DNA of 64,000 bases, taken from an uncultured bacterium (lineage in GTDB: Bacteria > Oederibacteriota > JAAXVQ01 > JAUVAV01). This document shows, piece after piece, positions 1 to 64,000 of the stretch (position 1 is its first letter; the number at the start of each line of letters is the position of its first letter). The position numbers were made by a program, and so were the translations under genes. Under the pieces are notes generated by a model that did no database searches, was not told where the DNA came from, and worked only from the letters and a program-made list of their open reading frames with translations. The DNA is taken from positions 32,001 to 96,000 of the forward strand of contig CAVQBK010000001.1 in the NCBI GenBank assembly GCA_963710755.1, given 5' to 3'.

Positions 1-2
1 AA

Positions 3-125
3 TGGATGAGTTTGGATTGGGATATTGGTTATGCCATTGCGCTTGAAGATAGGGACGTTATCATGGCCACGGACAATCAACTCCTCAACAATGCCGACAT
101 CGGCGTGACCATTCATCTTCCCTAA
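3..125 (+). CDS. 3' end of a gene entering from the left; probable outer-membrane beta-barrel C-terminus
   Basis: Open frame WMSLDWDIGYAIALEDRDVIMATDNQLLNNADIGVTIHLP* ending TAA 123-125; alternating hydrophobic pattern typical of beta-strands. Confidence 0.5.
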   Translation, partial: WMSLDWDIGYAIALEDRDVIMATDNQLLNNADIGVTIHLP

Positions 126-765
126 ATAGTAAGACGGAATAATCGGGAAACCGGAAATTATGATTTGACGGTCCCACCAATTCTTGGAAAAATAGCCCGG
201 TATAATGCGCTATGAAAGATATCAAGAAAAAACAGGGTAATAACTTTTCTCGAAGTTGGGATCATGATATAATCGATATTTTAAGGACACATGCTCAATA
301 ACGCTGATGAAATGAAAATAAATAACACCTAAGCTACTGTTTATATGCAGGTGCAATTATCTCTTTGGAGAGATTGATTAAAGGGCAAGCAGGTGCGGTT
401 AGGATTGGAAGTTAAAGCAGGTCAGTCGGGCTTAAATGTTTTTAAGGCTATTTACTTCGAGATAAAATAAATCTGGAATCAACCGACTAGTAGAGGGATG
501 ATGACAGGTAAAGTACGCTAGAGAAAGGTTGTGATCTATTCTCACACCGGTTGAGGGTGATTTTGCTGTGGCTTGGTCTGTCGTCCTGTTAAAAGTAATT
601 GAGTAGAAAAGTTGTAGTCTTGACTTTAAATAGACGAGGGCGGGGCTTTTGTTTGTTGGAATAGTATGGTATAGTACAATTATACAGAAAAAAATATTCA
701 AGATACAGCCATGGAGGGCGATGCTAATGATATAAACTATCACACGTTTTTCTCGGGGGGGAGAA

Positions 766-1773
766 ATGGCATCTGAGACACTTTTAACACCTGTGGTTAA
801 ATCAACACCCAGACCTTCGGCAAGTCCTGCCTTACCATCTGATCTAAAACCAAGTGCGTTGTCCATTGACGTCACCAATGCCTGTAATCTGAAATGTAAA
901 CATTGCTTTTGGGATTCTTATGAACATGCATCATGTATGAATCCCAACTTGCTTAACCATATAAAGGAAACACTGGACGCCTTTCCTTCAATCACCAATA
1001 TTACCTGGTATGGTGGTGAACCTCTGTTAAATGAGAAAACAGTATCTATTCTTTGGGAAGGAATGAAATTTCATCAAAAGAATAATTTGGTCATTACCAA
1101 TGGCACCAACTTTATCCCTGACTTTGGCGAAAACATTCACGTTGGACTCTCTCTGGATGGGATCAAATCGATAAACGATGATATCCGCGGCCAGGGAGTG
1201 TACGAGAAGGCTAAAGCCAATGCTTTAAACGCGATCAGACGCGGTACACCGATGGCCATTATTTATTGTGTGAATTCAATGAATATCGACTGTATCCCAG
1301 AATTTGTAGAGGAATGGTCCGAAACACCTATTAATGGAGTGATTTTCACTTATTATGCACCTATGAAAAATAAACACTCTGAATTGATAGTCAAAGATAA
1401 ACAAAAATATGTTTTGGTTTCTATGCTGAATGAATTGAAGATGAGATATAAAAAGTTTATTTACAATTCACCATTGATGATTGAAATGTTAAAGCCGAAG
1501 TATAATAAGGTCCTTGCCCAAAATTGCCCCATGAATATTCACAATAAAAATGGACGGTGCCATTCTATACACATGAATCATGACGGCTCGATAAGAAAAC
1601 CCTGTGCGCTGGGACCATATGCAGATTGTTTCCAGTGCAGATCCATAACCAAAATGGCAATATACACCGGCATCTATAAAAGAGACAAAGAATCTTTAGA
1701 TACACTCTTCGAACTCTATCACACTAAGAAACATAAAGCCAGGCATCAGACGCGGATGCAATTATTTAATTAA
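766..1773 (+). CDS. Radical SAM enzyme with C-terminal Cys-rich (twitch/SPASM-like) extension
   Basis: CxxxCxxC motif CNLKCKHC, YGGEPLL, ITNGT, SLDG...NDDIRGQG; C-terminal CPM..CHS..PCALG..CFQC. Confidence 0.92.
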   Translation: MASETLLTPVVKSTPRPSASPALPSDLKPSALSIDVTNACNLKCKHCFWDSYEHASCMNPNLLNHIKETLDAFPSITNITWYGGEPLLNEKTVSILWEGMKFHQKNNLVITNGTNFIPDFGENIHVGLSLDGIKSINDDIRGQGVYEKAKANALNAIRRGTPMAIIYCVNSMNIDCIPEFVEEWSETPINGVIFTYYAPMKNKHSELIVKDKQKYVLVSMLNELKMRYKKFIYNSPLMIEMLKPKYNKVLAQNCPMNIHNKNGRCHSIHMNHDGSIRKPCALGPYADCFQCRSITKMAIYTGIYKRDKESLDTLFELYHTKKHKARHQTRMQLFN

Positions 1774-1831
1774 TTGATAATCCTTTGGGCCGACACTAAA
1801 GATACTAATACTCCGGCCTGAAGGAAATGCA

Positions 1832-3988
1832 ATGGACCAATATGCAATTGCTCAATATACTAATGCTTTGTTTATGTTGGTGGTGGGGTTCTATGTACTG
1901 ATTAAAAACCCTGCAAGCTTGGTAAATCGTATTTTTTTTCTGCATAACATGGCTGTCATGGTATGGAGCTTTTCTTTTGCCAAAATGGCTACTGCCCAAA
2001 GCCCTGCTGCTGGATTAATCTGGTCCAAAATGCTGCATGTGGGGGCTATGTTCATCCCTTCACTTTTATTGCACTTGTTTCTCCTCGTTACCGACAGGGC
2101 CCGTACGGTCAAACCACTAATAATCTCCTGTTATATTATTAGCGCGGTCATGGTCGCCTTGCTGCCAACCAACTTACTTATTGATCATACTATCAATGTT
2201 GTTGGTTTCAAATTCTTTGTGGGACCGACCGGTATTTGGTATCATTTTTTTCCTTTGTTTTTCGCCAGCTGTGTTTCGTACGCTTTTGTTCAGCTAATTA
2301 GTGCTTATAAAAAAGCCGAAGGCCTTAAGAAAAAACAATTGAAATATTTAATTATAGGCGCAGCTTTCGGTTATCTTAGCGGGCCTGGCGGATTTTACCC
2401 CCTTTACAATATTCGCATACCACAATATTCTTTTTATGGCGTAAGTATATTTGTTGGTATAGTTGCCTATGCTGTAGTGAGATATCGCCTATTTGATTCT
2501 GAAAAGATAGTTAAAACTGCAGCACGACATTTAGTGATTTTATCCATCAACACATTGGTGGTGTTCATCACCAGTACCCTTTACTCCAAATTCACTCATG
2601 CTCAAACTGATATCTATTTGATGAGTATTGTCGTGGCGGTTACGACAAGTGTATTTGTACTTGCTTTTAACCGGATGTATTATATGGATCGATGGGCTGA
2701 TAAATTTTTCAATAAGGATCAAACCAAAATTTATCATGCCATCAATAACATCCAGCAGCATATTAAAAGCCTTCATGATCAGAACGCTATCTTCGACCAC
2801 GTATTGAAATCATTGGGGAGCGAATTGGAAAATGTTGACATTTATCTGAAGGAAAGAAAAGAGGGGAATTATCACTCGGTCGTGGCCAACAATTATGAGC
2901 AAGGGCTGGATAAACGGGATGCTCTTATTAGAATTCTTGAAAAAAATGTGACTATTGTAGAAACCGATGAGTTGATCTATTTTGATCAGCAAAGTCATAG
3001 TCAGGATAAATTAGAATTGGTTGCTGGACTTCAAAAACTGAATGTGGCCTTAGCTATTCCAATGGCCATAGACCATAAAATGATAGGAGTACTATTGTTG
3101 GGGCGCCCGAAGAATAGACTGGGTTTCGCCGAAAGGGAAATAATAGAATTGGACAACCTTGCCTTTCAGTTGGCGTTGAGTGTTGAAAATTATCGATTGT
3201 ATGAAAAAATGATCAATGATAACAAAATGGAACTAATCGGCACCATGGCCGCATCTTTTGCCCATGAGATCCGCAATCCCCTGACCGGTGCGGCCACTTA
3301 TTTGGAACTATTGCCGGAAAAACTGGATAAGCCAGAGTTCGTAAAAAAATTCTTAGATGTGGTGCCCCGGGAAATAAAACGGGTCATGCAATTGACCACT
3401 GATCTGCTGAATTTTTCCAAAAGCGGTACCCTTAAAACTGAGCCAGTCAAGCTCAAATCCCTGGTGGAACGGTGTCTTGAATTGTTGAAAGCCCAACTGG
3501 CGGTGAAGCAACTGCGTGTTGACCTGGTGGCCCCCACCGATGGGGATATCGAAGCAGATTCCAACCAACTTTACCAGGTCATTCTTAATGTCATGATCAA
3601 TGCCATACATGCTTCTCATGAAGGCCAAACCATTTCCATAGCCATCCATACCAAGGAGATGCAGGCCATAGTATCCATTGTAGATAAAGGGGAGGGCATC
3701 TCGGCCGACAACTTGCAGAAAATTTTTGAGCCCTTTTTCTCCACCAGAATCTATGGTACTGGACTGGGTTTGGCAACCTGCAAACGAATCGTGGAGGGAC
3801 ATGGCGGCAAAATCAAAGTTCAAAGCGAAAAAAAGAAGGGCAGTACCTTTGAAATTATTCTGCCGCGCCAAGTGTCGCCAGAATTGGAAATCGCGGCCAA
3901 AGCTCAATTTTCTGTGAATTCCTCCGAACCTACTTTTAGCACCGACTCCGAAAAGGCCGGTAATTCATACCATCTGGAGGCCCTATAA
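1832..3988 (+). CDS. Sensor histidine kinase: N-terminal 7TM (HisKA_7TM-like) region, GAF, HisKA, HATPase
   Basis: Multiple TM helices in first ~280 aa; GAF-like LAIPM..IGVLLLG; H-box AHEIRNPL, N-box NVMINA, G boxes DKGEGI / GTGLGL. Confidence 0.93.
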   Translation: MDQYAIAQYTNALFMLVVGFYVLIKNPASLVNRIFFLHNMAVMVWSFSFAKMATAQSPAAGLIWSKMLHVGAMFIPSLLLHLFLLVTDRARTVKPLIISCYIISAVMVALLPTNLLIDHTINVVGFKFFVGPTGIWYHFFPLFFASCVSYAFVQLISAYKKAEGLKKKQLKYLIIGAAFGYLSGPGGFYPLYNIRIPQYSFYGVSIFVGIVAYAVVRYRLFDSEKIVKTAARHLVILSINTLVVFITSTLYSKFTHAQTDIYLMSIVVAVTTSVFVLAFNRMYYMDRWADKFFNKDQTKIYHAINNIQQHIKSLHDQNAIFDHVLKSLGSELENVDIYLKERKEGNYHSVVANNYEQGLDKRDALIRILEKNVTIVETDELIYFDQQSHSQDKLELVAGLQKLNVALAIPMAIDHKMIGVLLLGRPKNRLGFAEREIIELDNLAFQLALSVENYRLYEKMINDNKMELIGTMAASFAHEIRNPLTGAATYLELLPEKLDKPEFVKKFLDVVPREIKRVMQLTTDLLNFSKSGTLKTEPVKLKSLVERCLELLKAQLAVKQLRVDLVAPTDGDIEADSNQLYQVILNVMINAIHASHEGQTISIAIHTKEMQAIVSIVDKGEGISADNLQKIFEPFFSTRIYGTGLGLATCKRIVEGHGGKIKVQSEKKKGSTFEIILPRQVSPELEIAAKAQFSVNSSEPTFSTDSEKAGNSYHLEAL

Positions 3989-5511
3989 TGAAACGCTTTT
4001 GGCTGATGAGCACAATGCTCTTGATGGCGCTTAGCCTGACCGCTTGCCAGGGACAACCTGGTAAAAATATTATGCGCCAGCTACATACTGAGAAATTAGG
4101 CGTCATGAAGGCGGAAAATTTTGAAAGTCTGAATGCCGCGGCGGACAATAAAATTGCCGGGTTTCTGGTTAAAGACAGTAATAAGCAATATGCAGTTATT
4201 AATGGGGAAAAACAAAAAACGTACCAAGAAGTTGCCCTCTTGTTGTTTAGTCCCGCAGGGAAACGGTCCATGTATGGAGCCAGAGTAGGGAAGAAGTGGT
4301 GCATTGTTCTCGATGGCCGTCAAGGTCCGCTATACGATGCAGTGCTGGGGCCGGATTTTAGTCCTGATGGCAAGAAAGCAGTGTACATCGGCGAATCCAA
4401 CAAAAAACAACACCTGCTCGTTAACGGCGTTCCCGGCCCGGGGTACGATCACATTTGGCCGGTCCAGTTCAGCCAAAACAGCGCCACCATGATTTATTTG
4501 GCCAGGAAAGGTCACAAGAAAACCGTGGTCATCAATGGCCGACCTGGACCTTGGGTGGATGAAGTAGGCCCGCCGGTAATGAGCGCAGACGGCCAAACCG
4601 TAGCTTACCGGGCTGAGAAAAATAAAAAATACATGGTGGTCATCAATCATAATCCGGGAAAGGCCTATGCGCTCTTGGGGAACCCTGTGATCAGTGCCGA
4701 TGGCACCAAAGTGGCCTACGCGGTCATTATAGGCGAGCTGGCTGAAGAAGCCGTGGTGGCTAACAATGAGCTGGGGCCGAAATTCATGGGTGCTATTGAA
4801 AAAGACAGCCTGACCTTCAGTCCTGATGGGAAACGAATTGCCTATATTTTAGAGGAAAAACATAAGCAAAAGGTTGTGGTGGACGGCAAGCCCGGTAAGC
4901 CTTTTGACCGTATTGTCACAGGCTCGATTACTTTCAGCCCGGACAGCAAACAGGTGGCTTATGCCGGTGAAAATGATGTGAAAAAAATGAAAACCAAAAA
5001 GGATGTTATGGTGGTGTCAGGGGAAAAGGAAAGCGAACCCTTTGTGGAATCCCAAAAATTGTTTTTCAGCCCCGATAGTAAAAACTTTTATTTTTTGGTT
5101 AAAAATCTGGATGACAAAAACCTGTTATTTAAAAATTGGAAAAAGATTAAAACCAGCGACGCTATTGTTAGGCCCACGTTCAGTCCGGACGGCAAGAAGT
5201 TTGCCTATGTGTCCGGCAAGGCCGGTAAAGGCCTGGTAGTGGTCATTAATGGACGCAAGCATAAGGTTTATGACGACATCTGGCCCATTAATTTCAGCCC
5301 CACCGGGGCCTACCTATATTATGTGGGGACCCGGGATAACAAACGCAGGGTGATTATTAATGGTAATGAAGGCGAGCCTTATGATGATATTATCAATGGC
5401 AACATCAAATTCATTGGGGAAAACCGGATTAGCTACGCTGCATTAAAGAAAAACCAAGATGATCAATTTGACATTGTTTACGTGGAAGAAACCGTGAAAA
5501 TCAACAAATAA
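3988..5511 (+). CDS. Lipoprotein with TolB/PD40-like beta-propeller repeats
   Basis: Lipobox LSLTA-C; about nine FSPDGK-type repeats; TAATG overlap with the kinase stop codon. Confidence 0.8.
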   Translation: MKRFWLMSTMLLMALSLTACQGQPGKNIMRQLHTEKLGVMKAENFESLNAAADNKIAGFLVKDSNKQYAVINGEKQKTYQEVALLLFSPAGKRSMYGARVGKKWCIVLDGRQGPLYDAVLGPDFSPDGKKAVYIGESNKKQHLLVNGVPGPGYDHIWPVQFSQNSATMIYLARKGHKKTVVINGRPGPWVDEVGPPVMSADGQTVAYRAEKNKKYMVVINHNPGKAYALLGNPVISADGTKVAYAVIIGELAEEAVVANNELGPKFMGAIEKDSLTFSPDGKRIAYILEEKHKQKVVVDGKPGKPFDRIVTGSITFSPDSKQVAYAGENDVKKMKTKKDVMVVSGEKESEPFVESQKLFFSPDSKNFYFLVKNLDDKNLLFKNWKKIKTSDAIVRPTFSPDGKKFAYVSGKAGKGLVVVINGRKHKVYDDIWPINFSPTGAYLYYVGTRDNKRRVIINGNEGEPYDDIINGNIKFIGENRISYAALKKNQDDQFDIVYVEETVKINK

Positions 5512-5687
5512 GACGATCGCGTCCAATATAGTCGACCAAGGTTAGCAGCAATGAGCCTTGTCCCTTGGTTATCTGTAATAAATTGTTCTTGATCAGATGT
5601 AATGCCCTGGATTTTTGGCAAGACCGGTTCATTTTCTTGTGCTTTTCCCATGTTGGTTGCCTTCCCTGAGGAAATCGCTAAAAATGT

Positions 5688-5715
5688 TTGACAAACAAAG
5701 ATATTTACGTAAAAT
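5688..5715 (+). promoter_or_regulatory. Sigma70-type promoter of the tRNA cluster
   Basis: TTGACA-16 nt-TAAAAT about 30 nt upstream of tRNA-His. Confidence 0.7.
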
Positions 5716-5746
5716 GATGATCCGCCAAAGCAATAGGTCTTTTGAT

Positions 5747-5824
5747 GGTGGACGTAGCTCAGTTGGTTAGAGCGCAGGGTTGTGGTCCCTGAGGTCGCGG
5801 GTTCGAGTCCCGTCGTCCACCCCA
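5747..5824 (+). tRNA. tRNA-His (GTG)
   Basis: G-1, acceptor GTGGACG/CGTCCAC, anticodon arm CAGGG-TTGTGGT-CCCTG, GGTTCGA T-loop, encoded CCA. Confidence 0.97.
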
Positions 5825-5961
5825 GGAGCCCTTGAGGCAAGCCTGTTTGCCAATGGGCTGAGGATGGATGGGTTGAAGTCGATTATGCGGATGCAGAAAG
5901 CCCAAAGCCTGTTTCGCCGAATCCATATGACCTTTCTTCCGACCTGCACGATTGATTTAAA

Positions 5962-6037
5962 GCGCCTGTAGCTCAGTGGATAGAGCAACGGCCTCCGGAG
6001 CCGTGTGTCGGACGTTCGATTCGTCTCAGGCGCACCA
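5962..6037 (+). tRNA. tRNA-Arg (CCG)
   Basis: Acceptor GCGCCTG/CAGGCGC, anticodon arm ACGGC-CTCCGGA-GCCGT, encoded CCA. Confidence 0.96.
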
Positions 6038-6040
6038 AGC

Positions 6041-6175
6041 CTCCCGCCTCAGGCGCGAGGCCGAGAAGTTGAGAATCGAAAATTGAGAATCGGAAAAACC
6101 AACTTCGGCTGACGTCTTGTCCTGTTGTTGACGGAATCGATTTTTGTTTTTTTAAAACCCCGCCTCCGGCGGGAT
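6041..6175. repeat. Palindromic spacer elements between tRNA-Arg and tRNA-Lys
   Basis: Two CCCGCCTC(A/C)GGCG units; inverted repeat GCCGAGAAGTTG/CAACTTCGGC enclosing tandem TTGAGAATCG x2. Confidence 0.5.
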
Positions 6176-6203
6176 GGATTTTCCATTTGGGATTATCAAG
6201 CTT

Positions 6204-6279
<76 letters not shown>

Positions 6280-6372
6280 CTTTTCATCGATCCTAGCCAT
6301 GATCCTGTGGCAAGGTGACCCACAAACACCGAATAGTAATAATGAGATCACCAGTATAAAGGGAGGTATAGG

Positions 6373-6455
6373 GCGAGGGTGGTGAAATTGGCAGACACGC
6401 TAGACTTAGGATCTAGTGCTTCGGCATGTGGGTTCGAGTCCCACCCCTCGCACCA
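6373..6455 (+). tRNA. tRNA-Leu (TAG)
   Basis: Acceptor GCGAGGG/CCCTCGC, anticodon arm CTAGA-CTTAGGA-TCTAG, long variable arm TGC-TTCG-GCA, encoded CCA. Confidence 0.96.
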
Positions 6456-6463
6456 AAAGAACC

Positions 6464-7747
6464 ATGATTAAAGTTGACGTCAATGAACAAAGTGAAACTA
6501 CCAAAGTATTAAGTATCGAAGTACCTCAGGATGAGGTTTCTTCTGTTTTCAACCAGGTGACCGCCAAAGTCCGTCAAAAAGCCAAATTGCCCGGCTTTCG
6601 TAAGGGTAAGATCCCTGTGGACATAATTGAAAAAAACTATGCCCGCGAAATCCATGAAGAAGTACTGGACAAGTTGTTTTCTTTGTCCTACCCCTATGCA
6701 CTGGATCAAACCAAGCTGATGCCCATTATTCGTCCCAAGGTTGATAAAGTGGAACTGGATAAGCATAAACCGCTTACCTATCAAGTAACGGTGGAAGTCC
6801 TCCCGAATGTCAAATTGGGCAACTATAAAGGGCTTAAGCTTAAAGCCAATAAGGTGGAGATTAAGGATAAGGAAATTGACGAGGTTCTGGAAAATCTGCG
6901 GCAACACCATGCCACGTTGGAGCAAGCGCCGGACCGGGTCAGTCAGAAAGGCGATGTGGTCACGGTGGATTTCAGCGGTGAAAAAGACGGTGAGCCCGTG
7001 CCCGGCACCAAGGCCCAGGATTACCGGATCGAATTGGGCGCCAACCAGACCATCCCCGATTTTGAGGAAAACCTGGTGGGCATGAAAAAAGAGGAAACCA
7101 AGACCTTTGATGCAGTCTTTCCTAAAGACTACCATGCTCCTGAAATGGCCGGTCAAACCATTGCTTTTACAGTGACCGTGAAGGAGATTCAAGAGAAGAA
7201 ATTGGCGGAACTTAATGATGAATTTGCCAAGGATATGGGGAAGTTTGAAAGCTTGCAGGCGCTGAAAGACCGAATCAGGGAAGATCTGAAAGTGGAAAAA
7301 GAACGGCAAAATCGAATTTTGCTTAGCGATCAGATCAGCAAAGAACTTTCCAAATCGACCACGGTCAAAGTACCGGATGTGCTGATAGAACGTTCCCTGG
7401 ACAAAATGTTGATGGATTATGAGACACGCCTGCAACGGCAAGGTAAAACCCTGGAGACCACGGGCACTACGGCCGAGGGCTTCAAACAACAAAACCGCCA
7501 GCAAGTGGAGTTGGAATTAAAAGCCCAATTGGCGCTGCGTGAAATTGGCCAAGTCGAGAATATTGAAGTCAGTGAAGAGGAATTGAATCAAGAAGTTGAA
7601 AAAATGGCCATGGCGGCACGGCGGCCATTACATGACTATAAAGCCTATCTGGATAAAAACGATGCGTGGGAAGACATCCGGGGCCAAATAAGAGATTCAA
7701 AAGTTATTGACCTTGTCATCGAACATGCTAAAATCAGCTACAATTAA
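6464..7747 (+). CDS. tig: Trigger factor
   Basis: Signature PGFRKGKIP; FKBP domain; start moved to ATG 6464 because the longer ORF runs into tRNA-Leu; precedes clpP-clpX-lon. Confidence 0.97.
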   Translation: MIKVDVNEQSETTKVLSIEVPQDEVSSVFNQVTAKVRQKAKLPGFRKGKIPVDIIEKNYAREIHEEVLDKLFSLSYPYALDQTKLMPIIRPKVDKVELDKHKPLTYQVTVEVLPNVKLGNYKGLKLKANKVEIKDKEIDEVLENLRQHHATLEQAPDRVSQKGDVVTVDFSGEKDGEPVPGTKAQDYRIELGANQTIPDFEENLVGMKKEETKTFDAVFPKDYHAPEMAGQTIAFTVTVKEIQEKKLAELNDEFAKDMGKFESLQALKDRIREDLKVEKERQNRILLSDQISKELSKSTTVKVPDVLIERSLDKMLMDYETRLQRQGKTLETTGTTAEGFKQQNRQQVELELKAQLALREIGQVENIEVSEEELNQEVEKMAMAARRPLHDYKAYLDKNDAWEDIRGQIRDSKVIDLVIEHAKISYN

Positions 7748-7789
7748 ATTTTAAGACCGTACGGTATAAGCTAGCGAGGAGGACGAGAA

Positions 7790-8371
7790 ATGTCTTTGAT
7801 TCCCATGGTCATCGAACAAACCCAGCGCGGGGAGAGGGCCTATGATATTTATTCCCGCTTATTAAAGGAGCGCATCATTTTTTTAGGCACGCCCATCAAT
7901 GATGATGTGGCCAATGTGGTGATCGCTCAACTCCTGTTTTTGGAATCGGAAGAACAGAAGGAAATATCCATGTACATCAACAGCCCCGGGGGAGTCGTCT
8001 CGGCCGGCTTGGGCATTTACGATACCATGCAGTATATCAAATCACCGGTCTCCACGCTTTGCGTGGGACAAGCCGCCTCCATGGGGGCGGTATTGTTGGC
8101 TGCCGGTGCGCCCGGTAAACGCTATGCTTTACCCAATGCCCGCATAATGCTTCACCAAGGGTCGGGAGGCTTTCAGGGCAGCATGCCTGATATTCACATC
8201 CAGGCCAAGGAAATTGAACGGATTCAGGAACAAATGAATAAAATTTTAGCTAAGCATTGCAACCAGCCGGAAGATAGAATTATCAAGGATACAGATAGAG
8301 ATTTCTTTATGTCCGCTTTGGAAGCGCAAACATATGGTGTCATTGATGATGTTATGCAGGTTGGGGTTTAA
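7790..8371 (+). CDS. clpP: ATP-dependent Clp protease proteolytic subunit
   Basis: [48 protein letters not shown]. Confidence 0.98.
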
Positions 8372-8385
8372 GCGAGGAGGACCAT

Positions 8386-9651
8386 GTGGCCAAAGCACCA
8401 TCTTCGAAAAGTATTTCATGCTCGTTTTGTGGCAAGACCTCGAGTGCGGCCCGCAAACTAATTAAGGGGCCTGGCGTCTATATCTGCGATGATTGCGTTG
8501 CTTTTTGCAATGACATCTTGGCTCACGAGACCTCAGCCAGTGTCCATCAAGAAATAACCCTGCCGAAACCCAAGGAAATTAAAGAAATATTAGATCGCTA
8601 CGTGATTGGTCAGGATTATGCCAAGCGGGTCCTGTCCGTGGCGGTGCATAATCATTATAAGCGCATTAATTTTCAACGCACGATGACCACTGATGAAGTG
8701 GAATTGACGAAAAGCAATATCCTTTTAATTGGCCCTACAGGAACAGGGAAAACCCTGTTGGCTCAGACGTTGGCTAAAATCTTAAAAGTACCTTTTGCTA
8801 TTGTGGATGCCACCACCTTGACCGAAGCTGGATATGTGGGGGAAGATGTCGAGAATATTGTTCTGAAATTACTTCAGAACAGCAATTACGAAGTGGATAA
8901 TGCTGTTCGCGGTATTATCTATATTGATGAGATTGATAAAATTGGGCGTAAAAGCGAGAACCCGTCCATCACCCGTGATGTGTCCGGCGAAGGGGTGCAA
9001 CAGGCCCTGTTGAAAATAATCGAAGGCACCATTGCCAGTGTTCCTCCCAAAGGCGGGCGCAAGCATCCACAGCAGGAATATGTCAAGGTGGATACGACCA
9101 ACATTCTTTTTATCTGCGGGGGAGCCTTTATTGGGCTGGAAAAAATCGTGGAAGGCCGGGTTGGTAAAAAGAGCATTGGTTTCGGTATGAAAGCGCAGGC
9201 GGAAAAACGCTTGTCACGTGATGATATTTTAAGCGGAGTTCACCCGGAAGATTTGATCAAATACGGTCTGATTCCGGAATTTGTGGGACGTCTGCCCATT
9301 GTGGCCAACCTGAACGAGTTGGATGAGGAAGCTCTGGTCAGGATTCTGGTGGAACCCAAGAATGCGTTGCTCAAACAATATCAAAAATTCTTTGAAATGG
9401 AAGATGTGAAGCTCACGATTACCAAAGAAGCCCAGAAAGAAGTGGCCAAAGAATGCTTGCGCCGTAAAACCGGGGCGCGGGGACTAAGGGCCATACTGGA
9501 AACGGTGATGCTCGATATTATGTATGAATTGCCGGGGCGGACGGATATCAGAGAATGTGTCGTGACTCCGGATGTGGTGCATCAAAAACAAGAACCGCTG
9601 TTGGTCTATCACGATTTGCCCCACAGCGATGAAGAGGCTAAATTAGCCTGA
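8386..9651 (+). CDS. clpX: Clp protease ATP-binding subunit ClpX
   Basis: C4 zinc finger [31 protein letters not shown] and IGF loops; GTG start with GAGGAGG RBS. Confidence 0.98.
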
Positions 9652-9665
9652 AAGCAGGCCTGATA

Positions 9666-12116
9666 ATGAGTACTAGTTCTAAAACAAGCAACCATGGTGT
9701 TAGAAAAGAACTGCCGCTTATGCCTTTGCGTGATTTGGTGGTTTTTCCCCATATGATTGTGCCCCTTTTCGTGGGGCGCGGCAAATCGGTACAAGCGCTG
9801 GAAGCAGCCATGCTGGAAAACCGCATGATTGCTCTGGTAACCCAGATCCAGGCCCAAGTGGATGATCCCAACGAAGATGATATTTACAAGGTTGGGACCA
9901 AAGCCCAGATACTTCAGGTTTTAAAGATGCCCGACAGCACTATTAAAGTGTTGGTAGAAGGGCAGGAACGAATCCGTCTTAAACGGGTCATTTCCTATGA
10001 TAAATATCATGCCGCTGTTTTTGAGACCTTGGATAGCCGGATGGAGCAAACCTCCGTTTCCAAAGCGTTAATGCGCAATAATGTAGAATTATTTGAACAT
10101 TATTCGCGGCTAAATAAAAAAATTCCTTCCGACATCGTGGTATCCTTGAATCATATTGAGGACCCGGGCCGTTTTGCCGATATTGTAGCCGCCAACATCT
10201 TGTCCAAGGTGGAGGAAAAACAAAAACTCCTTGAAATAGTCGATCCCAATGAACGTTTGGAAGCCATCTCTAAATTGCTTTCCGTGGAGATTGAAATTCT
10301 TGAAATAGAGCGCCGCATTAAAGGCCGGGTACGCAAACAGATGGAAAGCACGCAAAAAGAATATTATCTCCATGAACAAATGAAGGCCATTCGCAAGGAG
10401 CTGGGGCAAAAAGACGAAGAGAGCGAAAATGAGGAATTACTCAAAAAAGTCACCAAAGCCAAGATGCCCAAGGAAGCTGAAGAAAAAGCCATCAAGGAAA
10501 TCGGGCGTTTGGAGCGCATGCAGCCAATGAGTCCGGAAGCTGCGGTAATCAGGACCTATATTGAATGGCTGGTGGCCCTGCCTTGGGCCGTAGCCACCAA
10601 GGAAAAGCTGGAGCTGAAAACCGTGGCCCGTAATATGGACAAGGATCATTATGGCCTGCGTAAAGTTAAAGACCGTATTCTTGAATATTTGGCAGTACGC
10701 AAATTGGCTCCGCAAATGAAAGGACCGATATTGTGTTTGGTGGGTCCTCCTGGCGTGGGCAAAACCAGCTTGGCCCGCAGTGTGGCTGATTCTTTGAACA
10801 GGAAATTTATTAGAATATCCTTGGGTGGGGTACGGGATGAAGCGGAAATACGAGGTCATCGTCGCACCTATATTGGCGCGTTGCCGGGCCGGATTATTCA
10901 AGCCCTGAAAAACGCCAAAACCAATAATCCGCTGATCTTGCTCGATGAGATCGACAAAATCGGATCAGATTTCAGAGGTGACCCTGCGGCAGCATTGCTG
11001 GAAGTCTTGGACCCGGAGCAGAATCATGCCTTTGACGATCATTATTTGGACGTACCTTTTGACCTGAGCGGTATTATGTTTGTGGCTACGGCCAACGTTA
11101 TTTACAATTTACATCCCACCCTCCGTGATCGCATGGAAATCCTTGATATTCCCGGCTATACGCTGGAAGAAAAAATCAAGATCGCCGAGCACCACTTGCT
11201 TGTCCGTTTGATTCAGGATCACGGCCTGACCAACAAGGATGTGGTAATGCCGAGAGCCATGATCGAAAAGGTGATCACCGAATATACGGCTGAAGCCGGG
11301 GTGCGTAACCTCAACCGGGAATTGGCTACGGTGATGCGTAAAGTGGCCCGCCTGAAAGTGGAAAAAAAGCTGGGGTCAGGGATGAAAAAAATCTCGGCGG
11401 CTGATATTGAGAAATACCTGGGCCCGCCCAAATTCTTAAAACGTAAAAGCGAGAAAAAACACGCCGTGGGTGTGGCCACGGGATTAGCCTGGACAGAATT
11501 CGGCGGGGAGATCCTGATGATCGAAGTAACCCTGATGCCGGGAAAAGGCCAATTGACCCTGACCGGTAAACTGGGTGATGTGATGAAGGAGTCCGCCCAG
11601 GCTGCGGTAAGTTATGCCCGGGCTCATGCCGAACAAATTGGCATTGACGAGCATTTTCACCAGCATACGGATATTCATATTCATGTACCGGAAGGTGCCA
11701 TTCCCAAAGATGGGCCTTCGGCGGGGATTGCCATTACCACGGCCATCATTTCCGCGCTAAGCGGCATTGCGGTTAATCGCAATGTGGCGATGACCGGGGA
11801 AATCACTTTGCGCGGTCGCGTGCTGGCCATTGGCGGGTTAAAGGAAAAATTACTGGCCGCTGTCCGTGCGGGTATTAAAAAGGTGGTTATTCCGAAAGAA
11901 AATGAAAAAGATCTTATTGATCTGCCGGTGGAGGTCAAAAAATCACTGGAAATTCATTCGATCGAAGATATGAGCGAAGTGCTGCCGCTGGCCTTGGTAA
12001 AACCGCTGGAGTGGAATATCGGAAAACGGAGCAATAAACCATTGCGTCTGCCCAAGACCACCGGCACTACCGCTGCCAATAACAGCGCCTATTTAAGCAA
12101 AATCCAAAAGCACTGA
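9666..12116 (+). CDS. lon: Lon protease
   Basis: LPLMPLRD N-domain, [26 protein letters not shown] catalytic Ser. Confidence 0.98.
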
Positions 12117-12119
12117 TCT

Positions 12120-12740
12120 ATGAGTAGTCCTGAATTTAAATTATTGTGCACGGCGTTTACGCCGGAACAGTTCCCACCGGAAAAGGGCAGTGAAATCATC
12201 TTGATCGGCCGTTCCAATGTGGGTAAGTCGTCCCTTCTTAATCAAATCGCAGGCAAGGGTGCAAAAAGAACAGCCCAAGGGGCACGTGTTTCTCAAACCC
12301 CGGGCTGCACTCAGTCCATCAATTTTTATCACTATAAAGCGGACATAACCTTGGTGGATTTCCCGGGATTTGGTTATGCCCGCTGGCCTGCGCCCCTGCG
12401 ACGGAAGATTGAACAGTTAATCGAGCGTTATTTGTTCCATCGCAGCAATATGGCGTTGATCGTCCATATCATTGATGCCCGCTTGCCGTTGCAGAAAATC
12501 GACAGCACCATGTTGGCTTTGGGCAAGAAATTTAATAAGCCCTACTTGTTAACTTTGAATAAATGTGATAAATTGTCGCGGCAAAATATGCTGAAGAAAC
12601 GCAAGGAAATAGAAGACGTGACCAAGGCCTTTGGCTATGAGGTAAGTCTTTTAACGGCTTCCGCCCTTACCGGCGAAGGAATTGCGGCATTGAAGAGGAA
12701 ATTGCAGGAGGCCGCCGCGACTCGCCAGCAGCAAGCCTGA
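12120..12740 (+). CDS. engB: Ribosome biogenesis GTPase EngB/YihA
   Basis: GRSNVGKSS, TPGCT, DFPGFGYA, NKCD; canonical position after lon. Confidence 0.95.
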   Translation: MSSPEFKLLCTAFTPEQFPPEKGSEIILIGRSNVGKSSLLNQIAGKGAKRTAQGARVSQTPGCTQSINFYHYKADITLVDFPGFGYARWPAPLRRKIEQLIERYLFHRSNMALIVHIIDARLPLQKIDSTMLALGKKFNKPYLLTLNKCDKLSRQNMLKKRKEIEDVTKAFGYEVSLLTASALTGEGIAALKRKLQEAAATRQQQA

Positions 12741-12777
12741 TCCGCAGCGCCTTCTTCCAGAAAAGGAGCTTTCATCC

Positions 12778-13926
12778 ATGTTTTACAAAAATCGCTTAAT
12801 GACACCCGGTCCTACGGAAGTGCCGCCAACGGTTTTGGCTGAAGGCGGAAAGCCGATTATTCATCACCGTACGCCCCAATTTCGAAAAATATTAACCGAA
12901 GTGGTGGCTGGCCTTAAAAGGATATTTCGTACCACCAATGATGTGTTATTGTTTTCCGCCGCCGGCACGGGCGCCATGGAATCGGCTGTTATTAACCTAT
13001 GCAGCCCAGGGGACAAAATATTGGTGGCTTCCTGCGGTAACTTCGGAAACCGGTGGGCTGCCATTGCCAAAGCCTATGGGGTTCAATGTGACCACTATGA
13101 AGTGGCTTGGGGCGAGGCTGTAGATCCTAATGAAATCAAAAAGAGGCTGGCGCAGGACCCGTCCATCAAAGCGGTTTTTACCACCTTGTCTGAAACGTCA
13201 ACAGGTGTGGAATCGGATATCAAGGCTATTGGTGCTGAGGTAGAAAAAACCTCGGCGGTGCTGGTCGTGGACGCTGTTTCCGGCTTGGGCGCAACCGCCA
13301 TGGAAACCGATGAATGGCATGCCGATGTGGTGGCCGTGGGCTCACAAAAAGGCTTGATGATTCCGCCGGGCCTGGCCATGGTCAGCATTTCCGCCAAGGC
13401 CTGGGAATTAGCGGGCAAAGCAACCTTGCCTAAATTTTATTTCGATTGGAAAAAATCCCAGAAAGCCATGACTGACGAACCTCTGGCCAATACACCCTTC
13501 ACCCCCAGTGTTTCCCTGATCATGCAGCTCGCTGAATCAATTAAATTAATAGAGGCCGAAGGCTTGGAGGCTATCTGGGCTCGTCATGCCAAAATGGCGG
13601 AAGCTGCGAGAGCGGCCATGCAAGCCCTGGGATTGAAACTGTTCGCCACGGGCAAGCCTAGCAATGCAGTCACTTCGGTTTGGGTACCGGAAGGCGTGAA
13701 TGGCGGTCAGTTGTTTAAAACCATTCGTGATACCTACGGTATTACCTTGGCCGGCGGCCAAGGCCAAGTAAAAGGCAAAATCTTCCGGATAGGTCATTTG
13801 GGCTATGCCGATGATTGGGATGTCATTACGGCCGTAGCCGCAGTGGAACGGGCTTTAAAAGAGCAACATTATAAATTTGATTTGGGTAAAGGTGTGGCCG
13901 CGGCAGAAACGGTGCTTTTCAGCTGA
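12778..13926 (+). CDS. Class V PLP aminotransferase (alanine-glyoxylate/serine-pyruvate type; probable phosphoserine aminotransferase role)
   Basis: MTPGPT, ETSTGV, DAVS, GSQKG (PLP Lys), FRIGHLG; directly upstream of serA. Confidence 0.9.
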   Translation: MFYKNRLMTPGPTEVPPTVLAEGGKPIIHHRTPQFRKILTEVVAGLKRIFRTTNDVLLFSAAGTGAMESAVINLCSPGDKILVASCGNFGNRWAAIAKAYGVQCDHYEVAWGEAVDPNEIKKRLAQDPSIKAVFTTLSETSTGVESDIKAIGAEVEKTSAVLVVDAVSGLGATAMETDEWHADVVAVGSQKGLMIPPGLAMVSISAKAWELAGKATLPKFYFDWKKSQKAMTDEPLANTPFTPSVSLIMQLAESIKLIEAEGLEAIWARHAKMAEAARAAMQALGLKLFATGKPSNAVTSVWVPEGVNGGQLFKTIRDTYGITLAGGQGQVKGKIFRIGHLGYADDWDVITAVAAVERALKEQHYKFDLGKGVAAAETVLFS

Positions 13927-14018
13927 ACGGCCACAGGGGCATGGCGGAATGATGAAAAAAGGGGTCTGCCTATCCAGCCTGATGATAACGGTGGTAGGAT
14001 TGATAAATGGAGGGAATA

Positions 14019-15605
14019 ATGTTTAAAGTGCTGATTAGCGATAATCTGTCCAAAGAAGGACAGGATGTGCTTAGAAATGATCCTCAAATTGAACTCGATG
14101 CCCGGGAAAAAGTCACCCCTGAGGAACTGCTGGAAATCATTCCCAATTATGATGCCCTGATCATCAGAAGTGCCTCCAAGGTTACCAAAGAAGTGCTGGA
14201 TGCGGCCTGCAATCTGAAAGTGATCGGCCGGGCCGGTGTAGGAATTGATAATATCAATATTCCCGAAGCTACGCGCCGCGGGATTATAGTTATGAACACG
14301 CCGGATGCCAATACCATTTCCACGGCGGAGCATACGTTTTCCATGATGATGGCCGTATCCAGAAACATTCCTCAGGCCGATGCCTCCATGAAAGCAGGCA
14401 AGTGGGAACGCAAGAAATTCATGGGTACCGAAGTCTATGGTAAAACGTTGGGCGTCATCGGGTTGGGCCGTATCGGCACGGAATTGTCCAAACGCGCTCA
14501 GGCCTTTGGTATGACCGTTATTGCCAATGATCCATTTCTCACTGAAGAAAAAGCGGAACAATTAAATGTCCAACTGGGGACGCTGGATGAAATTTATTCC
14601 CAAGCCGACTATATCTCGGTACATACTCCCAAAAACAAAGATACAGAAGGCATGATCAATAAAGCTGCTTTTGGAAAAATGAAAAAAAACTGCCGCGTGA
14701 TCAACTGCGCCCGTGGTGGTATTATCAACCAGAACGATTTAAAAGAAGCCCTGCGCCATGGTACAATCGCCGGGGCGGCCCTGGATGTTTATAATGAAGA
14801 ACCGCCACAGGATCAGGAATTGGCCACCCTGACCAATTTGATTATGACCCCCCATTTGGGGGCTTCCACGGAAGAGGCTCAGATCAATGTTGGTATCATC
14901 ATGGCGGAACAAGTGATCGATGCGTTAAAGGGCGGCCTGATAAGAAATGCCGTTAATATTCCTTCAGTTCCGCCCGAGGTGTTGAAAGAAATAGCGCCTT
15001 ATTTGGAATTGGCGGAAAAGTTGGGACGCATTCAGGGTCAACTGATGGATGGCCAGCTTAAAAAGATGACAGTGGAATTTGCCGGCGAAGTGTGTAATTA
15101 TCCCACGGATTTAATGAGTGTATCCGCAGTCAAGGGTCTGCTTTCCAACATACTCTCCGAATCGCTGAATTTTGTGAATGCCCGCTTTGTTGCCAAAGAA
15201 CGGGGCATAGAGATCACGGAAACCACCAAAAAAGAGGCCGTGGATTTTACCAGCACCATTACGGTCAAAGTGGAAACTTCCAAGGAAACTCAGGAAATCA
15301 CGGGAACCGTGATCGGCAATAAACGGGAACCCTATGTGGTGTCGGTTATGGGCTTTCACACGGATTTTATTCCCAAAGGAAATTTACTCTTTTATTTGCA
15401 CCGTGATGAGCCGGGTATCGTGGGTCGCATGGGTTCCATACTGGGCAATGAAAAGGTCAATATTGCTGCCTTGCACATGGGAAGAAACAAAATAGGTGGC
15501 CAAGCCGTAAGCATTCTCAATGTGGATTCGGAAGTACCCCAAGCCATAATTGAAAAATTGGCGGAAACCGGCCAAATCAGCAAAATTAAATTAATTAAAT
15601 TATAG
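14019..15605 (+). CDS. serA: D-3-phosphoglycerate dehydrogenase (long form, ASB+ACT)
   Basis: GRAGVGIDN, GLGRIG, INCARGG, TPHLGASTEEAQ, C-terminal ACT DEPGIVG; ATG 14019 follows GGAGG. Confidence 0.96.
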   Translation: MFKVLISDNLSKEGQDVLRNDPQIELDAREKVTPEELLEIIPNYDALIIRSASKVTKEVLDAACNLKVIGRAGVGIDNINIPEATRRGIIVMNTPDANTISTAEHTFSMMMAVSRNIPQADASMKAGKWERKKFMGTEVYGKTLGVIGLGRIGTELSKRAQAFGMTVIANDPFLTEEKAEQLNVQLGTLDEIYSQADYISVHTPKNKDTEGMINKAAFGKMKKNCRVINCARGGIINQNDLKEALRHGTIAGAALDVYNEEPPQDQELATLTNLIMTPHLGASTEEAQINVGIIMAEQVIDALKGGLIRNAVNIPSVPPEVLKEIAPYLELAEKLGRIQGQLMDGQLKKMTVEFAGEVCNYPTDLMSVSAVKGLLSNILSESLNFVNARFVAKERGIEITETTKKEAVDFTSTITVKVETSKETQEITGTVIGNKREPYVVSVMGFHTDFIPKGNLLFYLHRDEPGIVGRMGSILGNEKVNIAALHMGRNKIGGQAVSILNVDSEVPQAIIEKLAETGQISKIKLIKL

Positions 15606-15614
15606 AAAAGGTAA

Positions 15615-16910
<1,296 letters not shown>

Positions 16911-16920
16911 ACTTTTTTGT

Positions 16921-16996
16921 GAGCCGGTAGCTCAGTTGGTAGAGCACCGCCCTTTTAAGGCGGCCGTCCTGAGTTCGACCCTCAGCCGGCTCACCA
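16921..16996 (+). tRNA. tRNA-Lys (TTT)
   Basis: Acceptor GAGCCGG/CCGGCTC, anticodon arm CCGCC-CTTTTAA-GGCGG, encoded CCA. Confidence 0.95.
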
Positions 16997-17181
16997 AAAA
17001 AAATATAATACCTCCCCTAATAATTCCTTTAAAACAAACTTAAAATACATATCCCGGCAAAATAAACCTACAAAATACCAAAAAAATATTTGACAAAAAA
17101 CATATAGCGCTATAAATTTAATAAGTAGGCATACGATCATCATTATTTATACATCTTTGAGGGATAGAAAGAAGGCCGATC

Positions 17182-19149
17182 ATGTTGTGCTTTTGTCGGC
17201 ACAAGGCAAATTCAGGGGCATTATTCATTCTGCTCATTGCTGTTTATTTTTTTTGGACACCCACCACCCATGCCCTTGACAAACAATTACAATCACTTAT
17301 AAATTTGACCCAGGCTCAACCCAACGATGCCAATGCGTATTTTAATCTGGGGGTTTATTATTTCCAAAACAGTCAATTTTCTGAAGCCCTGGCCCCCTTA
17401 TCCAAAACAGTAGAGCTGAATCCACAAGATGATGAAGCACATGTGGTACTGGGTGCCGTCTATTTACAGGTCGGTAAAAATGACCGTGCGGAAAAAGAAT
17501 TCAAACAAGCCCTGAAAATCAATCCCAAAAACATTGATGCACAAAATAATTTGAGTTTGGTTTACTTTACTCAGGAGCGCTACAACGATGCTGTCACCAA
17601 CTATCAGCTGTCTTTGAAAATTGATCCTAATAATATTCCAGCGCTCAACAACTTGGCCAATGTTTATGTAAAATTGAACAAGGCGGACGAAGCTGTTGAC
17701 TTATACAAACGGGTCATTAAATTACGGCCTGATGATGCCCAGCTCTATGACCGTCTGGCCCAGCTTTATTTTGACAACAACCGTTATGATGATGTGATCC
17801 GGATGTATGACCATAGCAAGGGTGAAATACCGGATAATGATAAAATGTTTACCAATTTGGGCTTTGCTTATTTGTACAAAAATGATTTGAAAGACGCCAA
17901 CCGTTATCTGCAAAAGGGCCTGGGGCTCAATCCCGGCAATCCGGAAAACTACTATGGGTTGGGACTGATTGCCTACCGGCAAGCCAACCTGGATTTGGCA
18001 GTGCATCAATTCAAGGAAGCTCTGAAAATTAAAAAGACCCATGAACCCTCCCTTTTTCAATTGGCCATTACTTATGAAGATAAAGGGGATTACAGCCATG
18101 CCCTTTATTACTATAAAAAACTCTACCGGATCAATCCCAAGAATTATCGGGTGTTGAAAAATTACAAGGCCGTGAAAGCCAAAGCTATTGATTACTTTCT
18201 GCGTAAAGGCAGCAAAGCCTATTTTAACAATGAATATCCGGAAGCTGTTAAAAACTGGAAAATCGTGCTTAAACTGGACGTCAAAAATAAAAATGCGCAA
18301 AAATTTATCCGCACCGCCAATCTCAAGTTATCCAACATGATCAAAGAACACAATGATCTTGCCGATTCTTATTACCGGCAGGGCCGGCATCAGGATGCCT
18401 ACCGCGAATGGCGCGGCGTGCTGGTGATGGATCCTAAAAATGCTCAGGCGCAACAGGGTATTAAAAAAGTTCGACTAAAACAAAACGAGAAGGATGAGAT
18501 TATCACCGCCGGCGCTATGGCCAAATTCAAGTCCGGTGATTTAAATACGGCTTTAAAAGAACTCAAAGAACAATTGAAAAATTCCCCCAAAAATGCCATG
18601 GCCGAAAACTATGTTTCCAGGATTCAGACCCAGAAAAAGAAGGGGACCGAAGAAAATTACCGCACCGGTGTTCAGTTGCTTTCCAAGGGTAAATACCGGG
18701 AGGCCATAAAATTTTTGGAGTCAGCTGCCGAAGCTGATGCCAAGGATCAGAGTATCAAGAATTTACTCTACAAGGCCCGCACCCAATTAAGGGAAAATAT
18801 CAAGGCTTTACTGGCCCGGGGTGATGAATTGGCCAACGCCGGACGGGTGGCGGAATCCAAAGGCAAGTACACTGAAGTGTTAAAATTAGATCCCAACAAT
18901 AATGAAGCCAGCGAAAAGATCGCCGCTTTGACCGGCAAAGTCGCTACGGTCACGGTGAGCAAGGAAGAAATTAAGAAATTATATTATGACGGCGTTTCCT
19001 TGTATCTGGATGGCCAGAATAAAAAAGCTATTGAAGTATGGCAAAAGATTCTTGTGCTTGATCCCAATAATCAGGAAGCGAAGAGTTCTATCACCAAAGC
19101 GGAAATGGAATTAAAAGAAATGGAAAAACGCGGTATCAAGGCCGACTAA
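17182..19149 (+). CDS. Exported tetratricopeptide-repeat protein
   Basis: Signal peptide ending THA; continuous TPR units (AYFNLG.., ALKINPKN.., VLDPNNQEA). Confidence 0.9.
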   Translation: MLCFCRHKANSGALFILLIAVYFFWTPTTHALDKQLQSLINLTQAQPNDANAYFNLGVYYFQNSQFSEALAPLSKTVELNPQDDEAHVVLGAVYLQVGKNDRAEKEFKQALKINPKNIDAQNNLSLVYFTQERYNDAVTNYQLSLKIDPNNIPALNNLANVYVKLNKADEAVDLYKRVIKLRPDDAQLYDRLAQLYFDNNRYDDVIRMYDHSKGEIPDNDKMFTNLGFAYLYKNDLKDANRYLQKGLGLNPGNPENYYGLGLIAYRQANLDLAVHQFKEALKIKKTHEPSLFQLAITYEDKGDYSHALYYYKKLYRINPKNYRVLKNYKAVKAKAIDYFLRKGSKAYFNNEYPEAVKNWKIVLKLDVKNKNAQKFIRTANLKLSNMIKEHNDLADSYYRQGRHQDAYREWRGVLVMDPKNAQAQQGIKKVRLKQNEKDEIITAGAMAKFKSGDLNTALKELKEQLKNSPKNAMAENYVSRIQTQKKKGTEENYRTGVQLLSKGKYREAIKFLESAAEADAKDQSIKNLLYKARTQLRENIKALLARGDELANAGRVAESKGKYTEVLKLDPNNNEASEKIAALTGKVATVTVSKEEIKKLYYDGVSLYLDGQNKKAIEVWQKILVLDPNNQEAKSSITKAEMELKEMEKRGIKAD

Positions 19150-19269
19150 TAGCTTGCTGCAATAAGACACCAATGACGATAGCCTCACAAGGCAGCTTGA
19201 GGATTGTTGTTCACTCGATTCGGATAAAGACCACCAAGAAACGAGATAAATTCAAAAAGGACCATCACT

Positions 19270-20796
19270 ATGACCACATCGCCCAATCAGTCTGTCCCGG
19301 AACACCCCCCTAAAAAAACAGGCAGTCTGAGATTAAAATTCGGGCTTTCCATTACCCTGCTGCTTACTCTGACGATTATCTTCATTACCTTTTTTGCCTT
19401 GCAAGGTGAACAAAACGCGCTTCGCCAGGAGATGGAGCAACGCGGTATTACCATTGCTAAAAACATGGCCAACAATGCCGCCAAACCGTTGCTGCGAAGC
19501 GAGATTCTGCTCCTGGCCTCCCTGGTCAACGATGCCATGGGCAACAATGGTGTACTGTATGTCACCATTGTGGATGAAAACGCCATGACCGTGGCCCATA
19601 ATAAAATTTCTGAATCGGGCAAGCCCTATGTGCCGCCATCATCGGTGATCCAACCGCTTAGTAATCAGAAAATTCTTATTTCCAGTGTGTTCACTTATAA
19701 AAACACCAAGACCATTGATATTGCGGTCCCGGTTTTGCTGCAAGACCGGGCCAAACTGGGGGAAGTTCATGTCGGCCTGTCCCAGGCCGCCATTGACGAT
19801 GCCATTAGCAATGCGGTTATGCGTATTATCGTTCTGGCCATTATTCTGATTGTGGCAGGGATCCTGGTTACCATGATTCTGGTCAGTGTTATTGTACGGC
19901 CTATTAAAGCGTTGGAACAAGGGGCGGAAATCATCGGTCAGGGCAACTTGGATTTTACCATTGCGGTCAATAGTAATGATGAAATCGGCAATTTGGCCCG
20001 TTCTTTTAACCGTATGACCGGCGATCTGAAGTTGGCCCAAAAGGATTTGATTGAAAAGGAAAAAATGGAGCAGGAATTGGAGACAGCCAGAAAAATCCAG
20101 GCAGTGTTATTACCCAGCGGTGATCCCCAAATCGAGAATTTTGAAATTGTTTCCTATTACAATAGTGCCAAAGAAGTGGGCGGAGATTACTATGATTTTC
20201 ATGAAATAGATCAACGTTTGCTGGGATTAACCGTAGCCGATGTCTCCGGCAAAGGCATCCCCGGGGCCTTGGGCATGGTCATGACGCGAAGTATTTTACG
20301 GTCACAAATTCATTTGGCCAGCGCCGGTAAAACCATCTCCAAAACCAATTCCTTACTTTACCATGACATCAAGCGGGGCATGTTCGTGACCATGCTTCAC
20401 GCCATTCTGGACCTGGAAAAGAAAACACTCGATTGCGCCAATGCCGGGCATAACCCGTTGATGATTGCCCACAAGGACGGCAAGGTTGAAGCCTTGCAGC
20501 TTTCCGGCATGGCCCTTGGCCTGGATAAAGGCGGACGTTTCGACAAAAAGATGGGCACCCAATCGGTGAAATTAGCCTCTGGTGACGTGTTCATCATGTA
20601 TACCGACGGCTTGACGGAAGCCATGAATCCAAAGGAAGAGGAATTTGAAGAACAACGCTTGATGGACGTTTTGGGTCGAAATGCCCATTTAAGTGCCAGA
20701 GAAATTTCCGATAATATCATCAAAGCTTTAAAAGATTTTACGGCCGGCGCCGCTCAATTTGACGACATGACCATGCTGACCGTCAAGGTGCTTTGA
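19270..20796 (+). CDS. Membrane RsbU/SpoIIE-family PP2C phosphatase with periplasmic sensor domain and HAMP
   Basis: Two TMs, HAMP NDEIGNLARSFNRM, EVGGDYYD, ADVSGKG, NAGHNP, YTDGLTEA, DDMT. Confidence 0.93.
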   Translation: MTTSPNQSVPEHPPKKTGSLRLKFGLSITLLLTLTIIFITFFALQGEQNALRQEMEQRGITIAKNMANNAAKPLLRSEILLLASLVNDAMGNNGVLYVTIVDENAMTVAHNKISESGKPYVPPSSVIQPLSNQKILISSVFTYKNTKTIDIAVPVLLQDRAKLGEVHVGLSQAAIDDAISNAVMRIIVLAIILIVAGILVTMILVSVIVRPIKALEQGAEIIGQGNLDFTIAVNSNDEIGNLARSFNRMTGDLKLAQKDLIEKEKMEQELETARKIQAVLLPSGDPQIENFEIVSYYNSAKEVGGDYYDFHEIDQRLLGLTVADVSGKGIPGALGMVMTRSILRSQIHLASAGKTISKTNSLLYHDIKRGMFVTMLHAILDLEKKTLDCANAGHNPLMIAHKDGKVEALQLSGMALGLDKGGRFDKKMGTQSVKLASGDVFIMYTDGLTEAMNPKEEEFEEQRLMDVLGRNAHLSAREISDNIIKALKDFTAGAAQFDDMTMLTVKVL

Positions 20797-20979
20797 GCCG
20801 ATGCGGAGGACTTTTTTTTAGGTATCGGAAGATAAGGTTGTCAGCCAGTAATGTTGAGATCAGGTATCGCTAAAAAACCATAGGGGAAGGGCATGAACGT
20901 AGCTGCGAGTTCAAAAAATGCTTTCTTTACAAAGGTTTTTGTGGTAAACTGCCTCCCTAATTGTAGGCGGAGGTGAGGG

Positions 20980-21336
20980 ATGAAGAAGATCAATGTGAAT
21001 GTTAAAGCATCTGATTTCAACCCGGCATGTACGGTGGTGGACGTTGAAGGATTCCTGGACGCCTATACCGTAGCCGAGCTGGAGGAAGCTTTTAACAACC
21101 TCATAAAAGAAAAGAAATTCAAACTGATCGTGAATTTAGCCAAATTGGATTATATCAGCAGCGCCGGCTTGGGGACATTTATGGGCGTGATCGATGAAAT
21201 CCGGGACAACGACGGTGATATTGTCTTAACCAATCTGTCGCCCAAAATTTACAAAGTGTTTGATCTGCTCGGGTTCTCAGAGTTGTTCGAAATCGTGGAC
21301 AACGAAACGGAAGCTGTGGCTAAATTTGCCGAATGA
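20980..21336 (+). CDS. STAS anti-sigma-factor antagonist (RsbV/SpoIIAA-like)
   Basis: LDYISSAGLG phospho-Ser motif, VFDLLGF; strong GGAGGTGA RBS. Confidence 0.93.
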   Translation: MKKINVNVKASDFNPACTVVDVEGFLDAYTVAELEEAFNNLIKEKKFKLIVNLAKLDYISSAGLGTFMGVIDEIRDNDGDIVLTNLSPKIYKVFDLLGFSELFEIVDNETEAVAKFAE

Positions 21337-21397
21337 GAACGATTGCGGCCAGCCAACTTCTGTTAATCCGGGATCCTTACTGTCACGAGGACCACTA

Positions 21398-22633
21398 ATG
21401 AACAGACTTGGTGTTCGCTCGCATTATTTGGATGAACATAAAGAAATCATTGTCATTGAACCCGCGGGTGTACTGGATCACGAAACATTTCCTCAACTAG
21501 AAGCTGTCATTCAAACTTACCTGGAACAAGAACAACCGAAATTCATCCTAGACCTTAAATTTTTACAGGTTCTTACCCCTTACGCCTTGGGATTTTTAAA
21601 TGGGTTGCTAAAATTTATTCGACTTCACCAAAGTGATTTGGTTTTTCTCGGAAGCGGACCTCATATTAAAAAGGATGTGCTGGAAGCCTATAAGACGCAG
21701 CATATCAAAGTTTTTGCCAGTATGGAGGAGGCCCGGGAATATATTATCTACAACAAACCAACGGCAGGATATCATCATTTTAAGATTAGTCCGGCTACCA
21801 AATCGGTTGTTTCCGGCGTACCTTTTCAATGCCGCATTGAAGCCATCGATCCCTTGGGAGAGCGTGTGCCCAATTATGCAGGCGTTCTCCATGTGATTGT
21901 TGATGCCGGTATGGTTTATCCCAGCATGATCAATACCTTGAAAAATGGCGTTTGGGAAGGAAAAATGATTGTCACCAAACCCGGCAATGTCAGAATCCGA
22001 GTATGGGACGATGATGGCGCCGGCACCACCGAGGTGGCTGTTCGGATGGAAGGTCAGGAAGTCGAATTTCCCATTGCAGTGAATTGTCCTGGTTGTCATA
22101 TGGGCAATGTGGCTGGTAAAACCGATGTCTTTCGATGCATTCACTGCAATGCAATTTATTTTGTGGATAAGTATGGACACATCATTCCTTTGCGTCCGGG
22201 CCAAACCAGTGGCGAGGGAATCATCAAACGTCTTGAATTTGTTATGCCCAGCGATGTTAATTACCTAAATCATGTCCGGAATTTTATTGTGGGGATTTCA
22301 TCAGAAGAAAGAATTGATGATGAGAAAATATCCCAAATTGAAATGTCTTTAGATGAAGCTTTGGCCAATATTATCGAACACGCTTATTCCTATGACGCCT
22401 ACCAACAAATCAATATTATTGTGACTTTATATAAAAATCAACTGGAGATCGTGTTGCGTGATCAAGGCCGTTCATTTGACAGTAAAAATACACCTCTGCC
22501 GGACCTGAAAAAGCACATCGAAGAACGGCGGGTTGGCGGCCTGGGCCGGTATTTGATGAAGACCTTGATGGATGATGTCGATTATAAAAGCGACGGACGG
22601 TTTAATGAACTGCGCATGGTGAAAAAATTCTAG
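21398..22633 (+). CDS. Multidomain anti-sigma kinase: degenerate STAS, beta-rich Ig-like segment, Zn ribbon, RsbW-type HATPase
   Basis: GVLDHETFPQLE STAS start; CPGC..CIHC; DEALANIIEHAY, DQGRSFD, GGLGRYLM; start moved to ATG 21398 after GAGG. Confidence 0.85.
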   Translation: MNRLGVRSHYLDEHKEIIVIEPAGVLDHETFPQLEAVIQTYLEQEQPKFILDLKFLQVLTPYALGFLNGLLKFIRLHQSDLVFLGSGPHIKKDVLEAYKTQHIKVFASMEEAREYIIYNKPTAGYHHFKISPATKSVVSGVPFQCRIEAIDPLGERVPNYAGVLHVIVDAGMVYPSMINTLKNGVWEGKMIVTKPGNVRIRVWDDDGAGTTEVAVRMEGQEVEFPIAVNCPGCHMGNVAGKTDVFRCIHCNAIYFVDKYGHIIPLRPGQTSGEGIIKRLEFVMPSDVNYLNHVRNFIVGISSEERIDDEKISQIEMSLDEALANIIEHAYSYDAYQQINIIVTLYKNQLEIVLRDQGRSFDSKNTPLPDLKKHIEERRVGGLGRYLMKTLMDDVDYKSDGRFNELRMVKKF

Positions 22634-22861
22634 AAGGGTTATTGCTTGTTCTTTGGAACTGGGGGGCGGCAAGGAATTCCGGGCTATTAAAACCTTATTT
22701 AATAACCCGCCGGCGCTGGGCATGCTGCAATTTCCGGCAATAAAACCAAAAGGCATCACAGTTCCTTGGAAATGATTGACAGGGTGCCAGAACGTTAATC
22801 TATGCGAATTCCACCATTTACGCGTGCAGATCATGGAAGAGGAAAAATCATCGTGAAGATA

Positions 22862-24271
22862 ATGAAAGGTTATTTGCTGCAGCGCAATAAATTTTCACTG
22901 ATCTTTTACCTGAGCTTGGCCATGATTCTGGGATTGGCAGGTATCAGTGCCGCCGGTTTTTTTTGGGTGACCAAACCTTTAGGCACGGTGATAGGAGTAA
23001 CGGCTCTGGCAGTAGCAGGCATCTTGATGGGGTGCGATGCCATCACCTTCTCCCAGATGGTAAAACCTATCCAGGATTTGATCCGGGAAACCGAGGAGAC
23101 CCTGCAAGGGATTCGTGAAGGCGGTATCTCACTTGTACGCGATGATGAAATCGGCGTACTGGCCAACAATTTCAACCAGATCATTCTGGATGCCCAAATG
23201 AAACGCATGGAATTGGAGAATTCTAATCTGGAACTTGCCTCTCGTGCGGAGGTCATCGAAAAGACTTATCGTGAGCTGGACAAGAAAGTTTATGATCTGT
23301 TCACCCTCTTTAATATTGGCAAAGAACTTAATTCCACCCTTTCCGTGGAGTCGATCCTTAAGATAACCTGTTTTACCTGTATGGGGCAATTAGGCGTTAC
23401 CGTTATGACCATCATGCTCCTTGATGAAAAGGACGGCGTAACTATCGTGCCCGTATATAAGAAAGGTCTGCGTAAGGATGCGGACCGCCTCAAAACCCTG
23501 CAGGTCAAGGAAGCCTTTTTGGAACTGCTTAAAATGAGTGAGCAACCGTTGTTGCTCAGCGATTTGAGAGCCAAAGCTCAGTTTGACAACGAAGTAGATT
23601 TTTTTGAGGCCTACAAATGCTTTCTCATAGCCCCTTTACTGGCTAAAGACCAAGTTATCGGAATGCTATTGTTGGGTAAAAAATTATCAGGCGAAACTTT
23701 TAACCAAGGGGAAAGGGATTTCATCACCACCTTGACTTCTCTGGCCGCTCTGGCGTTAAGGAATGCCCGTCATTATGAACAAGCCATTACCGATGCCATG
23801 ACCAAATTATATTTAAAACGTTATTTCCAACTGCGCTTTGACGACGAACTCAAACGCGCCAGTCGTTATGACGGCAAGTTGAGTCTGCTCATGGCTGATA
23901 TTGACCATTTTAAACGTATCAATGACACCTATGGCCATACCAAGGGCGATGAAGTATTAATAGCCGTGGCCAAAGCCATTAAGGAAAATTTTCGTGATGT
24001 GGATGTTCCCGCCCGCTATGGCGGTGAAGAATTTGCTGTGATCATGCCCGAAGTTGGCAAACAGGACGGAATGATCGCTGCAGAACGTTTACGCAAAAGT
24101 GTGGAAAAACTGACGTTTATGCTTAACGGGACAGAAGTGAAGGTCACCATTTCCCTGGGTCTGGCTGAATTCCCGGGCGATGGCAAAACCCCCCTGGCCC
24201 TCATTGAATCTGCTGATTCTGCATTATATCAATCCAAAGCCAATGGCCGCAATCAGGCCACCCTTGCCTAA
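22862..24271 (+). CDS. Membrane diguanylate cyclase (TM-HAMP-GAF-GGDEF)
   Basis: DDEIGVLANNFN HAMP; GAF; DIDHFKRINDTYGH, RDVD I-site, RYGGEEF; start uncertain (22802/22853/22862). Confidence 0.93.
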   Translation: MKGYLLQRNKFSLIFYLSLAMILGLAGISAAGFFWVTKPLGTVIGVTALAVAGILMGCDAITFSQMVKPIQDLIRETEETLQGIREGGISLVRDDEIGVLANNFNQIILDAQMKRMELENSNLELASRAEVIEKTYRELDKKVYDLFTLFNIGKELNSTLSVESILKITCFTCMGQLGVTVMTIMLLDEKDGVTIVPVYKKGLRKDADRLKTLQVKEAFLELLKMSEQPLLLSDLRAKAQFDNEVDFFEAYKCFLIAPLLAKDQVIGMLLLGKKLSGETFNQGERDFITTLTSLAALALRNARHYEQAITDAMTKLYLKRYFQLRFDDELKRASRYDGKLSLLMADIDHFKRINDTYGHTKGDEVLIAVAKAIKENFRDVDVPARYGGEEFAVIMPEVGKQDGMIAAERLRKSVEKLTFMLNGTEVKVTISLGLAEFPGDGKTPLALIESADSALYQSKANGRNQATLA

Positions 24272-24279
24272 TTTCGATC

Positions 24280-24981
24280 ATGGCGCGTAAACCCAGGACA
24301 AAAAAAGTAAGCCGGCCAATACCATGGGGGAAGTGGTTATGGGGTTTCCTGCTGTTGGTACCTTGTTTCGTCTTTTCCATGGTTCTGGCCCATACCCTGA
24401 CATCAGTGGATTTAACCATTCCAAGGCAGCTGGCCTTCATCACCGGCGCCGGGGTTTATCTGGTAATGCATCTTTTGTTGTGGAAGCCCATCTTTATCCA
24501 TGTTATGGGCCATGAACTGACCCATGCTTTTTGGGCGGTGGTGTTGGGCGGCAAAATAAAATCCCTGCTCGTCTCCCAGGAAGGTGGGCAAGTGACCATT
24601 TCCAAAACCAATTTTTTTATCGCCTTGGCCCCCTATTTTTTTCCCATATACACCTTTATACTTCTGCCTATTTACCTAATCGCAGCCAAACCCTTCCATA
24701 CCATTCTGGCCTTTCTTCTGGGGTTTACCCTGGCTTTTCATGTGGCGTTGACGCTGCATTCCCTGAAAGACGAACAAAGTGATATTCGCCAGGTGGGCAT
24801 GGTGTTTTCATTTCCCTTTATTTATGTGATGAATATTCTGGTATTAGTGATTGTGTTATCGGTGGTGGCCCCGGAGATGCTTTCCTTTCTTGGCTTTTTA
24901 AAATCCAGTTGGCAACTGCTGCTGGCTTTGATCGTCAAACTGGGCCATGGACTCTTATTCATTAAAACCAAGGTGCTGTGA
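24280..24981 (+). CDS. Membrane metallopeptidase, M50B-like
   Basis: HELTH (HExxH) in a hydrophobic context, GGQV, IALAPYFFP, SDI. Confidence 0.75.
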   Translation: MARKPRTKKVSRPIPWGKWLWGFLLLVPCFVFSMVLAHTLTSVDLTIPRQLAFITGAGVYLVMHLLLWKPIFIHVMGHELTHAFWAVVLGGKIKSLLVSQEGGQVTISKTNFFIALAPYFFPIYTFILLPIYLIAAKPFHTILAFLLGFTLAFHVALTLHSLKDEQSDIRQVGMVFSFPFIYVMNILVLVIVLSVVAPEMLSFLGFLKSSWQLLLALIVKLGHGLLFIKTKVL

Positions 24982-24985
24982 GGTT

Positions 24986-26602
24986 ATGGACATGAACAAA
25001 TACCGAGACTTGCTACTGGCCGTGGGTGGCGGCTTTATAGCAGCCATGGCTTTTCCCAACCCGATATATTCCGGCATGGATTGGAAAGGCGGATTTCTGG
25101 GGTGGATTTGCCTTATCCCGCTGCTGCTGATTGCCCCACAATCGACTAAACGTCTTTGGCGTCTTGGATTTATATACGGGTTTGTGTATTTTGGCTTGGC
25201 CGTTATTTGGATTGCGCCAATGCAATCCATGGCGCCCTTGGGGCCACTGGCGTGGTTTCTCCTGACCGCTTACCTGGCGCTTTATCCCGGATTATTTTTA
25301 ATTAGTTATCATTATCTTCGCGCTCGCGGTGTGCCTTGGTGGCTGACTGCGGCCGGTGGCTGGACGATATTGGAATTTGCACGCAATTATATCATTTCCG
25401 GATTTCCCTGGGATAGTTTGGGTTATAGCCAATATGGTATTCCGGCCTTGATGGCCGTACTGCCCTTTAGCGGTATTTGGGGGTTGAGTTTTACAGTCGC
25501 TATGGGTAATTGTCTGATTTATCTGTTGCTGATCTGGTTGGGGAGTTTGTTTTTCCACCGTCAAGCCTGGCTAGTCAGGGAAAGGGAGGTGTTACTCCAT
25601 TCTCGGGGAAATCTGATTCTGGCCGGCGGCTTGATTCTTCTCATCCTGACGGGCACCATCATGGAACAATCCAGGCTCCACCATCAAGCTAAGGCACCGG
25701 TTATGCGCGTGGCCAGTATGCAGGGTAACATCAATCAAAATACCACCTGGGATTTTGATTTTCAGCAAAAAACCTTGAATACGTACAAGACGCTTTTAGA
25801 TAAAGCTGCCAGCAGCCATGCGACATTGGCGGTTTGGCCGGAGACTGCCTTTCCCGGTATTTTTAACTATGATCAGCAGTTAGCCAACACGGTGCGGTTG
25901 TGGTCAAGAATCTTGGGGATTTATCAATTGGTGGGCGCCGATGAAATCAAGCGGACCCAGAAAGAGTATTTGTATTATAATGCCATGGTTCTGATCGACA
26001 ACACAGGCAAAGTAAGAGGATCGACGGCCAAGAGGCATCTGGTGCCTTTTGGGGAATATGTGCCCTATAAAGACTCTATTCTCTTTTTTGTCCATAAACT
26101 GGTCCGCCGTTACGGAGGAGCAGGGTTTACCCCTGGCACCACCCGTAATCTTCTGCCTATGGACCAACCTCAACCTCATACTATGGTGGGAGGCATTATT
26201 TGTTTTGAAAGTCTGTTTCCCCAATACACCCGTGACCTGACCAAACGAGGGGCCCGATTGTTGGCGGTTATAACCTATGACACTTGGTTCGGCCATTCTT
26301 CCGCGCCGGCGCAACATGCTATATTCAGTGCTTTTCGGGCGGCTGAAACCAACCGGGCGCTGGTGCGCGCGGCGGCGACTGGCATTTCCTGCATCTTTGA
26401 TCCAGCGGGTAGGTTGATGGCCAAAATTGATTTGGACAAGGAAGGTGTGCTTGTCAAAGATGTTCCTCTGCCTAAAACCGTAACCTTTTACGTTAGGTTT
26501 GGCGATTGGATCGTGGCACTTCTGGGGCTTCTCATGTTAGGGTTTTGGTCCTGGGGGAAATGGAGATTAAAGAACAAGCAGGCCGGAGGTGAAGACCTTT
26601 AA
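24986..26602 (+). CDS. lnt: Apolipoprotein N-acyltransferase
   Basis: GFPW..LGYSQ, QGNI, WPETA, KRHLVPFGEYVP, ICFES, QH; start after GAGG at 24986. Confidence 0.95.
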   Translation: MDMNKYRDLLLAVGGGFIAAMAFPNPIYSGMDWKGGFLGWICLIPLLLIAPQSTKRLWRLGFIYGFVYFGLAVIWIAPMQSMAPLGPLAWFLLTAYLALYPGLFLISYHYLRARGVPWWLTAAGGWTILEFARNYIISGFPWDSLGYSQYGIPALMAVLPFSGIWGLSFTVAMGNCLIYLLLIWLGSLFFHRQAWLVREREVLLHSRGNLILAGGLILLILTGTIMEQSRLHHQAKAPVMRVASMQGNINQNTTWDFDFQQKTLNTYKTLLDKAASSHATLAVWPETAFPGIFNYDQQLANTVRLWSRILGIYQLVGADEIKRTQKEYLYYNAMVLIDNTGKVRGSTAKRHLVPFGEYVPYKDSILFFVHKLVRRYGGAGFTPGTTRNLLPMDQPQPHTMVGGIICFESLFPQYTRDLTKRGARLLAVITYDTWFGHSSAPAQHAIFSAFRAAETNRALVRAAATGISCIFDPAGRLMAKIDLDKEGVLVKDVPLPKTVTFYVRFGDWIVALLGLLMLGFWSWGKWRLKNKQAGGEDL

Positions 26603-26622
26603 CTGGTTTTTATTGCCGAAAG

Positions 26623-26685
26623 ACCATTTTTGATGAATGACGTACTTGGGGTTATATTCTCCCCCAAGGTGGCATCAAAAAAAGG
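26623..26685. terminator. Long imperfect stem-loop after lnt (terminator or processing structure)
   Basis: TTTTTGATG..CTTGGGG / CCCCAAG..CATCAAAAA. Confidence 0.45.
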
Positions 26686-26814
26686 TTGTAGGGTACAGGC
26701 AAATCCCGACCCTGCGTCTATGGATGGGATCCAACCAGCAATCCGTAACAGAAACTAACTTGGCTAAAAATGTAAAATTTGTTAAACCAGAATCAAAAGG
26801 AAAAGGAGACGAAA

Positions 26815-27750
26815 ATGGATTTGTTAATCGTTGGATCAGTGGCTACAGACGATGTCCGTACCCCTCATGGCCAAATTGAAAAAGGTCTTGGCGGCTCGGC
26901 TGTGTACAGTTCCGTGGCCGCTTCTTATTTTTGTTCACCGGCCATTGTGGGTGTGGTGGGCGAGGATTTTGAACCAACTCATGTGAGCCTGCTGAAAAAT
27001 AAAGGTGTCGACGTGAGTGGTTTGGAACGAAAACCAGGTCTGACCTTCCATTGGAAAGGCTATTATGAAGGGGATATGAACAGCGCCCATACGTTGGATA
27101 CCCAACTCAATGTTTTTGCCTCCTTTGACCCCCATCTGGATCCGGAAGCCAAACAAGCAGACTTTGTTTTTTTGGCCAATATTGACCCCAGCCTGCAATT
27201 GCACGTGTTGCAGGAACTGGAGAAGCCCGCTTTTGTGTTGCTCGATACCATGAATTTCTGGATCACCCATAAAAAGGAAGCCTTACTGGACGTGATCGCG
27301 AAGGTGGATATGGTGGTGGTTAATGACGGCGAGGCCAGACAATTGACGGGCTGTACCAATTTACTCCAGGCCGCGCAATGGATACAAACCCGGGGACCCA
27401 AAGGCGTAATCATCAAAAAAGGTGAGCATGGTGCTTTGGTATTTTGGCAGGCGGACAAAGTCATTGTGCCCGCCTTTCCTCTGGAGACCGTGGTGGATCC
27501 TACGGGAGCGGGGGATACTTTTGCCGGAGCTTTCATTGGCTATCTGGCCCAAACCGGTAAACTCAATATGTCGACACTGCATCAGGCAGCGGCCGTAGGT
27601 ACGATTTTAGCTTCTTTCGTGGTGGAAGATTTTTCGGTCAAAAAGTCGGCCCATTTGACAACACAGGAAATCAGCCGGCGTTTTGCTGCTTTAAAACAAA
27701 TGACAACCCTTGAACCACTGGAGATGACCCCGGTGGCTGGTAAGGTGTGA
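26815..27750 (+). CDS. PfkB/ribokinase-family carbohydrate or nucleoside kinase
   Basis: LGGSA, VGVVGEDF, KKGEHGA, DPTGAGDTFAG; AAGGAG RBS before ATG 26815. Confidence 0.92.
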   Translation: MDLLIVGSVATDDVRTPHGQIEKGLGGSAVYSSVAASYFCSPAIVGVVGEDFEPTHVSLLKNKGVDVSGLERKPGLTFHWKGYYEGDMNSAHTLDTQLNVFASFDPHLDPEAKQADFVFLANIDPSLQLHVLQELEKPAFVLLDTMNFWITHKKEALLDVIAKVDMVVVNDGEARQLTGCTNLLQAAQWIQTRGPKGVIIKKGEHGALVFWQADKVIVPAFPLETVVDPTGAGDTFAGAFIGYLAQTGKLNMSTLHQAAAVGTILASFVVEDFSVKKSAHLTTQEISRRFAALKQMTTLEPLEMTPVAGKV

Positions 27751-27764
27751 AAAACCAAAAAAAT

Positions 27765-27828
27765 GGACGGACGGCGGTTTGCGTGTAGGGCGCAGGCATC
27801 CAGTACGCGCCGGACAAGTAACCGGTAT
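27765..27828 (+). repeat. Dispersed ~63-bp repeat, copy 1 (inverted copy at 57361-57423)
   Basis: GACGGCGGTT..GTAGGG..GGCATCCAG..GCGCCG.ACAAGTAACC.GTA matches the reverse complement of 57361-57423. Confidence 0.8.
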
Positions 27829-27898
27829 CTTACAGTCAGTTGTTACAATCCCACGAATACTCACCTTTTGAGACTGAGTAGTGATTGTTTCCTATATT

Positions 27899-27980
27899 GT
27901 CATCCTATTATGCTCCGAAATGGAATCGGGAAAGCCTTTAAAATCAAGCCCCTGGATACCAGCTTTCACCGGTATAATGG
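27899..27980. repeat. Degenerate REP-like element (GTCAT..GGAATC / CTGGAT..GCTTTC.CCGG type)
   Basis: CTGGATACCAGCTTTCACCGGTATAA hairpin, translating as WIPAFTGI like the widespread WIPAFAGMT repeat; upstream GTCATCC..GGAATC half. Confidence 0.5.
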
Positions 27981-28120
27981 AAAAGCCCGTTGCGCTCCGG
28001 AAGCATAATTTTGGGATATTTTATATTAAAAAGCGCTGCTGTTCAAAGGCATTGACCAAACGAAAAAAAAACGCTATTTTATTCACCAATCATTTTATCC
28101 TTGATGAAAGAAGGAAGCTT

Positions 28121-29296
28121 ATGATTTCCAACAAGTTAGACCGCATACCGCCTTATGTTTTGGCCAAAGTCACGGCGGAAACCAAAATGGCTAGAAGCCG
28201 TGGTGAAGATATAATTGATTTTGGTATGGGAAATCCCGATATGGGCACGCCTCAGCATATTGTGGATAAATTGGTGGAAGCTTCCGCCAAAACTCAAAAT
28301 CATCGTTACAGTGTATCCAAAGGTGTATATAAATTGAGAGAAGCCATATGCCTGTGGTATAAACGGCGCTTCAATGTAGACCTTGATCCCGATACCGAGG
28401 CCATTGCCACCATTGGTGCCAAAGAGGGGATCTCACATTTCATGCTGGCCTTGCTCAATCCAGGAGATACGGTCATTGTGCCTTCGCCTTGTTATCCGAT
28501 CCATGCCTATTCCACGGTCTTGGCAGAAGGGAATGTGATCAGCATCCCTTTTGAGCCCAATGAAAACCTTTTGCCCAAAATCATTAATGTCTGTAAAAAT
28601 TCCTGGCCCAAACCTAAAGCTCTGTTGCTTTCCTTTCCCCAGAATCCTACCGGGACCACGGTGGATTATGAATTTTTTGAACAGGTAGTGGCTTTAGCCA
28701 GAGCGGAGAACTTGTTGATTCTTCATGACCATGCTTATGCGGAACTATGTTTTGACGGCTATAAATCGCCCAGTCTGTTGCAAGTGCCGGGCGCCAAAGA
28801 CCTGGGTGTGGAGTTCTACTCGCTATCCAAAACCTACAATATGCCCGGTTGGCGGGTGGGGTTTATGGTGGGTAACAAAGAGGCCGTGGCTATGTTAACC
28901 AGAATTAAAAGCTATCTTGACTATGGCATCTTTACACCCATTCAGATTGCCGCCATTTCCGCTTTAAATGGACCGCAGGAATGCGTACAGCAAATTGTTG
29001 AAACTTACCACAGCCGCCGGGATGTGTTGGTGGATGGATTAAATAAGTTGGGGTGGCCGGTGACCAAACCGCGGGCGACTATGTTCCTGTGGGCCAAAAT
29101 ACCGGAGCAATTCCGGAAGTTGTCATCCGTAGAATTTTCCATGAAATTGCTGCATGAGGCCAAAGTGGCCGTATCACCTGGCGCGGGTTTTGGGGAAGGC
29201 GGCGATGGTTATGTACGCTTCGCCTTAATTGAAAATGAAGCCCGGACCAAACAGGCCTTGCGGGGAATAAAACGGATGTTTCAAATATCGGCATAG
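28121..29296 (+). CDS. alaC: Class I/II PLP aminotransferase, AlaC/YfdZ-like
   Basis: DFGMGNPD, HRYSVSKG, IGAKEG, SLSKTYNMPGWRVGF, KSYLDYG, YVRFALIEN; start ATG 28121. Confidence 0.85.
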   Translation: MISNKLDRIPPYVLAKVTAETKMARSRGEDIIDFGMGNPDMGTPQHIVDKLVEASAKTQNHRYSVSKGVYKLREAICLWYKRRFNVDLDPDTEAIATIGAKEGISHFMLALLNPGDTVIVPSPCYPIHAYSTVLAEGNVISIPFEPNENLLPKIINVCKNSWPKPKALLLSFPQNPTGTTVDYEFFEQVVALARAENLLILHDHAYAELCFDGYKSPSLLQVPGAKDLGVEFYSLSKTYNMPGWRVGFMVGNKEAVAMLTRIKSYLDYGIFTPIQIAAISALNGPQECVQQIVETYHSRRDVLVDGLNKLGWPVTKPRATMFLWAKIPEQFRKLSSVEFSMKLLHEAKVAVSPGAGFGEGGDGYVRFALIENEARTKQALRGIKRMFQISA

Positions 29297-29330
29297 GGGT
29301 CAGGCATTGGGCGTGTGCTGGATTGCCAAC

Positions 29331-29373
29331 TTTTTTATCCGATGATTGCGGACGCCGCTATGACGATAAAAAA
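29331..29373. terminator. Probable bidirectional terminator between convergent genes
   Basis: TTTTTTATC..GCGG-ACG-CCGC..GATAAAAAA. Confidence 0.45.
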
Positions 29374-29464
29374 CGGTTATGCCGATGACTTGAAAGGGGG
29401 AGTGAAGAGTGAGAAGGCACGTATCGTGGTTCAACCCTTTTGTGGTCAGGTGTTTTATTATTGA

Positions 29465-31873
29465 TTAAACAGTTACTTGGTTGACCACCGGTAGTTCGAA
29501 GGAAAACGTGCTACCCCGGTTTTCCTCACTGGCTACATGGATTTTACTTTGATGGGCATCAAGTATTTCTTTGACAATAGAAAGACCAAGACCTGTTCCT
29601 ACATATTTCCTGGTGGAGGAGCTATCAATCTGATAAAATCGATGAAATATCTTGGGCAATGATTTTTTAGGAATGCCAATGCCGGTATCCGCCACTTCCA
29701 GCTTAACCATGGGTACAGTCGACGAGGGCGTGGACTCTGGTGTGCTCAGGGTAAGGCGGATGGTGATACTGCCTTGTTCCGTAAACTTGATGGCATTAGA
29801 AACCAGATTCTGCATAACCTGTACGATTTTGGAGCGGTTGATACGCACCATGATGGATTGAGTGGTGCCTGCTCTTTGTAGGGTCAGCCCTTTAGCCTTG
29901 GCCATTTCTTCGGTGGCGGCGATCACTTCGTCCACCAATTCCTGCAAATTAGCCACTTCCATATTTTTAAGATGTTTTTTCTGATCCTGAAGCTTGGATA
30001 ACACCAACAAATCTTCGATCAACGTTAAAAGATGAGTGATGTTGCGCTTGATAATAGCCAGCTTGTCCTTCTGCATGCTGTCCAGCGGTCCGATTTTGTC
30101 ACATAAAAATAATTCCACATAGGATTTGATCGAGGTCAGCGGCGTTCTTAATTCATGAGACACATTGGAAAGGATTCGTGTTTTAAACTGATCCAATTCC
30201 TGCAAGTCTTTATTAACTGCTTCCAGCTCGTTGAGACGCAGCTGTAATTCCGAATAGAGTTGGGCATTTTCGATGACAATACCCAACTCATCTCCGATTT
30301 TACCCGCCCAGGCGCGATCGCGCATTTTAAATTTGGATTGACGCCGACTACCTATGCCTATAAGGCCAACCACTTTTTTTTGCGAACGCAATGGAATTAG
30401 CATCACCTCGGTGGAGGCGGGGAAGGGCATGCTTGGGAAAAGAGAGGCCAACGATTGCTGATCATGGAAAACCTGAACTTGACCGCTGCCGATAACTTTG
30501 GCCAGCGGGTGATGTTCCGTGGCGGTCATGCTGATTTCCGGCAAAGGCTCGGCCAACAGGCCGTCATGGGCCATGCAGCGCAGATAGGCACCCTGACGGT
30601 CAAGGATATACACCCAGCCCGAATACGCCTGCAATTGGGCAATGGTTTTTTTCATGACTAAGGAGAGAATGTCGCTCAAATTTGAAGTCTGGTTAATGGT
30701 TCTGGTGATGTCGTTTAGAAAAGCCAATTTGTTATTTTGGCTCTTGATCTCTTCTTCCCTTACATTAAGGGTTTGCATCATTTCATTAAAGCTCATGGTA
30801 AGGCGGGCGATTTCATCTTTGGAAGTGACAGGCAAAGGTTCCACCAGCAATCCGTTTTCCATTAATTTGATGCCTGCGTCCAGGGCTTCAATGGGTCCGA
30901 CGATTTTACCGACAATCCAAAAACTACCTAAAAGACTGATGAGAAGGGTGCCGGCAATGAAAATAATGAAAATGATGCGTAGCCGTCTGACCAGATCAGA
31001 GGCAATGGTGGTTTGTCGTTCAACGAAAATACCCCATTTTAAAAAAGTGCTGCGTGTATACGAGAGATAAAAGGCATGACCGTCTTTGTGGGTGACCAGT
31101 TCGATGTAGGATGAACGGCCGGATTGATGCAACCGCAGTTTCTCAATGGCCAGCGGGCGGTCAGGAGGAAAAGTAGGCGGGAGAATAATGGTGCCGCCAA
31201 TGGTGGCCATGGTGACCGTGGTGTCATCTCCGAAATGCCACTTAAGCAACGCGTTTTCAAAATAGCCGATGTCCACCAAAATAGTGACCAGGTAATGCGG
31301 AAGCCCATGGCCGTTGACTTCGAAACGCACCGGCAGGACAGTGGTTTTAAACTGATTGTCAAAATGAGGCGGCGCAATCTCAAAGGACTTTTTATCGTAA
31401 ATGATTTGGCGCCAATTAACCTGGTCGCGCCACTCCATTTTTAATTTACTTTTGTTCAAAGCCAATAATTGCCGGTGACTATGATTCTCGATACTGAAGG
31501 CCAGAAGCTCGGGATTGGTCGAAACACTCCATAACAGCGGACTGTTTTTATGGTTGAAAATGGTGGCAGAAGGATGTTCCACCAGGAAATCCTGAAACAG
31601 CTCCTGCGTGTTGATGAAAAGGGCAATGAAATAATGGTCCACGAAGTGTTGCAGTCGAACGGACAGGTATTGACTTTCCTGTTTGGCCTCGAGAAAAAGA
31701 TAATTGGATGTTTTGTGGATGGCCAGGTATGAGAAAAACATAAACGGGATACTAAGCATGACAAAGAGCATAAGGAACAGCTTATGCCGGAGCTTACTCT
31801 CCAAACCTGCCCATGATTTGAGTCTTTTCCAATGCTTTTTAATATTAAACCGCAGTCTTTTTCTCATTCGCAT
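29465..31873 (-). CDS. Sensor histidine kinase (TM, periplasmic Cache-like, HAMP, GAF, HisKA, HATPase)
   Basis: SKDEIARLTMSFNEM, ENAQLY, SHELRTPL, NLVSNAIKF, DTGIGI, GTGLGLSI. Confidence 0.93.
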   Translation of the reverse strand: MRMRKRLRFNIKKHWKRLKSWAGLESKLRHKLFLMLFVMLSIPFMFFSYLAIHKTSNYLFLEAKQESQYLSVRLQHFVDHYFIALFINTQELFQDFLVEHPSATIFNHKNSPLLWSVSTNPELLAFSIENHSHRQLLALNKSKLKMEWRDQVNWRQIIYDKKSFEIAPPHFDNQFKTTVLPVRFEVNGHGLPHYLVTILVDIGYFENALLKWHFGDDTTVTMATIGGTIILPPTFPPDRPLAIEKLRLHQSGRSSYIELVTHKDGHAFYLSYTRSTFLKWGIFVERQTTIASDLVRRLRIIFIIFIAGTLLISLLGSFWIVGKIVGPIEALDAGIKLMENGLLVEPLPVTSKDEIARLTMSFNEMMQTLNVREEEIKSQNNKLAFLNDITRTINQTSNLSDILSLVMKKTIAQLQAYSGWVYILDRQGAYLRCMAHDGLLAEPLPEISMTATEHHPLAKVIGSGQVQVFHDQQSLASLFPSMPFPASTEVMLIPLRSQKKVVGLIGIGSRRQSKFKMRDRAWAGKIGDELGIVIENAQLYSELQLRLNELEAVNKDLQELDQFKTRILSNVSHELRTPLTSIKSYVELFLCDKIGPLDSMQKDKLAIIKRNITHLLTLIEDLLVLSKLQDQKKHLKNMEVANLQELVDEVIAATEEMAKAKGLTLQRAGTTQSIMVRINRSKIVQVMQNLVSNAIKFTEQGSITIRLTLSTPESTPSSTVPMVKLEVADTGIGIPKKSLPKIFHRFYQIDSSSTRKYVGTGLGLSIVKEILDAHQSKIHVASEENRGSTFSFELPVVNQVTV

Positions 31874-31927
31874 ATTTTAGAAAGAAAAAGTAAAAAAAGC
31901 AATAATTCAGATGCCCAATCCCTCTAT

Positions 31928-31956
31928 TTGACATTTTACCCGCTTATGACTAAAAT
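31928..31956 (+). promoter_or_regulatory. Sigma70-type promoter of greA
   Basis: TTGACA-17 nt-TAAAAT. Confidence 0.75.
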
Positions 31957-32047
31957 GAATTCTTTATGGCAGCGCTCGTGACTCCATTTCCTGGCCTTGC
32001 GAGATTGGGTTGAGGGGTCCGCGTCAGAAGATAGAGGAGGTTGGCTT

Positions 32048-32524
32048 ATGTCAGGCAAAGTTTACCTGACCCAGGAAGGGTTTGAAAAAATGCAGGAAGA
32101 ATTGAATTACTTAAGAGGGCCCAAACGCCGTGAGATTACGGAAGCCATCAAGGTGGCACGGGAACACGGCGATTTATCGGAAAATGCAGAGTATGATGCA
32201 GCCAAAGAAGAACAAGCCAAGCTGGAACTAAGGATCCAACAGCTGCAGACACAACTGGCCAGTGCTCAAATCATTGACCGCTCCAACATCCCTGAAGGGA
32301 AAGTTTCAGTAGGGCAAAAAGTCAAAGTTAAAGATCTGGGCAACGATGATATTTACGAATACACCATGGTGGTCCCGGCAGAAGCTGATTTTGATGCCGG
32401 CAAACTCTCGGCCACTTCGCCTATCGGGAAGGGGTTGATCGGTCATGTCATTGGCGAAGTCATTGAAATTAAAATTCCGGCGGGCCTGAAAAAATACGAA
32501 ATTCTGGATATTGTTTTGGCATAA
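32048..32524 (+). CDS. greA: Transcription elongation factor GreA
   Basis: HGDLSENAEYDAAKEEQ, SPIGKGLIG; AGGAGGT RBS before ATG 32048. Confidence 0.97.
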   Translation: MSGKVYLTQEGFEKMQEELNYLRGPKRREITEAIKVAREHGDLSENAEYDAAKEEQAKLELRIQQLQTQLASAQIIDRSNIPEGKVSVGQKVKVKDLGNDDIYEYTMVVPAEADFDAGKLSATSPIGKGLIGHVIGEVIEIKIPAGLKKYEILDIVLA

Positions 32525-32597
32525 GGAAAATTGATTGTAAGGGCTGCTCTTACAACGCCCATGGTACCGGCCAACGGTTTGGTTGGCAGGCTGATTT

Positions 32598-33707
32598 TCA
32601 ACGGTGGGCTTTGGTCATCAGCCATATACCGATAGCGGCAAACACGGCATTGGCCACCCATACCGAAACCAGCGGCGAGAACATGCCATTTTTACCAAAT
32701 GAGGACCCTACCGCGATAAAGCCGATATAAAAGAAGCCGGTGATAATGGTAATCACAAAACCAATAGCCGTCCAGACAATGCTGCGACGTCCGGTGGGGA
32801 AAACAAAGGGCAATGAAACGCCCAACAGCGCCAGGATGAAATTGGCAAAGGGGAAGGCGATTTTCAGGTGAAAATTGACTTCTTCTTTTCTGGGGTCAAT
32901 GCCGGTTTCCTTTAAAAGCCGGATCTGGTAGCTTAATTCACGCAATGGTGTGGACAGCAGTTGGTCGTCTTTTTTTTCCTGACGAATAAATTCCTTGGGC
33001 AGTTCCCGAAAAGGCAGTGCCAGGCTTGAAAAACGGTTATAGCCGATCATGCGGGCCTGTTCGTCGAAGCGTCTTATAACCCCGCTTAGAAAAATCCAAT
33101 GTCCTTTCACCCACTGTGCGGCCGGGGCATCAATTCTGCTTTCCAATTGCAGCTCGTCCCGAAATTTTAAGAGGGTCACATCCTTCATGGTGCCGGTCTG
33201 GGCATCCAAGTGATGAGCGTGCAGGATTCTCTTGCCTGACACACTGCGCGTCACCCAATCACGTTGCAAGCGCAGCGATTCCTCGTCCTTATGTTCAATA
33301 GAGACCCGTTTGATGCGGCTGGCCCGTGGATTGGTATAGGGGATTACCAGCTCGTTGAAAACCAGAACCACAGCCACTAGAACCAGAGAAACAGCTAAAA
33401 TAGGGGAAACCATCCGGAAGAACCCAATACCGCAGCTGCGCATGGCAATGAGCTCATTTTGCCTGGCCAATTGACCCAGCGAGAACAAGGAAGCCAGCAA
33501 GATGGAAAGAGGCAGGATTTGCACCAAGAAGTAGGGCACGCGATAAAGGTAATAAAGCACAATTAATATCAAATCCGGCTTGTGGTTGACAAAGGAACGC
33601 ATTTCATCGACCATCTGGGAAATGATATACAATCCCACAAAGACCAAAATGGTGAAGAACAGCGGTTTGAGGAATTCTTTTAAAATATATTTGGAAAGCG
33701 TATTCAT
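32598..33707 (-). CDS. lptG: LPS export ABC permease, LptG-like
   Basis: YILKEFL, NELIAMRSCGI, LptF/G topology, WVAN; start ATG 33707 after AGGAG. Confidence 0.85.
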   Translation of the reverse strand: MNTLSKYILKEFLKPLFFTILVFVGLYIISQMVDEMRSFVNHKPDLILIVLYYLYRVPYFLVQILPLSILLASLFSLGQLARQNELIAMRSCGIGFFRMVSPILAVSLVLVAVVLVFNELVIPYTNPRASRIKRVSIEHKDEESLRLQRDWVTRSVSGKRILHAHHLDAQTGTMKDVTLLKFRDELQLESRIDAPAAQWVKGHWIFLSGVIRRFDEQARMIGYNRFSSLALPFRELPKEFIRQEKKDDQLLSTPLRELSYQIRLLKETGIDPRKEEVNFHLKIAFPFANFILALLGVSLPFVFPTGRRSIVWTAIGFVITIITGFFYIGFIAVGSSFGKNGMFSPLVSVWVANAVFAAIGIWLMTKAHR

Positions 33708-33711
33708 TGGA

Positions 33712-34899
33712 CTAACTCCTGCGGGCGGTGGAACGCCGGATAACATGCTGCACCCAACGTTGGTGCAGAGTGGTGAAAAAAGGAGCCTTTTCCAGAATCA
33801 CCCAAGCCAGGCTATAGGTCCCGGCAGCCACCAGGATTAAATTAGGCAGCCACATGGATAAAAAGGGCGGCATTTTTCCGTTGGCGCCAAAAGTCTCGCC
33901 CAGGGAAATAAAAATATAGTAGATGAAAATCAGCAGCACACCGATGAAATAGGAAAAATATTTTCCCGAACGGGGTGCCAGAATGCCCAAAGGCGCCCCG
34001 ATTAAAAAGAAAGCGAAACAGGCAAAGGGAATGGATGTTTTTTTAAAGTATTCCACCCATAACAGCCGGATGTCGTCGCCGGTTTGCCGCCGTCTGTTGA
34101 TTTCGCTTTTGATCTGCGCCATCGTCATTTCCCGGGCACTGCGCGATGCGTTTCGGTCGGGATTGGCTAATTCACGATTAATATCCAGATCCAGAAAGTT
34201 GGTGCGGAAATCAATTTGAGAGAAGTCCTGGAGGTCCTCACGCTGGACAATTTGCATATAGCCGTCTTCCAGCTTGAGCATTACCCGGTGGTTTTGCTCA
34301 TCGCTGATCAGTTGGCCCCGCTTGGCCACAATCGTCCGGAAGTTCTTGTCTTTTTTTTGATCGCGTACAAACACCACCACGTCTTTAAGCTCACCGGTAA
34401 TGGGATTTTTTTCTCCTACCCGGAATACATAACCGTCGAAATCTTCGACAAAAACATGGTCTTCAATAACAATGGCGGCCCGTTGACTGACGATTTTAAA
34501 ATATAGATCGCGGTAGGCGTAATTGGCATAGGGCAGGGCGGTGTTGTTGAAGACGATCATGGCCACGGTCAAAAGAGCACCCAGGCCAAGGGTGGCGCCC
34601 ACCAAGGGCAGCAGGGAGATGCCGGAGGCTTTCATGGCGGTCAGCTCATTGTCACTTTTTAAACGCGAAAACGCCACCATGACCGCCACCAAGCAAGCCA
34701 TGGGAATAGTGATGGCAAAAGTCGAGGGCAAAATGAAAAACAGCAGCTTGGCTACGGTGAACACGGACACACCGTATTTAACGATCAAATCGGTGAGCGT
34801 GAAAATCCGATCCATGACCAGAATAAAGGAAAACACGGTCAGACCCATTAAAAAGGGAAAAGCCAATTCTTTTAGTACATAGCGATAGAGGGTTTTCAT
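33712..34899 (-). CDS. lptF: LPS export ABC permease, LptF-like
   Basis: LYRYVLKE, DNELTAMKASGIS, GAPLG, MWLPN; paired with lptG. Confidence 0.85.
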   Translation of the reverse strand: MKTLYRYVLKELAFPFLMGLTVFSFILVMDRIFTLTDLIVKYGVSVFTVAKLLFFILPSTFAITIPMACLVAVMVAFSRLKSDNELTAMKASGISLLPLVGATLGLGALLTVAMIVFNNTALPYANYAYRDLYFKIVSQRAAIVIEDHVFVEDFDGYVFRVGEKNPITGELKDVVVFVRDQKKDKNFRTIVAKRGQLISDEQNHRVMLKLEDGYMQIVQREDLQDFSQIDFRTNFLDLDINRELANPDRNASRSAREMTMAQIKSEINRRRQTGDDIRLLWVEYFKKTSIPFACFAFFLIGAPLGILAPRSGKYFSYFIGVLLIFIYYIFISLGETFGANGKMPPFLSMWLPNLILVAAGTYSLAWVILEKAPFFTTLHQRWVQHVIRRSTARRS

Positions 34900-36416
34900 C
34901 AAGGTTGCCCCGTTTGGGTTTTTGGTTTTAAATGATAACAGAAAACGATTTTGATGGTTCTGATCCTTTCATGACCATCGGTGATCTCTATATCAGGCAG
35001 CACCACTATCCGATTGAAAAACTGTCTGACATGATCTACTTCCCATTGGTTTTCGCAAACATAGACCGCATTGTGCCCCACCAACCGGTCCCGATGATCC
35101 CAAATCTGAAATTGGTTATTGGCCGGGTCATGGCGGGCCAATAATTGGACCTGGGGATGGCCGGGTGTGTAAAACCAGAGGATACCTGCTATTTGATATC
35201 GCCGGGCAGCCAAAAAAACAGGCGTATCGCTTTGTTTCTGCAATTCCCGCAGACAGATTCCGGTCTGGAGGCCCACTTCGCGCCATCCACGAATACGATT
35301 GGCGGAATCAGCGGCCCTGCCGGTAAGCGGCAAAAACGGATGCAGCACCTGCAGGTGAGCTGTTGCAGTAAAAATGAACGATACGATCAATGTGGCATTC
35401 AGCCATTTTCTGGTGCGTTCTGCAACCGGACTCTGCAACAAGCTGTCCGTCCAGCCGGCCAGGAGCATTAAAGCCGCCAAGTAAGCCGGCGCCGGCCAAT
35501 TGGCATAAACCTCGGTTTTAAAAGATAGCAGGAAAAAGAACAACAAAGTTGGTGCAGAGAAGGAAAAAAGCCACAAATAGGAGGTCGCATGGACTGATTT
35601 TTTACGCCATTGTTGCCATCCGATCAGGGGAGCGGCCAGACAGAAAATACCCATCAGCGGTGACAGAACCCCCAGTTGGCCAACCAGAAAATCGCCTACT
35701 GATTTAAGCCGGAACCAAGACTGTTGATGCACGCCGCCAAGGTCGCCGATGTGGTTGAAGGAGGCCCAGTGATGGGCAATATTCCAGAATACGATGGGTG
35801 AGACCAAAGCAGCAGTCAGCACGCCGGCCAGGTATAAATAGGGTTTCTTCCAGAACGGACGCGCCTGGGGGGAGAGTACCAAGAACAACAGCAGGCCAGG
35901 CACAAACAGGGCCATGGTATATTTGGAGAGCCCTCCCAGTCCCAGCATGAGTGCGCCCCCAAGCCAGCCCCAAGACCAGTTTTCCACCACCGCCCGGTAA
36001 AAAAAGTAAAGCGCAGCCATCCAAAACATGACCATGATGCTGTCATGCATCATTAAAAGGGCACCTGCTGAAAAGAGCAGTGTGACCGTTAGGCCCAGAA
36101 ATGCCAACCAACCGGCACGTTCACTTTGAAATAATTTTTTAGTGGTAAAAAAAATGAGCGCTGAACTAACCACAGACAAAGCCACGGATCCCAGGCGCAC
36201 CGACCATTCGCTAATATGGCCGGCCAGCAGGGTAAAGGCCTTAATGACAAGGGCCAACATGGGACCTTGGTCATAATAAGACCAGTCCAAATGCTGCGAC
36301 CAAGTCCAATAATAAGCTTCATCAGGCGCCAATTCAAAACGTCCGATAATCAGAAGCCTGAAAACAGTAATTAAAGCCAAGGTGAGATAAAACTTGGTGG
36401 TCGGGGTTAATTTCAA
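34899..36416 (-). CDS. GT39/ArnT-like (GT-C) membrane glycosyltransferase
   Basis: PDEAYYWTWSQHLDWSYYDQGP, LSKY, many TMs; probable TTG start 36416 after GAGGAG (ORF extends to 36470). Confidence 0.88.
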   Translation of the reverse strand: MKLTPTTKFYLTLALITVFRLLIIGRFELAPDEAYYWTWSQHLDWSYYDQGPMLALVIKAFTLLAGHISEWSVRLGSVALSVVSSALIFFTTKKLFQSERAGWLAFLGLTVTLLFSAGALLMMHDSIMVMFWMAALYFFYRAVVENWSWGWLGGALMLGLGGLSKYTMALFVPGLLLFLVLSPQARPFWKKPYLYLAGVLTAALVSPIVFWNIAHHWASFNHIGDLGGVHQQSWFRLKSVGDFLVGQLGVLSPLMGIFCLAAPLIGWQQWRKKSVHATSYLWLFSFSAPTLLFFFLLSFKTEVYANWPAPAYLAALMLLAGWTDSLLQSPVAERTRKWLNATLIVSFIFTATAHLQVLHPFLPLTGRAADSANRIRGWREVGLQTGICLRELQKQSDTPVFLAARRYQIAGILWFYTPGHPQVQLLARHDPANNQFQIWDHRDRLVGHNAVYVCENQWEVDHVRQFFNRIVVLPDIEITDGHERIRTIKIVFCYHLKPKTQTGQP

Positions 36417-36593
36417 AACAAACTCCTCAGAATTGGTGAAATCCATAGGGATGAAACCAAGGATAATCAACCGGAAAACAGGAAATGGTATTTTTAAAGG
36501 CGATCATATTGTCAGGAATTTTACTAAAACCGCCGTTAATATACAATGAACAAATATAAAACCTCTTATTTTTAAGGTTAATAGAGAATAAAC

Positions 36594-36622
36594 TTGCCAC
36601 GCCCTATGCGGTTGGGGATAAT
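36594..36622 (+). promoter_or_regulatory. Candidate sigma70 promoter for the giant outer-membrane protein gene
   Basis: TTGCCA-17 nt-GATAAT. Confidence 0.45.
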
Positions 36623-36812
36623 GATAGACACTGTTTAGGGGAATTATCATCAATGATATTTTGAAAGGTTATTTGTAAGAAGGAAATTATCAATCCCATA
36701 ATCAAGAATATACAAGAATATATAAGTGGCCTGAGCCGCCATTAAAATAGGTTTCCATTTGGGTCACGCCATGAGTGATCATGCCTTGCCAGAGGTGTAG
36801 TGCAATTGGAGG

Positions 36813-39800
36813 ATGTTCTTGAAACAGATCTTGAAGGTTAGTGTTGGAATAACGTCCATATTATTCCTTGCTGTCATATGGAGTTGGTCTTTTGGCTGGG
36901 CCGCGGAAACGCCGGCTTCAGGTCCCTTGGCTGAGACGATTACAGTGCCAAAGAACGATCCTGTTGATGTTCAGGGAAATAGCCCCGTTGCCTCCGGCAG
37001 CGGCAATTCTATCGGCGCAACATCGACGGTTGTCAACAGCAGGCTGATGCCACCTACCGGTGTGGAAGCCCGCAGTGGCGGAGACCGGGTTTTGATCGCC
37101 TGGGAGCCGGCCCCACCGGCAGGAAACAACAAACTCAGCTATCAATTATTCCGGGCTGAAAGCCCGTTGAGCGGTTACTGGGATAAGACCTGGCCTGCAC
37201 CGCTCAATCCATCACCACTAAGGGTAGAATATTTTCTGGATATGCCCGGTTTCTCCAGTAGCCCACCGGAAAAGGGAAAAACCTACTACTACAGCCTCAT
37301 CAGTGTGGATGGCCAAGGTAATTCCTCCGCTGCAAGTGCACCGCTTAAAGTCCTTAATATTCCCATGCTTTGTGAACCTGGGGCCGTAGAGGCAACAGCC
37401 GGCAACCAGTCGGTGCATCTCAAATGGCTGCCTTCCTTTTCCGGCGGAGAGTTCGGCTTATGTGGTTATATGATTTTCCGTTCCACGGAAAAAGGCCAAC
37501 TGGGATCACCCTTGTTTACAGAACCGATCAAAACCGAGGACTATACCGACCGCGGGGACAACCAGCAAGGATTGGTCAATGGCAAAACCTATTACTACAC
37601 CTTTTTTTCCGAAGACAATGCGGGCAACCGTTCCCAAGTCCCCGTGGTGGTGAAGGCCACGCCCTTTGCACCGCCAACCTCTCCGCTGCAGATCAATGCC
37701 ACCCCCAAATCGGATGATATGATCACCCTGACTTGGTCACCTTCCACGGCCGGCAGCTATGGGCTCAAAGGCTATCAAATCTATCGTAAAAGTGATAAGG
37801 AAACCGAATTTGGCGCACCCATTAACAAAACCCTGGTGATTGGAACCACCTTTGTGGATTCAGAAGAAAACAGTATTTCCAAACCTATCCTGGGGCGGGA
37901 GTATACCTATGTGGTAAGGGCTGTGGATACCCAGGACCATGAGAGTCCTCCTTCGGAAGGGGCTGTGGCTTCACCGCTTACACCTATTGCCATACCCAAA
38001 CAGGGCATTCTTTCCACCGCTATTCCCGGTCTGCCGCCGGATTCGTCGTTGACCATCTCGGGCCGCAAGAAAATTGATATTGGGTACACGGATATTATCA
38101 GTTTGAGTGAGTCCGAAAATGCTAATCCTGTGCCTTCTTTGGGGTCGGGCCTGACCGATGGATTTAATCTGGAGCAGGAGTTGCAGGTGCGTCTGGAAGG
38201 CAAGGTGGGCAAAAAAATAACGGTGGATGTGGATTATGACGACACCCAGGAAGAGCAGCGCAAAATTTCCATTCAATACGCCGGCGATCCTGATGAAGTG
38301 GTTCAGGAAGCGGCTTTTGGAGATATCAATCTCGATTTGGATAAGACGGAATTTGCAGGCTATAACAAGAACCTCTTCGGTGCCAAAGTCAAGGTGGGCT
38401 ACAATGGCTTTAACCTGACCGCCATCGGCGCCCAAACCAAGGGCATTACAGTGACTGAAAGCTTCCAAGGCAATACCTCGCCCAAGAAGATTGATATTGC
38501 GGATACCAGTTTTGTGGCTTATAAATATTATTATTTGACCAAGGATTGGCCCAACCAGGTTAACCATTACGACTTACCTATTTACGCCTCCAAACAAGCT
38601 TTTTACAGCGATAGCAACCCCAACCAAAAAATTCATGGTATTGTGCCGCAATCAGTGGAAATTTGGGTGCGCGACGGCTTGAATGATACCAATTCGCGGG
38701 CAGCGAGCAACACCACGACCGCCAATATTTTCTTCAACCGGTTTTCTCCGGGTATTGACTACACCGTGGATTACCAGGTTGGCGTGATTAATTTCACCAG
38801 GCCCATCACCCGGACCTGGTCCATTGCGGTAGCTTACCGCTACAGAGACGCCAATGATGTGGAGCATAGCGTGGGCTACGATCCCAATGGACAGATCAAC
38901 CTGGATTACGCTACCTTGCAAGTACCTGTTGATGGTAAGACTTCGGATAGTGCTCATTTGATCCAGGATTACAACACCAATGATCCCAATTTATCGAAAA
39001 ATTACATTATGATGCTGATGCAGCGCTATAACCTGGGGTATCAGAATATCGTTGATCCTCAGAGCGACCGCGAATTTGTCATCAAAATTTACAAAAGCAA
39101 CGGAGAGGAATATCCTTTGCCACTGCCGACAGATACCTTGAATGCAGAGAAAATATACAGTATTGATCCAACTTTTGGCACTATTTCTTTCCGCCATGAT
39201 TATCCCTTCACAGCCAATACCCTGCAGGATCCATCCCTGCGCTACAAATCGGACATTTATAATAATGGTCTGGAAGACGCCTACAGTTCGGTCTACAACA
39301 CCACTTTGGGCGGCAGCAACAACAGTATTGCCAATAATATTTCCATTCATGTTGAATTTAAAAATACCATTTCCACTTTTAATCTCTCCCACTGGAATGT
39401 CATCAAGGATTCAGAGGTGATCCGTAAAGACGGCCTGAAAATGCAGCGTAATACCGATTACTTCATCGATTACGACACCGGGTTCATTACTTTCCTTAAC
39501 CCCGACAGTATTGCCAGCAGCAGTGACATCAGCATCACCTATGAATATCTGCCTTTTGGTGGCAAATACCAGACCAATTTATTCGGCGCACGGGCGGAAT
39601 ACGATATCATCGACAAACGGCTGACCATAGGCTCCACCTTTTTGTACAACGCCAGCCAAACGCCGATGGACATTCCTGATGTAAATTCAGCCCCCACTTC
39701 CTTGGCCATCTATGATGGTGATGTGCAGCTAAATCTGAATCCCAAGGATTTTTCAGATATGCTCAATCCTTTAGTGGGAGAGACTAAAATACCACTTTCG

Positions 39801-42800
39801 CTTAATGTCTCCGCTGAAGGTGCCTACAGCCACTATGAATTGAACACCTACCGTAAATCCGGAGAAGACGGTGTAGCCATGGTGGATAACATGGAGGGGT
39901 CGGACAATATTCTGTCCTTGCCCGTGGGGGCCAATGCCAATAATATCTGGTCCCCCTCCAGCCTGCCTTCCACCGGGAATTATCCCGATCCTATTGACCG
40001 CGATTATATCCGGCAATCGGTGGTATATGAATATGGCCGCACGCCCGTGGATAGCAATGACAAGAAACATCAGCTCCGCTGGGCTTATAATGGTCTTAAC
40101 AGCAACCGCTGGGATGGTTTTGTCTACCCGCTTAACAGTGCGGGCTCTAATTTGCATGAGTACCGCTTCCTGGAAATGGTCATTTATTCATCGGCAGCAG
40201 CAGCCAACACAGTCAAACTCAACGTAGATCTGGGGCTGGTCAGCGAGGATGCCAACAACAACGGCAAACTCAATTTTGAAGGCGACCGCCAGAAAAAACT
40301 CGAAGGCTATGACGTCGGTCCGATTAATACCATCGTGGGTTACGACCCTCTTACCAATCAGCCAATTATTGGCCCTGATCAGACCGCCGGTGTGAGGGGG
40401 GAAGGGATTTATCCGCAGGGCGCGCCCACCGGTTATTGGGGTGACGGCAACGGCCAGTTGGACAATGAGGACATGGACAATAACGATCAGCTGGACACAG
40501 TTGAAAGCTATTATGAATACAGCATTAATCTGCAACCGGGTTGGAATATTTACAAAATCCCGCTAAGCGGCTTTACCACCACCAGTGGTGCGGTCAATAT
40601 CAACCCCCAGGATCAGACGTTTATGAGTTTTGTCAAACATGTGCGCATGTGGATGACAGGTCAGACTTCGGCAGATCAGAGTGGGTACGTGCAGTTTGAA
40701 TCCATCAGCCTGACAGGGAACAAATGGCAGCCCATGGTGGCGCCAGGAGCAGTGGATGCGTTGGGCAATTCCATTAGCGCCGTACCTTCCAATAAAATCA
40801 ATGCCACGGCTATCAGCCTGGAGACGGACAGCCACTATGTGCCTAATACCTTTTTCTACATCATTGATGAATTGCAAAATGAACAACAGCAGTTGCTCAA
40901 CGAAAAATCTCTGAAATTGGAATATGATTTGACCAGTCAGGATGTGACCGATCCTGCGGATAGCCAATGTAACACGCCGGCCTATTACTTTACCCGCACC
41001 TTAACCACGGCCAGTCAGGGGTATGATTACTCCCGATACCGGTATTTGCGGCTTGATATCTATAAGCAAACCCAGACGGCGGCCGGCGAATATGTCTTTG
41101 TGCGTCTGGGTATTGATGACAACAATTATTATGAATACCGCGTGCCATTGGACCAGGTGCAACCCATGAGCGCTTGGCATACGGTGACTCTGGAATTGGA
41201 TGGCCGCGATGGAGAACGGCGGGAAGTGTTCGGGGAGAACATCCTGCGAGGACTCAATAATATCAAAACCATCTCCATGGGAGTGTATAATCCCAATGCC
41301 ACCGCTGCGCTTGAGTCCATTTGGATCAACAATCTGCGCGTTACCGGCGCCCGTTCCAAGCAAGGCATGGCCTATCGCATAAGCACCTCCACTAAATGGG
41401 GCGACGTTTTTACCATTCGTACAGACCATCGCGACGTGGATTCCGACTTCTTCACTATCGATGAAACGCCGGTGGGCAAGCAGCGTCAGGTCAGCGAATT
41501 GGTGGCGGGAACGATGACCAAGTTTAGTTTTATGCCGGTGGATGTGAGCTGGTCCAGAAACGAAAGTTATACGGAGCAGGATAACCGCGATGATTTTTCC
41601 TACTCCAATAATTTTTCCACCCCCGATCTTACCACCGAAACTTTTGCGGGCAACCTCGGCTACAGCCAGATCCCCGGATTGGACATATCCGTTCACACCA
41701 ATCGCAGCCGCAGTGTTCGTGAATATATTGTCCAGCGCACCCAGCCCAACAGCATTGAAGAGACGTCCTCGGTTAATCCCCAGGTTTCTTACTCCTTGCC
41801 GGACCGGCTATTTAATGTGCCTATAGGAACAACCACGATTAGCGGTAAGGTAACCTATACGGACACGCACACCATGTATAATCAGGCGGATGTGGACAGC
41901 CTGGACAACAGCACCACGGCCAGCGATGCTTATTATTCCCGCTGGCAGCACAGTTTGGAAGAGAGCTATACCTATTCCGGCAATTATTCGCCTATCCGGT
42001 TCGTACGCCTCACCCCGCAGTTTACTTATTCACGGACACGTAATCGCGGGTTTCTGTCGCTTTACCGTTATTATTATAGGGATAATTATGATCTGAATTC
42101 GCAGGGCCGCTATTATTCCGATGATTACCGGGATGCCCATTTGAACAAGATTGCCAAATTAAATGTCAACATCAGCAGCATTCCTGTGTTCTCGCCATCC
42201 CTAAGCTATACCATGACCAATGACCGCGATTATATCCAGGACTCGCTGTCCACGCCGGGGACGTTGAGCATCCAGTCGGGTATTAATCTGGGGGATATTC
42301 TGGGATGGAATGCTTTCCCGCAACTTAATTTCACCGAAACCTATTCCCGGTCGGCCACTTTTAAATATGAACAGGATAATCAAACTATCGATCAGCTGGA
42401 TTTTCAGGACATGTGGCTTATCAATTTCGTGAATTTCCAGGACGATAATGAAAAGTTAAACAATGCTTACATCAATTCCAGAAAGAAGACGGATAGCCTG
42501 ACTGCCAACATCAATTTTATCCCCAATGTCACCCTGTCGCCGCAATATTCCACCAGCTGGACTAAAAACATGAATACCAGGGATAACTATATCACCACCG
42601 AGACCGAATCCCTGGGGGGGACGTTCAATTGGACCAAGGTGCCCTCTTTTGACTGGCTGGCCTTTCAAACGCTTAATTTGGACTATCGTTATGATTTGAA
42701 CCAACAGTTGAATGCCAAAAACATTATTTCCACCAAGAACACGACCCACACCACGACTCTGACTATTCCTTTCCGTTTGACCAGTGATTTAGGCGGTACA

Positions 42801-43229
42801 TTAACGGGAAAATTGATCAATGAACGACAAGCTTCAGGAGATGCGTTGAATAAAGAACTGTTGGAAAATGAATATAATGCCGGCATTTCCTTTAATTACA
42901 ATCTCAACATGGTGGACCCTATCCGGCTGCCCAATTTCTGGCCTTTTAACGGCGCGCTGATGAAGTTGGAACAGACCTTGAGACTTACCAACTATTTCAA
43001 TATCAAATTCACCAACAATCAGGAATACTTTAATCATAAACTCTTAGAAACCTCTCTTTACAAAAAGGATATCACGGAGTATTCCAATGACACGACCATT
43101 AATTATTCGCTCTGGCGTAATGTAGAAGGGGACATCAAACTGACGAATCAATGGTACTTTGACAAAGTAGAACCAAGCCATAACTATTATGCCATCAGTC
43201 TTAAAGCAGGCATCACAGCCATTTTTTAA
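36813..43229 (+). CDS. Giant outer-membrane protein: signal peptide, three FN3-like repeats, SprA/Sov-like (T9SS translocon-like) body
   Basis: FN3 patterns (PPTGV..W..Y..YYY..VD..GN.S) x3; SprA-N-like QELQVRLEGKVGKKITVDVDYDD..YAGDPDEVVQEAAFGDI..LFGAK; DYxxDY repeats; long amphipathic beta C-terminus ending in Phe. Confidence 0.78.
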   Translation: MFLKQILKVSVGITSILFLAVIWSWSFGWAAETPASGPLAETITVPKNDPVDVQGNSPVASGSGNSIGATSTVVNSRLMPPTGVEARSGGDRVLIAWEPAPPAGNNKLSYQLFRAESPLSGYWDKTWPAPLNPSPLRVEYFLDMPGFSSSPPEKGKTYYYSLISVDGQGNSSAASAPLKVLNIPMLCEPGAVEATAGNQSVHLKWLPSFSGGEFGLCGYMIFRSTEKGQLGSPLFTEPIKTEDYTDRGDNQQGLVNGKTYYYTFFSEDNAGNRSQVPVVVKATPFAPPTSPLQINATPKSDDMITLTWSPSTAGSYGLKGYQIYRKSDKETEFGAPINKTLVIGTTFVDSEENSISKPILGREYTYVVRAVDTQDHESPPSEGAVASPLTPIAIPKQGILSTAIPGLPPDSSLTISGRKKIDIGYTDIISLSESENANPVPSLGSGLTDGFNLEQELQVRLEGKVGKKITVDVDYDDTQEEQRKISIQYAGDPDEVVQEAAFGDINLDLDKTEFAGYNKNLFGAKVKVGYNGFNLTAIGAQTKGITVTESFQGNTSPKKIDIADTSFVAYKYYYLTKDWPNQVNHYDLPIYASKQAFYSDSNPNQKIHGIVPQSVEIWVRDGLNDTNSRAASNTTTANIFFNRFSPGIDYTVDYQVGVINFTRPITRTWSIAVAYRYRDANDVEHSVGYDPNGQINLDYATLQVPVDGKTSDSAHLIQDYNTNDPNLSKNYIMMLMQRYNLGYQNIVDPQSDREFVIKIYKSNGEEYPLPLPTDTLNAEKIYSIDPTFGTISFRHDYPFTANTLQDPSLRYKSDIYNNGLEDAYSSVYNTTLGGSNNSIANNISIHVEFKNTISTFNLSHWNVIKDSEVIRKDGLKMQRNTDYFIDYDTGFITFLNPDSIASSSDISITYEYLPFGGKYQTNLFGARAEYDIIDKRLTIGSTFLYNASQTPMDIPDVNSAPTSLAIYDGDVQLNLNPKDFSDMLNPLVGETKIPLSLNVSAEGAYSHYELNTYRKSGEDGVAMVDNMEGSDNILSLPVGANANNIWSPSSLPSTGNYPDPIDRDYIRQSVVYEYGRTPVDSNDKKHQLRWAYNGLNSNRWDGFVYPLNSAGSNLHEYRFLEMVIYSSAAAANTVKLNVDLGLVSEDANNNGKLNFEGDRQKKLEGYDVGPINTIVGYDPLTNQPIIGPDQTAGVRGEGIYPQGAPTGYWGDGNGQLDNEDMDNNDQLDTVESYYEYSINLQPGWNIYKIPLSGFTTTSGAVNINPQDQTFMSFVKHVRMWMTGQTSADQSGYVQFESISLTGNKWQPMVAPGAVDALGNSISAVPSNKINATAISLETDSHYVPNTFFYIIDELQNEQQQLLNEKSLKLEYDLTSQDVTDPADSQCNTPAYYFTRTLTTASQGYDYSRYRYLRLDIYKQTQTAAGEYVFVRLGIDDNNYYEYRVPLDQVQPMSAWHTVTLELDGRDGERREVFGENILRGLNNIKTISMGVYNPNATAALESIWINNLRVTGARSKQGMAYRISTSTKWGDVFTIRTDHRDVDSDFFTIDETPVGKQRQVSELVAGTMTKFSFMPVDVSWSRNESYTEQDNRDDFSYSNNFSTPDLTTETFAGNLGYSQIPGLDISVHTNRSRSVREYIVQRTQPNSIEETSSVNPQVSYSLPDRLFNVPIGTTTISGKVTYTDTHTMYNQADVDSLDNSTTASDAYYSRWQHSLEESYTYSGNYSPIRFVRLTPQFTYSRTRNRGFLSLYRYYYRDNYDLNSQGRYYSDDYRDAHLNKIAKLNVNISSIPVFSPSLSYTMTNDRDYIQDSLSTPGTLSIQSGINLGDILGWNAFPQLNFTETYSRSATFKYEQDNQTIDQLDFQDMWLINFVNFQDDNEKLNNAYINSRKKTDSLTANINFIPNVTLSPQYSTSWTKNMNTRDNYITTETESLGGTFNWTKVPSFDWLAFQTLNLDYRYDLNQQLNAKNIISTKNTTHTTTLTIPFRLTSDLGGTLTGKLINERQASGDALNKELLENEYNAGISFNYNLNMVDPIRLPNFWPFNGALMKLEQTLRLTNYFNIKFTNNQEYFNHKLLETSLYKKDITEYSNDTTINYSLWRNVEGDIKLTNQWYFDKVEPSHNYYAISLKAGITAIF

Positions 43230-43231
43230 TA

Positions 43232-43434
43232 CATCCGCACTTCCTCGACTGTGTCGCGGCCCAGTGTTCCGCCTACCCCCAATCAATTTAGAGGAGAGGG
43301 TTAGGGTGAGGGGACTATTTAAAAGTTTTTAAAACAAAAACTATTGTAACCCCTCATCCTGCACCTTCTCCCCTCTGATGAGGGGAGAAGGGATTATTAA
43401 GCGTCGCGACACAGTTTCGAAAAGTGCGGGGATG
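43232..43434. repeat. Nested inverted-repeat element (MITE/REP-like)
   Basis: Outer CATCCGCACTT/AAGTGCGGGGATG; middle ACTGTGTCGCG/CGCGACACAGT; inner GGAGAGGGTTAGGGTGAGGGG/CCCCTCATCCTGCACCTTCTCC plus hairpin CCTTCTCCCCTC-TGAT-GAGGGGAGAAGG. Confidence 0.8.
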
Positions 43435-43470
43435 AAGCGACAATAAAAATATTAATCTTCTTTCTTTTAT

Positions 43471-43508
43471 ATTTAAATACCCCGCAACTCATTGCGGGGT
43501 ATTTAAAT
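43471..43508. terminator. Perfect 17-bp hairpin (terminator or REP-like)
   Basis: ATTTAAATACCCCGCAA-CTCA-TTGCGGGGTATTTAAAT. Confidence 0.65.
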
Positions 43509-43751
43509 CGACGTTTAGTCGCATAAGCCTCTTACCCTTCCATTTTTCTTCCAGATGGGCACGGCCAAAGCTATACACATGAAATAGGAATCAGTTTTCT
43601 TGACCTGACTCGACTAATCCGAATATTTAAGGGACAACTACCTCAAAGAAATCAAGTCTATGACCTTGTCTGATCCGCTATGACCTATTAAGAAATCGCC
43701 TCAAATACCGTAACTTCAGTCAGATTAAATGATTGAGGTTGAGGAGGAATT

Positions 43752-45953
43752 ATGCGCTGGCGGCGAATACCAATGGGGCTGTTATTAGTGGCAATTGGGA
43801 TCTGCTCTTTATCCAAACCGGTCAACGCTGTGGAAAGTTTCAGTCCGGTGACCGAACTTTTGCTCTTCAGCGATGAGATTATGGTCATGTCCGCTACCAA
43901 GCGACTGCAAAAATTGTCCGAAGTTCCCGGATCGGTCACCATTATTACGGAGAAAGAAATCAAACAAAGCGGGGCCTTGACCATCTTTGAAGCTCTGCGT
44001 AATTTGGCTGACATTACTATTATAAATGAGGGGTTGTTCAATACCATTCGCTTTCGTAGTATGCAGGCGGCTTACAATAACAAAATTCTCGTACTTATTG
44101 ACGGCCGGAAAGTCAACACCATGGACTGGGGAAATTTTGACGGCGATCTGGGCATTAACTTGGCCAATGTTAAACAGATTGAGGTTATTAAAGGCCCGGG
44201 ATCATCTCTGTATGGCGCCAACGCCTATGCCGGAGTGATCAGTATTGTCACCAAAGACGGCGCCGAGATCGGCGGGTTGAAAACCGATATAAGCGTGGGC
44301 AACAAACCGGGAGACAGGGAAGTGTCCCAAAAATATAGTTTAACTTATGGTAAGAAAATGGACGATCTGGATTGCAAGATATCCGCCAGCTATTGGCGTG
44401 CATCGGGTATTGATCTTTACGATGGTCCTCATCCCAACGATCTTTTTGACGGTGAAGAAGCCAGTTTTGCGTTGAAATACAAAGATGATTGGATGGTTCA
44501 AGGTGGTTACCATAAATCCAGCTCACCCTGGAACGGCTCGGAATACAATCCTACTCCTAAAAATACGGAGGATTTAGAACAGCTTTATTTGGACGGCACT
44601 TACAGTTTGGCTTTGAATGACCTTTCCAAATTAAAACTACACCTGACCGACAATTACAATTTAAAACGATACATCCATACCGAATTATGGAATCTTGACC
44701 GCCAAAAAATTAACACTATTAATGACTTACCTTCACCAGCACCGATTATGATTGTAACCGATAAAGGAAACACGGAGCCCATCGACAATGCCGTGGGGGG
44801 ATATTACATTGGGCTTAATGACTTTTTACGCGTGATCGACAGCAGTGCCCTGAGTATGGAGGATCTCGGTTTGGGCCGCATGAATGAATTCATGGCGGAT
44901 TTACAGTATGACCTGGCCTGGCCGCAAAACAATTATTTGCTGGCCGGCCTTAGTCTCAAATACGATTGGAGCAATCAGGATTATTTCAAACAGGATGTGG
45001 TGACCGATACAAATTATGCGGTTTACCTGCAGGATGAATATCATCTGGGTGATCAATTAATCCTGCTTAGCGGCATCCGCTATGATTATAACCAAGATTA
45101 TGGCAGCAATACCAGCCCGCGGGAAAGCCTGATCTACGAACCCTTAAAAGGCCTGCGCATGAAAGCTCTCTATGGCAGCGCTTTCCGGGCGCCGGTAATT
45201 CTTGAACGCTACACCCTTACCGATTATGGGTTTTATGAAGCCACGGGTAATTTGGATCTGAAACCGGAAAGCATTCAACAAAGTGAAGCCAGTGTTGAAT
45301 ATGAAAACGGCCAGTGGTTAAAAGCCAAAGCCGGTTACTTTTACTGGGAAACCGCCAATGAAATCCAGTTTGATTACACGATGGGCAGGCTTTTTGTTTA
45401 TAGCCCGGATTTGAGCTTGATCAGCCCGCTCATGCCCGCATTGCCCGGGTTGTTATATGCCGGGGAATTAAATGCCGCGCCTGCCCTGGTAAGCTGGGGT
45501 AATGCCAACAGCCGCATTGGCCACGGGCTGGAACTGGAGACCACCATTACGCCTAATGAGTTTACTCAAATACAATTAAATTACAGCCGCACCACCCTAT
45601 ATGCCCGAAACAGACCTCAGGCTCCGGAATGGGCTGAAGGGGTGGCCGATATTGCCAATGCCATTGTGGGACTGCATTTTAAGGATCTGGTCTTCATGAA
45701 TTTTTATGCTCATGCCGGACGCAGTCCCATGACCGTTAATGTGGATCCCGATGCCGGTCTAGGTCTGGCAGTGGAAGCCCATTGGCTGCAACAGTACGAT
45801 ATCAGTCTGGGGGGACAATATGAGGGGTTTAGCTTAGTGGCTACGGCCTTTAACATCTTTCACAATGCCATAGTTTATGACAGCCGTTATAGCCAATCTT
45901 TGGAAGGGCCAACCATCTATCGGCTGAATGCTTCTTATACCCTGAAATTTTAA
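43752..45953 (+). CDS. TonB-dependent receptor, array copy 1
   Basis: Signal peptide; plug motifs NNKILVLIDG, QIEVIKGPGSSLYGANAYAGVI; NLDLKPE; C-terminal YTLKF. Confidence 0.93.
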   Translation: MRWRRIPMGLLLVAIGICSLSKPVNAVESFSPVTELLLFSDEIMVMSATKRLQKLSEVPGSVTIITEKEIKQSGALTIFEALRNLADITIINEGLFNTIRFRSMQAAYNNKILVLIDGRKVNTMDWGNFDGDLGINLANVKQIEVIKGPGSSLYGANAYAGVISIVTKDGAEIGGLKTDISVGNKPGDREVSQKYSLTYGKKMDDLDCKISASYWRASGIDLYDGPHPNDLFDGEEASFALKYKDDWMVQGGYHKSSSPWNGSEYNPTPKNTEDLEQLYLDGTYSLALNDLSKLKLHLTDNYNLKRYIHTELWNLDRQKINTINDLPSPAPIMIVTDKGNTEPIDNAVGGYYIGLNDFLRVIDSSALSMEDLGLGRMNEFMADLQYDLAWPQNNYLLAGLSLKYDWSNQDYFKQDVVTDTNYAVYLQDEYHLGDQLILLSGIRYDYNQDYGSNTSPRESLIYEPLKGLRMKALYGSAFRAPVILERYTLTDYGFYEATGNLDLKPESIQQSEASVEYENGQWLKAKAGYFYWETANEIQFDYTMGRLFVYSPDLSLISPLMPALPGLLYAGELNAAPALVSWGNANSRIGHGLELETTITPNEFTQIQLNYSRTTLYARNRPQAPEWAEGVADIANAIVGLHFKDLVFMNFYAHAGRSPMTVNVDPDAGLGLAVEAHWLQQYDISLGGQYEGFSLVATAFNIFHNAIVYDSRYSQSLEGPTIYRLNASYTLKF

Positions 45954-46004
45954 AAAGGTCGAGCTGACCAGAGAAGACAGGGATCCCAAGGAGGGGAAAG
46001 GTAA

Positions 46005-48200
46005 ATGAAAAAATATCTCGTTATAGGGCTGATGGTTTTGACGATGACCGCTGTATGCAGGCCGCTTCTTCATGCCATGGACAGCTTTAGTCCGGTAACA
46101 GAGCTCATGCTCTTTAGTGATGAGATTATGGTCATGTCCGCCACCAAGCGCTTACAAAAGCTTTCGGAAGTACCTGGGTCGGTTACAATTATTACTGGAA
46201 AAGAGATCAGGGAAAGCGGGGCCCTGACCATCTTTGAAGCGCTGCGCAATATGACCAATGTGGCCGTCCTCAACGAGGGATTGTTCGATTCACTCCGCTT
46301 TCGGGGCATGCAATCAGCTTCCAATAATAAAATCCTGGTTTTGGTGGATGGCCGAAAAATCAACACTTTGGATGTGGGCAATTATGACGGGAAATACGGA
46401 ACGGATTTAAGCAACGTCAAGCAGATCGAAGTCATTAAAGGACCTGGGTCTTCGTTGTATGGGGCCAATGCTTATGCCGGTGTTATCAATATTGTCACCA
46501 TGGACGGCGTGGATATCGGAGGCGTTAAAACCGATGTCAGTATTGGCAATAAACCGGGCGATTTTGAGCTTTCACAGAAATACAACCTTGCTTATGGCGA
46601 TAAAAAAGGAGATTTGGATTACAAAGTCACTGCCGGTTATTGGCGCGCCCTTGGTGTGGACCTGGTCAATGTGGATCATCCCAATGACTTATTCACCGGG
46701 GCCGATGCCAATTTCAAACTTAAGTTCAAAGATACTTGGATGGTGCAGGGCGGCTATCTCAATGCCACGACTCCTTGGGATGGTTCGACCTTTACGCCGA
46801 CGCCACGTAATCATGAAAAGCAGGACGTGTTTTATTTGGATGGAACCTATAAACTCGAGCTCAATGAGTTATCCAGTCTTAAGCTGCACTTAACGGACAA
46901 TTATTATGTCAACCATATGGTGGAAACAGAAACATGGGATCTTGATAGGCAAAAGATCAACAGTTCGGCAGACCTGCCCGTGCCGACGCCTCAGATAATT
47001 GTCACCGACAAGGGACTGATGGAATCGGTAGACAAGGCCAATGGACAATATTATATCGGCGTCAATGATCTGTTTCGTATTGTCAGCGGCAGTGCCCTGG
47101 AGATGATCGAGTTGGGCAAGGGGCGTCTCAATGGGCTTATGCTCGAGTTGCAATACGACCTCGCCTGGCCGCAGAACAACTACCTTTTGGCCGGACTTAG
47201 TTTTGACTACAATTGGGTTGATCAAAATTATATTTTTGGTGGTCAAGTAACAGATCAAAATTATGCGGTTTACCTGCAGGATGAATATCATCTGGCTGAT
47301 CGATTGATCTTACTTAGTGGACTTCGTTATGATTACAATCAGGATTACGGTAGTGACCTCAGCCCCAGGGAAAGTTTGATCTACGAACCGCTGAAAGGCC
47401 TGCGATTCAAAGCCCTTTACGGCAGTGCCTTTAGAGCTCCGGTTTTCTTGGAACGCTACACCAACACCGATTACGGTTTTTACGAGGCCAATGGCAATCC
47501 TGATCTCAAACCGGAAAGTGTTCAGCAAAGTGAAGCCAGTGTGGAATATGAACTGGGTAAATGGCTTAAGACCAAGGCCGCCTATTTTTACTGGGAAACA
47601 GCCAATGAAATTCAGTTTGCCTACACCTTGGGGTCACTCTATGTCTATTCACCTGATTTGAGCCTGATCAGTCCCCTATTGCCCCCTGTTCCCGGCTTGT
47701 TTTACACGGAGCAGTTGAATATCGCCCCTGCCTTTGTGAGCTGGGATAATTCCAACAGCCGTATAGGCCATGGTGTGGAGCTGGAAACCACAGTGGAACC
47801 CACGCCCTTCACCCGGCTGCAATTAAATTACAGCCGAATTAACCTCTATGCCCGAAAATTATCGGTGGCTCCGGAATGGGCCAGCGGTACCAGCGACATC
47901 GCCAATGCGGTTCTAGGGTTGCATTATCAGGATTTAATATTTCTTAATTTTTACGCCCACACGGCCCGCGTGCCTGTGGCTTATGGCGATAACTTCTTGG
48001 CAATAGAAAACAACAAGATTGAATCCAAATGGGTGCAACAATACGATGTGAGCCTGGGTTGTAACATAGCAGGATTCAGTGTGGTGGCGGCAGCGTTTGA
48101 TATTTTTAACAACCCTATAGACTACAACGAACAAACCGGAGACTACTTGCGAGGCAAACCACTGTATCGCGTGAATGCTTCCTATACATTGTCCTTCTGA
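46005..48200 (+). CDS. TonB-dependent receptor, array copy 2
   Basis: Same plug motifs, GNPDLKPE, C-terminal YTLSF. Confidence 0.93.
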   Translation: MKKYLVIGLMVLTMTAVCRPLLHAMDSFSPVTELMLFSDEIMVMSATKRLQKLSEVPGSVTIITGKEIRESGALTIFEALRNMTNVAVLNEGLFDSLRFRGMQSASNNKILVLVDGRKINTLDVGNYDGKYGTDLSNVKQIEVIKGPGSSLYGANAYAGVINIVTMDGVDIGGVKTDVSIGNKPGDFELSQKYNLAYGDKKGDLDYKVTAGYWRALGVDLVNVDHPNDLFTGADANFKLKFKDTWMVQGGYLNATTPWDGSTFTPTPRNHEKQDVFYLDGTYKLELNELSSLKLHLTDNYYVNHMVETETWDLDRQKINSSADLPVPTPQIIVTDKGLMESVDKANGQYYIGVNDLFRIVSGSALEMIELGKGRLNGLMLELQYDLAWPQNNYLLAGLSFDYNWVDQNYIFGGQVTDQNYAVYLQDEYHLADRLILLSGLRYDYNQDYGSDLSPRESLIYEPLKGLRFKALYGSAFRAPVFLERYTNTDYGFYEANGNPDLKPESVQQSEASVEYELGKWLKTKAAYFYWETANEIQFAYTLGSLYVYSPDLSLISPLLPPVPGLFYTEQLNIAPAFVSWDNSNSRIGHGVELETTVEPTPFTRLQLNYSRINLYARKLSVAPEWASGTSDIANAVLGLHYQDLIFLNFYAHTARVPVAYGDNFLAIENNKIESKWVQQYDVSLGCNIAGFSVVAAAFDIFNNPIDYNEQTGDYLRGKPLYRVNASYTLSF

Positions 48201-48329
48201 TAGGTTTGGAGCGCATTGATTGACGAAGAAAAATATTAGATTCGGCCTTGATCTGATTAAAAAATGGTTAATTTTCCAAATACTACGCCGAAACTTTGGA
48301 CGAAAACAAAGTAAATGAGGGATGGGCTT

Positions 48330-50534
48330 ATGGCATTAAGAAAGATAGTTTTAACCCTTCTAATGTGTGTTGCCGGTTGGGCTGGTTTGGGGATTACTTT
48401 AGGCCTGGCCATGGATGGCTTAAGCCCGGTAACGGAACTTATGCTGTTCAGCGATGAAATGATGGTGCAATCAGCCACCAAGCGGTTGCAGAAGCTGTCT
48501 GAGGTGCCTGGATCGGTTACTATTATTACTGAAAAAGAGATCAGAGAAAGCGGTGCCTTAACCATCTTTGAAGCCCTGAAAAACATGACCGATATGGCCA
48601 TTATCAATGAAAGCCTTTTTGATGCCATCCGCTTTCGAGGCATGCAGGCTTCCTACAATAATAAAATACTGGTTCTGGTGGACGGTCGTAAAGTCAATAC
48701 CATGGACTGGGGCAACTATGACGGTAAATTTGGCACGGACCTGGCCAATGTAAAGCAAATCGAAGTAATTAAAGGTCCGGGGTCATCCCTCTATGGGGCC
48801 AATGCCTATGCTGGAGTCATCAGTATCATCACCAAAGACGGAGCCGAAATTGGCGGCCTTAAAACTGATGTGAGCGTGGGGAATAAACCCGGTGATTTTG
48901 AACTTTCTCAGAAATATTCGCTGACTTATGGCACCAAACAAGGTGATCTGGATTATAAAGTGACCAGCAGTTATTGGCGCGAATTTGTCGTTGATCCCAT
49001 CACTCCCCAGACTCCCAATAGTCTTTGCAATGGTGTGGATGCCAATTTCCGGCTTGCCTATAAAGAGAAATGGATGTTGCAAGGCGGTTATTTCCGTTCC
49101 ACCAATCCCTGGAACGGGTCGCCCTATACCCCCACCCCCAATAACAATGAACAGTTGGAAACCTTGTTCTTAGATGGTACCTATGGGTTGGACTTGAATG
49201 ATCTTTCAAAATTAAAATTACACGTAACGGACAATTATTCTTTGAACAGAATTTTTAAAACCGAATTGTGGAATCTGAATCGAATAAAAATCAACAGTAT
49301 GTCCGATTTGCCGACTCCTACCCCGAGTGTTATTGTGGACGACCAGGGCAATTTTAGCCTGATTACCGATGCGATTGGACAATATTATATCGGGTTTGAG
49401 GATTTGACCAGGATTATGAGCGGCCATGGGGTGGTGGTATCGGACTTGGGAAAGGGCCAGGCCAATGAATTCAATGCCGAGTTGCAATATGACCTGTCCT
49501 GGCCGCAAAACAATTACCTGCTGGCCGGACTTAATGTCAAGTTTGATTGGACCAATCAAAATTATTTTACTCAGGACGAAGTCACCGATCAGAATTATGC
49601 GGTATTTCTTCAAGATGAATATCATCTGGGCGATGATCTGATCTTCTTAAGTGGCTTGCGTTATGATTATAACCGGGATTATGGCAGCAATCTCAGCCCC
49701 AGGGAGAGCCTGATATATGAGCCCCTCAAAGGCCTTCGTATGAAGGCCCTTTATGGCAGCGCCTTCCGCGCGCCCGTAATTCTGGAACGGTATACTTTAA
49801 GTGATTACGGGTTTTATGATGTTACCGGCAATCCGGAGTTAAAACCGGAGAGCATCCAGCAAAGCGAAGCCAGTGTGGAATATGAACTGGGCAAAGTGTT
49901 CCAAGCCAAGGCTGCCTATTTTTACTGGGAAACCAAAAATGAAATTCAATTTGCCTACACGTTTGGCGATCTTTTCGCTTATGTACCCGACTTTAGCCTG
50001 CTTGATCCCATGCAGCCGGCCATGGCCGGTCTGCTTTATTTAAAAGAACTAAATGTGGCCCCTGCCTTTGTGACCTGGGACAATTCCAACAGCCGCATTG
50101 GCCATGGATTGGAATTGGAAACCACCATCACTCCAACGGATTTTGCCCGCCTCAAGTTAAATTATAGCAGGCTTAATCTCTATTCCAGAAACATTTTGGT
50201 AGCCCCTGAATGGGCGCAAGGTGTTGCCGATATTGCGAACGGCATCGTGGAATTGCATTATAAAGATTTGGTGTTTTTAAATGTCTACGCCCATGTTGGC
50301 CGCATGCCAGTCACCGTTGTGGCTGACCCCATGGTCAACCGGGATAGGCATGTGGAAGCCAATTGGCTGCAGCAATATGATGTGAGTCTGGGCTGCAATG
50401 TTCAAGGACTCAGCCTGGTAGCAGCTGTTTTTAATGTATTAAATAATGCCGTGGCCTTTGATGAAAAAGATGCCAAGTATTTAAAAGGTTCACCCATATA
50501 TCGTCTTAATGCGTCGTACACACTTAAATTTTAA
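48330..50534 (+). CDS. TonB-dependent receptor, array copy 3
   Basis: Same plug motifs, GNPELKPE, C-terminal YTLKF; start 48330 (or 48315). Confidence 0.93.
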   Translation: MALRKIVLTLLMCVAGWAGLGITLGLAMDGLSPVTELMLFSDEMMVQSATKRLQKLSEVPGSVTIITEKEIRESGALTIFEALKNMTDMAIINESLFDAIRFRGMQASYNNKILVLVDGRKVNTMDWGNYDGKFGTDLANVKQIEVIKGPGSSLYGANAYAGVISIITKDGAEIGGLKTDVSVGNKPGDFELSQKYSLTYGTKQGDLDYKVTSSYWREFVVDPITPQTPNSLCNGVDANFRLAYKEKWMLQGGYFRSTNPWNGSPYTPTPNNNEQLETLFLDGTYGLDLNDLSKLKLHVTDNYSLNRIFKTELWNLNRIKINSMSDLPTPTPSVIVDDQGNFSLITDAIGQYYIGFEDLTRIMSGHGVVVSDLGKGQANEFNAELQYDLSWPQNNYLLAGLNVKFDWTNQNYFTQDEVTDQNYAVFLQDEYHLGDDLIFLSGLRYDYNRDYGSNLSPRESLIYEPLKGLRMKALYGSAFRAPVILERYTLSDYGFYDVTGNPELKPESIQQSEASVEYELGKVFQAKAAYFYWETKNEIQFAYTFGDLFAYVPDFSLLDPMQPAMAGLLYLKELNVAPAFVTWDNSNSRIGHGLELETTITPTDFARLKLNYSRLNLYSRNILVAPEWAQGVADIANGIVELHYKDLVFLNVYAHVGRMPVTVVADPMVNRDRHVEANWLQQYDVSLGCNVQGLSLVAAVFNVLNNAVAFDEKDAKYLKGSPIYRLNASYTLKF

Positions 50535-50578
50535 GTGTAATAACTACAGCCAATGGGCAACCAAGCTAGGAGGGAAAA

Positions 50579-52790
50579 ATGAATCTCAAAAAGGGTATGT
50601 CAGCAGTTGCCATGATGGCAGTGATCATGGCCGGGACCACGGCAGGGCTGGTTCAAGCCATGGACAGCTTTAATCCGGTAACAGAGCTCATGCTGTTCAG
50701 TGACGAGATTATGGTTATGTCCGCCACCAAGCGCCTGCAGAAGCTCTCCGAAGTGCCTGGGTCGGTCACCATTATTACGGAAAAAGAAATCAAGGAGCGG
50801 GGAGCACTTACGATCTATGATGCCTTGTTCAATATGACTGGTGTTTGTTTTGCCAATGAGGGTCTGTTCAATACCATGCGCTTCCGTGATATGCAAGCTT
50901 CTTATAACAATAAAATATTGGTCTTGGTGGATGGGCGGAAAGTCAATGCGCTGGACTGGGGCAATTATGACGGTAACTTTGGTACCAACCTGGCGAATGT
51001 GAAACAGATCGAAGTGATCAAAGGTCCGGGATCATCCCTCTATGGCGCCAATGCCTATGCCGGGGTTATCAATATCGTGACCAAGGACGGCGCTGAGATC
51101 GGCGGGCTCAAAACGGACATCAGTATTGGCAACAAACCTGGCGATTCGGAAGTCTCCCAGAAATACACGGTAACCTATGGCAATAAAACCGGAGATTGGG
51201 ACTACAAAGTCTCGAGCAGCTACTGGCGTGCATTGGGTATTGATCCATACAATGGTCCTCATCCCAATGACCTCTATACGGGTGACTCGGCTGACTTCAG
51301 TCTGAAATGGAAAGATCAATGGACTTTGAACGGCGGTTATCAGAAAAACAGCAATCCCTGGAGCGGTTCCGAATGGACGCCCACGCCCAGAAACACGGAA
51401 GAAATGGAATCCATCTATTTGGATACCACATATAATCTAACCCTCAATGATCTTTCCAAAGTGAAAGCCCATTTAACGGATACCTATGATTTGACCAGAG
51501 CCCTGCGCAGTGAATATTGGGATATTACCCGCAGAAAGATCAACAGCATAAGCGATCTGCCCACACCGACGCCGGTGGTTATTATAGATGAGCAGGGTAA
51601 CATGGACTTCGACATTGCCAATACTGTGGGTAATTATTACATTGACTTTAATGATTTTGTTAAAATCGCTACCGGTGGCGCGCTGGATGTGGTGGATTTA
51701 GGCCGGGGCCAGATGAATGAATTCAGCGCTGATGTTCAATATGATTTGGCGTGGCCGCAAAACAACTATTTGCTGGCTGGGATCAATGTCAATCTGGCTT
51801 GGTCGAATATTGACTATTATAATATCAATCAAGTAACAGACAATAACTATGCCGCCTACGTCCAGGATGAATATCATTTGGGCGATCAGTTGATCCTGCT
51901 CAGCGGTCTGCGCTATGACTATAACCGGGATTATGGCAGCAACCTGAGCCCCCGGGAGAGCTTGATCTACGAACCGCTCAAAGGTCTGCGTTTCAAGGGC
52001 CTGTATGGCAGTGCTTTTAGGTCGCCTGTGATCTTTGAACGCTATGCTCTGACGGACTATGGCTTTTATGAAGTTAAGGCCAACGTGGATTTAAAACCGG
52101 AGAGCATTCAGCAGAGTGAAGCCAGTGTGGAATATGAAATCGGCAAATGGTTTCAAGCCAAGGCCGATTATTTTTACTGGGAAACTCAGAATGAAATTCA
52201 ATTCGCCTATACCTTTGGAAACCTTTATGCCTATGTGCCTGATTTTAGTTTACTTGATCCCATGCAGCCGTCCATGGCCGGGTTCCTCTATCTGCAAGCG
52301 TTGAATGTAGCTCCTGCCTTTGTAAGTTTTGACAATTCCAACAGCCGCATTGGTCATGGCTTTGAATTGGAAACCAACATCGCACCAACCGATTATACCC
52401 GGCTCAAGTTGAATTACAGCCGCATTAATCTCTATGCCCGAAAAGAACCAATCCATCCTTCCTGGGATCAAGGCGTGGCGGATATTGCCAACGCGGTACT
52501 GGAATTGCATTACCAGGATATGGTTTTTCTTAATTTCTATGCCCACGTAGCCGCAAGCCCCACCAAAATCAAAATGGAGGCGGAAATCCGCTGGTAAAAA
52601 CATATATATAGCCTCCAAATGGCTGCCCCAATATGACGTCAGCCTGGGCTTTAATCTTGATCAATTCAGCCTGGTGGCCGCGGTCTATAACGTATTTTCC
52701 AATCCCGTGGCCTATGATGGAGGCGTGGATGATTATTTGAAAGGCCAACCGCTTTACCGTGTAAATTTGGGGTATACCCTTAAATTTTAA
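50579..52790 (+). pseudogene. TonB-dependent receptor, array copy 4, interrupted by a +1 frameshift near 52565-52594 (pseudogene or sequencing error)
   Basis: ORF stops at 52597; the +1 frame continues SAGKNIYIASKWLPQYDVSLG...RVNLGYTLKF* to 52790, matching the paralogs. Confidence 0.88.
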
Positions 52791-52824
52791 AAAAAATGAG
52801 GTATAACACCATAGGGGGCAGGCA

Positions 52825-55029
52825 ATGGCGGGAATAAGGGGGCTGACAGCAGTTGCCATGATGGGAGTGGTCATGACCGGCGCCATGGCAGGGCTGGTTC
52901 AAGCCATGGACAGCTTTAGTCCGGTAACAGAGCTCATGCTATTCAGTGATGAGATTATGGTCATGTCTGCTACCAAGCGCCTGCAAAAGCTTTCGGAAGT
53001 ACCCGGGTCGGTGACCATCATCACCGAAAAGGAAATTAAAGAACGGGGCGCTTTAACTATTTACGAAGCGCTGACCAATATGACCGGGGTGAGCTTTGCC
53101 AATGAAGGCTTGTTCAACACCATGCGTTTCCGCGGCATGCAAGCGTCCTATAATAACAAGATTTTGGTTTTAGTGGACGGCCGCAAGATCAATGAAATGG
53201 ATTGGGGTAATTACAATGGTGATTTCGGCACCCATTTAGCCAATGTCAAGCAAATCGAGGTGATCAAAGGTCCGGGGTCATCCCTCTATGGGGCCAATGC
53301 CTATGCCGGAGTCATCAATATCGTGACCAAGGACGGAGCTGAAATCAGCGGGCTAAGTACCGAGGTTAGTATAGGCAACAAACCAGGTGATTTTGAAGTG
53401 TCTCAGAAATATACCATGACTTACGGAACCCAAAACGGGGACTGGGATTATAAGGTATCAACTAGTTATTGGAGGGAAAAGGGCATTGATCCTTATAACC
53501 ATCCCAGTCCCAACAACTTGTTTACCGGCGACCAGGCTAATTTCAGTCTGAAATGGAAAGATCAATGGAGCCTGCAAGGCGGCTATCAACGGACTAAAAA
53601 TCCATGGAATGGATCCGAATGGACGCCCACACCTAAAAATGCTGAAGAATTGGAAATATTATATTTGGACAGTACCTATACTATGGAGCTTAATGATCTT
53701 TCCAAAGTCAAGTTGCGGATAAGTGACAACTATGATTTGAATAAAGTCTTGCTCAGTGAGTATTGGGATTTAAACCGTATCAAGATTAACTCACTAAGCG
53801 ATTTGCCTTCTCCTTCCCCTGTGATCATTGTCACCGATACCGGAGAAATGCAGCCGATTGCCAATGCCATCGGCCGTTACTACATCCCTTTTGAAAATTT
53901 TATCAATCTGGCCAACAACCAGGCCCTTGATGTGGTGGCTTTGGGCCGCGGCCAAATCAACGAATTCATGACAGATGTACAGTATGACCTTTCCTGGCCG
54001 CGAAATAATTATTTGTTGGCCGGCGTCAATGTGCAATACGGTTGGTCCAATATGGATTATTACAATCAGCCCCAGGTGACAGATAACAATTACGCGGTTT
54101 ATGTTCAGGATGAGTATCATTTGGGTGATCAGCTCATTCTTTTGAGTGGGTTGCGTTATGACTACAACCAGGATTATGGCAGTAATCTTAGCCCCCGGGA
54201 AAGCGTTATCTATGAACCTGTGAAAGGGTTGCGTCTGAAAGGCTTATATGGCAGCGCTTTTCGCGCGCCCGTGATATCGGAACGCTATTCAGAGACGGAT
54301 TATGGTTTTTATGAAGCCACGGGCAATATTAATTTAAAACCTGAAAACATCCAGCAGAGTGAAGCCAGCATAGAATACGAGCTGGGCAAATGGCTGCAGG
54401 CCAAGGCCGGTTATTTTTATTGGGAAACGCACAATGAAATTCAATTTGATTATACTTATGCCAATTTGTACGCTTATGTGCCTGATTTCAACCTGATCGA
54501 TCCCATGCAACCACACATGGCAGGACTGCTTTATTTGAAGGACCTAAATGTGGCCCCGGCCTTGGTGACTTGGGACAACACCAACAGCCGCATTGGCCAT
54601 GGGGTGGAACTGGAAACCATCTTGACCCCGAGTGATTTTACCAAGCTTAAACTCAATTACAGCCGGATCAATCTTTACGCCCGGGATATTCCTGGAGCAC
54701 CAGAATGGGATCAAGGCATAGCGACGATAGCCAATGCTGTTTTGGAATTACATTATAAAGACTTGGTTTTCCTGAATTTTTATGCCCATCTGTCGTCAAG
54801 TCCAACCAAAAACACTAATGGCGGCTTGGACGGAAACGGCTATTACATAGCGTCCAAATGGTTGCCTCTGTATGACGTGAGCCTGGGCTTTAACATTGAC
54901 AAATTCAGCCTGGTGGCCGCGGCTTACAATGTCTTTGAAAATCCTGTGGCCTATGATAGTGCCATTGATGATTACCTGAAAGGCCAGACCCTTTATCGTG
55001 TGAATTTGGGGTATACCCTTAAATTTTAA
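52825..55029 (+). CDS. TonB-dependent receptor, array copy 5
   Basis: Same plug motifs, NLKPE, C-terminal YTLKF. Confidence 0.93.
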   Translation: MAGIRGLTAVAMMGVVMTGAMAGLVQAMDSFSPVTELMLFSDEIMVMSATKRLQKLSEVPGSVTIITEKEIKERGALTIYEALTNMTGVSFANEGLFNTMRFRGMQASYNNKILVLVDGRKINEMDWGNYNGDFGTHLANVKQIEVIKGPGSSLYGANAYAGVINIVTKDGAEISGLSTEVSIGNKPGDFEVSQKYTMTYGTQNGDWDYKVSTSYWREKGIDPYNHPSPNNLFTGDQANFSLKWKDQWSLQGGYQRTKNPWNGSEWTPTPKNAEELEILYLDSTYTMELNDLSKVKLRISDNYDLNKVLLSEYWDLNRIKINSLSDLPSPSPVIIVTDTGEMQPIANAIGRYYIPFENFINLANNQALDVVALGRGQINEFMTDVQYDLSWPRNNYLLAGVNVQYGWSNMDYYNQPQVTDNNYAVYVQDEYHLGDQLILLSGLRYDYNQDYGSNLSPRESVIYEPVKGLRLKGLYGSAFRAPVISERYSETDYGFYEATGNINLKPENIQQSEASIEYELGKWLQAKAGYFYWETHNEIQFDYTYANLYAYVPDFNLIDPMQPHMAGLLYLKDLNVAPALVTWDNTNSRIGHGVELETILTPSDFTKLKLNYSRINLYARDIPGAPEWDQGIATIANAVLELHYKDLVFLNFYAHLSSSPTKNTNGGLDGNGYYIASKWLPLYDVSLGFNIDKFSLVAAAYNVFENPVAYDSAIDDYLKGQTLYRVNLGYTLKF

Positions 55030-55066
55030 AAGTATTGTTGAACAATCCCAATGGAGGATGAAAGAA

Positions 55067-57271
55067 ATGATAAAAAATGGACCTTTGGCTTTAATCGTGG
55101 CTCTGGTAGTGACCTCCACGACAACCGTTGCAGTAAAAGCCATGAGTGATTTGAACCAAGTCACGGAACTCATGCTTTTCAGCGATGAGATCATGGTCCA
55201 ATCAGCTACCAAGCGTCTGCAAAAGCTCTCCGAAGTGCCGGGATCGGTGACCATCATTACGGCTAAAGAGATTGAGGAACGGGGAGCCTTAACCATTTAT
55301 GAAGCCTTGAATAACATGACTGGTGTCAGCTTTGCCAATGAAGGTCTGTTTAATACCATGCGTTTTCGTGGCATGCAGGCTTCTTACAACAATAAAATAT
55401 TGCTTCTAGTGGACGGCAGGAAAGTCAATGTCCTCGATTGGGGCAATTATGACGGTAACTTTGGCACCAATCTGGACAATGTCAAGCAGATCGAGGTAAT
55501 CAAGGGTCCCGGGTCTTCGCTCTACGGCGCCAATGCCTATGCCGGTGTGATCAGTATTATCACCAAAACCGGTGCCGAGATCGGTGGTCTGAAAACCGAG
55601 ATGAGCGTAAGCAATAAACCCGGTGATTTTGAGGTGTCCCAAAAGTACAGCCTGACCTATGGTACCAAACAGGATGGCCTGGATTACAAAGTCTCGGCCA
55701 GCTATTGGCGCCAATTGGGCATTGACCCTTTTAATGATCCTCGCCCCAATGATTTATATGAAGGAGAAGATGCCAACTTTAGCCTAAATTTGAAGGATAT
55801 CTGGACACTCCAGGGCGGTTATCACCGTTCCAGCGAACCTTGGAGCGGGTCGGTGTATACGCCAACTCCCAGGAATAATCAGAAAATGGAAATGCTTTAT
55901 TTGGACAGCACCTATACGCTGGGGTTGAATGAATTGTCCAAATTGAAACTCCATATAAGCGATAATTATAACACCTCAAAATTCCTTGAGACGGAATTGT
56001 GGGACCTGGACAGGCAGAAAATTAATAGCGCGGCTGATTTGCCTACTCCTACGCCATCTATTATTGTTACCGACAAAGGGGACATGCAACCAGTAACCAA
56101 TGCCATCGGCAATTATTATATTGGTGTCAATGACTTTCTTAGAATTGTCAGCGGCAGCGGCTTAGATGTAGTGGGTTTAGGTAAAGGACAGATGAATGAA
56201 TTTATCGCTGAAGTCCAATATGACCTGTCCTGGCCGCAGAACAACTATCTTTTGGCCGGGATTAATATGAAATTGGACTGGTCCAACCAGATTTATTTTG
56301 TGACCGATCAAGTCACGGATAACAATTATGCTGCTTATATCCAGGATGAATATCACTTGGCCGATAAATTAATCCTTTTAAGCGGATTGCGTTTTGACTA
56401 TAACCGGGATTATGGTAATAATCTCAGCCCCCGGGAAAGCTTGATCTACGAACCCCTTAAAGGCCTGCGCTTTAAAGGCCTTTATGGAAGTGCTTTTAGA
56501 TCGCCGGTGATGTTGGAAAGATATAGCAATACGGATTACGGGTTTTATGAAGCCACCGGCAACCCTGATGTAAAACCGGAAAGCATTCAGCAAAGTGAAG
56601 CCAGCGTGGAATACGAGCTGGGTAAATGGCTGCAGGCCAAGGCGAACTATTTTTACTGGGAAACGCAAAATGAAATCCAATTTGTCTATACCTTTGGATC
56701 GCTCTATGTCTATTCACCTGATCTCAGCCTGATCAGCCCTCTTATGCCCGCCGTGCCGGGTCTGTTCTATGCTACTCCCTTAAATGTCGCACCGGCACTG
56801 GTGAGTTGGGATAATTCCAACAGCCGTATCGGCCATGGATTGGAATTGGAGACATCGATTACACCTACTGACTATGCTCGAATTAAATTAAATTACAGTC
56901 GCGTCAATCTTTATGCGCGGGAAAAGCCAGCCCATCCATCATGGGCGCAAGGCGTGGCTGATGTGGGCAATGGTGTGTTGGAACTGCATTATAAAAATGT
57001 ACTCTTTTTCAATTTTTATGCTCATATTAGCCGGACGCCCATGACTATTGACAGCGGTTCCACAGCGACGTCCGGCCCGGGAGCTGAGGTGACCGCCAAA
57101 TGGCTGCCGCAATATGATGTCAGCTTGGGATGCAATTATCAGGGGTTAAGCCTGGTAGGGGCAGTCTATAATATTTTTAATAACCCCGTGGCCTATGACA
57201 CCCTTAACGATAATTATCTGAAGGCCGAGCCCATCTACAGACTCAATGCTTCCTATACTCTGAAGTTTTAG
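55067..57271 (+). CDS. TonB-dependent receptor, array copy 6
   Basis: Same plug motifs, GNPDVKPE, C-terminal YTLKF; GGAGG spacing favours ATG 55067 over 55058. Confidence 0.93.
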   Translation: MIKNGPLALIVALVVTSTTTVAVKAMSDLNQVTELMLFSDEIMVQSATKRLQKLSEVPGSVTIITAKEIEERGALTIYEALNNMTGVSFANEGLFNTMRFRGMQASYNNKILLLVDGRKVNVLDWGNYDGNFGTNLDNVKQIEVIKGPGSSLYGANAYAGVISIITKTGAEIGGLKTEMSVSNKPGDFEVSQKYSLTYGTKQDGLDYKVSASYWRQLGIDPFNDPRPNDLYEGEDANFSLNLKDIWTLQGGYHRSSEPWSGSVYTPTPRNNQKMEMLYLDSTYTLGLNELSKLKLHISDNYNTSKFLETELWDLDRQKINSAADLPTPTPSIIVTDKGDMQPVTNAIGNYYIGVNDFLRIVSGSGLDVVGLGKGQMNEFIAEVQYDLSWPQNNYLLAGINMKLDWSNQIYFVTDQVTDNNYAAYIQDEYHLADKLILLSGLRFDYNRDYGNNLSPRESLIYEPLKGLRFKGLYGSAFRSPVMLERYSNTDYGFYEATGNPDVKPESIQQSEASVEYELGKWLQAKANYFYWETQNEIQFVYTFGSLYVYSPDLSLISPLMPAVPGLFYATPLNVAPALVSWDNSNSRIGHGLELETSITPTDYARIKLNYSRVNLYAREKPAHPSWAQGVADVGNGVLELHYKNVLFFNFYAHISRTPMTIDSGSTATSGPGAEVTAKWLPQYDVSLGCNYQGLSLVGAVYNIFNNPVAYDTLNDNYLKAEPIYRLNASYTLKF

Positions 57272-57360
57272 TTGTTTTTGTAGCCCAATGACCGGTTAAG
57301 CTTCGGCTTGTTTAAAATGCGGCCGGTGATTAGACGACCTTGAAAGAACGCATGGGTAGA

Positions 57361-57423
57361 GTACAGGTTACTTGTACGGCGCAGGCTGGATGCCAGTCCC
57401 TACGCAGCCAACCGCCGTCTGCC
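57361..57423 (-). repeat. Dispersed ~63-bp repeat, copy 2
   Basis: Reverse complement aligns with 27765-27828. Confidence 0.8.
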
Positions 57424-57597
57424 TAAGGATTTGGTCAACATCCTGTCAAAAACAAGAACGGATTTAGTTCATGGCTCTATTGGCAACCTGCATCTGCGCT
57501 TGGCCCATAGAGCTCTATTTTTCTAAAAAAGCATATAACATGAAAGGAAAACGCGACTTGAATGTCAAAAGGTTAAAACTATTCAAGGAGCGACTCA

Positions 57598-58329
57598 TTG
57601 AAGCCATTAAACCGACCTTTGCAATGTCTAGTCCATCTCAAGTCACTTTTGAGTCCTTCGGTCTGTCCCGTTTGTAAGCGTTCTGCCAACCATTATGCCT
57701 TGCCTATTTTATGCCACCGCTGTCGTCCTAAAGTAAACAATAACCGGCGCTGCTTAAAATGCGGCCGGCTGCTATCGTTAACTATGCCCTATGATATTAT
57801 CGGATGTCGCTATTGCCAAAAAATGTCGTTCACCTTCAATAGTGTTTACTGTTTAGCGGGTTATGAAGGCCTATGGAAAGAAGTCGTTCTTGCCTTTAAA
57901 GCCCATCCAGACCTTTTCCTGATGCTCCAGTTAGCCCACCGCTTCTCCCGAATTCTTAGAAACATCATGGCTGTTACCCGCGATACCTTGGTGGTCACTG
58001 TCCCGCGGCGCTGGAAACACCAGCCCCAAGCCCTCGTCTTCGTCGCAAAAAAAATTGCTTTTTATTCGGATTGTGCCTTTGCCCAACCCTTACGATTTAT
58101 TCGCGCCACCAAGCCGCAACATCAGCTCGGCAGGGAAAAACGTTTGAAAAATATGCGTTTTAGCATGGAAGCCAAAGTTTTGGTGAAGGATAAAGCCATT
58201 GTTTTAATTGACGATGTCCTGACCACAGGCGCTACCCTAAATGAATGCAGCCGGGCGTTGAAAAAAGCAGGGGCAAACTCTGTTGTCGCGCTCACACTGG
58301 CCAGGTCGCTGACCGTATTGGACAAATGA
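57598..58329 (+). CDS. comF: ComF/GntX-family protein (double zinc ribbon + phosphoribosyltransferase)
   Basis: Four CxxC pairs; LIDDVLTTGATL PRPP loop; TTG start after AAGGAG. Confidence 0.9.
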   Translation: MKPLNRPLQCLVHLKSLLSPSVCPVCKRSANHYALPILCHRCRPKVNNNRRCLKCGRLLSLTMPYDIIGCRYCQKMSFTFNSVYCLAGYEGLWKEVVLAFKAHPDLFLMLQLAHRFSRILRNIMAVTRDTLVVTVPRRWKHQPQALVFVAKKIAFYSDCAFAQPLRFIRATKPQHQLGREKRLKNMRFSMEAKVLVKDKAIVLIDDVLTTGATLNECSRALKKAGANSVVALTLARSLTVLDK

Positions 58330-58457
58330 ATAGGCCATTAGGGAAAATAATCCATAAAATGTAATAAAAACTGAACACACCCATCTTAAGTAAAAAATTA
58401 AAAGTTACTTATAAAATTAACAAAACCATCATAAAAAATTTATAATACCCAAAAAAA

Positions 58458-58519
58458 TGTGCACAGTGCACAAAAAGTTAATACATTTTCTTGACATAGT
58501 AATTAAAAACAGGTACAAT
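58458..58519 (+). promoter_or_regulatory. Sigma70 promoter with upstream palindromic operator
   Basis: TGTGCAC-A-GTGCACA (58458-58472), then TTGACA-17 nt-TACAAT. Confidence 0.7.
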
Positions 58520-58552
58520 AACGCCACTTAGAAAAAAATATGGGGGGCGAAG

Positions 58553-59920
58553 TTGAAGCCAACAGTATTAGTTGTCGACGATGATAAGCAGGTCAATGAA
58601 GCCTTAACTCTCATGCTCCAGGATGAGTACAATCCCATCACTGCAACCTCCGGCTTTGAAGCCTTAGAGAAGATCAATAAAAATTCCAATATTGACTTAG
58701 TCCTGCTCGATATTACTATGCCCGAAATGGACGGGCTGGAAGTCCTGAGGAGGATCAAGGAATCCGAACCTTTCCTGGATGTCATCATGGTGACGGCCAC
58801 CAATACTACTGAAGCAGCGGTTAAAACCATTAAATATGGCGCCTACGATTATGTGACCAAGCCTTTTGACAATGCGGAATTAAAAGCCATTATCAACCGG
58901 GCCCTGGAAAAACGAAATCTTTCCAAACTCACAGAAGTCTTGTCTTCTGAAATTGAACGGCTTGTGGAATATGACATTATTGGCAACAGTGACGCTATGC
59001 GGGGCGTTTATTCCATGATTGATAAGGTAGCCGATTCAGACACTACGGTGCTGATTCATGGCGAAAGCGGCACAGGCAAGGAATTGGTGGCCCGCGCGCT
59101 ACATAAAAAAAGTCCCCGTTCTAAAAAACCCTTTGTGGCTGTTAACTGCGCTGCCATCCCGGCGGAACTGGTGGAAAGTGAATTTTTTGGCCATGAACGT
59201 GGGGCTTTTACTTCGGCTGTATCAAGAAAAATCGGAAAATTTGAGTATGCCAATGGCGGGGTTATTTTTCTCGATGATGTAGGCGAGTTGCCTTTGTCCG
59301 TTCAAGCCAAATTACTGCGGGTCCTGCAGGAAAAAGAAATCGTGCGCGTTGGCTCCAATGAATTGATCCCGGTGGATGTGCGGGTGGTCGCTGCCACTAA
59401 TGACAACCTTCAGGAATTGATCAAACAGCGCCGTTTCAGAGAAGACCTGTATTACCGTCTGAAAGTGGTGCCTATTGAATTGCCGCCTTTGCGGGTGAGA
59501 CGGGAAGATATTCCCAACTTAATCGAACACTTTATCCGCAAAAGCTGTGAACGCCATCATAAGTCTTTTAAAAATATCGATCCCGAAGCCCTGCGTTTGT
59601 TGGTCAACTATAATTGGCCCGGCAATGTGCGGGAATTGGAGAACATGGTGGAGATGGTGGTATTGCTCTCCAGTAGCAATTCTATTTCCGCCAGCGATCT
59701 GCCGTCCAATGTGCTTACCAATCAGGCTTTGGCCGATGGCAGTGATCAAAGCGGAGAAAATCTAACTTTGAAAAAGGCGCGCCAACAGTTTGAGCGCCAG
59801 TTTATTTTAAGAGTTTTGGAAAAATTGCATTGGAATCAAACCAAAGCAGCCAAGATAATGGGCATTCATCGCAATACGCTGATTATCAAGATGGAAGAGC
59901 TGGGCATTAAAAAAGATTAA
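58553..59920 (+). CDS. NtrC/AtoC-family response regulator (REC-AAA+-Fis HTH)
   Basis: VVDDD, LLDITMP, GESGTGKE, GAFTSA, FREDLYYRL, WPGNVREL, NQTKAAKIMGIHRNTL. Confidence 0.95.
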   Translation: MKPTVLVVDDDKQVNEALTLMLQDEYNPITATSGFEALEKINKNSNIDLVLLDITMPEMDGLEVLRRIKESEPFLDVIMVTATNTTEAAVKTIKYGAYDYVTKPFDNAELKAIINRALEKRNLSKLTEVLSSEIERLVEYDIIGNSDAMRGVYSMIDKVADSDTTVLIHGESGTGKELVARALHKKSPRSKKPFVAVNCAAIPAELVESEFFGHERGAFTSAVSRKIGKFEYANGGVIFLDDVGELPLSVQAKLLRVLQEKEIVRVGSNELIPVDVRVVAATNDNLQELIKQRRFREDLYYRLKVVPIELPPLRVRREDIPNLIEHFIRKSCERHHKSFKNIDPEALRLLVNYNWPGNVRELENMVEMVVLLSSSNSISASDLPSNVLTNQALADGSDQSGENLTLKKARQQFERQFILRVLEKLHWNQTKAAKIMGIHRNTLIIKMEELGIKKD

Positions 59921-59934
59921 TCTTACAAAAAAGA

Positions 59935-59964
59935 TTGCACCATTTTTTTTAAAAATGGTATACT
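59935..59964 (+). promoter_or_regulatory. Candidate sigma70 promoter (extended -10)
   Basis: TTGCAC-18 nt-TATACT with TGn immediately upstream of -10. Confidence 0.5.
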
Positions 59965-60451
59965 TCAACCAGTCCCATGGTGGAAAGGGGGGGAACTATG
60001 GGAGTCTGCAGTTTTACTCATTTGCTGTTGCATTCCCAAGCCCAATGCAAGTCCTTTTCTGACAGAACCCCAAACTGCCAGCCGTCCAGTTATAGTCAAA
60101 ACAGTCTTACCAGAGATATCGGCCACATTAAGTTGTGTTTTTTGAACAAGTCGACCACAAGATATGCACAAACCCTATACCAACCTCATTTAACCGCTGC
60201 TGCCAACACCATAAAGAAGACCTTTTTAAAAAAATTTACCTTAACACGAAAAAATTTCACCAGTTGGGCGTTGTAAAAAAGGGTGTACTGAGACTGTGAA
60301 AAGAACTTTTTATGGGAGAATGCCATTGCTGCTGTTTTTTGTGCAGGATGTTTCTCAATTATAGGTTCGTCACATTTCAAAAAAACTTTAGGGAGGAGGC
60401 GTTGATTTTGTAAAAAAAAGCAGTTCCATTAAAAGTTAAGAGGAGGGAAAG

Positions 60452-60928
60452 ATGAGAAAGAAAATGTTAATCGTGGATGATAACGAAAATTTGAGGGAAG
60501 CTTTGCAACTGATGTTCGAAGACCATTATGATCTTAAGTTTGCGGCCTCCGGTGAAGAAGCTATTCAATCTTTTGACCAATTCAATCCTGAAGTAGTCCT
60601 GATGGATTTCCAAATGCCCGGTCTTGACGGGGTTCAAACCATGCAAGTGTTAAGAGAGCAATCCGCCCAATCCCAGATGATCATCATGTCTGCCTATAAT
60701 GAAAAAGAACGGGTAAGAAGCGCTTTCCGAAACGGGGCCTTTGATTTCGTGACCAAACCCTTTGACGTAAAAGACCTGAAAACCATGGTGGAAAATGCCG
60801 CTGCCAACGCGGACAAGATCATTAATTTCCAGCCCTCGGCCTATCTGGTGCAAGCCAAAGAAGCAGCCTTTAACCAACGGGAAGTCGACCAAATGGTGGA
60901 ACGTACGCTGCAAGCAGCTTGCTGCTAA
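60452..60928 (+). CDS. Receiver-domain response regulator with short C-terminal tail
   Basis: IVDD, LMDFQMPGLDG, MSAY, FVTKPF; AGGAGG RBS. Confidence 0.92.
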   Translation: MRKKMLIVDDNENLREALQLMFEDHYDLKFAASGEEAIQSFDQFNPEVVLMDFQMPGLDGVQTMQVLREQSAQSQMIIMSAYNEKERVRSAFRNGAFDFVTKPFDVKDLKTMVENAAANADKIINFQPSAYLVQAKEAAFNQREVDQMVERTLQAACC

Positions 60929-60960
60929 AGTTTCATTGATGTCAAAAGGGGGGAGTAGTC

Positions 60961-61875
60961 ATGAATTTAATGGCCGTTAGTCCGGAAAGCAGATCCACAA
61001 ATCAATCACCGGTGTTTGTACCCACAGCACAAGTCAATCCGGCCAATGCGATTTTGAAATTTGAAAAAGCCTCTGAAAAAACAACCCGCTATACCGAAAA
61101 CAGTACTATTTACAGATTAAAAGGCGGGTTTGAGGCCGAGGTTATAAAACAACCTTCACGCAGAATAAAAGACCAACCAATCCTGAACAGGATCTATCAG
61201 GAATTAAGAATCGTGACTTTGCGGGCCTTTAACAAGGATATTTCGGAAGCTGAGACCTATGTGCCCAGATATGTTATGGAAAAAAATGTTTTGGATGTAG
61301 ATTGGTTAATCGTGGTGAGAAAATATAATCAGCCTGTTGCCTTTGGCGCAGGGACTTATGTTACGCCATTTATTTTCTACTTAAATGGTGCCATGGTTCA
61401 TCCTGATTATCAATCAACAGGCGTTGGACTGATTGCCAATAGTTTACTGTGGAAAATCGTGTGCGATGAGGTTAAGGATATGGGCCTGGGTGAAGCGGAT
61501 TTTGTGTGCCGAACTCACAATCGCAATGTGGCCAGTGTAATGTTGCATGTTTTTGAAGAAGGCTATATTTCCACAGAAAAAGAATGTAGTTCCGACCATT
61601 GCCGAATTTTTAACAAAACAGCCAATAAAATTGGTGGTCATTATTGTCCGCAAAGCGGCATTGCTAAAAATGCCTATCCGGAAGGACTGCCGTGTGGGAC
61701 GAAGATCACCAACATGAGAATAAATAACGCGTTTGTTGGTTTGGGAGAAAAAGATGGTTTGTTTGTTGCTGGGAAAATGAAATATCATTATTTGCAAAAC
61801 ATTTTGAAAAAGAATGTTAAGGAAATTCATGAATACCAAGAGTTGAAAGGCCTGGAATACAAATTGTGTGCATGA
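60961..61875 (+). CDS. GNAT-fold acyltransferase-like protein
   Basis: Acyl-CoA-binding motif A pattern AMVHPDYQSTGVG preceded by GNAT-like strands (LIVVR..PVAF..FYLNG). Confidence 0.65.
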   Translation: MNLMAVSPESRSTNQSPVFVPTAQVNPANAILKFEKASEKTTRYTENSTIYRLKGGFEAEVIKQPSRRIKDQPILNRIYQELRIVTLRAFNKDISEAETYVPRYVMEKNVLDVDWLIVVRKYNQPVAFGAGTYVTPFIFYLNGAMVHPDYQSTGVGLIANSLLWKIVCDEVKDMGLGEADFVCRTHNRNVASVMLHVFEEGYISTEKECSSDHCRIFNKTANKIGGHYCPQSGIAKNAYPEGLPCGTKITNMRINNAFVGLGEKDGLFVAGKMKYHYLQNILKKNVKEIHEYQELKGLEYKLCA

Positions 61876-61933
61876 GTTAAGAAACGTTGTTTTTAAAATT
61901 CAAACGTATTAGTTGTGTGGATTGGGGATTGTA

Positions 61934-62641
61934 GTGTTTGACTTAAGAAAAAAAGTCAAGTCATGGTTATGGGGCGTTTATCCGTGGGTATATGATTTAG
62001 CAGTATTGCAAGGGTTGCCTTATTTGGAATTGATTGAAACCGTGGTGATTTCTCTTGAGGAAAGATATCACGATAAAAATAATATGCTGGTTTTGGATGC
62101 ATGTTGCGGGACTGGTAATTTTTCAAAAGCCCTCATTAATAATTTCAAAATCCAATCCTTGGTAGGGATAGACTTTTCCAAGGGCATGATTAAAAAAGCC
62201 AAAAAGAAAATTCCGCTTCTCAAAGCTATTAATGCTCCTTTGCTTGAAGGGTTAAAAAAAATACCGGATAATAATTTTGATATTATTGTTTTGGTGAACG
62301 GCTTCTATCCTCTTGAAGAAAAACATGAGATCCTGCTAAACTTGAAAAGAGTGTTGAAAGTTAATGGTACCTTTATTATGACCGATCCTAAAAAAGGAGC
62401 TAGTTTGTTTTCCTTGATAAAAGAACATTTTTTAAAAGGGAGTTTTGCTCAAAAAATGAAATTACCACTATTTGTTTTTTCAATTCTGATTAGCCTGATT
62501 TTTCAGTTTGGTATAAAATATAATTTCTTAACTAGTGAGGAAACTAAAGGACTTTTAATAAAGACTGGCCTAATGATTGACGAGGAAAAATCAGCATATG
62601 CTGATCAGAATTATTTCTTTGTTTTAAGGAAAGGGAATTGA
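61934..62641 (+). CDS. Class I SAM-dependent methyltransferase
   Basis: VLDACCGTGN, GIDFSKGMI, FDIIV, RVLKVNG; start uncertain (61913 or GTG 61934). Confidence 0.9.
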   Translation: MFDLRKKVKSWLWGVYPWVYDLAVLQGLPYLELIETVVISLEERYHDKNNMLVLDACCGTGNFSKALINNFKIQSLVGIDFSKGMIKKAKKKIPLLKAINAPLLEGLKKIPDNNFDIIVLVNGFYPLEEKHEILLNLKRVLKVNGTFIMTDPKKGASLFSLIKEHFLKGSFAQKMKLPLFVFSILISLIFQFGIKYNFLTSEETKGLLIKTGLMIDEEKSAYADQNYFFVLRKGN

Positions 62642-62642
62642 G

Positions 62643-64000
62643 TTGCTCCATGAACACATTCTGATAATTGCTATTATTGATTTTGCTCTCGGGCTTTATA
62701 TTTTATTTAAGAATCCCAAAAAGCAACCTAATGTGGCCTTTGCACTCCTCTCTTTAAACTTCACCCTGTGGCTGGTCGGATTATTTTTATTGATGAATTC
62801 ACATGAATATAAAAATGTTTTGGTTTGGGGGCGCCTTACTTTTACTGGTGGGATGTTAGCGCCCGCGGCTTTGCTCCATTTTATTAAGTCTTTTCCTGAT
62901 AAAAAAATAAACTTCAAAAAGATTTGGCTTCTATATTCTCCTGGTTTGATATCCCTAGTACTATCTATTACACCTCTTGTAATTAAAGATGTGAAAATAC
63001 ATAGCTGGGGCCTGGAGCCTGTTCCGGGAATAGGCTATGCTTTTGTAATTGTTTATTTTATATCGTATATTATTTTGTCCATAATATCTATTCTTAAAGA
63101 ATTTTTAAAATCGAAAAATGTAAAAAAAATGCATTGGTTATATATTTTGTTCGGATTTCCTATTCCTGTGGCACATGTTTTAACCACGAATATCATTCTG
63201 CCATTGCTGGGATTTAAAAATGTCTATGTTTTTGGTCCTTGGGCAACTATCGAAATGTGTTTGCTGTTCAGCTATGCGATACTTAAATATCGATTGTTAG
63301 AAGTCGAAATAATATTTAAAAGAACGTCGATTTATCTGATGCTAGCTGCTTTTATTTCGTGTGTATATATTTTCTTTTTAATACTGCCTTTGGAAATATT
63401 TAAAAGTATTGGTCGAAATGGATCGTTGGCTGTTATGTTCATATCGGCAATAATTATTGCTTTGACAATTCAGCCTCTTCGCGAATGGCTTGATCGGGTG
63501 ACGGATCGTTTTTTCTTTCAAAAGAAATATGACTACACTAAAATATTGGAAAAAGTTTCAAAGCAATTAAATACAGTCATGCACAACCGGGATGCTTATG
63601 ATGCCGTTATGGATCCCATGCTCAATGAGATGCATTTGAAGGGCGCGGCCATTTATCTCCATGCTAAACCGGGGGATGAGTATTTTGAATGCCAGAAAAA
63701 AGATGGGAACTTGGGCCTCTGTTTTGCCCGAAAAAATCCAGGATAGTAGTATGTTGCTGGAGTATTTAAGTCAGCAAGCCAAATATCTTGATCCTGGTGA
63801 ATTTCGTTACGAATATGGCCATCTCTATGCGGATGGTGAGATCAAGGATCCCCGCAAGGCAGCCATTCAAAATGAAATGGACCAAGTATTCCATGGGGCG
63901 TTACTCATTCCCTTAATGCTCAAAACCAATATGATCGGTTTTATGACACTTGGGAGAAAAGCGGTCCGGAGATCAATTCAGCCATCGTGATTTATCCTTG
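62643..64000 (+). CDS. 7TM (HisKA_7TM-like)-GAF sensor, probably a histidine kinase; two +1 frameshifts, runs off the window end
   Basis: N-terminus parallels 1832..3988 (KNP..N..F, YAILKYRL, DRFFF); continues in +1 frame (VLPEKIQD..LLIPL..IGFMTL) and again (GEKRSGDQFSHRDL); kinase core not in window. Confidence 0.8.

Follow-up and report, generated by a model that had tools for sequence, protein, structure and literature searches.

In the CqsA/CqsS and LqsA/LqsS systems, the gene for a single cytoplasmic synthase adjoins that for a multi-pass membrane kinase sensing the hydrophobic product; the synthases CqsA and LqsA are PLP-dependent acyl-CoA transferases, and CqsS and LqsS are hybrid kinases. 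In Ralstonia, phcB adjoins phcS, and comQXP of Bacillus and comCD of streptococci show the same pherotype geometry as agr. Two published accounts of methyl 3-hydroxymyristate quorum sensing in Ralstonia (PhcB/PhcS) describe a hydrophobic signal that is produced by a SAM-dependent enzyme and detected by a sensor histidine kinase (PMC8578825, PMC11960443). In the agr locus of staphylococci, according to another account, a hypervariable region spans agrB, agrD, and agrC, and the transmitter is conserved (PMC10482373). The PrsK/PrsR pair of the PEP-CTERM/exosortase system is linked, in a published description that cites Craig et al. 2011, to an acyltransferase of the N-acyl amino acid synthase type (PMC7293339).

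Here, we describe a radical SAM gene and a membrane sensor kinase gene found side by side in the window, i.e. the whole 64,000-nucleotide stretch of DNA from an uncultured bacterium that was analysed. All features with coordinates given below lie on its + strand.

The radical SAM enzyme and the adjacent kinase

The radical SAM gene (766..1773) encodes a soluble protein of 335 aa, P0001, and is followed, after a 58-nt spacer (1774..1831), by the gene for a 718-aa kinase, P0002 (1832..3988), of HisKA_7TM-GAF-HisKA-HATPase organization. The first-pass annotation had described a radical SAM enzyme with CNLKCKHC and extra C-terminal Cys located 58 nt before a co-oriented 7TM-GAF kinase, and the ORFs bear out this description. 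No terminator-like site above shuffle expectation was found in the spacer.

P0001 matches PF04055 in Pfam with 44.8 bits (cut-off, 29.5), which places it in the radical SAM superfamily, and contains no hydrophobic segment in a hydropathy scan (maximum KD19, 1.16). The radical SAM [4Fe-4S] cluster motif CNLKCKHC (883..906; residues 40-47, with C40, C44, and C47) is invariant in 22/22 aligned members of a small family, referred to as rSAM-A, of which P0001 is the founding member in the window. Its twitch-like C-terminal region (1525..1638) contains invariant C254, C280, and C291 and an invariant H269, whereas C288 varies among the aligned homologues. The SPASM subfamily is defined by a C-terminal motif of seven Cys that bind two auxiliary clusters; in twitch-domain enzymes (SkfB, BtrN, and MoaA type) the C-terminal domain is shortened and holds a single auxiliary cluster. 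Assignment of P0001 to the SPASM subfamily was rejected, C254, C280, and C291 being the only invariant C-terminal Cys; the three Cys plus H269 and the top fold match, SkfB (TMq 0.59), would fit the twitch type, and by analogy with SPASM/twitch relatives this region may be an auxiliary-cluster site. In the AF2 model of P0001 (pLDDT 84.8), the closest solved folds were SkfB, anSME, CteB, and SuiB. The substrates of these closest solved relatives are peptides or proteins rather than small molecules, an observation that counts against the ligand reading discussed below.

The best NCBIfam score of P0001 was 58 bits against a cut-off of 380, and all 25 families listed were far below their cut-offs. 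Identification with a named equivalog (tungsten-cofactor maturase, NirJ1, PapB, AhbC, anSME, MoaA, and others) was rejected on this basis. The first-pass annotation had named a link to a known cofactor or lipid pathway as an outcome that would speak against its proposal; no curated cut-off for a family of such a pathway was reached.

In P0002, PF16927 (HisKA_7TM) matches residues 12-222 with 54.9 bits (Pfam cut-off, 28.6), and together with HisKA (PF00512, 3239..3427, 51.4 bits) and HATPase_c (PF02518, residues 576-680, 3557..3871, 93.5 bits) this identifies a HisKA_7TM sensor kinase. Judged by simple hydropathy, residues 1-280 would contain about 7-9 membrane segments. The sensor module, TM1-7 (residues 1-212, 1832..2467), is the part that co-varies with the enzyme in identity comparisons, and it meets the conserved part at a junction motif, YAVVRYRLFD (residues 213-222, 2468..2497), in which Y213, Y218, R219, L220, and D222 are invariant or nearly so across the 11 kinases aligned. 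Two further hydrophobic segments (approximately residues 229-279, 2516..2668; Kyte-Doolittle scan) separate the 7TM module from the GAF domain (residues 319-453, 2786..3190; PF13185 and PF13492). H478 (3263-3265), in the dimerization/phosphoacceptor domain, is invariant in the kinase alignment. Identification of P0002 as PrsK (TIGR02916) was rejected: the match covers residues 317-678 only and scores 142.1 bits against a cut-off of 300.

Upstream of the radical SAM gene are genes for T9SS-tail and LolA-like proteins, and downstream of the kinase are a gene for a PD40-repeat (PD40/TmcD-like; Pfam and NCBIfam) lipoprotein (3988..5511), four tRNA genes, and tig-clpP-clpX-lon, in agreement with the earlier remark that no other pathway genes lie nearby. 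The lipoprotein start overlaps the kinase stop, and the two genes are therefore probably co-transcribed here. The lipoprotein is nevertheless no conserved member of the enzyme-kinase module: tblastn gave no match to it in the other eight rSAM-A loci, and the same-genus genome G023 contains the PD40 lipoprotein without the enzyme and without the kinase. No exporter, processing enzyme, or precursor gene was found at the locus. Likewise, no response regulator was detected in the nine rSAM-A loci examined, either by Pfam searches of the flanking ORFs of the window and G026 or by tblastn with two regulators from the window against the other rSAM-A loci and three flank regions from the window's own genome and G026. 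The module has a G+C content of 0.38-0.42 (0.458 for the window) and is patchily distributed, being present in 2/99 genomes of the phylum and absent from the same-genus genome.

Conservation of the enzyme-kinase adjacency

The same kinase type lies directly downstream of the enzyme at 8/8 non-self loci with a close homologue, i.e. one related genome (G026) and seven metagenome contigs, representing approximately five lineages when counted below 70% rSAM identity. The expectation that would have spoken against a synthase/receptor pair, homologues mostly not beside 7TM kinases, is thus contradicted; a synthase-like gene next to a membrane kinase is conserved across lineages, and the adjacency is retained at 44-56% enzyme identity. 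Spacers in the other loci range from -4 to 52 nt. In G026, 52 nt separate the gene for an rSAM-A homologue (48% identity) from that for a downstream 7TM-GAF kinase (41% identity). In 7/7 metagenome loci, which were retrieved by rSAM-only patterns, the enzyme gene is followed at a distance of -4 to 34 nt by a P0002-like ORF beginning at residue 1; three of these kinases are truncated at a contig end. The only exception to the adjacency, and a point against the ligand reading, is a second enzyme copy in the same genome (47% identity), beside which no kinase is encoded.

Among the 94 HisKA_7TM kinases of the phylum, 16 have a SAM enzyme encoded immediately upstream, or 18 when ICMT/PEMT are counted; that only about one-fifth of these kinases show the arrangement counts against the ligand reading discussed below. 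As a background, 58 of 2,738 crude ORFs of G000 (2.1%) match PF04055 or PF13649, and 0/33 non-7TM kinase-core ORFs of this genome have a co-oriented PF04055/PF13649 gene within 400 nt upstream. The adjacency of enzymes and 7TM kinases exceeds chance (binomial P 1.6e-10 over the 2.1% background, a value overstated by the non-independence of relatives). Other enzymes encoded upstream of 7TM kinases include class I methyltransferases, a membrane ICMT type, B12-rSAM, two other rSAM families, ThiF, and a reductase. Several of them (ICMT/PEMT, HpnR-like B12-rSAM, and the NAD_binding_4 reductase) come from families whose usual substrates are lipids or other hydrophobic molecules, which fits a hydrophobic ligand sensed in the membrane.

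Joint exchange of the enzyme core and the sensor module

The 7TM modules of the rSAM-A-linked kinases form one clade (6/6), sharing 33-71% identity with one another and 17-26% with kinases linked to other enzymes, and they are more conserved than the catalytic part of the same kinases (22-36% outside close kin). The rSAM identity correlates with 7TM identity (rho 0.60) and hardly with that of the cytoplasmic part (rho 0.11; 15 non-independent pairs).

Two metagenome alleles, L101 and L103, are 100% identical in nucleotide sequence upstream, over positions 600-2399 of L101, fall to approximately 60% over 2550-3860, a stretch that takes in the rSAM core and the first 205 or so kinase codons, and regain 92-97% identity after 4010, in the transmitter. 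Between L101 and L104, the amino acid identity is 68% in the rSAM core, 49% in the 7TM, and 98% in the transmitter. The breakpoints lie at about kinase codon 205-215, and in three pairwise comparisons sequence identity resumes just past the YAVVRYRLFD junction. These alignments indicate that the enzyme core, together with TM1-7 of the kinase (its first ~210 codons), acts as a single recombination block that can be exchanged.

A paralogous locus at the far end of the window

The first-pass annotation had noticed that the layout recurs with different enzymes at the other end of the window, and this proved correct. A class I SAM methyltransferase gene (61913..62641; domain match) ends 1 nt before a second HisKA_7TM ORF of 367 aa (62643..63746; PF16927, 71.7 bits). 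This second kinase is split over three frames: the kinase of G032 matches it by tblastn in frames 2, 3, and 1, and the second kinase runs past the end of the window. The locus is headed by a sigma-54 response regulator gene (58553..59920; domain match), whose product scores 433.7 bits against NCBIfam PEP_resp_reg (cut-off, 502.6) and higher against NtrC, followed by a gene for a single-domain receiver protein (60452..60928; PF00072); unlike the rSAM-A loci, it therefore contains two receiver-domain regulator genes. Between these and the methyltransferase gene is the gene for P0069 (60961..61875), a 304-aa protein without any Pfam or NCBIfam match, for which the AF2 model (pLDDT 74.9) and Foldseek predict a GNAT acyltransferase fold (top matches all GNATs, E from 2e-5). 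The same gene order is present in G027, G029, G031, and G032.

In congeneric genomes, the transmitter of this locus is 71-85% identical, whereas the 7TM modules are unrelated and the SAM enzymes different. G029 and G027, which belong to the same genus, are 84-91% identical in nucleotide sequence in both flanks and 85% identical in the amino acid sequence of the transmitters, yet show no similarity across the segment with the GNAT-like core, the methyltransferase or rSAM-B, and the first 215 or so kinase codons; their 7TMs are 21% identical. In P0069 relatives, the part past approximately codon 110-145, containing the catalytic core, lies within the variable block. G031 and G032 show the same mosaic pattern, with B12-rSAMs in one and a methyltransferase in the other. 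Co-variation of the candidate synthase with the sensor over a conserved transmitter, as in a pherotype block, is thus seen in L101 vs L103/L104, G029 vs G027, and G031 vs G032, i.e. in three comparisons, two of them at the paralogous locus and all involving sequences from uncultured organisms.

PilZ and receiver fusions among the homologues

About 27 of the 66 rSAM-A homologues carry an N-terminal PilZ or receiver (REC) domain, a feature that the first-pass annotation had not foreseen. PilZ-type c-di-GMP receptors are characterized by the motifs RxxxR and (D/N)xSxxG, both of which are visible in the family alignment. Of the homologues, 24 are PilZ-rSAM fusions with these motifs; Pfam confirmed the domain in three metagenome ORFs. 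The remaining three are REC-rSAM fusions with an apparently complete phosphoacceptor pocket and would therefore be response regulators with a radical SAM output. Pfam detected neither domain in P0001. Because relatives carry these N-terminal domains, we propose that the enzyme is itself subject to signal control there, with formation of its product gated by c-di-GMP or phosphorylation; the fusions fit equally well with an enzyme that is a regulated partner or output, i.e. a controlled effector, of the kinase. Our literature searches found no description of PilZ-rSAM or REC-rSAM fusions.

Proposed function and alternative explanations

The joint inheritance and exchange of the enzyme and the membrane sensor is the pattern that would be expected, by analogy, of a signal-making enzyme and its matching receptor. 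That the enzyme and the 7TM module form a functionally matched unit is highly probable. We infer in addition that a small-molecule product exists, that it serves as a ligand, and that it acts between cells. We give about an even chance that the product is a hydrophobic small molecule and the ligand of its own 7TM module, and suggest only tentatively that it is a diffusible quorum signal acting between cells. Most likely, the cytoplasmic enzyme, with its SAM cluster and three-Cys twitch-like site, would turn a cellular metabolite, probably hydrophobic, into a small molecule. This product would partition into the membrane, where the TM1-7 bundle of the adjacent kinase would recognize it in its interior. 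From there, the signal would pass through the RYRL(F/L)D junction, the two further helices, and GAF to autophosphorylation at H478, with phosphotransfer to a regulator encoded elsewhere. In relatives, production may be gated through PilZ or receiver domains, possibly as feedback from the kinase itself. Of the original synthase/receptor proposal, the adjacency and the co-variation as one block hold up, whereas no cognate regulator, exporter, or precursor gene was found in the module.

Other explanations of the co-exchange were weighed. The enzyme could interact with the kinase directly, as a protein partner or as its output, docking on the cytoplasmic face of the 7TM module with no small-molecule ligand involved, either as a co-sensor (of Fe-S cluster or SAM status) or as a kinase-controlled enzyme; the co-variation would then reflect a protein-protein interface. 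The receiver-rSAM (3/66) and PilZ-rSAM (24/66) fusions speak for such an arrangement, as does a module without a separate response regulator, exporter, or precursor gene. We nevertheless hold it to be unlikely: enzymes of unrelated folds share the upstream position, for which a common docking mode is hard to picture, the GNAT-like acyltransferase core in the paralogous variable block resembles a biosynthetic pathway, and the window enzyme itself carries neither REC nor PilZ.

Improbable to a greater degree is a role as a peptide or protein maturase, whose substrate would be a short peptide that escaped annotation (a pheromone of the RiPP type, comparable to agr) or the kinase itself. The top sequence and fold matches are indeed RiPP/protein maturases (SkfB, CteB, SuiB, anSME, and YydG; for SkfB, profile E 4e-16, Foldseek E 7.7e-12, and TMq 0.59), and the weak NCBIfam matches include PapB and other peptide maturases; these matches, however, lie in the generic rSAM core, and their TM scores are 0.5-0.6. 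Across the nine loci, no conserved small ORF was seen up- or downstream, and in G026 the gap upstream measures only about 190 nt. Neither an RRE-like N-terminal domain nor a protease or ABC exporter was found, and the kinase alignment has just 30 invariant columns, none of them a Cys and most of them within the catalytic core. A purely historical adjacency, in which functionally unrelated genes were co-transferred, is hardly credible. The low G+C content and patchy distribution would suit hitch-hiking on a mobile segment, but the pairing persists over ~5 lineages at 44-56% enzyme identity, the breakpoints fall within the enzyme gene and the kinase gene alike, such that the exchanged segment comprises precisely the catalytic core and the sensor module, and different enzymes behave in the same manner at the paralogous locus.

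Returning to the ligand reading, a wider and doubtful generalization is that HisKA_7TM kinases with an upstream enzyme constitute a modular, plug-in family of cell-cell signalling systems with private chemical languages in uncultured Gram-negative phyla, the window pair being the first radical-SAM-made autoinducer with its receptor. Each cassette would consist of the tailoring enzyme(s) and a TM1-7 receptor module and represent one such language; the enzymes would comprise three radical SAM families, B12-dependent rSAMs, soluble and membrane methyltransferases, ThiF-like proteins, and a GNAT-like acyltransferase core. Whole languages would be swapped by recombination at the conserved RYRLLD motif, with the transmitter left unchanged, so that pherotypes would differ in chemistry, beyond sequence alone. 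In relatives, c-di-GMP (through PilZ) or the kinase (through REC) would gate synthesis directly, and quorum sensing would be linked to second-messenger control through the synthase protein.

If the proposal is correct, radical SAM enzymes would be a new enzyme class, and HisKA_7TM a new receptor class, among bacterial synthase/sensor-kinase pairs, and the HisKA_7TM domain, which the literature searched merely lists as a sensor domain without naming a ligand, would gain its first candidate ligand source. In the PilZ-rSAM and REC-rSAM proteins, c-di-GMP or a phosphoryl group would directly control a radical SAM enzyme. The natural chimeras mark the sensor-exchange point at about codon 212, at the RYRLLD motif, which provides a design rule for reporter kinases and for orthogonality tests between cassettes. 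Even if the small-molecule reading fails, an enzyme core that co-exchanges with a membrane sensor needs explaining. The rSAM-A enzyme family and its cassette behaviour appear to be undescribed so far.

Comparison with known systems

The methyltransferase-to-7TM-kinase pairs found in this analysis resemble the PhcB/PhcS layout. The window enzyme, however, is a radical SAM enzyme, unlike the methyltransferase PhcB, its sensor is a HisKA_7TM-GAF kinase, and the module contains no regulator gene. We know of no sequence relationship between the CqsA/CqsS or LqsA/LqsS proteins and those of the window. P0001 shares a CxxxCxxC core and a C-terminal Cys-bearing domain with SkfB and the twitch/SPASM maturases, but at an identity of only 17-20% and a TMq of 0.52-0.59, and differs from SkfB-type maturases in having three invariant C-terminal Cys only, no RRE domain, and no precursor gene.

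A multi-pass membrane region, GAF, a kinase core, and a sigma-54 regulator are features in common with PrsK/PrsR, and the paralogous locus, with its sigma-54 regulator, GNAT-like protein, and 7TM-GAF kinase, parallels PrsK/PrsR with its acyltransferase. In contrast to that system, P0002 and the paralogous regulator both score below the respective cut-offs, the GNAT-like protein has no NCBIfam match, and no exosortase context was seen. As in agr pherotypes, the enzyme and the membrane sensor of the cassettes vary and the transmitter is conserved. The agr system relies on a ribosomal peptide and a membrane protease, and its kinase is of another class, whereas no peptide gene was found in the cassettes described here, and their alleles, unlike those of agr, can differ in the whole enzyme class, beyond sequence.

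The enzyme-kinase gene pair and its surroundings

The radical SAM enzyme P0001 (335 aa; family rSAM-A) is encoded at 766-1773 on the + strand of the window, with the motif CNLKCKHC at residues 40-47, and is followed, after a spacer of 58 nt, by the gene for the 718-aa kinase P0002 (1832-3988, +), in which HisKA_7TM (PF16927, residues 12-222), GAF, HisKA (with the invariant H478), and HATPase_c domains are arranged in this order. The first-pass annotation had described this layout from the sequence alone, and its ORFs, motif, spacer, and domains were right on all checkable points. P0001 matches PF04055 of Pfam at 44.8 bits (threshold, 29.5); among the curated NCBIfam families none comes near its cut-off (top match, 58 bits; cut-off, 380), and a hydropathy scan of the enzyme found no hydrophobic segment. 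The stop codon of the kinase gene is overlapped by the start of a gene for a PD40-repeat lipoprotein (3988-5511), beyond which lie four tRNA genes (5748-6452) and then tig-clpP-clpX-lon, and T9SS-tail and LolA-like proteins are encoded on the 5' side of the enzyme gene. The tRNA stretch is 94-100% identical to that of a same-genus genome. An RNA scan for upstream riboswitches and other RNAs detected just these four tRNAs, and a terminator scan of the module gave signals not above those of shuffled sequence. Among sequencing runs for this DNA, no RNA run was found, and one DNA run contained 0.20 of the words. Elsewhere, the window contains an ORF of 2138 aa (36813-43229, +) and six tandem, co-oriented TonB-dependent receptor genes (43752-57271), each encoding 672-739 aa with Plug and beta-barrel domains.

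Both the enzyme and the kinase genes are absent from a same-genus genome (G023, 92% complete), and the G+C content of the module is 0.38-0.42 versus 0.458 for the window; the module is therefore variably present. The PD40 lipoprotein gene was considered as a third member and rejected, because it is retained in G023 in another context, where neither enzyme nor kinase accompanies it.

Conservation of the neighbourhood

The pairing noticed at this single locus recurs among enzyme homologues: a 7TM kinase gene lies directly downstream in all eight non-self loci listed, namely one in the genome G026 and seven from metagenomes. Within the phylum, rSAM-A members (E<=1e-30) were detected in 2 of 99 genomes, the source genome (G000) and G026, which represents another genus of the same family; in the latter, 52 nt separate the enzyme gene (48% identity) from a downstream gene for a 7TM-GAF kinase (41% identity). 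The metagenome scan used patterns from the enzyme alone, the kinase playing no part, and yielded at least seven loci. In each of the seven listed, an ORF resembling P0002 from its residue 1 begins -4 to 34 nt past the enzyme stop; according to Pfam, the kinase is of full-length 7TM-GAF-HisKA-HATPase type in four and is cut by the contig end in three, and the enzyme is a PilZ fusion in three of the seven. Because two of these loci (L103 and L104) carry one allele and four others (L099-L102) are kin (79-88% identity), the eight loci and the window amount to approximately five lineages. In L099, L101, and L103, the DNA that precedes the PilZ-rSAM gene by ~300-700 nt gives translations of the kind typical of tRNA genes.

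The sole exception is a second rSAM-A copy in G000 (47% identity; G000:C3:1427271-1428236, corresponding to L005 8242-9249), which has no adjacent kinase gene and neighbours genes for SIMPL/DUF541, CopZ-zinc-finger/BFD, and patatin proteins. Distant radical SAM relatives (L007-L020; 24-32% identity, best among the matches listed) also have no adjoining 7TM kinase, but they are uninformative on the tight family; the scan that gave them was dominated by the generic CNLxCxHC pattern of the family alignment. Equally uninformative is a search of the phylum around an Omnitrophota MAG (the source name of the PilZ-rSAM protein P0033), in which 0 of 65 genomes contained rSAM-A at E<=1e-40.

The rSAM-A enzyme family

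Searched against 5.8 billion proteins, P0001 gave 66 matches at E<=1e-10 (43-56% identity). Of these, 24 carry an N-terminal PilZ domain and three (P0040, P0048, and P0053) a receiver domain, and two further ones are extended at the N-terminus by a segment that lacks annotation but can be aligned with the PilZ forms; one representative of the family has two PilZ domains. CxxxCxxC, C254, C280, C291, and H269 occur in all members of a 22-member alignment, whereas C288 varies. RxxxR and (D/N)xSxxG, the motifs of PilZ domains, are visible in the PilZ parts of this alignment, and its receiver parts possess the acidic pair, Asp, Thr, and Lys typical of functional receivers. The tight family is small: when 1.84 billion representatives were searched with a profile, approximately eight clusters scored above 330 bits, after which the score drops to 242 bits. 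A protein-cluster search returned clusters labelled only as 'radical SAM', and no enzyme-kinase fusion protein was found at E<=1e-20, which is weak evidence. By its AF2 model (pLDDT 84.8) and by searches of the PDB, P0001 lies nearest to SkfB, anSME, CteB, SuiB, BlsE, and MoaA (TMq 0.5-0.6; 14-21% identity) and is therefore probably a radical SAM enzyme of the twitch/SPASM type. Separately, an open frame of 1056 aa in the source genome (G000:C3:126358-127971) has both Methyltransf_25 and Radical_SAM matches and may encode a fused methyltransferase-radical SAM protein.

Co-exchange of the enzyme core and the 7TM module

Identities were calculated by region from an alignment of 11 full-length kinases. 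Among rSAM-A-linked kinases, the 7TM parts share 33-71% identity and, close kin aside, the GAF-kinase parts share 22-36%, whereas comparison with kinases that accompany other enzymes gives only 17-26% identity for the 7TM parts. All six rSAM-A-linked 7TM domains form one clade in a midpoint-rooted FastTree phylogeny, from which L165 and L094 (containing stops) and sequences shorter than 150 aa were left out. Enzyme identity is correlated with 7TM identity (Spearman coefficient, 0.60) but not with cytoplasmic identity (0.11), both computed from 15 non-independent pairs.

The clearest case is provided by two metagenome alleles. At the DNA level, L101 and L103 are 100% identical over L101 600-2399 (upstream DNA, PilZ, and the enzyme to just past CxxxCxxC), ~60% identical over 2550-3860 (enzyme catalytic core, spacer, and kinase codons 1 to ~205), and 92-97% identical after 4010. 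Between L101 and L104, the enzyme core shares 68%, the 7TM part 49%, and the transmitter 98% identity. In every comparison, those at the paralogous locus described below included, the downstream breakpoint falls at a conserved YAxxRYRLxD motif, near codon 212 of the kinase.

A paralogous locus with other enzymes

At the far end of the window, a paralogous locus is headed by a sigma-54 regulator gene (58553-59920) and continues with genes for a receiver protein (60452-60928), a 304-aa protein without annotation (60961-61875), a methyltransferase (61913-62641), and, starting 1 nt later at 62643, a second HisKA_7TM kinase. The last ORF (62643-64000 and beyond; L097 191-2331) is read in three frames, with frame changes near 63680-63710 and 63950-63960; either the gene is disrupted or the assembly is in error here. 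Neither Pfam nor NCBIfam has a match for the 304-aa protein, which is conserved at this locus in four relatives (33-43% identity). Its AF2 model (pLDDT 74.9) gave top Foldseek matches that are all GNATs (E from 2e-5), and a GNAT acyltransferase fold is predicted.

The gene order of this locus is retained in relatives, but the enzyme slot differs: it is occupied by a methyltransferase in G029 and G032, a second radical SAM family (rSAM-B) in G027, a ThiF-methyltransferase fusion in G026, and two genes for B12-binding radical SAM enzymes in G031. The G031 pair lies in the variable block of that genome (L191 6533-9570, G031:C1), and one of the two is HpnR-like, scoring 233 bits against the model of the hopanoid C-3 methylase HpnR (cut-off, 650). 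In G029 and G027, which belong to one genus, the flanking DNA is 84-91% identical on both sides, whereas there is no similarity across L189 8351-10522, a stretch that runs from the GNAT-like core through the enzyme gene to codon ~215 of the kinase. Of the 304-aa protein, the portion past codon ~110-145, with the predicted catalytic core, falls inside the variable block. The transmitters of these two kinases are 85% identical versus 21% for their 7TM parts, and G031 and G032 show the same pattern (71% versus 28%). Judging from these alignments, the rule seen at the rSAM-A pair also holds at the paralogous locus, with other enzymes.

Association of enzyme genes with HisKA_7TM kinases in the phylum

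In total, 96 PF16927 matches were found in 45 of the 99 genomes, and 94 were analysed, two at contig ends (G030:C41 and G024:C144) being left out. For 73 of the 94 kinases, an ORF of 100 aa or more lies upstream in the same orientation and ends no more than 400 nt away. By Pfam, these 73 include nine class I methyltransferases, seven radical SAM enzymes in three unrelated families, two ICMT/PEMT-type enzymes, three ThiF proteins, and approximately nine further kinases; elsewhere in the same half of the 7TM tree, the gene upstream of the kinase encodes an NAD_binding_4 reductase, a ferredoxin/flavodoxin-like protein, or a HAD hydrolase. In G000, PF04055 or PF13649 matches 58 of 2738 crude ORFs (2.1%), and such a gene precedes none of 33 non-7TM kinases. 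Against this background, 16 of 94 corresponds to a binomial P of 1.6e-10, an overstatement, since relatedness among the genomes makes the observations non-independent. The association between SAM enzymes and HisKA_7TM kinases is genuine but concerns roughly one fifth of these kinases.

Two other arrangements were observed. On the - strand of G000:C1:248146-252578, two kinases (737 and 739 aa) are encoded in tandem with an overlap of one base; at least the downstream one has HisKA_7TM, and no enzyme gene lies directly upstream. In L129 (G057:C121:1250-6226), a ThiF-family gene precedes three tandem HisKA_7TM matches in short frames of ~250-310 aa, which may encode sensor modules that lack a kinase or may result from a fragmented assembly.

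Proposed role and comparison with known systems

The first-pass annotation had proposed that the enzyme makes or modifies a molecule sensed by the 7TM domain of the neighbouring kinase. This reading is favoured, because the exchange of the block follows the agr pattern and PhcB/PhcS provides a precedent, and we give about an even chance to the enzyme product being the ligand of its own 7TM module. The enzyme would make or tailor a molecule, probably hydrophobic, that this module recognises; that the product is a small molecule, is released, and acts on the kinase is what we infer. In the PilZ and receiver fusions, production could be gated by c-di-GMP or phosphorylation, and a synthase with a receiver of its own could be subject to feedback from the adjacent kinase in a loop that is entirely post-translational. 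Counting against the ligand reading, the module contains no exporter, processing gene, or response regulator, the nearest solved relatives of P0001 act on peptides or proteins, and one paralogue lacks a kinase.

The enzyme may instead be under the control of the kinase, as its partner or its output, and their co-variation would then reflect a protein interface. The PilZ and receiver fusions fit this explanation equally well; very different folds share one slot, however, and the GNAT-like core falls in the variable block, and we regard this explanation as rather unlikely. A role as peptide or protein maturase is improbable, because neither a conserved short ORF nor an invariant target residue in the aligned kinases was found: no small ORF that could encode a RiPP precursor is common to the loci around the module, and where short ORFs are alike, in L101, L102, and L103, the DNA around them is ~80-100% identical anyway. 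That the adjacency is mere hitch-hiking is scarcely credible.

The literature searched contained no account of the rSAM-A family, of radical SAM enzymes fused to PilZ or receiver domains, or of the exchange of enzyme/7TM cassettes, nothing relevant on radical SAM enzymes with histidine kinases and quorum sensing, and domain-census mentions only of HisKA_7TM. The comQXP and comCD systems share with agr the pattern of a variable block and a constant transmitter. Characteristically, among the agr specificity groups, the block of signal-making genes and the kinase membrane sensor varies and the transmitter is constant (PMC10482373); similarly, the enzyme and the membrane sensor diverge or are replaced here, and the transmitter stays. 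In the PhcB/PhcS system, a SAM-dependent enzyme produces a hydrophobic signal for a sensor kinase (PMC8578825, PMC11960443), and a SAM enzyme is likewise paired with a sensor kinase here. A synthase/sensor-kinase pair with pherotype-like polymorphism is of a known kind; the present one would vary it in novel respects, namely the class of enzyme, the class of receptor, the domains that gate the enzyme, and the replacement of one whole enzyme class by another.

Follow-up and report, generated by a model that had tools for sequence, protein, structure and literature searches.

The window analysed here, a 64,000-nucleotide stretch from an uncultured soil bacterium of candidate division FCPU426, carries six colinear TonB-dependent transporter genes arranged head to tail (T1–T6; 43752-57271, + strand), and sequence comparison indicates that they are old duplicates under purifying selection and not a recent or homogenised expansion. 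We give roughly 45%, slightly short of an even chance, to the reading in which the array is a subfunctionalised import layer for one class of ligand that feeds periplasmic sensing.

According to the open reading frame calls nothing is interspersed between the six genes, each of which has its own hydrophobic leader with, in the alignment, an A-x-A-like site at its end; in these respects the preliminary description of this DNA, which had listed six colinear head-to-tail paralogs, a signal peptide per copy and a lack of interspersed partner genes, is borne out. The spacers measure 51 (T1–T2), 114 (T2–T3), 44 (T3–T4), 34 (T4–T5, counted from the true end of T4) and 28 nt (T5–T6), and the tandem spacing given earlier is therefore retained, with its limits moved from 34-129 to 28-114 nt. 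Of the six genes of about 730 codons that had been claimed five are intact, the exception being T4, which is frameshifted in this assembly (Table 1).

Table 1. Coordinates within the window of the six transporter genes and their neighbours
Feature	Position	Strand	Basis and remarks
SprA/Sov-like type IX secretion translocon, 2138 aa	36813-43229	+	TIGR04189, 253 bits (cut-off 200)
522-nt spacer between SprA-like gene and T1	43230-43751	+	sequence read; presumed own promoter of the array
T1, TonB-dependent transporter paralog, 733 aa	43752-45953	+	ORF; Plug 3e-20, barrel 1.9e-25
T2, paralog, 731 aa	46005-48200	+	ORF; Plug and barrel
T3, paralog, 739 aa	48315-50534	+	ORF; Plug and barrel
T4, frameshifted paralog	50579-52790	+	ORF, DNA alignment; 672-aa frame to 52597
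T5, paralog, 734 aa	52825-55029	+	ORF; Plug and barrel
T6, paralog, 737 aa	55058-57271	+	ORF; Plug and barrel
ComF-like phosphoribosyltransferase	57598-58329	+	Pfam/NCBIfam matches; downstream, synteny kept
Sigma-54 response regulator	58553-59920	+	Pfam/NCBIfam matches; downstream, synteny kept

All six products match both Plug (PF07715, 71-81 bits against a cut-off of 23.9) and TonB_dep_Rec_b-barrel (PF00593, 78-97 bits against 27), with further weak, sub-threshold Pfam matches to other outer-membrane barrel models. For T1 AlphaFold2 predicts a plug and 22 strands, the latter counted from the DSSP string of the model (pLDDT 81.9, pTM 0.81); among solved structures Foldseek ranks Cir, PirA and BtuB best, with 14-18% identity. 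The invariant N-terminal stretch D-E-I/M-M-V-M/Q-S-A-T aligns at the TonB-box position of related transporters and is taken as a putative TonB box, and an ExbB-ExbD-ExbD-TonB operon is present on contig C6 of the same genome. Five copies terminate in YTL(K/S)F, which T4 has in a shifted frame only.

Cir and BtuB of E. coli have the plug-in-22-strand-barrel fold in common with the array (Foldseek 1.6e-30 for Cir and 4e-29 for BtuB), and the family profile matches Cir at 1.8e-49, mostly across the plug; they differ in that, besides the low identity, no curated siderophore, heme, B12 or catecholate NCBIfam model is reached over its cut-off by the five copies scanned (T1-T3, T5 and T6), and in that FhuD/BtuF-type or ABC genes do not adjoin the array. 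The best NCBIfam scores in these five were 127-143 bits for TIGR01785 (cut-off 317) and 119-132 bits for TOL_0244 (cut-off 645). SusC/SusD loci resemble the array in having several TonB-dependent transporters side by side, in a host likewise equipped with a type IX secretion translocon, but the array has no SusD-like lipoprotein, N-terminal extension domain or glycoside hydrolases, and a SusC/RagA identity was rejected on TIGR04056 scores of 28-31 bits against 368 and on the lack of any gene between or beside the copies. A FecA-type transducer was likewise rejected, since Pfam finds no STN signalling domain in T1–T6, only about 20 residues of the mature N-terminus precede the plug, and no FecR or ECF sigma gene adjoins the array.

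The copies had been called closely related, which overstates the case: they are 63-77% identical as proteins and their synonymous differences are saturated (pS 0.70-0.77). Values of dN/dS between paralogs are 0.06-0.12 in the 10 of 15 pairs with an estimable dS. The mature N-terminus is, as had been noted, near-invariant (18 of 21 columns; pairwise identity 94% on average) and is followed by a plug at 82%; pS is 0.71 even over the invariant N-terminus, so selection, not gene conversion, maintains this region. Predicted surface loops are 56% identical as against 70% for the strands, falling to 38-39% in loops 2 and 5 and to 14% in loop 10, while the alignment is colinear with almost no indels, a single indel region leaving loop lengths nearly fixed. 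This combination of colinear copies, invariant plug and TonB-box region and divergence concentrated in loops fits the earlier proposal of a repertoire for one ligand class. A characterised receptor under uniform purifying selection, raised earlier as a counter-possibility, is found by half: selection is purifying, and no curated family is reached over its cut-off.

Comparison with the nearest relative, L022, places the duplications in time. Its contig holds orthologs of T2, T4 and T6 in the same order of SprA-like gene, array, ComF-like gene and regulator: L022_a, the ortholog of T2 as judged from 85% identity across the full length; L022_b, 85-86% identical to T4; and L022_c, to which T6 is closest (77%), together with P0005. 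An ortholog of T1 was not found in this contig. In the tree T3 clusters with T1 and T2 (support 98), and T5, 77% identical to T4, is sister to the pair of T4 and L022_b. Ortholog pairs have a pS of 0.57-0.63, lower than that of the paralogs, and the duplications are thus older than the split from L022. In the three ortholog pairs loop omega is 0.10-0.12, and this conservation of the loops argues against arms-race diversification.

The flanking genes also have same-position counterparts in L022, with identities of 85% for the SprA-like gene, 55% for the ComF-like gene and 96% for the sigma-54 response regulator. The 522-nt spacer preceding T1 contains a G+C-rich hairpin (43479-43500) and no sigma-54 or sigma-70 consensus match beyond chance, and the only part of it shared with L022 is a short block some 40 nt ahead of the start codon. 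We regard the SprA-like neighbour as context, any functional tie to the array being putative.

From the sequence searches, the family is restricted to one order of FCPU426. About 32 proteins are at least 35% identical to it, after which identity falls sharply to 29% or less, and it occurs in 7 of 61 genomes of the phylum, all of them in families f1 and f2. In the array's own genome it accounts for seven of the eight Plug-domain genes. A wider FastTree phylogeny puts the family on a long branch as sister (support 87) to a group with many binding-protein-coupled transporters.

It is the neighbours of family members elsewhere that point towards sensing. In G005 a family transporter is followed by a PF04392 binding-protein gene and then by a HAMP-MCP chemoreceptor gene, and the family arrays of G031, G025 and G053 have PF04392 genes interspersed. 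Among outgroup loci outside the family PF04392 lies directly downstream in 16 of 72, with a membrane signal transducer next in 15 of these 16. The array's own genome has two PF04392 genes, neither with adjacent ABC genes: one, on contig C13 and unlinked to the array, precedes a HAMP-MCP gene, and the other, on contig C2, precedes a gene for a 567-aa protein. The C13 pair is homologous to the G005 cassette (binding protein 41%, chemoreceptor 40% identity), and the nearest relative retains both genes (82% and 91%). Chemotaxis machinery is represented in the genome by six MCPsignal matches over the family cut-off and three CheW-domain matches. The binding protein scores at least 430 bits in all seven family-positive genomes and at most 346 bits in four genomes of the same order that lack the family (E<=1e-40), these being counts over related genomes and not over independent samples. 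No binding-protein gene or sensor was seen in or next to the array, at L022 or at L026/G057_C253; coupling is absent at every examined locus of the array's 12-row clade and may have been lost there. The preliminary description had also suggested signal import, by way of the nearby two-component and enzyme-sensor cassettes. Import for sensing gains from the cassettes in relatives and from the unlinked C13 pair, but the particular route proposed does not, as both neighbouring cassettes, two-component and SpoIIE, come with sensor domains of their own and nothing was seen to connect them with the array.

Modules of this kind have precedents. The XAC2383-XAC2382 pair of Xanthomonas citri, reportedly described by Teixeira et al. 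in J Biol Chem in 2018, is said to comprise a PF04392-type binding protein that lacks an ABC transporter and partners a membrane transducer, the output reportedly being a diguanylate cyclase and no outer-membrane transporter array being involved. In Cycloclasticus sp. P1 the ligand is reported to be handed from the receptor to a binding protein and on to the sensor along PahS-PahP-PahK/PahR, a pathway said to control both chemotaxis and catabolism (Wang et al., iScience 2023, PMC10570129). The same order of transporter, binding protein and transducer genes is seen in relatives of the array's family. The likeness rests on this gene order and on the Cycloclasticus loci L059 and L082, where a related transporter is followed by PF04392, the paper naming no Pfam family for PahP. 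The array differs in having six transporters instead of one and no adjacent binding protein or sensor; PahK is a histidine kinase of 771 aa, whereas the FCPU426 relative has a chemoreceptor as its output, and the sensor at L059 and L082 is a hybrid kinase-GGDEF-EAL protein of about 1500 aa.

On the sensing reading the six genes would be ancient paralogs from an order-specific FCPU426 family, subfunctionalised and set out like an operon, each encoding a plug-in-barrel outer-membrane channel energised, through its N-terminal TonB-box region, by ExbB-ExbD-ExbD-TonB. With its own stably kept loops each copy would probably admit its own ligand out of a single class of small organic compounds, which in the periplasm might be captured by the two transporter-less PF04392 binding proteins, one of them encoded beside a methyl-accepting chemotaxis protein. 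The array would then be the amplified, unlinked outer-membrane input of a pathway from transporter to binding protein to chemoreceptor. Gene structure, fold, age, selection mode, distribution and the cassettes in relatives have been shown here, whereas the kind of ligand, its transfer to the binding protein and any output to chemotaxis are inferences. A stronger version, in which all seven lineage-specific transporters, each with its own ligand, pump signals to the two PF04392 proteins and on to the chemoreceptor, so that chemotaxis in this uncultured phylum hangs on energised outer-membrane import and not on porin diffusion, we hold to be doubtful.

The usual view of TonB-dependent transporters is that they scavenge nutrients. 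In this genome of a candidate phylum nearly all of them come from one family, and that family's sole recurrent partners are a binding protein and a transducer. Should the array feed sensing, the one characterised case, PahS/PahP, would be extended both to chemotaxis and to another phylum, and it would follow that this outer-membrane layer can be multiplied and set apart from its sensor; should the array not do so, it would be an ordinary, if unusually tidy, case of old subfunctionalised transporter paralogs. Either way, the case illustrates that a conspicuous tandem array need not be a hotspot of diversification and can be old and quiet in terms of selection.

Plain nutrient uptake, the chief alternative, is a serious possibility, though short of probable: six scavenging transporters would take up substrates related to each other, for instance organic or metal chelates or the oligomers that type IX-secreted enzymes set free, the inner membrane would be crossed by transporters encoded elsewhere, and the link to binding protein and chemoreceptor would have been lost in the clade. 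Nutrient breadth is the usual reason for many TonB-dependent transporter paralogs, and it would agree with the lack of partner genes in the array and in its nearest syntenic relative, with the adjoining SprA-like translocon and a type IX-tailed protein near a relative's copy (L016), and with purifying selection on each copy, which fits stable substrate specificities equally well. Several observations also count against sensing: seven transporters to two binding proteins is an odd ratio if there is one ligand per transporter, the family is sister to the group with many binding-protein-coupled transporters and not nested in it, and the PF04392 proteins with solved structures bind aromatic amino acids, for which a TonB-dependent transporter is normally unneeded. 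The four same-order genomes with PF04392 genes and no family transporter show, moreover, that the binding protein does not need the family. Against scavenging, however, stand the lack of an inner-membrane transporter, hydrolase or SusD-like gene at any examined family locus, the fact that the sole recurrent partner in family and outgroups is PF04392 and then a signal transducer, not a permease, and scores that fall far short of the cut-off in each curated model for siderophores, heme, B12 or SusC.

Surface variation, in which the copies vary an exposed receptor for phages or predators by alternative expression or by an arms race in the loops, had also been put forward, and it would account for the loops being the most diverged parts, for low-depth metagenome contigs that differ from the window exactly at loop 10, and for the raised loop omega, 0.34-0.48 and in one pair as much as 0.79 across its variable loops, in the arrays of G031 and G025, which are younger (pS 0.28-0.41 in G031 as against 0.70-0.77 here). 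It is nevertheless improbable for the six-copy array, whose duplicates are old with saturated synonymous sites, whose T2, T4 and T6 loops are conserved between species, whose loop lengths are near-fixed, and which has no invertible promoter, recombination cassette or near-identical repeat, its short spacers being unrelated to each other. That the array is an assembly artefact, a possibility raised earlier, a binning artefact or a decaying set of pseudogenes is hardly credible, the frameshift in T4 notwithstanding: about one third of protein positions differ between copies, too many for an assembler to duplicate or merge them; the contig that encloses the array is 368 kb long and belongs to a genome of 13 contigs that is 98% complete; the independent assembly L022 has its three orthologs in the same synteny; and the five intact copies have low dN/dS.

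The break in T4 is itself well delimited. Its 672-aa frame ends at 52597 and the last 65 or so residues continue in another frame from 52596, with a stop codon at 52788-52790; alignment with T5 at the DNA level reveals indels of 1 and 5 nt in the loop-10 region, and the part past the break is still 79% identical to T5. A contig from soil-metagenome run X2 covering 52472-52623 has 2 nt fewer at 52571 and an extra A after 52589, changes that give T4 an open frame of 736 codons with YTLKF at its end: an intact T4 allele exists in the soil metagenome.

The array consists of six genes on the forward strand that we regard with high confidence as genuine, old and individually conserved paralogs of a lineage-specific family of TonB-dependent transporters, five of the six copies being, with the same high confidence, intact. 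All of them match the Pfam Plug and TonB_dep_Rec_b-barrel models well over the gathering scores, with weak sub-threshold matches only to other outer-membrane barrel models, and the spacers between them (51, 114, 44, 34 and 28 nt, the 34 counted from the true end of T4), when read, contained no interspersed genes. In the alignment each copy has its own leader (mean identity 30%) with an A-x-A-like site at its end, and the mature N-terminus is near-invariant (18 of 21 columns identical). Short spacers, a Shine-Dalgarno-like GGAGG preceding most of the starts and a hairpin located 3' of the upstream SprA-like gene indicate that T1-T6 are probably co-transcribed. Matches to the sigma-54 consensus were in no excess over chance (32 seen vs 41 expected) with none upstream of T1, and sigma-70-like and terminator-like sites occurred at shuffle level only.

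Positions of the transporter array and of the features directly upstream of it (window coordinates)
Feature	Length	Position	Strand	Type
SprA/Sov-like type IX secretion translocon	2138 aa	36813-43229	+	
Hairpin		43479-43500		
T1	733 aa	43752-45953	+	ORF
T2	731 aa	46005-48200	+	ORF
T3	739 aa	48315-50534	+	ORF
T4	672 aa frame	50579-52597	+	ORF, broken
T5	734 aa	52825-55029	+	ORF
T6	737 aa	55058-57271	+	ORF

The preliminary description had reported six paralogs of about 730 aa; there are indeed six colinear genes, but T4 had been read through a break at 52597. Its final ~65 residues, with YTLKF at the end, lie in another frame (stop codon 52788-52790), and comparison with T5 DNA places 1-nt and 5-nt indels within the loop-10 region. 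The frameshift site (52560-52600) is a short A-run, GGAGG-rich stretch. Parts of the array were found only in contigs (Logan) of three soil-metagenome runs, all of a single study, at a depth of 2-4, and no RNA data set was listed for it. Array stretches left uncovered by these contigs carry no information, and none of the contigs bridges two array copies. A contig of run X2 over 52472-52623 differs by -2 nt at 52571 and by an additional A after 52589, and with these changes T4 is open over 736 codons and ends in YTLKF. The X2 indels thus restore the frame, indicating an intact T4 allele in a close strain; the window's break is then either an assembly error or a lesion of recent origin confined to its strain. 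Contigs of run X1 part from the window at two points, 50547 and just ahead of 52605 (loop 10), a thin hint, from single contigs at a depth of ~3, of possible strain differences in copy order or loop sequence. Their loose ends are 18 letters before 50547, identical to the T4-T5 spacer, and 62 letters before 52605, with a different loop-10 sequence.

At the protein level the six copies are 63-77% identical, with indels nearly absent from the alignment. The proportion of synonymous differences (pS, Nei-Gojobori) is saturated in all 15 pairs (0.70-0.77) and stays at 0.57-0.89 throughout in 30-codon windows, while dN/dS is 0.06-0.12 in the 10 of 15 pairs where dS was estimable. Gene conversion was considered for the invariant N-terminus and rejected, as pS is 0.71 there, the same as elsewhere; together with a proportion of non-synonymous differences of 0.04, this means that the segment is kept by purifying selection. 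An AlphaFold2 model of T1 (pLDDT 81.9, pTM 0.81) supplied, through its DSSP string, the strand and loop bounds, the loop assignment being our own reading of this model and not a computed membrane topology. The model predicts a standard plug-in-barrel transporter fold, with Cir, PirA and BtuB as its closest counterparts (14-18% identity). Mean pairwise identity is 94% in the TonB-box region, 82% in the plug, 70% in strands, 66% in periplasmic turns and 56% in the predicted surface loops overall, of which loop 10 is the most variable segment (14%; loops 5, 2 and 11: 38%, 39% and 45%). Because dS is saturated, site-wise dN/dS, the check proposed in the preliminary description, is infeasible among the six copies, and omega (dN/dS) was instead estimated per segment on ortholog pairs, giving 0.10-0.12 for loops, 0.05-0.11 for strands and 0.04-0.06 for the plug. 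These low values, loops included, indicate that each copy has kept its own surface.

The orthologs come from the nearest-relative contig (L022, in bin G061), an independent MAG assembly with the order SprA-like gene, three transporters (L022_a, L022_b and L022_c), ComF-like gene and sigma-54 regulator, where the SprA-like, ComF-like and regulator genes are 85%, 55% and 96% identical to those of the window. In a tree of 40 rows (IQ-TREE quick search, LG+G4; the truncated T4 duplicate row P0003 excluded), T1-T6, the three L022 copies and homolog P0005 form one clade (support 100) with the subclades {T5,{T4,L022_b}}, {T6,{L022_c,P0005}} and {T1,T3,{T2,L022_a}}. As ortholog pS (0.57-0.63) lies below paralog pS, the duplications predate the split between the two genomes. 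A chimeric or unequal-crossover origin of the L022 copies was rejected, since for each of them a single copy of the array is best in (nearly) all 60-column windows: L022_b is best to T4 in 9 of 12, with T5 marginally higher in three, and the best match of L022_c is less clear than that of L022_a or L022_b. Counterparts of T1, T3 and T5 are absent from the L022 contig, and none of the family fragments elsewhere in the bin is closest to these copies. The bin looks composite: two extra T2-like fragments on other contigs (C20:6-1394 and C145:2-580, 87% and 82% identical to T2) suggest that it mixes two strains or species, making its copy counts unsure. Younger arrays are found in a separate genus, with four copies in genome G031 and three, one of them broken, in G025 (pS 0.28-0.41, loop omega 0.34-0.48). 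At the G025 locus (L014, G025:C20) the two binding-protein genes (8115-9011 and 11760-12656) are 99.7% identical and the flanking transporters 73%, suggesting that the binding protein alone was duplicated or converted very recently.

Family homologs comprise about 32 proteins at least 35% identical, followed by a sharp fall to 29% or less, and their records are assigned to candidate division FCPU426. Among 61 genomes drawn evenly from the phylum the family was present in seven: the genome holding the window, five of the nine others of its family (f1) and one of two of the sister family f2 in the same order. The window's genome (3.44 Mb, 13 contigs, 98% complete) has eight Plug-domain genes, six of which form the array; the seventh, on contig C3, is a family member (47% identical), and the eighth, on C7, is an unrelated transporter adjoining a Peripla_BP_2 gene. 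An ExbB-ExbD-ExbD-TonB operon is located on C6. No NCBIfam model exceeded its cut-off for the five copies scanned (all but T4), the best match being the heme-type TIGR01785 (127-143 bits vs a cut-off of 317), with SusC/RagA at 28-31 bits vs 368. The array contains no N-terminal signalling domain and no SusD, FecR, ECF sigma, ABC or enzyme gene.

Evidence on possible partners comes from relatives. In the f2 genome (G005, single copy) the transporter is followed by a periplasmic binding protein of family PF04392 (300 aa) and a HAMP-MCP chemoreceptor (579 aa), and in the arrays of G031, G025 and G053 PF04392 genes follow some of the transporter copies. A 575-aa gene also adjoins the G005 transporter; its proposed kinship with a 567-aa protein of the window's genome was rejected, the two being unrelated. 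The family profile matched 77 loci (one genome per species), 72 of them outgroups, and in 16 of the 72 a PF04392 gene directly follows the transporter, a figure that describes these loci and gives no unbiased rate, since loci were picked by plug-motif similarity. In 15 of these 16 a membrane signal transducer is encoded next: a hybrid kinase-receiver-GGDEF-EAL protein of ~1500 aa at ten loci, a HAMP kinase at three, and a PAS-GGDEF-EAL and a HAMP-SpoIIE protein at one each. At five further loci a PF04392 gene lies nearby on the opposite strand. In a FastTree phylogeny of 97 rows the family (support 100) is sister, with a support of 87, to a 39-row group with 12 of the 16 coupled loci (Cycloclasticus among them), a weak placement because of the long branch leading to the family; both share an N-terminal [D/E]-L-x-L-x-[Y/F]-[G/S]-[D/E] ahead of the TonB box. 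The three-gene transporter, PF04392 and hybrid-kinase module is widespread in proteobacteria: loci L032, L038, L043, L048, L056, L058, L059, L060, L079 and L082 encode a hybrid histidine kinase-receiver-Hpt-GGDEF-EAL protein of ~1350-1550 aa in third position. Two loci without a binding protein hold three (L068, Sulfuricellaceae) and two (L030, Nitrospirae) tandem transporters of the outgroup clade, and tandem amplification of such transporters therefore recurs in other phyla.

The window's genome itself encodes two PF04392 proteins, neither with adjoining ABC genes. One, on C13, precedes a HAMP-MCP; the two are 41% and 40% identical to their G005 counterparts over full length, and both are kept in the nearest relative's bin (82% and 91%). 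The other, on C2 (L019 5039-8715, reverse strand), is followed by the 567-aa protein, which has no Pfam match and an outer-membrane-type C-terminus (...ELSILF), and then by an ECF sigma factor, a module conserved in G061:C105 at 57-59% identity. Within the window, a 304-aa ORF (60961-61875) was considered as a PF04392 homolog and rejected as not homologous. In the 61-genome sample a binding protein scoring at least 430 bits against the family profile occurs in 7/7 genomes with the transporter family, and four same-order genomes with binding proteins and without the transporter family reach at most 346 bits; this is a pattern among interrelated genomes and not a statistical test. A chemotaxis system is present, as six MCPsignal matches over the cut-off and three CheW-domain matches indicate. 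Complex prediction for T1 (34-733) with the C13 binding protein, run without controls, gave 0.07 and 0.17 (mark 0.32), evidence neither way.

We tentatively read the array as serving sensing-coupled import, with a probability of about 0.45. We infer that the copies each take a different member of a single ligand class; less confidently, we propose that these ligands would be delivered to the PF04392 proteins that have no transporter beside them and would then be read by the C13 chemoreceptor. That the array performs plain nutrient uptake is a serious possibility, though we would not assert it. It explains the selection pattern equally well; this, the absence of adjoining binding proteins in all loci seen of the 12-row clade holding the array, and the ratio of seven transporters to two binding proteins count against the sensory reading. 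Surface variation, such as the evasion that the preliminary description had proposed, is improbable; the loop omega of orthologs speaks against diversification in an arms race. Least credible of all is an artefact or decay of the array, and the rest of the probability goes to none of these readings.

Sensing-coupled import has a characterised analogue in the PahS-PahP-PahK/R system of Cycloclasticus, where aromatic hydrocarbons are handed by a TonB-dependent receptor to a binding protein in the periplasm, which in turn activates a sensor kinase without a periplasmic domain (PMC10570129). Table 1 of PMC10443332 lists L-Trp, L-Tyr and L-Phe as ligands of PF04392 proteins with solved structures. 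One experimental system already shows the module of transporter, binding protein and transducer; the novelty here lies in the variant, an array that is larger and far older, is without its binding proteins and dominates the transporter complement of its genome. A literature search for TonB-dependent receptors in tandem, in clusters or as paralogs yielded no report of such arrays, and titles and abstract beginnings retrieved for TonB-dependent proteins with chemoreceptors and solute-binding proteins mentioned no such module; among the matches listed, the FCPU426 literature consisted of community surveys.

Among the neighbours in the window, a partner-switching-type cassette (19270-24271, forward strand) encodes an sCache-HAMP-SpoIIE phosphatase, a STAS and HATPase_c_2 protein and a GAF-GGDEF cyclase. 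This is the enzyme-sensor cassette of the preliminary description, read there as a hint of signal import; no link between it and the array was found. The SprA/Sov-like gene, directly upstream of T1, scores 253 bits against TIGR04189 (cut-off 200). The adjacency of SprA and array is seen only in the window's genome and its nearest relative, and the large gene next to the array of G031 is no relative of SprA.

Follow-up and report, generated by a model that had tools for sequence, protein, structure and literature searches.

In two pairs of congeneric genomes, the core of a GNAT-fold protein, the enzyme in the variable slot next to it and the 7TM sensor domain of a histidine kinase are replaced together as a single AT-rich block whose breakpoints are sharp. 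Such an exchange is the pattern that would be expected, by analogy with the agr and comQXP groups, of a block that determines both which signal is made and which receptor matches it. The probability that the locus is a product-sensor cassette, in which a self-made, probably lipophilic small molecule is sensed by a co-inherited 7TM domain, is judged to be about evenly balanced; it would resemble the agr and comQXP specificity groups without having a peptide gene.

Layout and recurrence of the locus

The locus lies at the end of the 64,000-nucleotide stretch of DNA that was analysed (the window), and its features are collected in Table 1. The host is an uncultured soil bacterium with a genome of 3.44 Mb, and relatives in its phylum, a candidate phylum without cultured members, bear the label candidate division FCPU426. 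The sequence-only reading had described four tightly spaced, co-oriented genes behind an NtrC-like regulator, and this arrangement is borne out by the open reading frames, by Pfam and by gaps of 32, 37 and 1 nt (ORF list) between the receiver, GNAT, methyltransferase and kinase genes. The activator has REC, Sigma54_activat and HTH_8 domains (Pfam), its 3' end lies 531 nt upstream of the receiver gene, and its orthologues in seven relatives are 69–75% identical to the window copy and 89–91% identical between congeners. The receiver is 82–91% identical between congeners and ends in a tail, EVDxMIxxTLRxAC plus a hydrophobic residue, that is conserved in an alignment of 10 orthologues.

Table 1. 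Features of the locus, in window positions unless a contig coordinate is given
Feature	Positions	Strand	Basis
NtrC-type sigma-54 activator (REC, AAA+, Fis-type HTH), conserved left flank	58553..59920	+	Pfam
Stand-alone receiver, 158 aa, conserved left flank	60452..60928	+	Pfam Response_reg, E 2.3e-27
GNAT-fold protein, rare family without a Pfam model, 304 aa	60961..61875	+	Fold comparison, motif A, alignment
Class I SAM methyltransferase, occupying the variable enzyme slot	61913..62641	+	Pfam Methyltransf_31/25/11 above cut-offs
Putative exchangeable specificity block (GNAT core, methyltransferase, 7TM), approximate	61170..63340	+	Inferred from relatives and composition
Kinase piece 1: HisKA_7TM domain (residues 1-232) and linker/GAF start	62643..63746	+	PF16927; premature stop after +1 shift
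Kinase piece 2: GAF-like region, next frame	63661..63990	+	Aligns to orthologue residues ~350-456
Kinase piece 3: HisKA + HATPase_c, third frame	63950..64000, on to G000:C1:96852	+	Pfam; 852 nt past the window
Frameshift 1: single-base insertion between the codons of ...KKDGNLGL and LPEKIQD...	63700..63746	+	Alignment, six intact orthologues
Frameshift 2: single-base insertion between ...GFMT and LGEKRSGDQFS	63944..63952	+	Alignment to orthologues; not in a homopolymer

Upstream of the activator gene, the synteny of the relatives (PNPase in the two tested) is unlike that of the window genome; ORFs of ~720 aa at this place in the relatives had been taken as TonB receptors, an assignment that was rejected because both of those tested are PNPase. 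No Rfam family matched positions 57000-64000 at E up to 1, sigma-70 promoter and terminator patterns around the locus occur at chance level, and the sigma-54 consensus matched 32 times where shuffles predict 41, with no match in the spacer between the NtrC and receiver genes. A known defence system was also rejected, since PADLOC returned generic domain-level matches only (receiver, methyltransferase domain) and left both the GNAT protein and the 7TM kinase piece unmatched.

The adjacency of enzyme and sensor, whose failure to recur had been named in advance as evidence against the earlier reading, does recur: 10 of the order's 15 genomes have NtrC, receiver, GNAT, slot enzyme and kinase genes in this arrangement, and a sample of 46 genomes from the phylum's other families yielded no cassette. 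A search of one genome of the same genus (G001, 92% complete) found no GNAT gene and no receiver. The kinase is full-length in seven loci only, all from metagenome bins, and these kin are not independent of one another; a scan of metagenome contigs gave a single match, a contig of 1730 bases. A catalogue of the enzymes upstream of 7TM kinases, as the same reading had proposed, extends the association, with co-oriented enzymes among the two upstream genes of 13 of the 39 other HisKA_7TM kinases in the phylum. These include a ketosynthase with a methyltransferase (three cases) and a B12-radical SAM with an ICMT-type methyltransferase (two cases). In addition, a B12-radical SAM with a methyltransferase, an NRPS-like A-T-TE protein with a PPTase, and ThiF stand upstream of surveyed 7TM kinases, and homology links some of the survey enzymes to those in the slot of the relative G007. 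As a scale for this survey, the radical SAM and methyltransferase classes each have ~30 matches in the 3.44-Mb genome.

The GNAT-fold protein and the variable enzyme slot

The GNAT-fold protein belongs to a family with 44 relatives in total among 1.84 billion representative proteins. Its description as GNAT-like holds by fold and fails by Pfam, where Acetyltransf_1 scores 15.9 bits, below the cut-off of 20.7 (E 0.016). Foldseek with the AlphaFold model (pLDDT 82) found 145 matches with E no higher than 0.001, the best being RimI (E 4.4e-6), and the best match in a wide VIA-align comparison was Ard1 (Z 13.7, rmsd 2.6, 146 residues aligned), so that the predicted model has the GNAT core fold by both methods. 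All chains among the listed matches of the two are GNAT-type domains, and the closest solved folds listed are generic protein or small-molecule acetyltransferases with tied scores. The loop of GNAT motif A, Q/RxxGxG/A, binds the pyrophosphate of CoA, and it is matched in the window protein by Q151-S-T-G154-V-G156, in which Q151, G154 and G156 are invariant among seven family sequences and G156 also among 29. Compared with the GNAT superfamily (RimI, Ard1/Naa, AAC), the core fold is thus held in common (Z 13.7-11.0 across the listed top 50) and the pyrophosphate-binding loop QxxGxG is kept, whereas the window protein falls below the Pfam cut-off and has ~75 extra residues, including an insertion, and a disordered N-terminus. 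The insertion is ~60 residues long and contains both the family signature GI..NVYP.GLP.G and the invariant residues S204, G233, Y239 and D265, and the disordered part covers 40 residues in the model. Three distant family members (P0033, P0034 and P0039) exceed the gathering score of the Pfam GNAT model.

The likeness to LuxI and to N-acyl amino acid synthases that had been drawn from this fold finds no support in the family models. Neither the LuxI model (PF00765) nor Acetyltransf_5 (PF13444; N-acyl amino acid synthase/OlsB type) matches the protein, Pfam at E up to 10 returning Acetyltransf_1 only, and no LuxI-type chain is among its listed fold matches. Similarly, NCBIfam gave no match, and the family profile found nothing among the sequences of solved structures (best E 0.79).

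The slot next to the GNAT gene holds a methyltransferase in the window genome, an identity that had been read from the sequence and that Methyltransf_31, Methyltransf_25 and Methyltransf_11 confirm. All of its NCBIfam matches are below cut-off, and the model of the fatty-acid O-methyltransferase Mtf2 reaches 25 bits where its cut-off is 400. Its start is probably the GTG at 61934, where it was placed because of the sequence and the N-termini of orthologues, and hydropathy indicates a hydrophobic helix near residues 183-200 whose sequence is conserved in orthologues. Across the 10 cassettes the slot contains a methyltransferase (three), a radical SAM enzyme (four), two B12-radical SAMs (one) or a ThiF-methyltransferase fusion (one), the slot of the tenth being lost at a contig end. 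The proposal of a modular family with interchangeable enzymes therefore stands in so far as the slot is variable among relatives; the radical SAM of the first cassette in the window (766-1773), which had been counted in the same family, has no BLAST match to the slot radical SAMs at E 1e-3. Many of the enzyme types found in slots or upstream of 7TM kinases (PEMT/ICMT, HpnR-like B12-radical SAM, ketosynthase) fit membrane-lipid modification equally well as signal synthesis.

These enzymes bear on three other explanations of the locus. In cell-autonomous membrane sensing, which is considered rather unlikely, the enzymes would modify the lipids of their own membrane, for example by forming an N-acyl amino lipid and methylating it or by C-methylation of lipids, and the 7TM kinase would act as a feedback monitor, with no intercellular signal. 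The conserved hydrophobic helix of the methyltransferase fits this explanation, as do the PEMT/ICMT-family methyltransferases and ketosynthases upstream of other 7TM kinases, one G007 slot enzyme whose nearest NCBIfam model is the hopanoid methylase HpnR (below its cut-off), and the distant GNAT relative P0033, a fusion with a PlsC-type acyltransferase domain. However, P0033 matches the OlsF model of NCBIfam in its PlsC part alone and far below cut-off (E 0.0012, 17.5 bits against 620).

Sensing of a foreign compound is improbable; here the 7TM domain would detect an external molecule (an antibiotic or a nutrient), the co-transcribed enzymes would modify or detoxify it, and enzyme and sensor would co-vary through their common ligand. 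Many GNAT enzymes and methyltransferases are resistance enzymes, the fold matches include aminoglycoside, streptothricin and phosphinothricin acetyltransferases, and varying targets would also suit an exchange of the block, but the cassette has no transporter or efflux gene, and B12-radical SAMs, ThiF fusions, ketosynthases and NRPS-like A-T-TE proteins with a PPTase are of biosynthetic rather than detoxifying types.

Quite improbable is a RiPP-like signal, in which the GNAT and slot enzymes would tailor a small peptide that is encoded by a gene and sensed by the kinase in the manner of agr or comQXP. The classes of slot enzyme are all known in RiPP tailoring, the slot radical SAMs carry a cysteine-rich C-terminal region, and the NCBIfam matches of the B12-radical SAMs include RiPP C-methyltransferase models, below cut-off. 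Against this, the gaps of 1-37 nt in the window are too tight for a precursor gene, and the longer intergenic gaps of relatives have no shared short ORF (gaps examined in five relatives, and downstream of the kinase in the window genome); a precursor may be encoded away from the cassette.

The kinase and the exchange of a block between congeners

The kinase ORF that starts at 62643 matches HisKA_7TM (PF16927) at 71.7 bits (cut-off 28.6), and the 7TM domain is followed by HisKA and HATPase_c as in other kinases of this type, but a single uninterrupted frame is absent. The sensor had been taken as one gene; it is split by two one-base insertions that were missed, and can be read only as three pieces, whose frames are 2, 0 and 1, whereas the orthologues are intact at 710-738 aa. 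The first extra base is placed most simply in the run TGTTTTG. Because the receptor gene reads as broken, the system in the window genome may be signal-blind; alternatively, the breaks are assembly errors instead of mutations. Parts of the kinase gene occur at 100% identity in soil metagenome contigs of one study, which cover neither frameshift site, and no RNA dataset is among the listed holders of its sequence. The N-terminus was correctly recognized as a diverged paralog of the kinase at 1832 (24% identity over 365 aa, E 2e-13, with 40% in the kinase core; BLAST). The predicted model of the 7TM domain (pLDDT 88) has a weak likeness to GPCR bundles (Foldseek, best E 7.8e-4, TM 0.61), which may be no more than the common arrangement of seven helices, and the literature found on HisKA_7TM names it as a sensor domain only and gives no ligand.

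Comparison of congeners places a hypervariable block, covering a modifying enzyme and the sensor domain of a kinase, inside conserved flanks, the arrangement of agr and comQXP. For example, G002 and G008 are 91% identical in both NtrC and receiver, 84% in the kinase linker and GAF and 86% in DHp+CA, whereas their 7TM domains are 24% and their GNAT proteins 48% identical, and the slot holds a methyltransferase in G002 and a radical SAM in G008. Similarly, G009 and G007 are 89% identical in NtrC, 82% in the receiver and 79% in DHp+CA, whereas the 7TM domain falls to 30% and the GNAT protein to 41%, with a methyltransferase opposite two B12-radical SAMs in the slot. At the DNA level, the ~88% similarity of G002 and G008 ends ~111 codons into the GNAT gene and returns at kinase codon ~215; in G009 and G007 similarity ends ~19 codons into the GNAT gene and returns at kinase codon ~232. 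Trees of NtrC and of DHp+CA pair the congeners with support of 100/100, while the 7TM tree parts them by a 96/95 split.

The 7TM domain follows the slot enzyme, with identities of 48-60% among methyltransferase loci, 38-45% among radical-SAM-type loci and 21-30% between the two groups, and the ThiF-methyltransferase locus has a 7TM domain at most 29% identical to any other. GNAT subtypes do not match the slot enzyme; that of G002 (methyltransferase) groups with those of G003 (ThiF-methyltransferase) and G012 (radical SAM). Base composition also sets the block apart, with a GC content of 0.28-0.44 against 0.42-0.61 for NtrC and receiver in all seven loci, and of 0.33-0.40 against flanks of 0.46 in the window genome. 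Over its N-terminal 70 residues the window GNAT protein is 64% identical to P0003, against 29-48% for the rest.

Plain adjacency of a regulator to its targets, with the two-component system controlling neighbouring enzymes and no ligand linking enzyme to sensor, leaves unexplained why, in each of two independent pairs, one breakpoint interrupts the GNAT gene and the other coincides exactly with the end of the 7TM domain, and why the similarity of 7TM domains follows the slot enzyme; it is held to be very improbable, even though regulators often adjoin their targets and the kinase can be spared to the point that its gene reads as broken in the window genome. The exchange of enzyme and sensor as a unit of foreign composition also counts against sensing of the cell's own lipids, since it is a known signature of communication specificity groups, and we know of no precedent in lipid homeostasis for such a replacement between congeners.

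Proposed mechanism, known systems and significance

In the product-sensor cassette, the GNAT-fold enzyme would make an acylated compound, which the slot enzyme would then tailor, by SAM-dependent methylation in the window genome and by a radical SAM, B12-radical SAMs or a ThiF-methyltransferase fusion in relatives. Within the membrane, the HisKA_7TM domain of the co-encoded kinase would recognize the product, which is probably lipophilic, and the kinase may pass the signal to the stand-alone receiver, to the NtrC-type sigma-54 activator encoded upstream, or to both. The earlier proposal of an acylated or methylated signal read by a cognate 7TM receptor thus keeps its fold, its methyltransferase and its recurrence, and gains the block swap, but finds no match to the LuxI and Acetyltransf_5 Pfam models and meets a sensor that reads as broken in this genome.

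Autoinducer synthase genes adjoin those of multi-pass kinases sensing hydrophobic signals in LuxM/LuxN and CqsA/CqsS (Vibrio) and LqsA/LqsS (Legionella); their enzyme and sensor families differ from those of the window cassette, and to our knowledge none has a slot of interchangeable enzymes. In the staphylococcal agr system (agrBDCA), a hypervariable region across agrB, agrD and agrC lies between conserved flanks and defines cognate groups of signal and receptor (PMC12312760), and loss of agr function by frameshift recurs (PMC8768832). The hypervariable block over a signal-processing enzyme and the membrane sensor of a kinase, with conserved flanks, is common to both systems as agr is described there. 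The cassette differs in that no precursor peptide gene was found in it, in its enzymes (GNAT with a methyltransferase, radical SAM or ThiF fusion, against a membrane peptidase), in variants that differ by whole enzyme classes rather than by peptide sequence, and in a HisKA_7TM sensor with output via a receiver and a sigma-54 activator. In Bacillus comQXPA, neighbouring genes on one strand code for the modifying enzyme, the signal and a multi-pass membrane kinase, and their polymorphism among close strains gives rise to communication groups (PMC4008528). The co-oriented pair of enzyme and membrane kinase, polymorphic between close relatives, is shared with comQXPA as described there, whereas ComQ transfers an isoprenyl group to the ComX peptide and the cassette has no peptide gene and unrelated families. 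The Ralstonia SAM-dependent methyltransferase PhcB gives the lipophilic methyl 3-hydroxymyristate, which is sensed by the kinase PhcS (PMC8578825, PMC11960443). A class I SAM methyltransferase and a sensor histidine kinase are common to both, the likeness to PhcB being one of fold, and the abstracts of these sources describe no GNAT partner, exchangeable block or HisKA_7TM domain. No description of cassettes such as the one in the window was found in a literature search that covered few subscription journals.

A broader reading is possible, though the balance tilts against it, namely that candidate division FCPU426 has an undescribed family of chemical-communication systems, in which dialects would arise by swapping whole tailoring enzymes together with a matching GPCR-like seven-helix receptor domain. 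The tailoring enzymes in this reading are methyltransferase, radical SAM, B12-radical SAM and ThiF fusion, with ketosynthase or NRPS-like modules elsewhere. If it were true, a first class of ligand would be assigned to the HisKA_7TM sensor domain, and pherotype-style diversification would extend from peptides to small molecules built by enzymes. If the block does set signal and receptor, communication would have diversified by the exchange of enzymes instead of peptide sequences, and the enzyme swaps between congeners would provide natural matched and mismatched pairs, which makes the hypothesis directly testable by heterologous expression. Even if the kinase senses the lipids of its own membrane, a sensor domain with no assigned function would be tied to a defined chemistry.

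The receiver-led cassette and its flanks

The sequence-only reading had described four co-oriented genes behind an NtrC-like regulator, and ORF and Pfam analysis confirmed this arrangement, with the correction that the kinase reading frame is broken in the source genome (G000; 13 contigs, 3.44 Mb, 98% complete), where the window corresponds to G000:C1:32001-96000. The four same-strand ORFs are separated by spacers of 32, 37, and 1 nt, and an NtrC-type activator (REC, Sigma54_activat, AAA lid, and HTH_8 in Pfam) ends 531 nt 5' of the receiver. Alignment to six intact orthologues (710-738 aa) attributes each kinase break to one extra base, the first between ...KKDGNLGL and LPEKIQD..., with a TGTTTTG run as the simplest site, and the second between ...GFMT and LGEKRSGDQFS, outside any homopolymer. 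The split frame may represent a pseudogene or an assembly error; the public soil-metagenome contigs that match the gene in part, at 100% identity, cover neither break site.

Features of the window and of related loci (window positions unless stated)
Feature	Position	Strand	Description
First cassette	766-5511		Radical SAM, HisKA_7TM/GAF kinase, PD40-repeat protein
First-cassette radical SAM	766-1773
First-cassette kinase	1832-3988
Receptor ORFs	43752-57271	same strand	Six ORFs, 672-739 aa; 3/3 tested are TonB-dependent receptors (Plug and barrel)
ComF-like phosphoribosyltransferase	57598-58329
Hairpin	59957-60023		40-100 nt 3' of NtrC stop codon
Shine-Dalgarno-like box	~60395-60410		Strong; 40-60 nt 5' of receiver start; GGGAGGAGG
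Four-gene cassette	60452-64000	+
Receiver	from 60452	+	158 aa; Response_reg E 2.3e-27
Receiver C-terminus	60800-60928	+
GNAT-fold ORF	second gene	+	304 aa; no Pfam family at E 0.01
GNAT C-terminus	61840-61875	+
Class I SAM methyltransferase	third gene	+	Methyltransf_31/25/11 (Pfam)
Kinase piece 1	fourth gene, to 63746	+	HisKA_7TM, residues 1-221, 71.7 bits (cut-off 28.6)
Kinase piece 2	63661-63990	+	Second frame
Kinase piece 3	from 63950 to 852 nt past window end	+	Third frame; HisKA and HATPase_c
97-aa ORF	64893-65186 (L002, continued window locus, 6893-7186)		Directly 3' of kinase; no counterpart in relatives
Third HisKA_7TM kinase	G000:C1:248146-256349		In tandem with a 739-aa kinase lacking a 7TM Pfam match
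B12-radical SAM genes	L016 (G007 locus) 8867-11904		5' of HisKA_7TM kinase

The left flank 5' of NtrC is not conserved, because both ORFs tested there in relatives encode PNPase, in place of the TonB-dependent receptors of the window; in relatives, the DNA 3' of the kinase holds genes for 2-oxoacid:ferredoxin oxidoreductase and for a REC-GAF-HD-GYP protein, or different ones. A consensus search that included the NtrC-receiver spacer found no sigma-54 promoter, and by our reading of the sequence a sigma-70-like TTTACA/TATACT pair lies 5' of the receiver in G002 and G008. The hairpin (CCCAUAG, a loop with a G6-7 run, CUGUGGG) occurs at the same place in G009, G007, G003, and G011 with some compensating changes (MFE -16 to -23 kcal/mol) and has no match in Rfam; terminator, leader, and small RNA are all possible identities. 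In 10 loci, a Shine-Dalgarno-like box (GGAGGTG or GGGAGGAGG) stands 60-90 nt 5' of the ribosome-binding site of the receiver itself, with no short ORF behind it that is consistent across them. The receiver ends in ...EVDxMIxxTLRxAC plus L, V, I, or C in 10/10 orthologues, and the conserved penultimate cysteine is odd for a stand-alone receiver with an acyltransferase gene adjoining.

Recurrence and exchange of the GNAT-slot-sensor block

Within the order, 10 of 15 genomes carry the GNAT gene, counting G000 (6/10 in family f1 and 3/4 in f2); a sample of 46 genomes spanning 15 other families of the phylum yielded none. The named relatives with this gene are metagenome bins, one labeled candidate division FCPU426. 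In all nine relatives a receiver orthologue (44-54% identical to that of the window) precedes the GNAT gene. An NtrC orthologue lies upstream in eight (seven complete, at 69-75% identity, and one truncated where its contig ends); in the ninth, the contig stops short of this position. Seven relatives have a HisKA_7TM kinase downstream (six complete, one cut by a contig end), and the contigs of the other two stop short of the kinase position. A tenth genome, G013, has a receiver orthologue at a contig end, and G014 and G012 each possess an extra GNAT-kinase pair without an intervening gene, beside prolyl-tRNA synthetase and a GAF-sigma-54 activator. The enzyme slot between GNAT gene and kinase is occupied by a methyltransferase in G000, G009, and G002, a radical SAM protein of ~360 aa in G008, G014, G012, and G004, two B12-binding radical SAM proteins in G007, and a ThiF-methyltransferase fusion in G003; the G011 contig stops before the slot.

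Two pairs of genomes congeneric by genus label differ in the slot and in the genes beside it.

Protein identity between congeners across the cassette
Component	G002 vs G008	G009 vs G007
NtrC	91%	89%
Receiver	91%	82%
GNAT protein	48%	41%
Slot enzyme	Methyltransferase vs radical SAM	Methyltransferase vs two B12-radical SAMs
Kinase 7TM	24%	30%
Kinase linker and GAF	84%	55%
Kinase DHp+CA	86%	79%

Nucleotide identity of G002 and G008 is ~88% from NtrC to GNAT codon ~111; similarity is then undetectable as far as kinase codon ~215, from which point identity is 87% to the kinase end. Between G009 and G007, similarity drops out ~19 codons into the GNAT gene, save one 84-nt patch, and returns at kinase codon ~232. 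Maximum-likelihood trees of NtrC and of the kinase core (DHp+CA; HisKA and HATPase_c) pair the congeners at 100/100; in the 7TM tree a 96/95 split lies between them. The exchanged block is AT-rich in all seven loci with a full kinase (GC 0.28-0.44 across GNAT core, slot, and 7TM vs 0.42-0.61 in NtrC and receiver), most extremely in G009 (0.40-0.43 vs 0.59-0.61), and GC in the window falls to 0.356 at 62001-64000. In addition, the metagenome protein P0003 is 64% identical to the window GNAT protein over the first 70 residues and 29-48% elsewhere, a drop that hints at a third block junction.

Sensor identity is 48-60% within the three methyltransferase loci, 38-45% within the radical-SAM-type loci G008, G014, and G007, and 21-30% between the two groups, with the G003 domain at ≤29% to any other; DHp+CA identity is flat at 51-60%, congeneric pairs excepted. 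The 7TM type thus appears to track the slot enzyme type, as a pattern and not a statistic, given the small sample and the kinship among its genomes. GNAT subtype has no such match, since G002, G003, and G012, whose slot enzymes all differ, group in a single GNAT clade.

Enzymes beside HisKA_7TM kinases and the GNAT-fold protein

At E ≤ 1e-5, PF16927 gives 71 matches, spread over 29 of 61 phylum genomes searched. The survey was confined to these HisKA_7TM kinases, and upstream DNA was taken for 40; the 31 left out were 10 already-studied loci and the third G000 kinase, five matches at contig ends, one partial, six under the cut-off, and eight second members of tandem pairs or with little upstream sequence. 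One of the 40 lacked upstream DNA. Among the 39 counted, co-oriented enzymes lie within two upstream ORFs in 13, co-oriented sensor proteins or hemerythrin in 7, other or unknown co-oriented genes in 5, and a divergent gene in 14. The enzyme loci encode ketosynthase and methyltransferase (three), B12-radical SAM and ICMT/PEMT-type methyltransferase (two), HAD hydrolase (two), and, in one each, B12-radical SAM and methyltransferase, NRPS-like A-T-TE and PPTase, ThiF, methyltransferase and DUF1287, GT2 and a ferredoxin-like protein, and a flavoprotein and receiver. Enzyme-sensor adjacency, whose recurrence had been set as a test, therefore recurs both within the order and at other HisKA_7TM loci. 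For scale, the 3.44 Mb of G000 contain 31 matches to radical SAM and 29 to Methyltransf_25, roughly one gene per 100 for each class given an estimated ~3,000 genes.

The B12-radical SAM proteins of G007 share 33-45% identity with those 5' of 7TM kinases in other families. Homologous genes precede HisKA_7TM kinases at L016, L090, L096, and L092, two of which have a PEMT/ICMT-type membrane methyltransferase in between, and for one of these radical SAM proteins the top-scoring model is that of the hopanoid C-3 methylase HpnR, with a score under the cut-off. The first-cassette radical SAM-kinase pair recurs in G003 (48% and 38% identity), and its radical SAM has no BLAST match to the slot radical SAMs; a 47% identical paralogue on contig C3 lies away from any kinase. 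A radical SAM gene also lies ~2.7 kb 5' of the third HisKA_7TM kinase, on the opposite strand.

The 304-aa protein matches only Acetyltransf_1 in Pfam, below threshold (15.9 vs 20.7 bits), and nothing in NCBIfam; Pfam models of LuxI and N-acyl amino acid synthases do not match it. Its AlphaFold model (pLDDT 82, pTM 0.78; disordered at 1-40 and 292-304) has a GNAT fold, with 145 PDB matches at E ≤ 0.001 in Foldseek (RimI first, E 4.4e-6) and Ard1 first among 48,161 chains in VIA-align (Z 13.7, rmsd 2.6, 146 residues; following rows tied within ~1 unit). As these fold matches are joined by a retained CoA-binding loop (QSTGVG), the earlier description as GNAT-like is correct; the predicted model ties the protein to signal synthases by fold class only. 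Besides the protein itself, word-based searching found 6 relatives among 5.8 billion proteins, and an exhaustive search with the family profile found 44 at E ≤ 0.001 (25 at E ≤ 1e-30) among 1.84 billion representatives. The family signature lies in an insertion, where S204, G233, Y239, and D265 are invariant. Three distant metagenome members (P0032, P0033, and P0037) have long N-terminal extensions, two without a known domain; that of P0033 is a PlsC-type acyltransferase domain, giving an OlsF-like architecture, and its match to the OlsF model is confined to this part, far under the cut-off. At the C-terminus, a short hydrophobic tail with a final Ala or Ala-Ala (...LAAA, ...LVAA, ...SLAA, ...PAYA, ...KLCA) is present in many members of the family and may resemble ssrA-like degradation tags.

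A candidate product and related systems

The GNAT and slot enzymes would together make one product, which the 7TM domain would bind. A conserved hydrophobic helix in the methyltransferase sequence and the lipid-type enzymes at other 7TM loci suggest that the product may be lipophilic and sensed in the membrane; cell-autonomous lipid sensing is unlikely, though it deserves consideration. The 7TM model (pLDDT 88) weakly resembles GPCR bundles (best E 7.8e-4, TM 0.61), and the passages located in the literature that name HisKA_7TM present it simply as a sensor domain and give no ligand. We consider sensing of a foreign compound improbable. No precursor peptide ORF was found in the intergenic gaps of five relatives or 3' of the G000 kinase, and a peptide signal is slightly less credible still; mere regulatory adjacency is the least probable of the readings considered.

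As far as the excerpts of these papers extend, the exchangeable block resembles the agr hypervariable region, which spans agrB, agrD, and agrC (PMC12312760), and comQXPA pherotypes (PMC4008528), and the enzyme-plus-kinase logic is common to PhcB/PhcS (PMC8578825, PMC11960443). Unlike these systems, the cassette has no peptide gene, uses other enzyme and sensor families, and varies by whole enzyme classes. The sequence-only interpretation finds partial support: the proposed modularity and enzyme-sensor coupling held up in the genome comparison (slot swaps, block exchange, and the 7TM-slot match) and are well supported at the level of sequence, and there is about an even chance that the cassette reads a signal made by its own enzymes.
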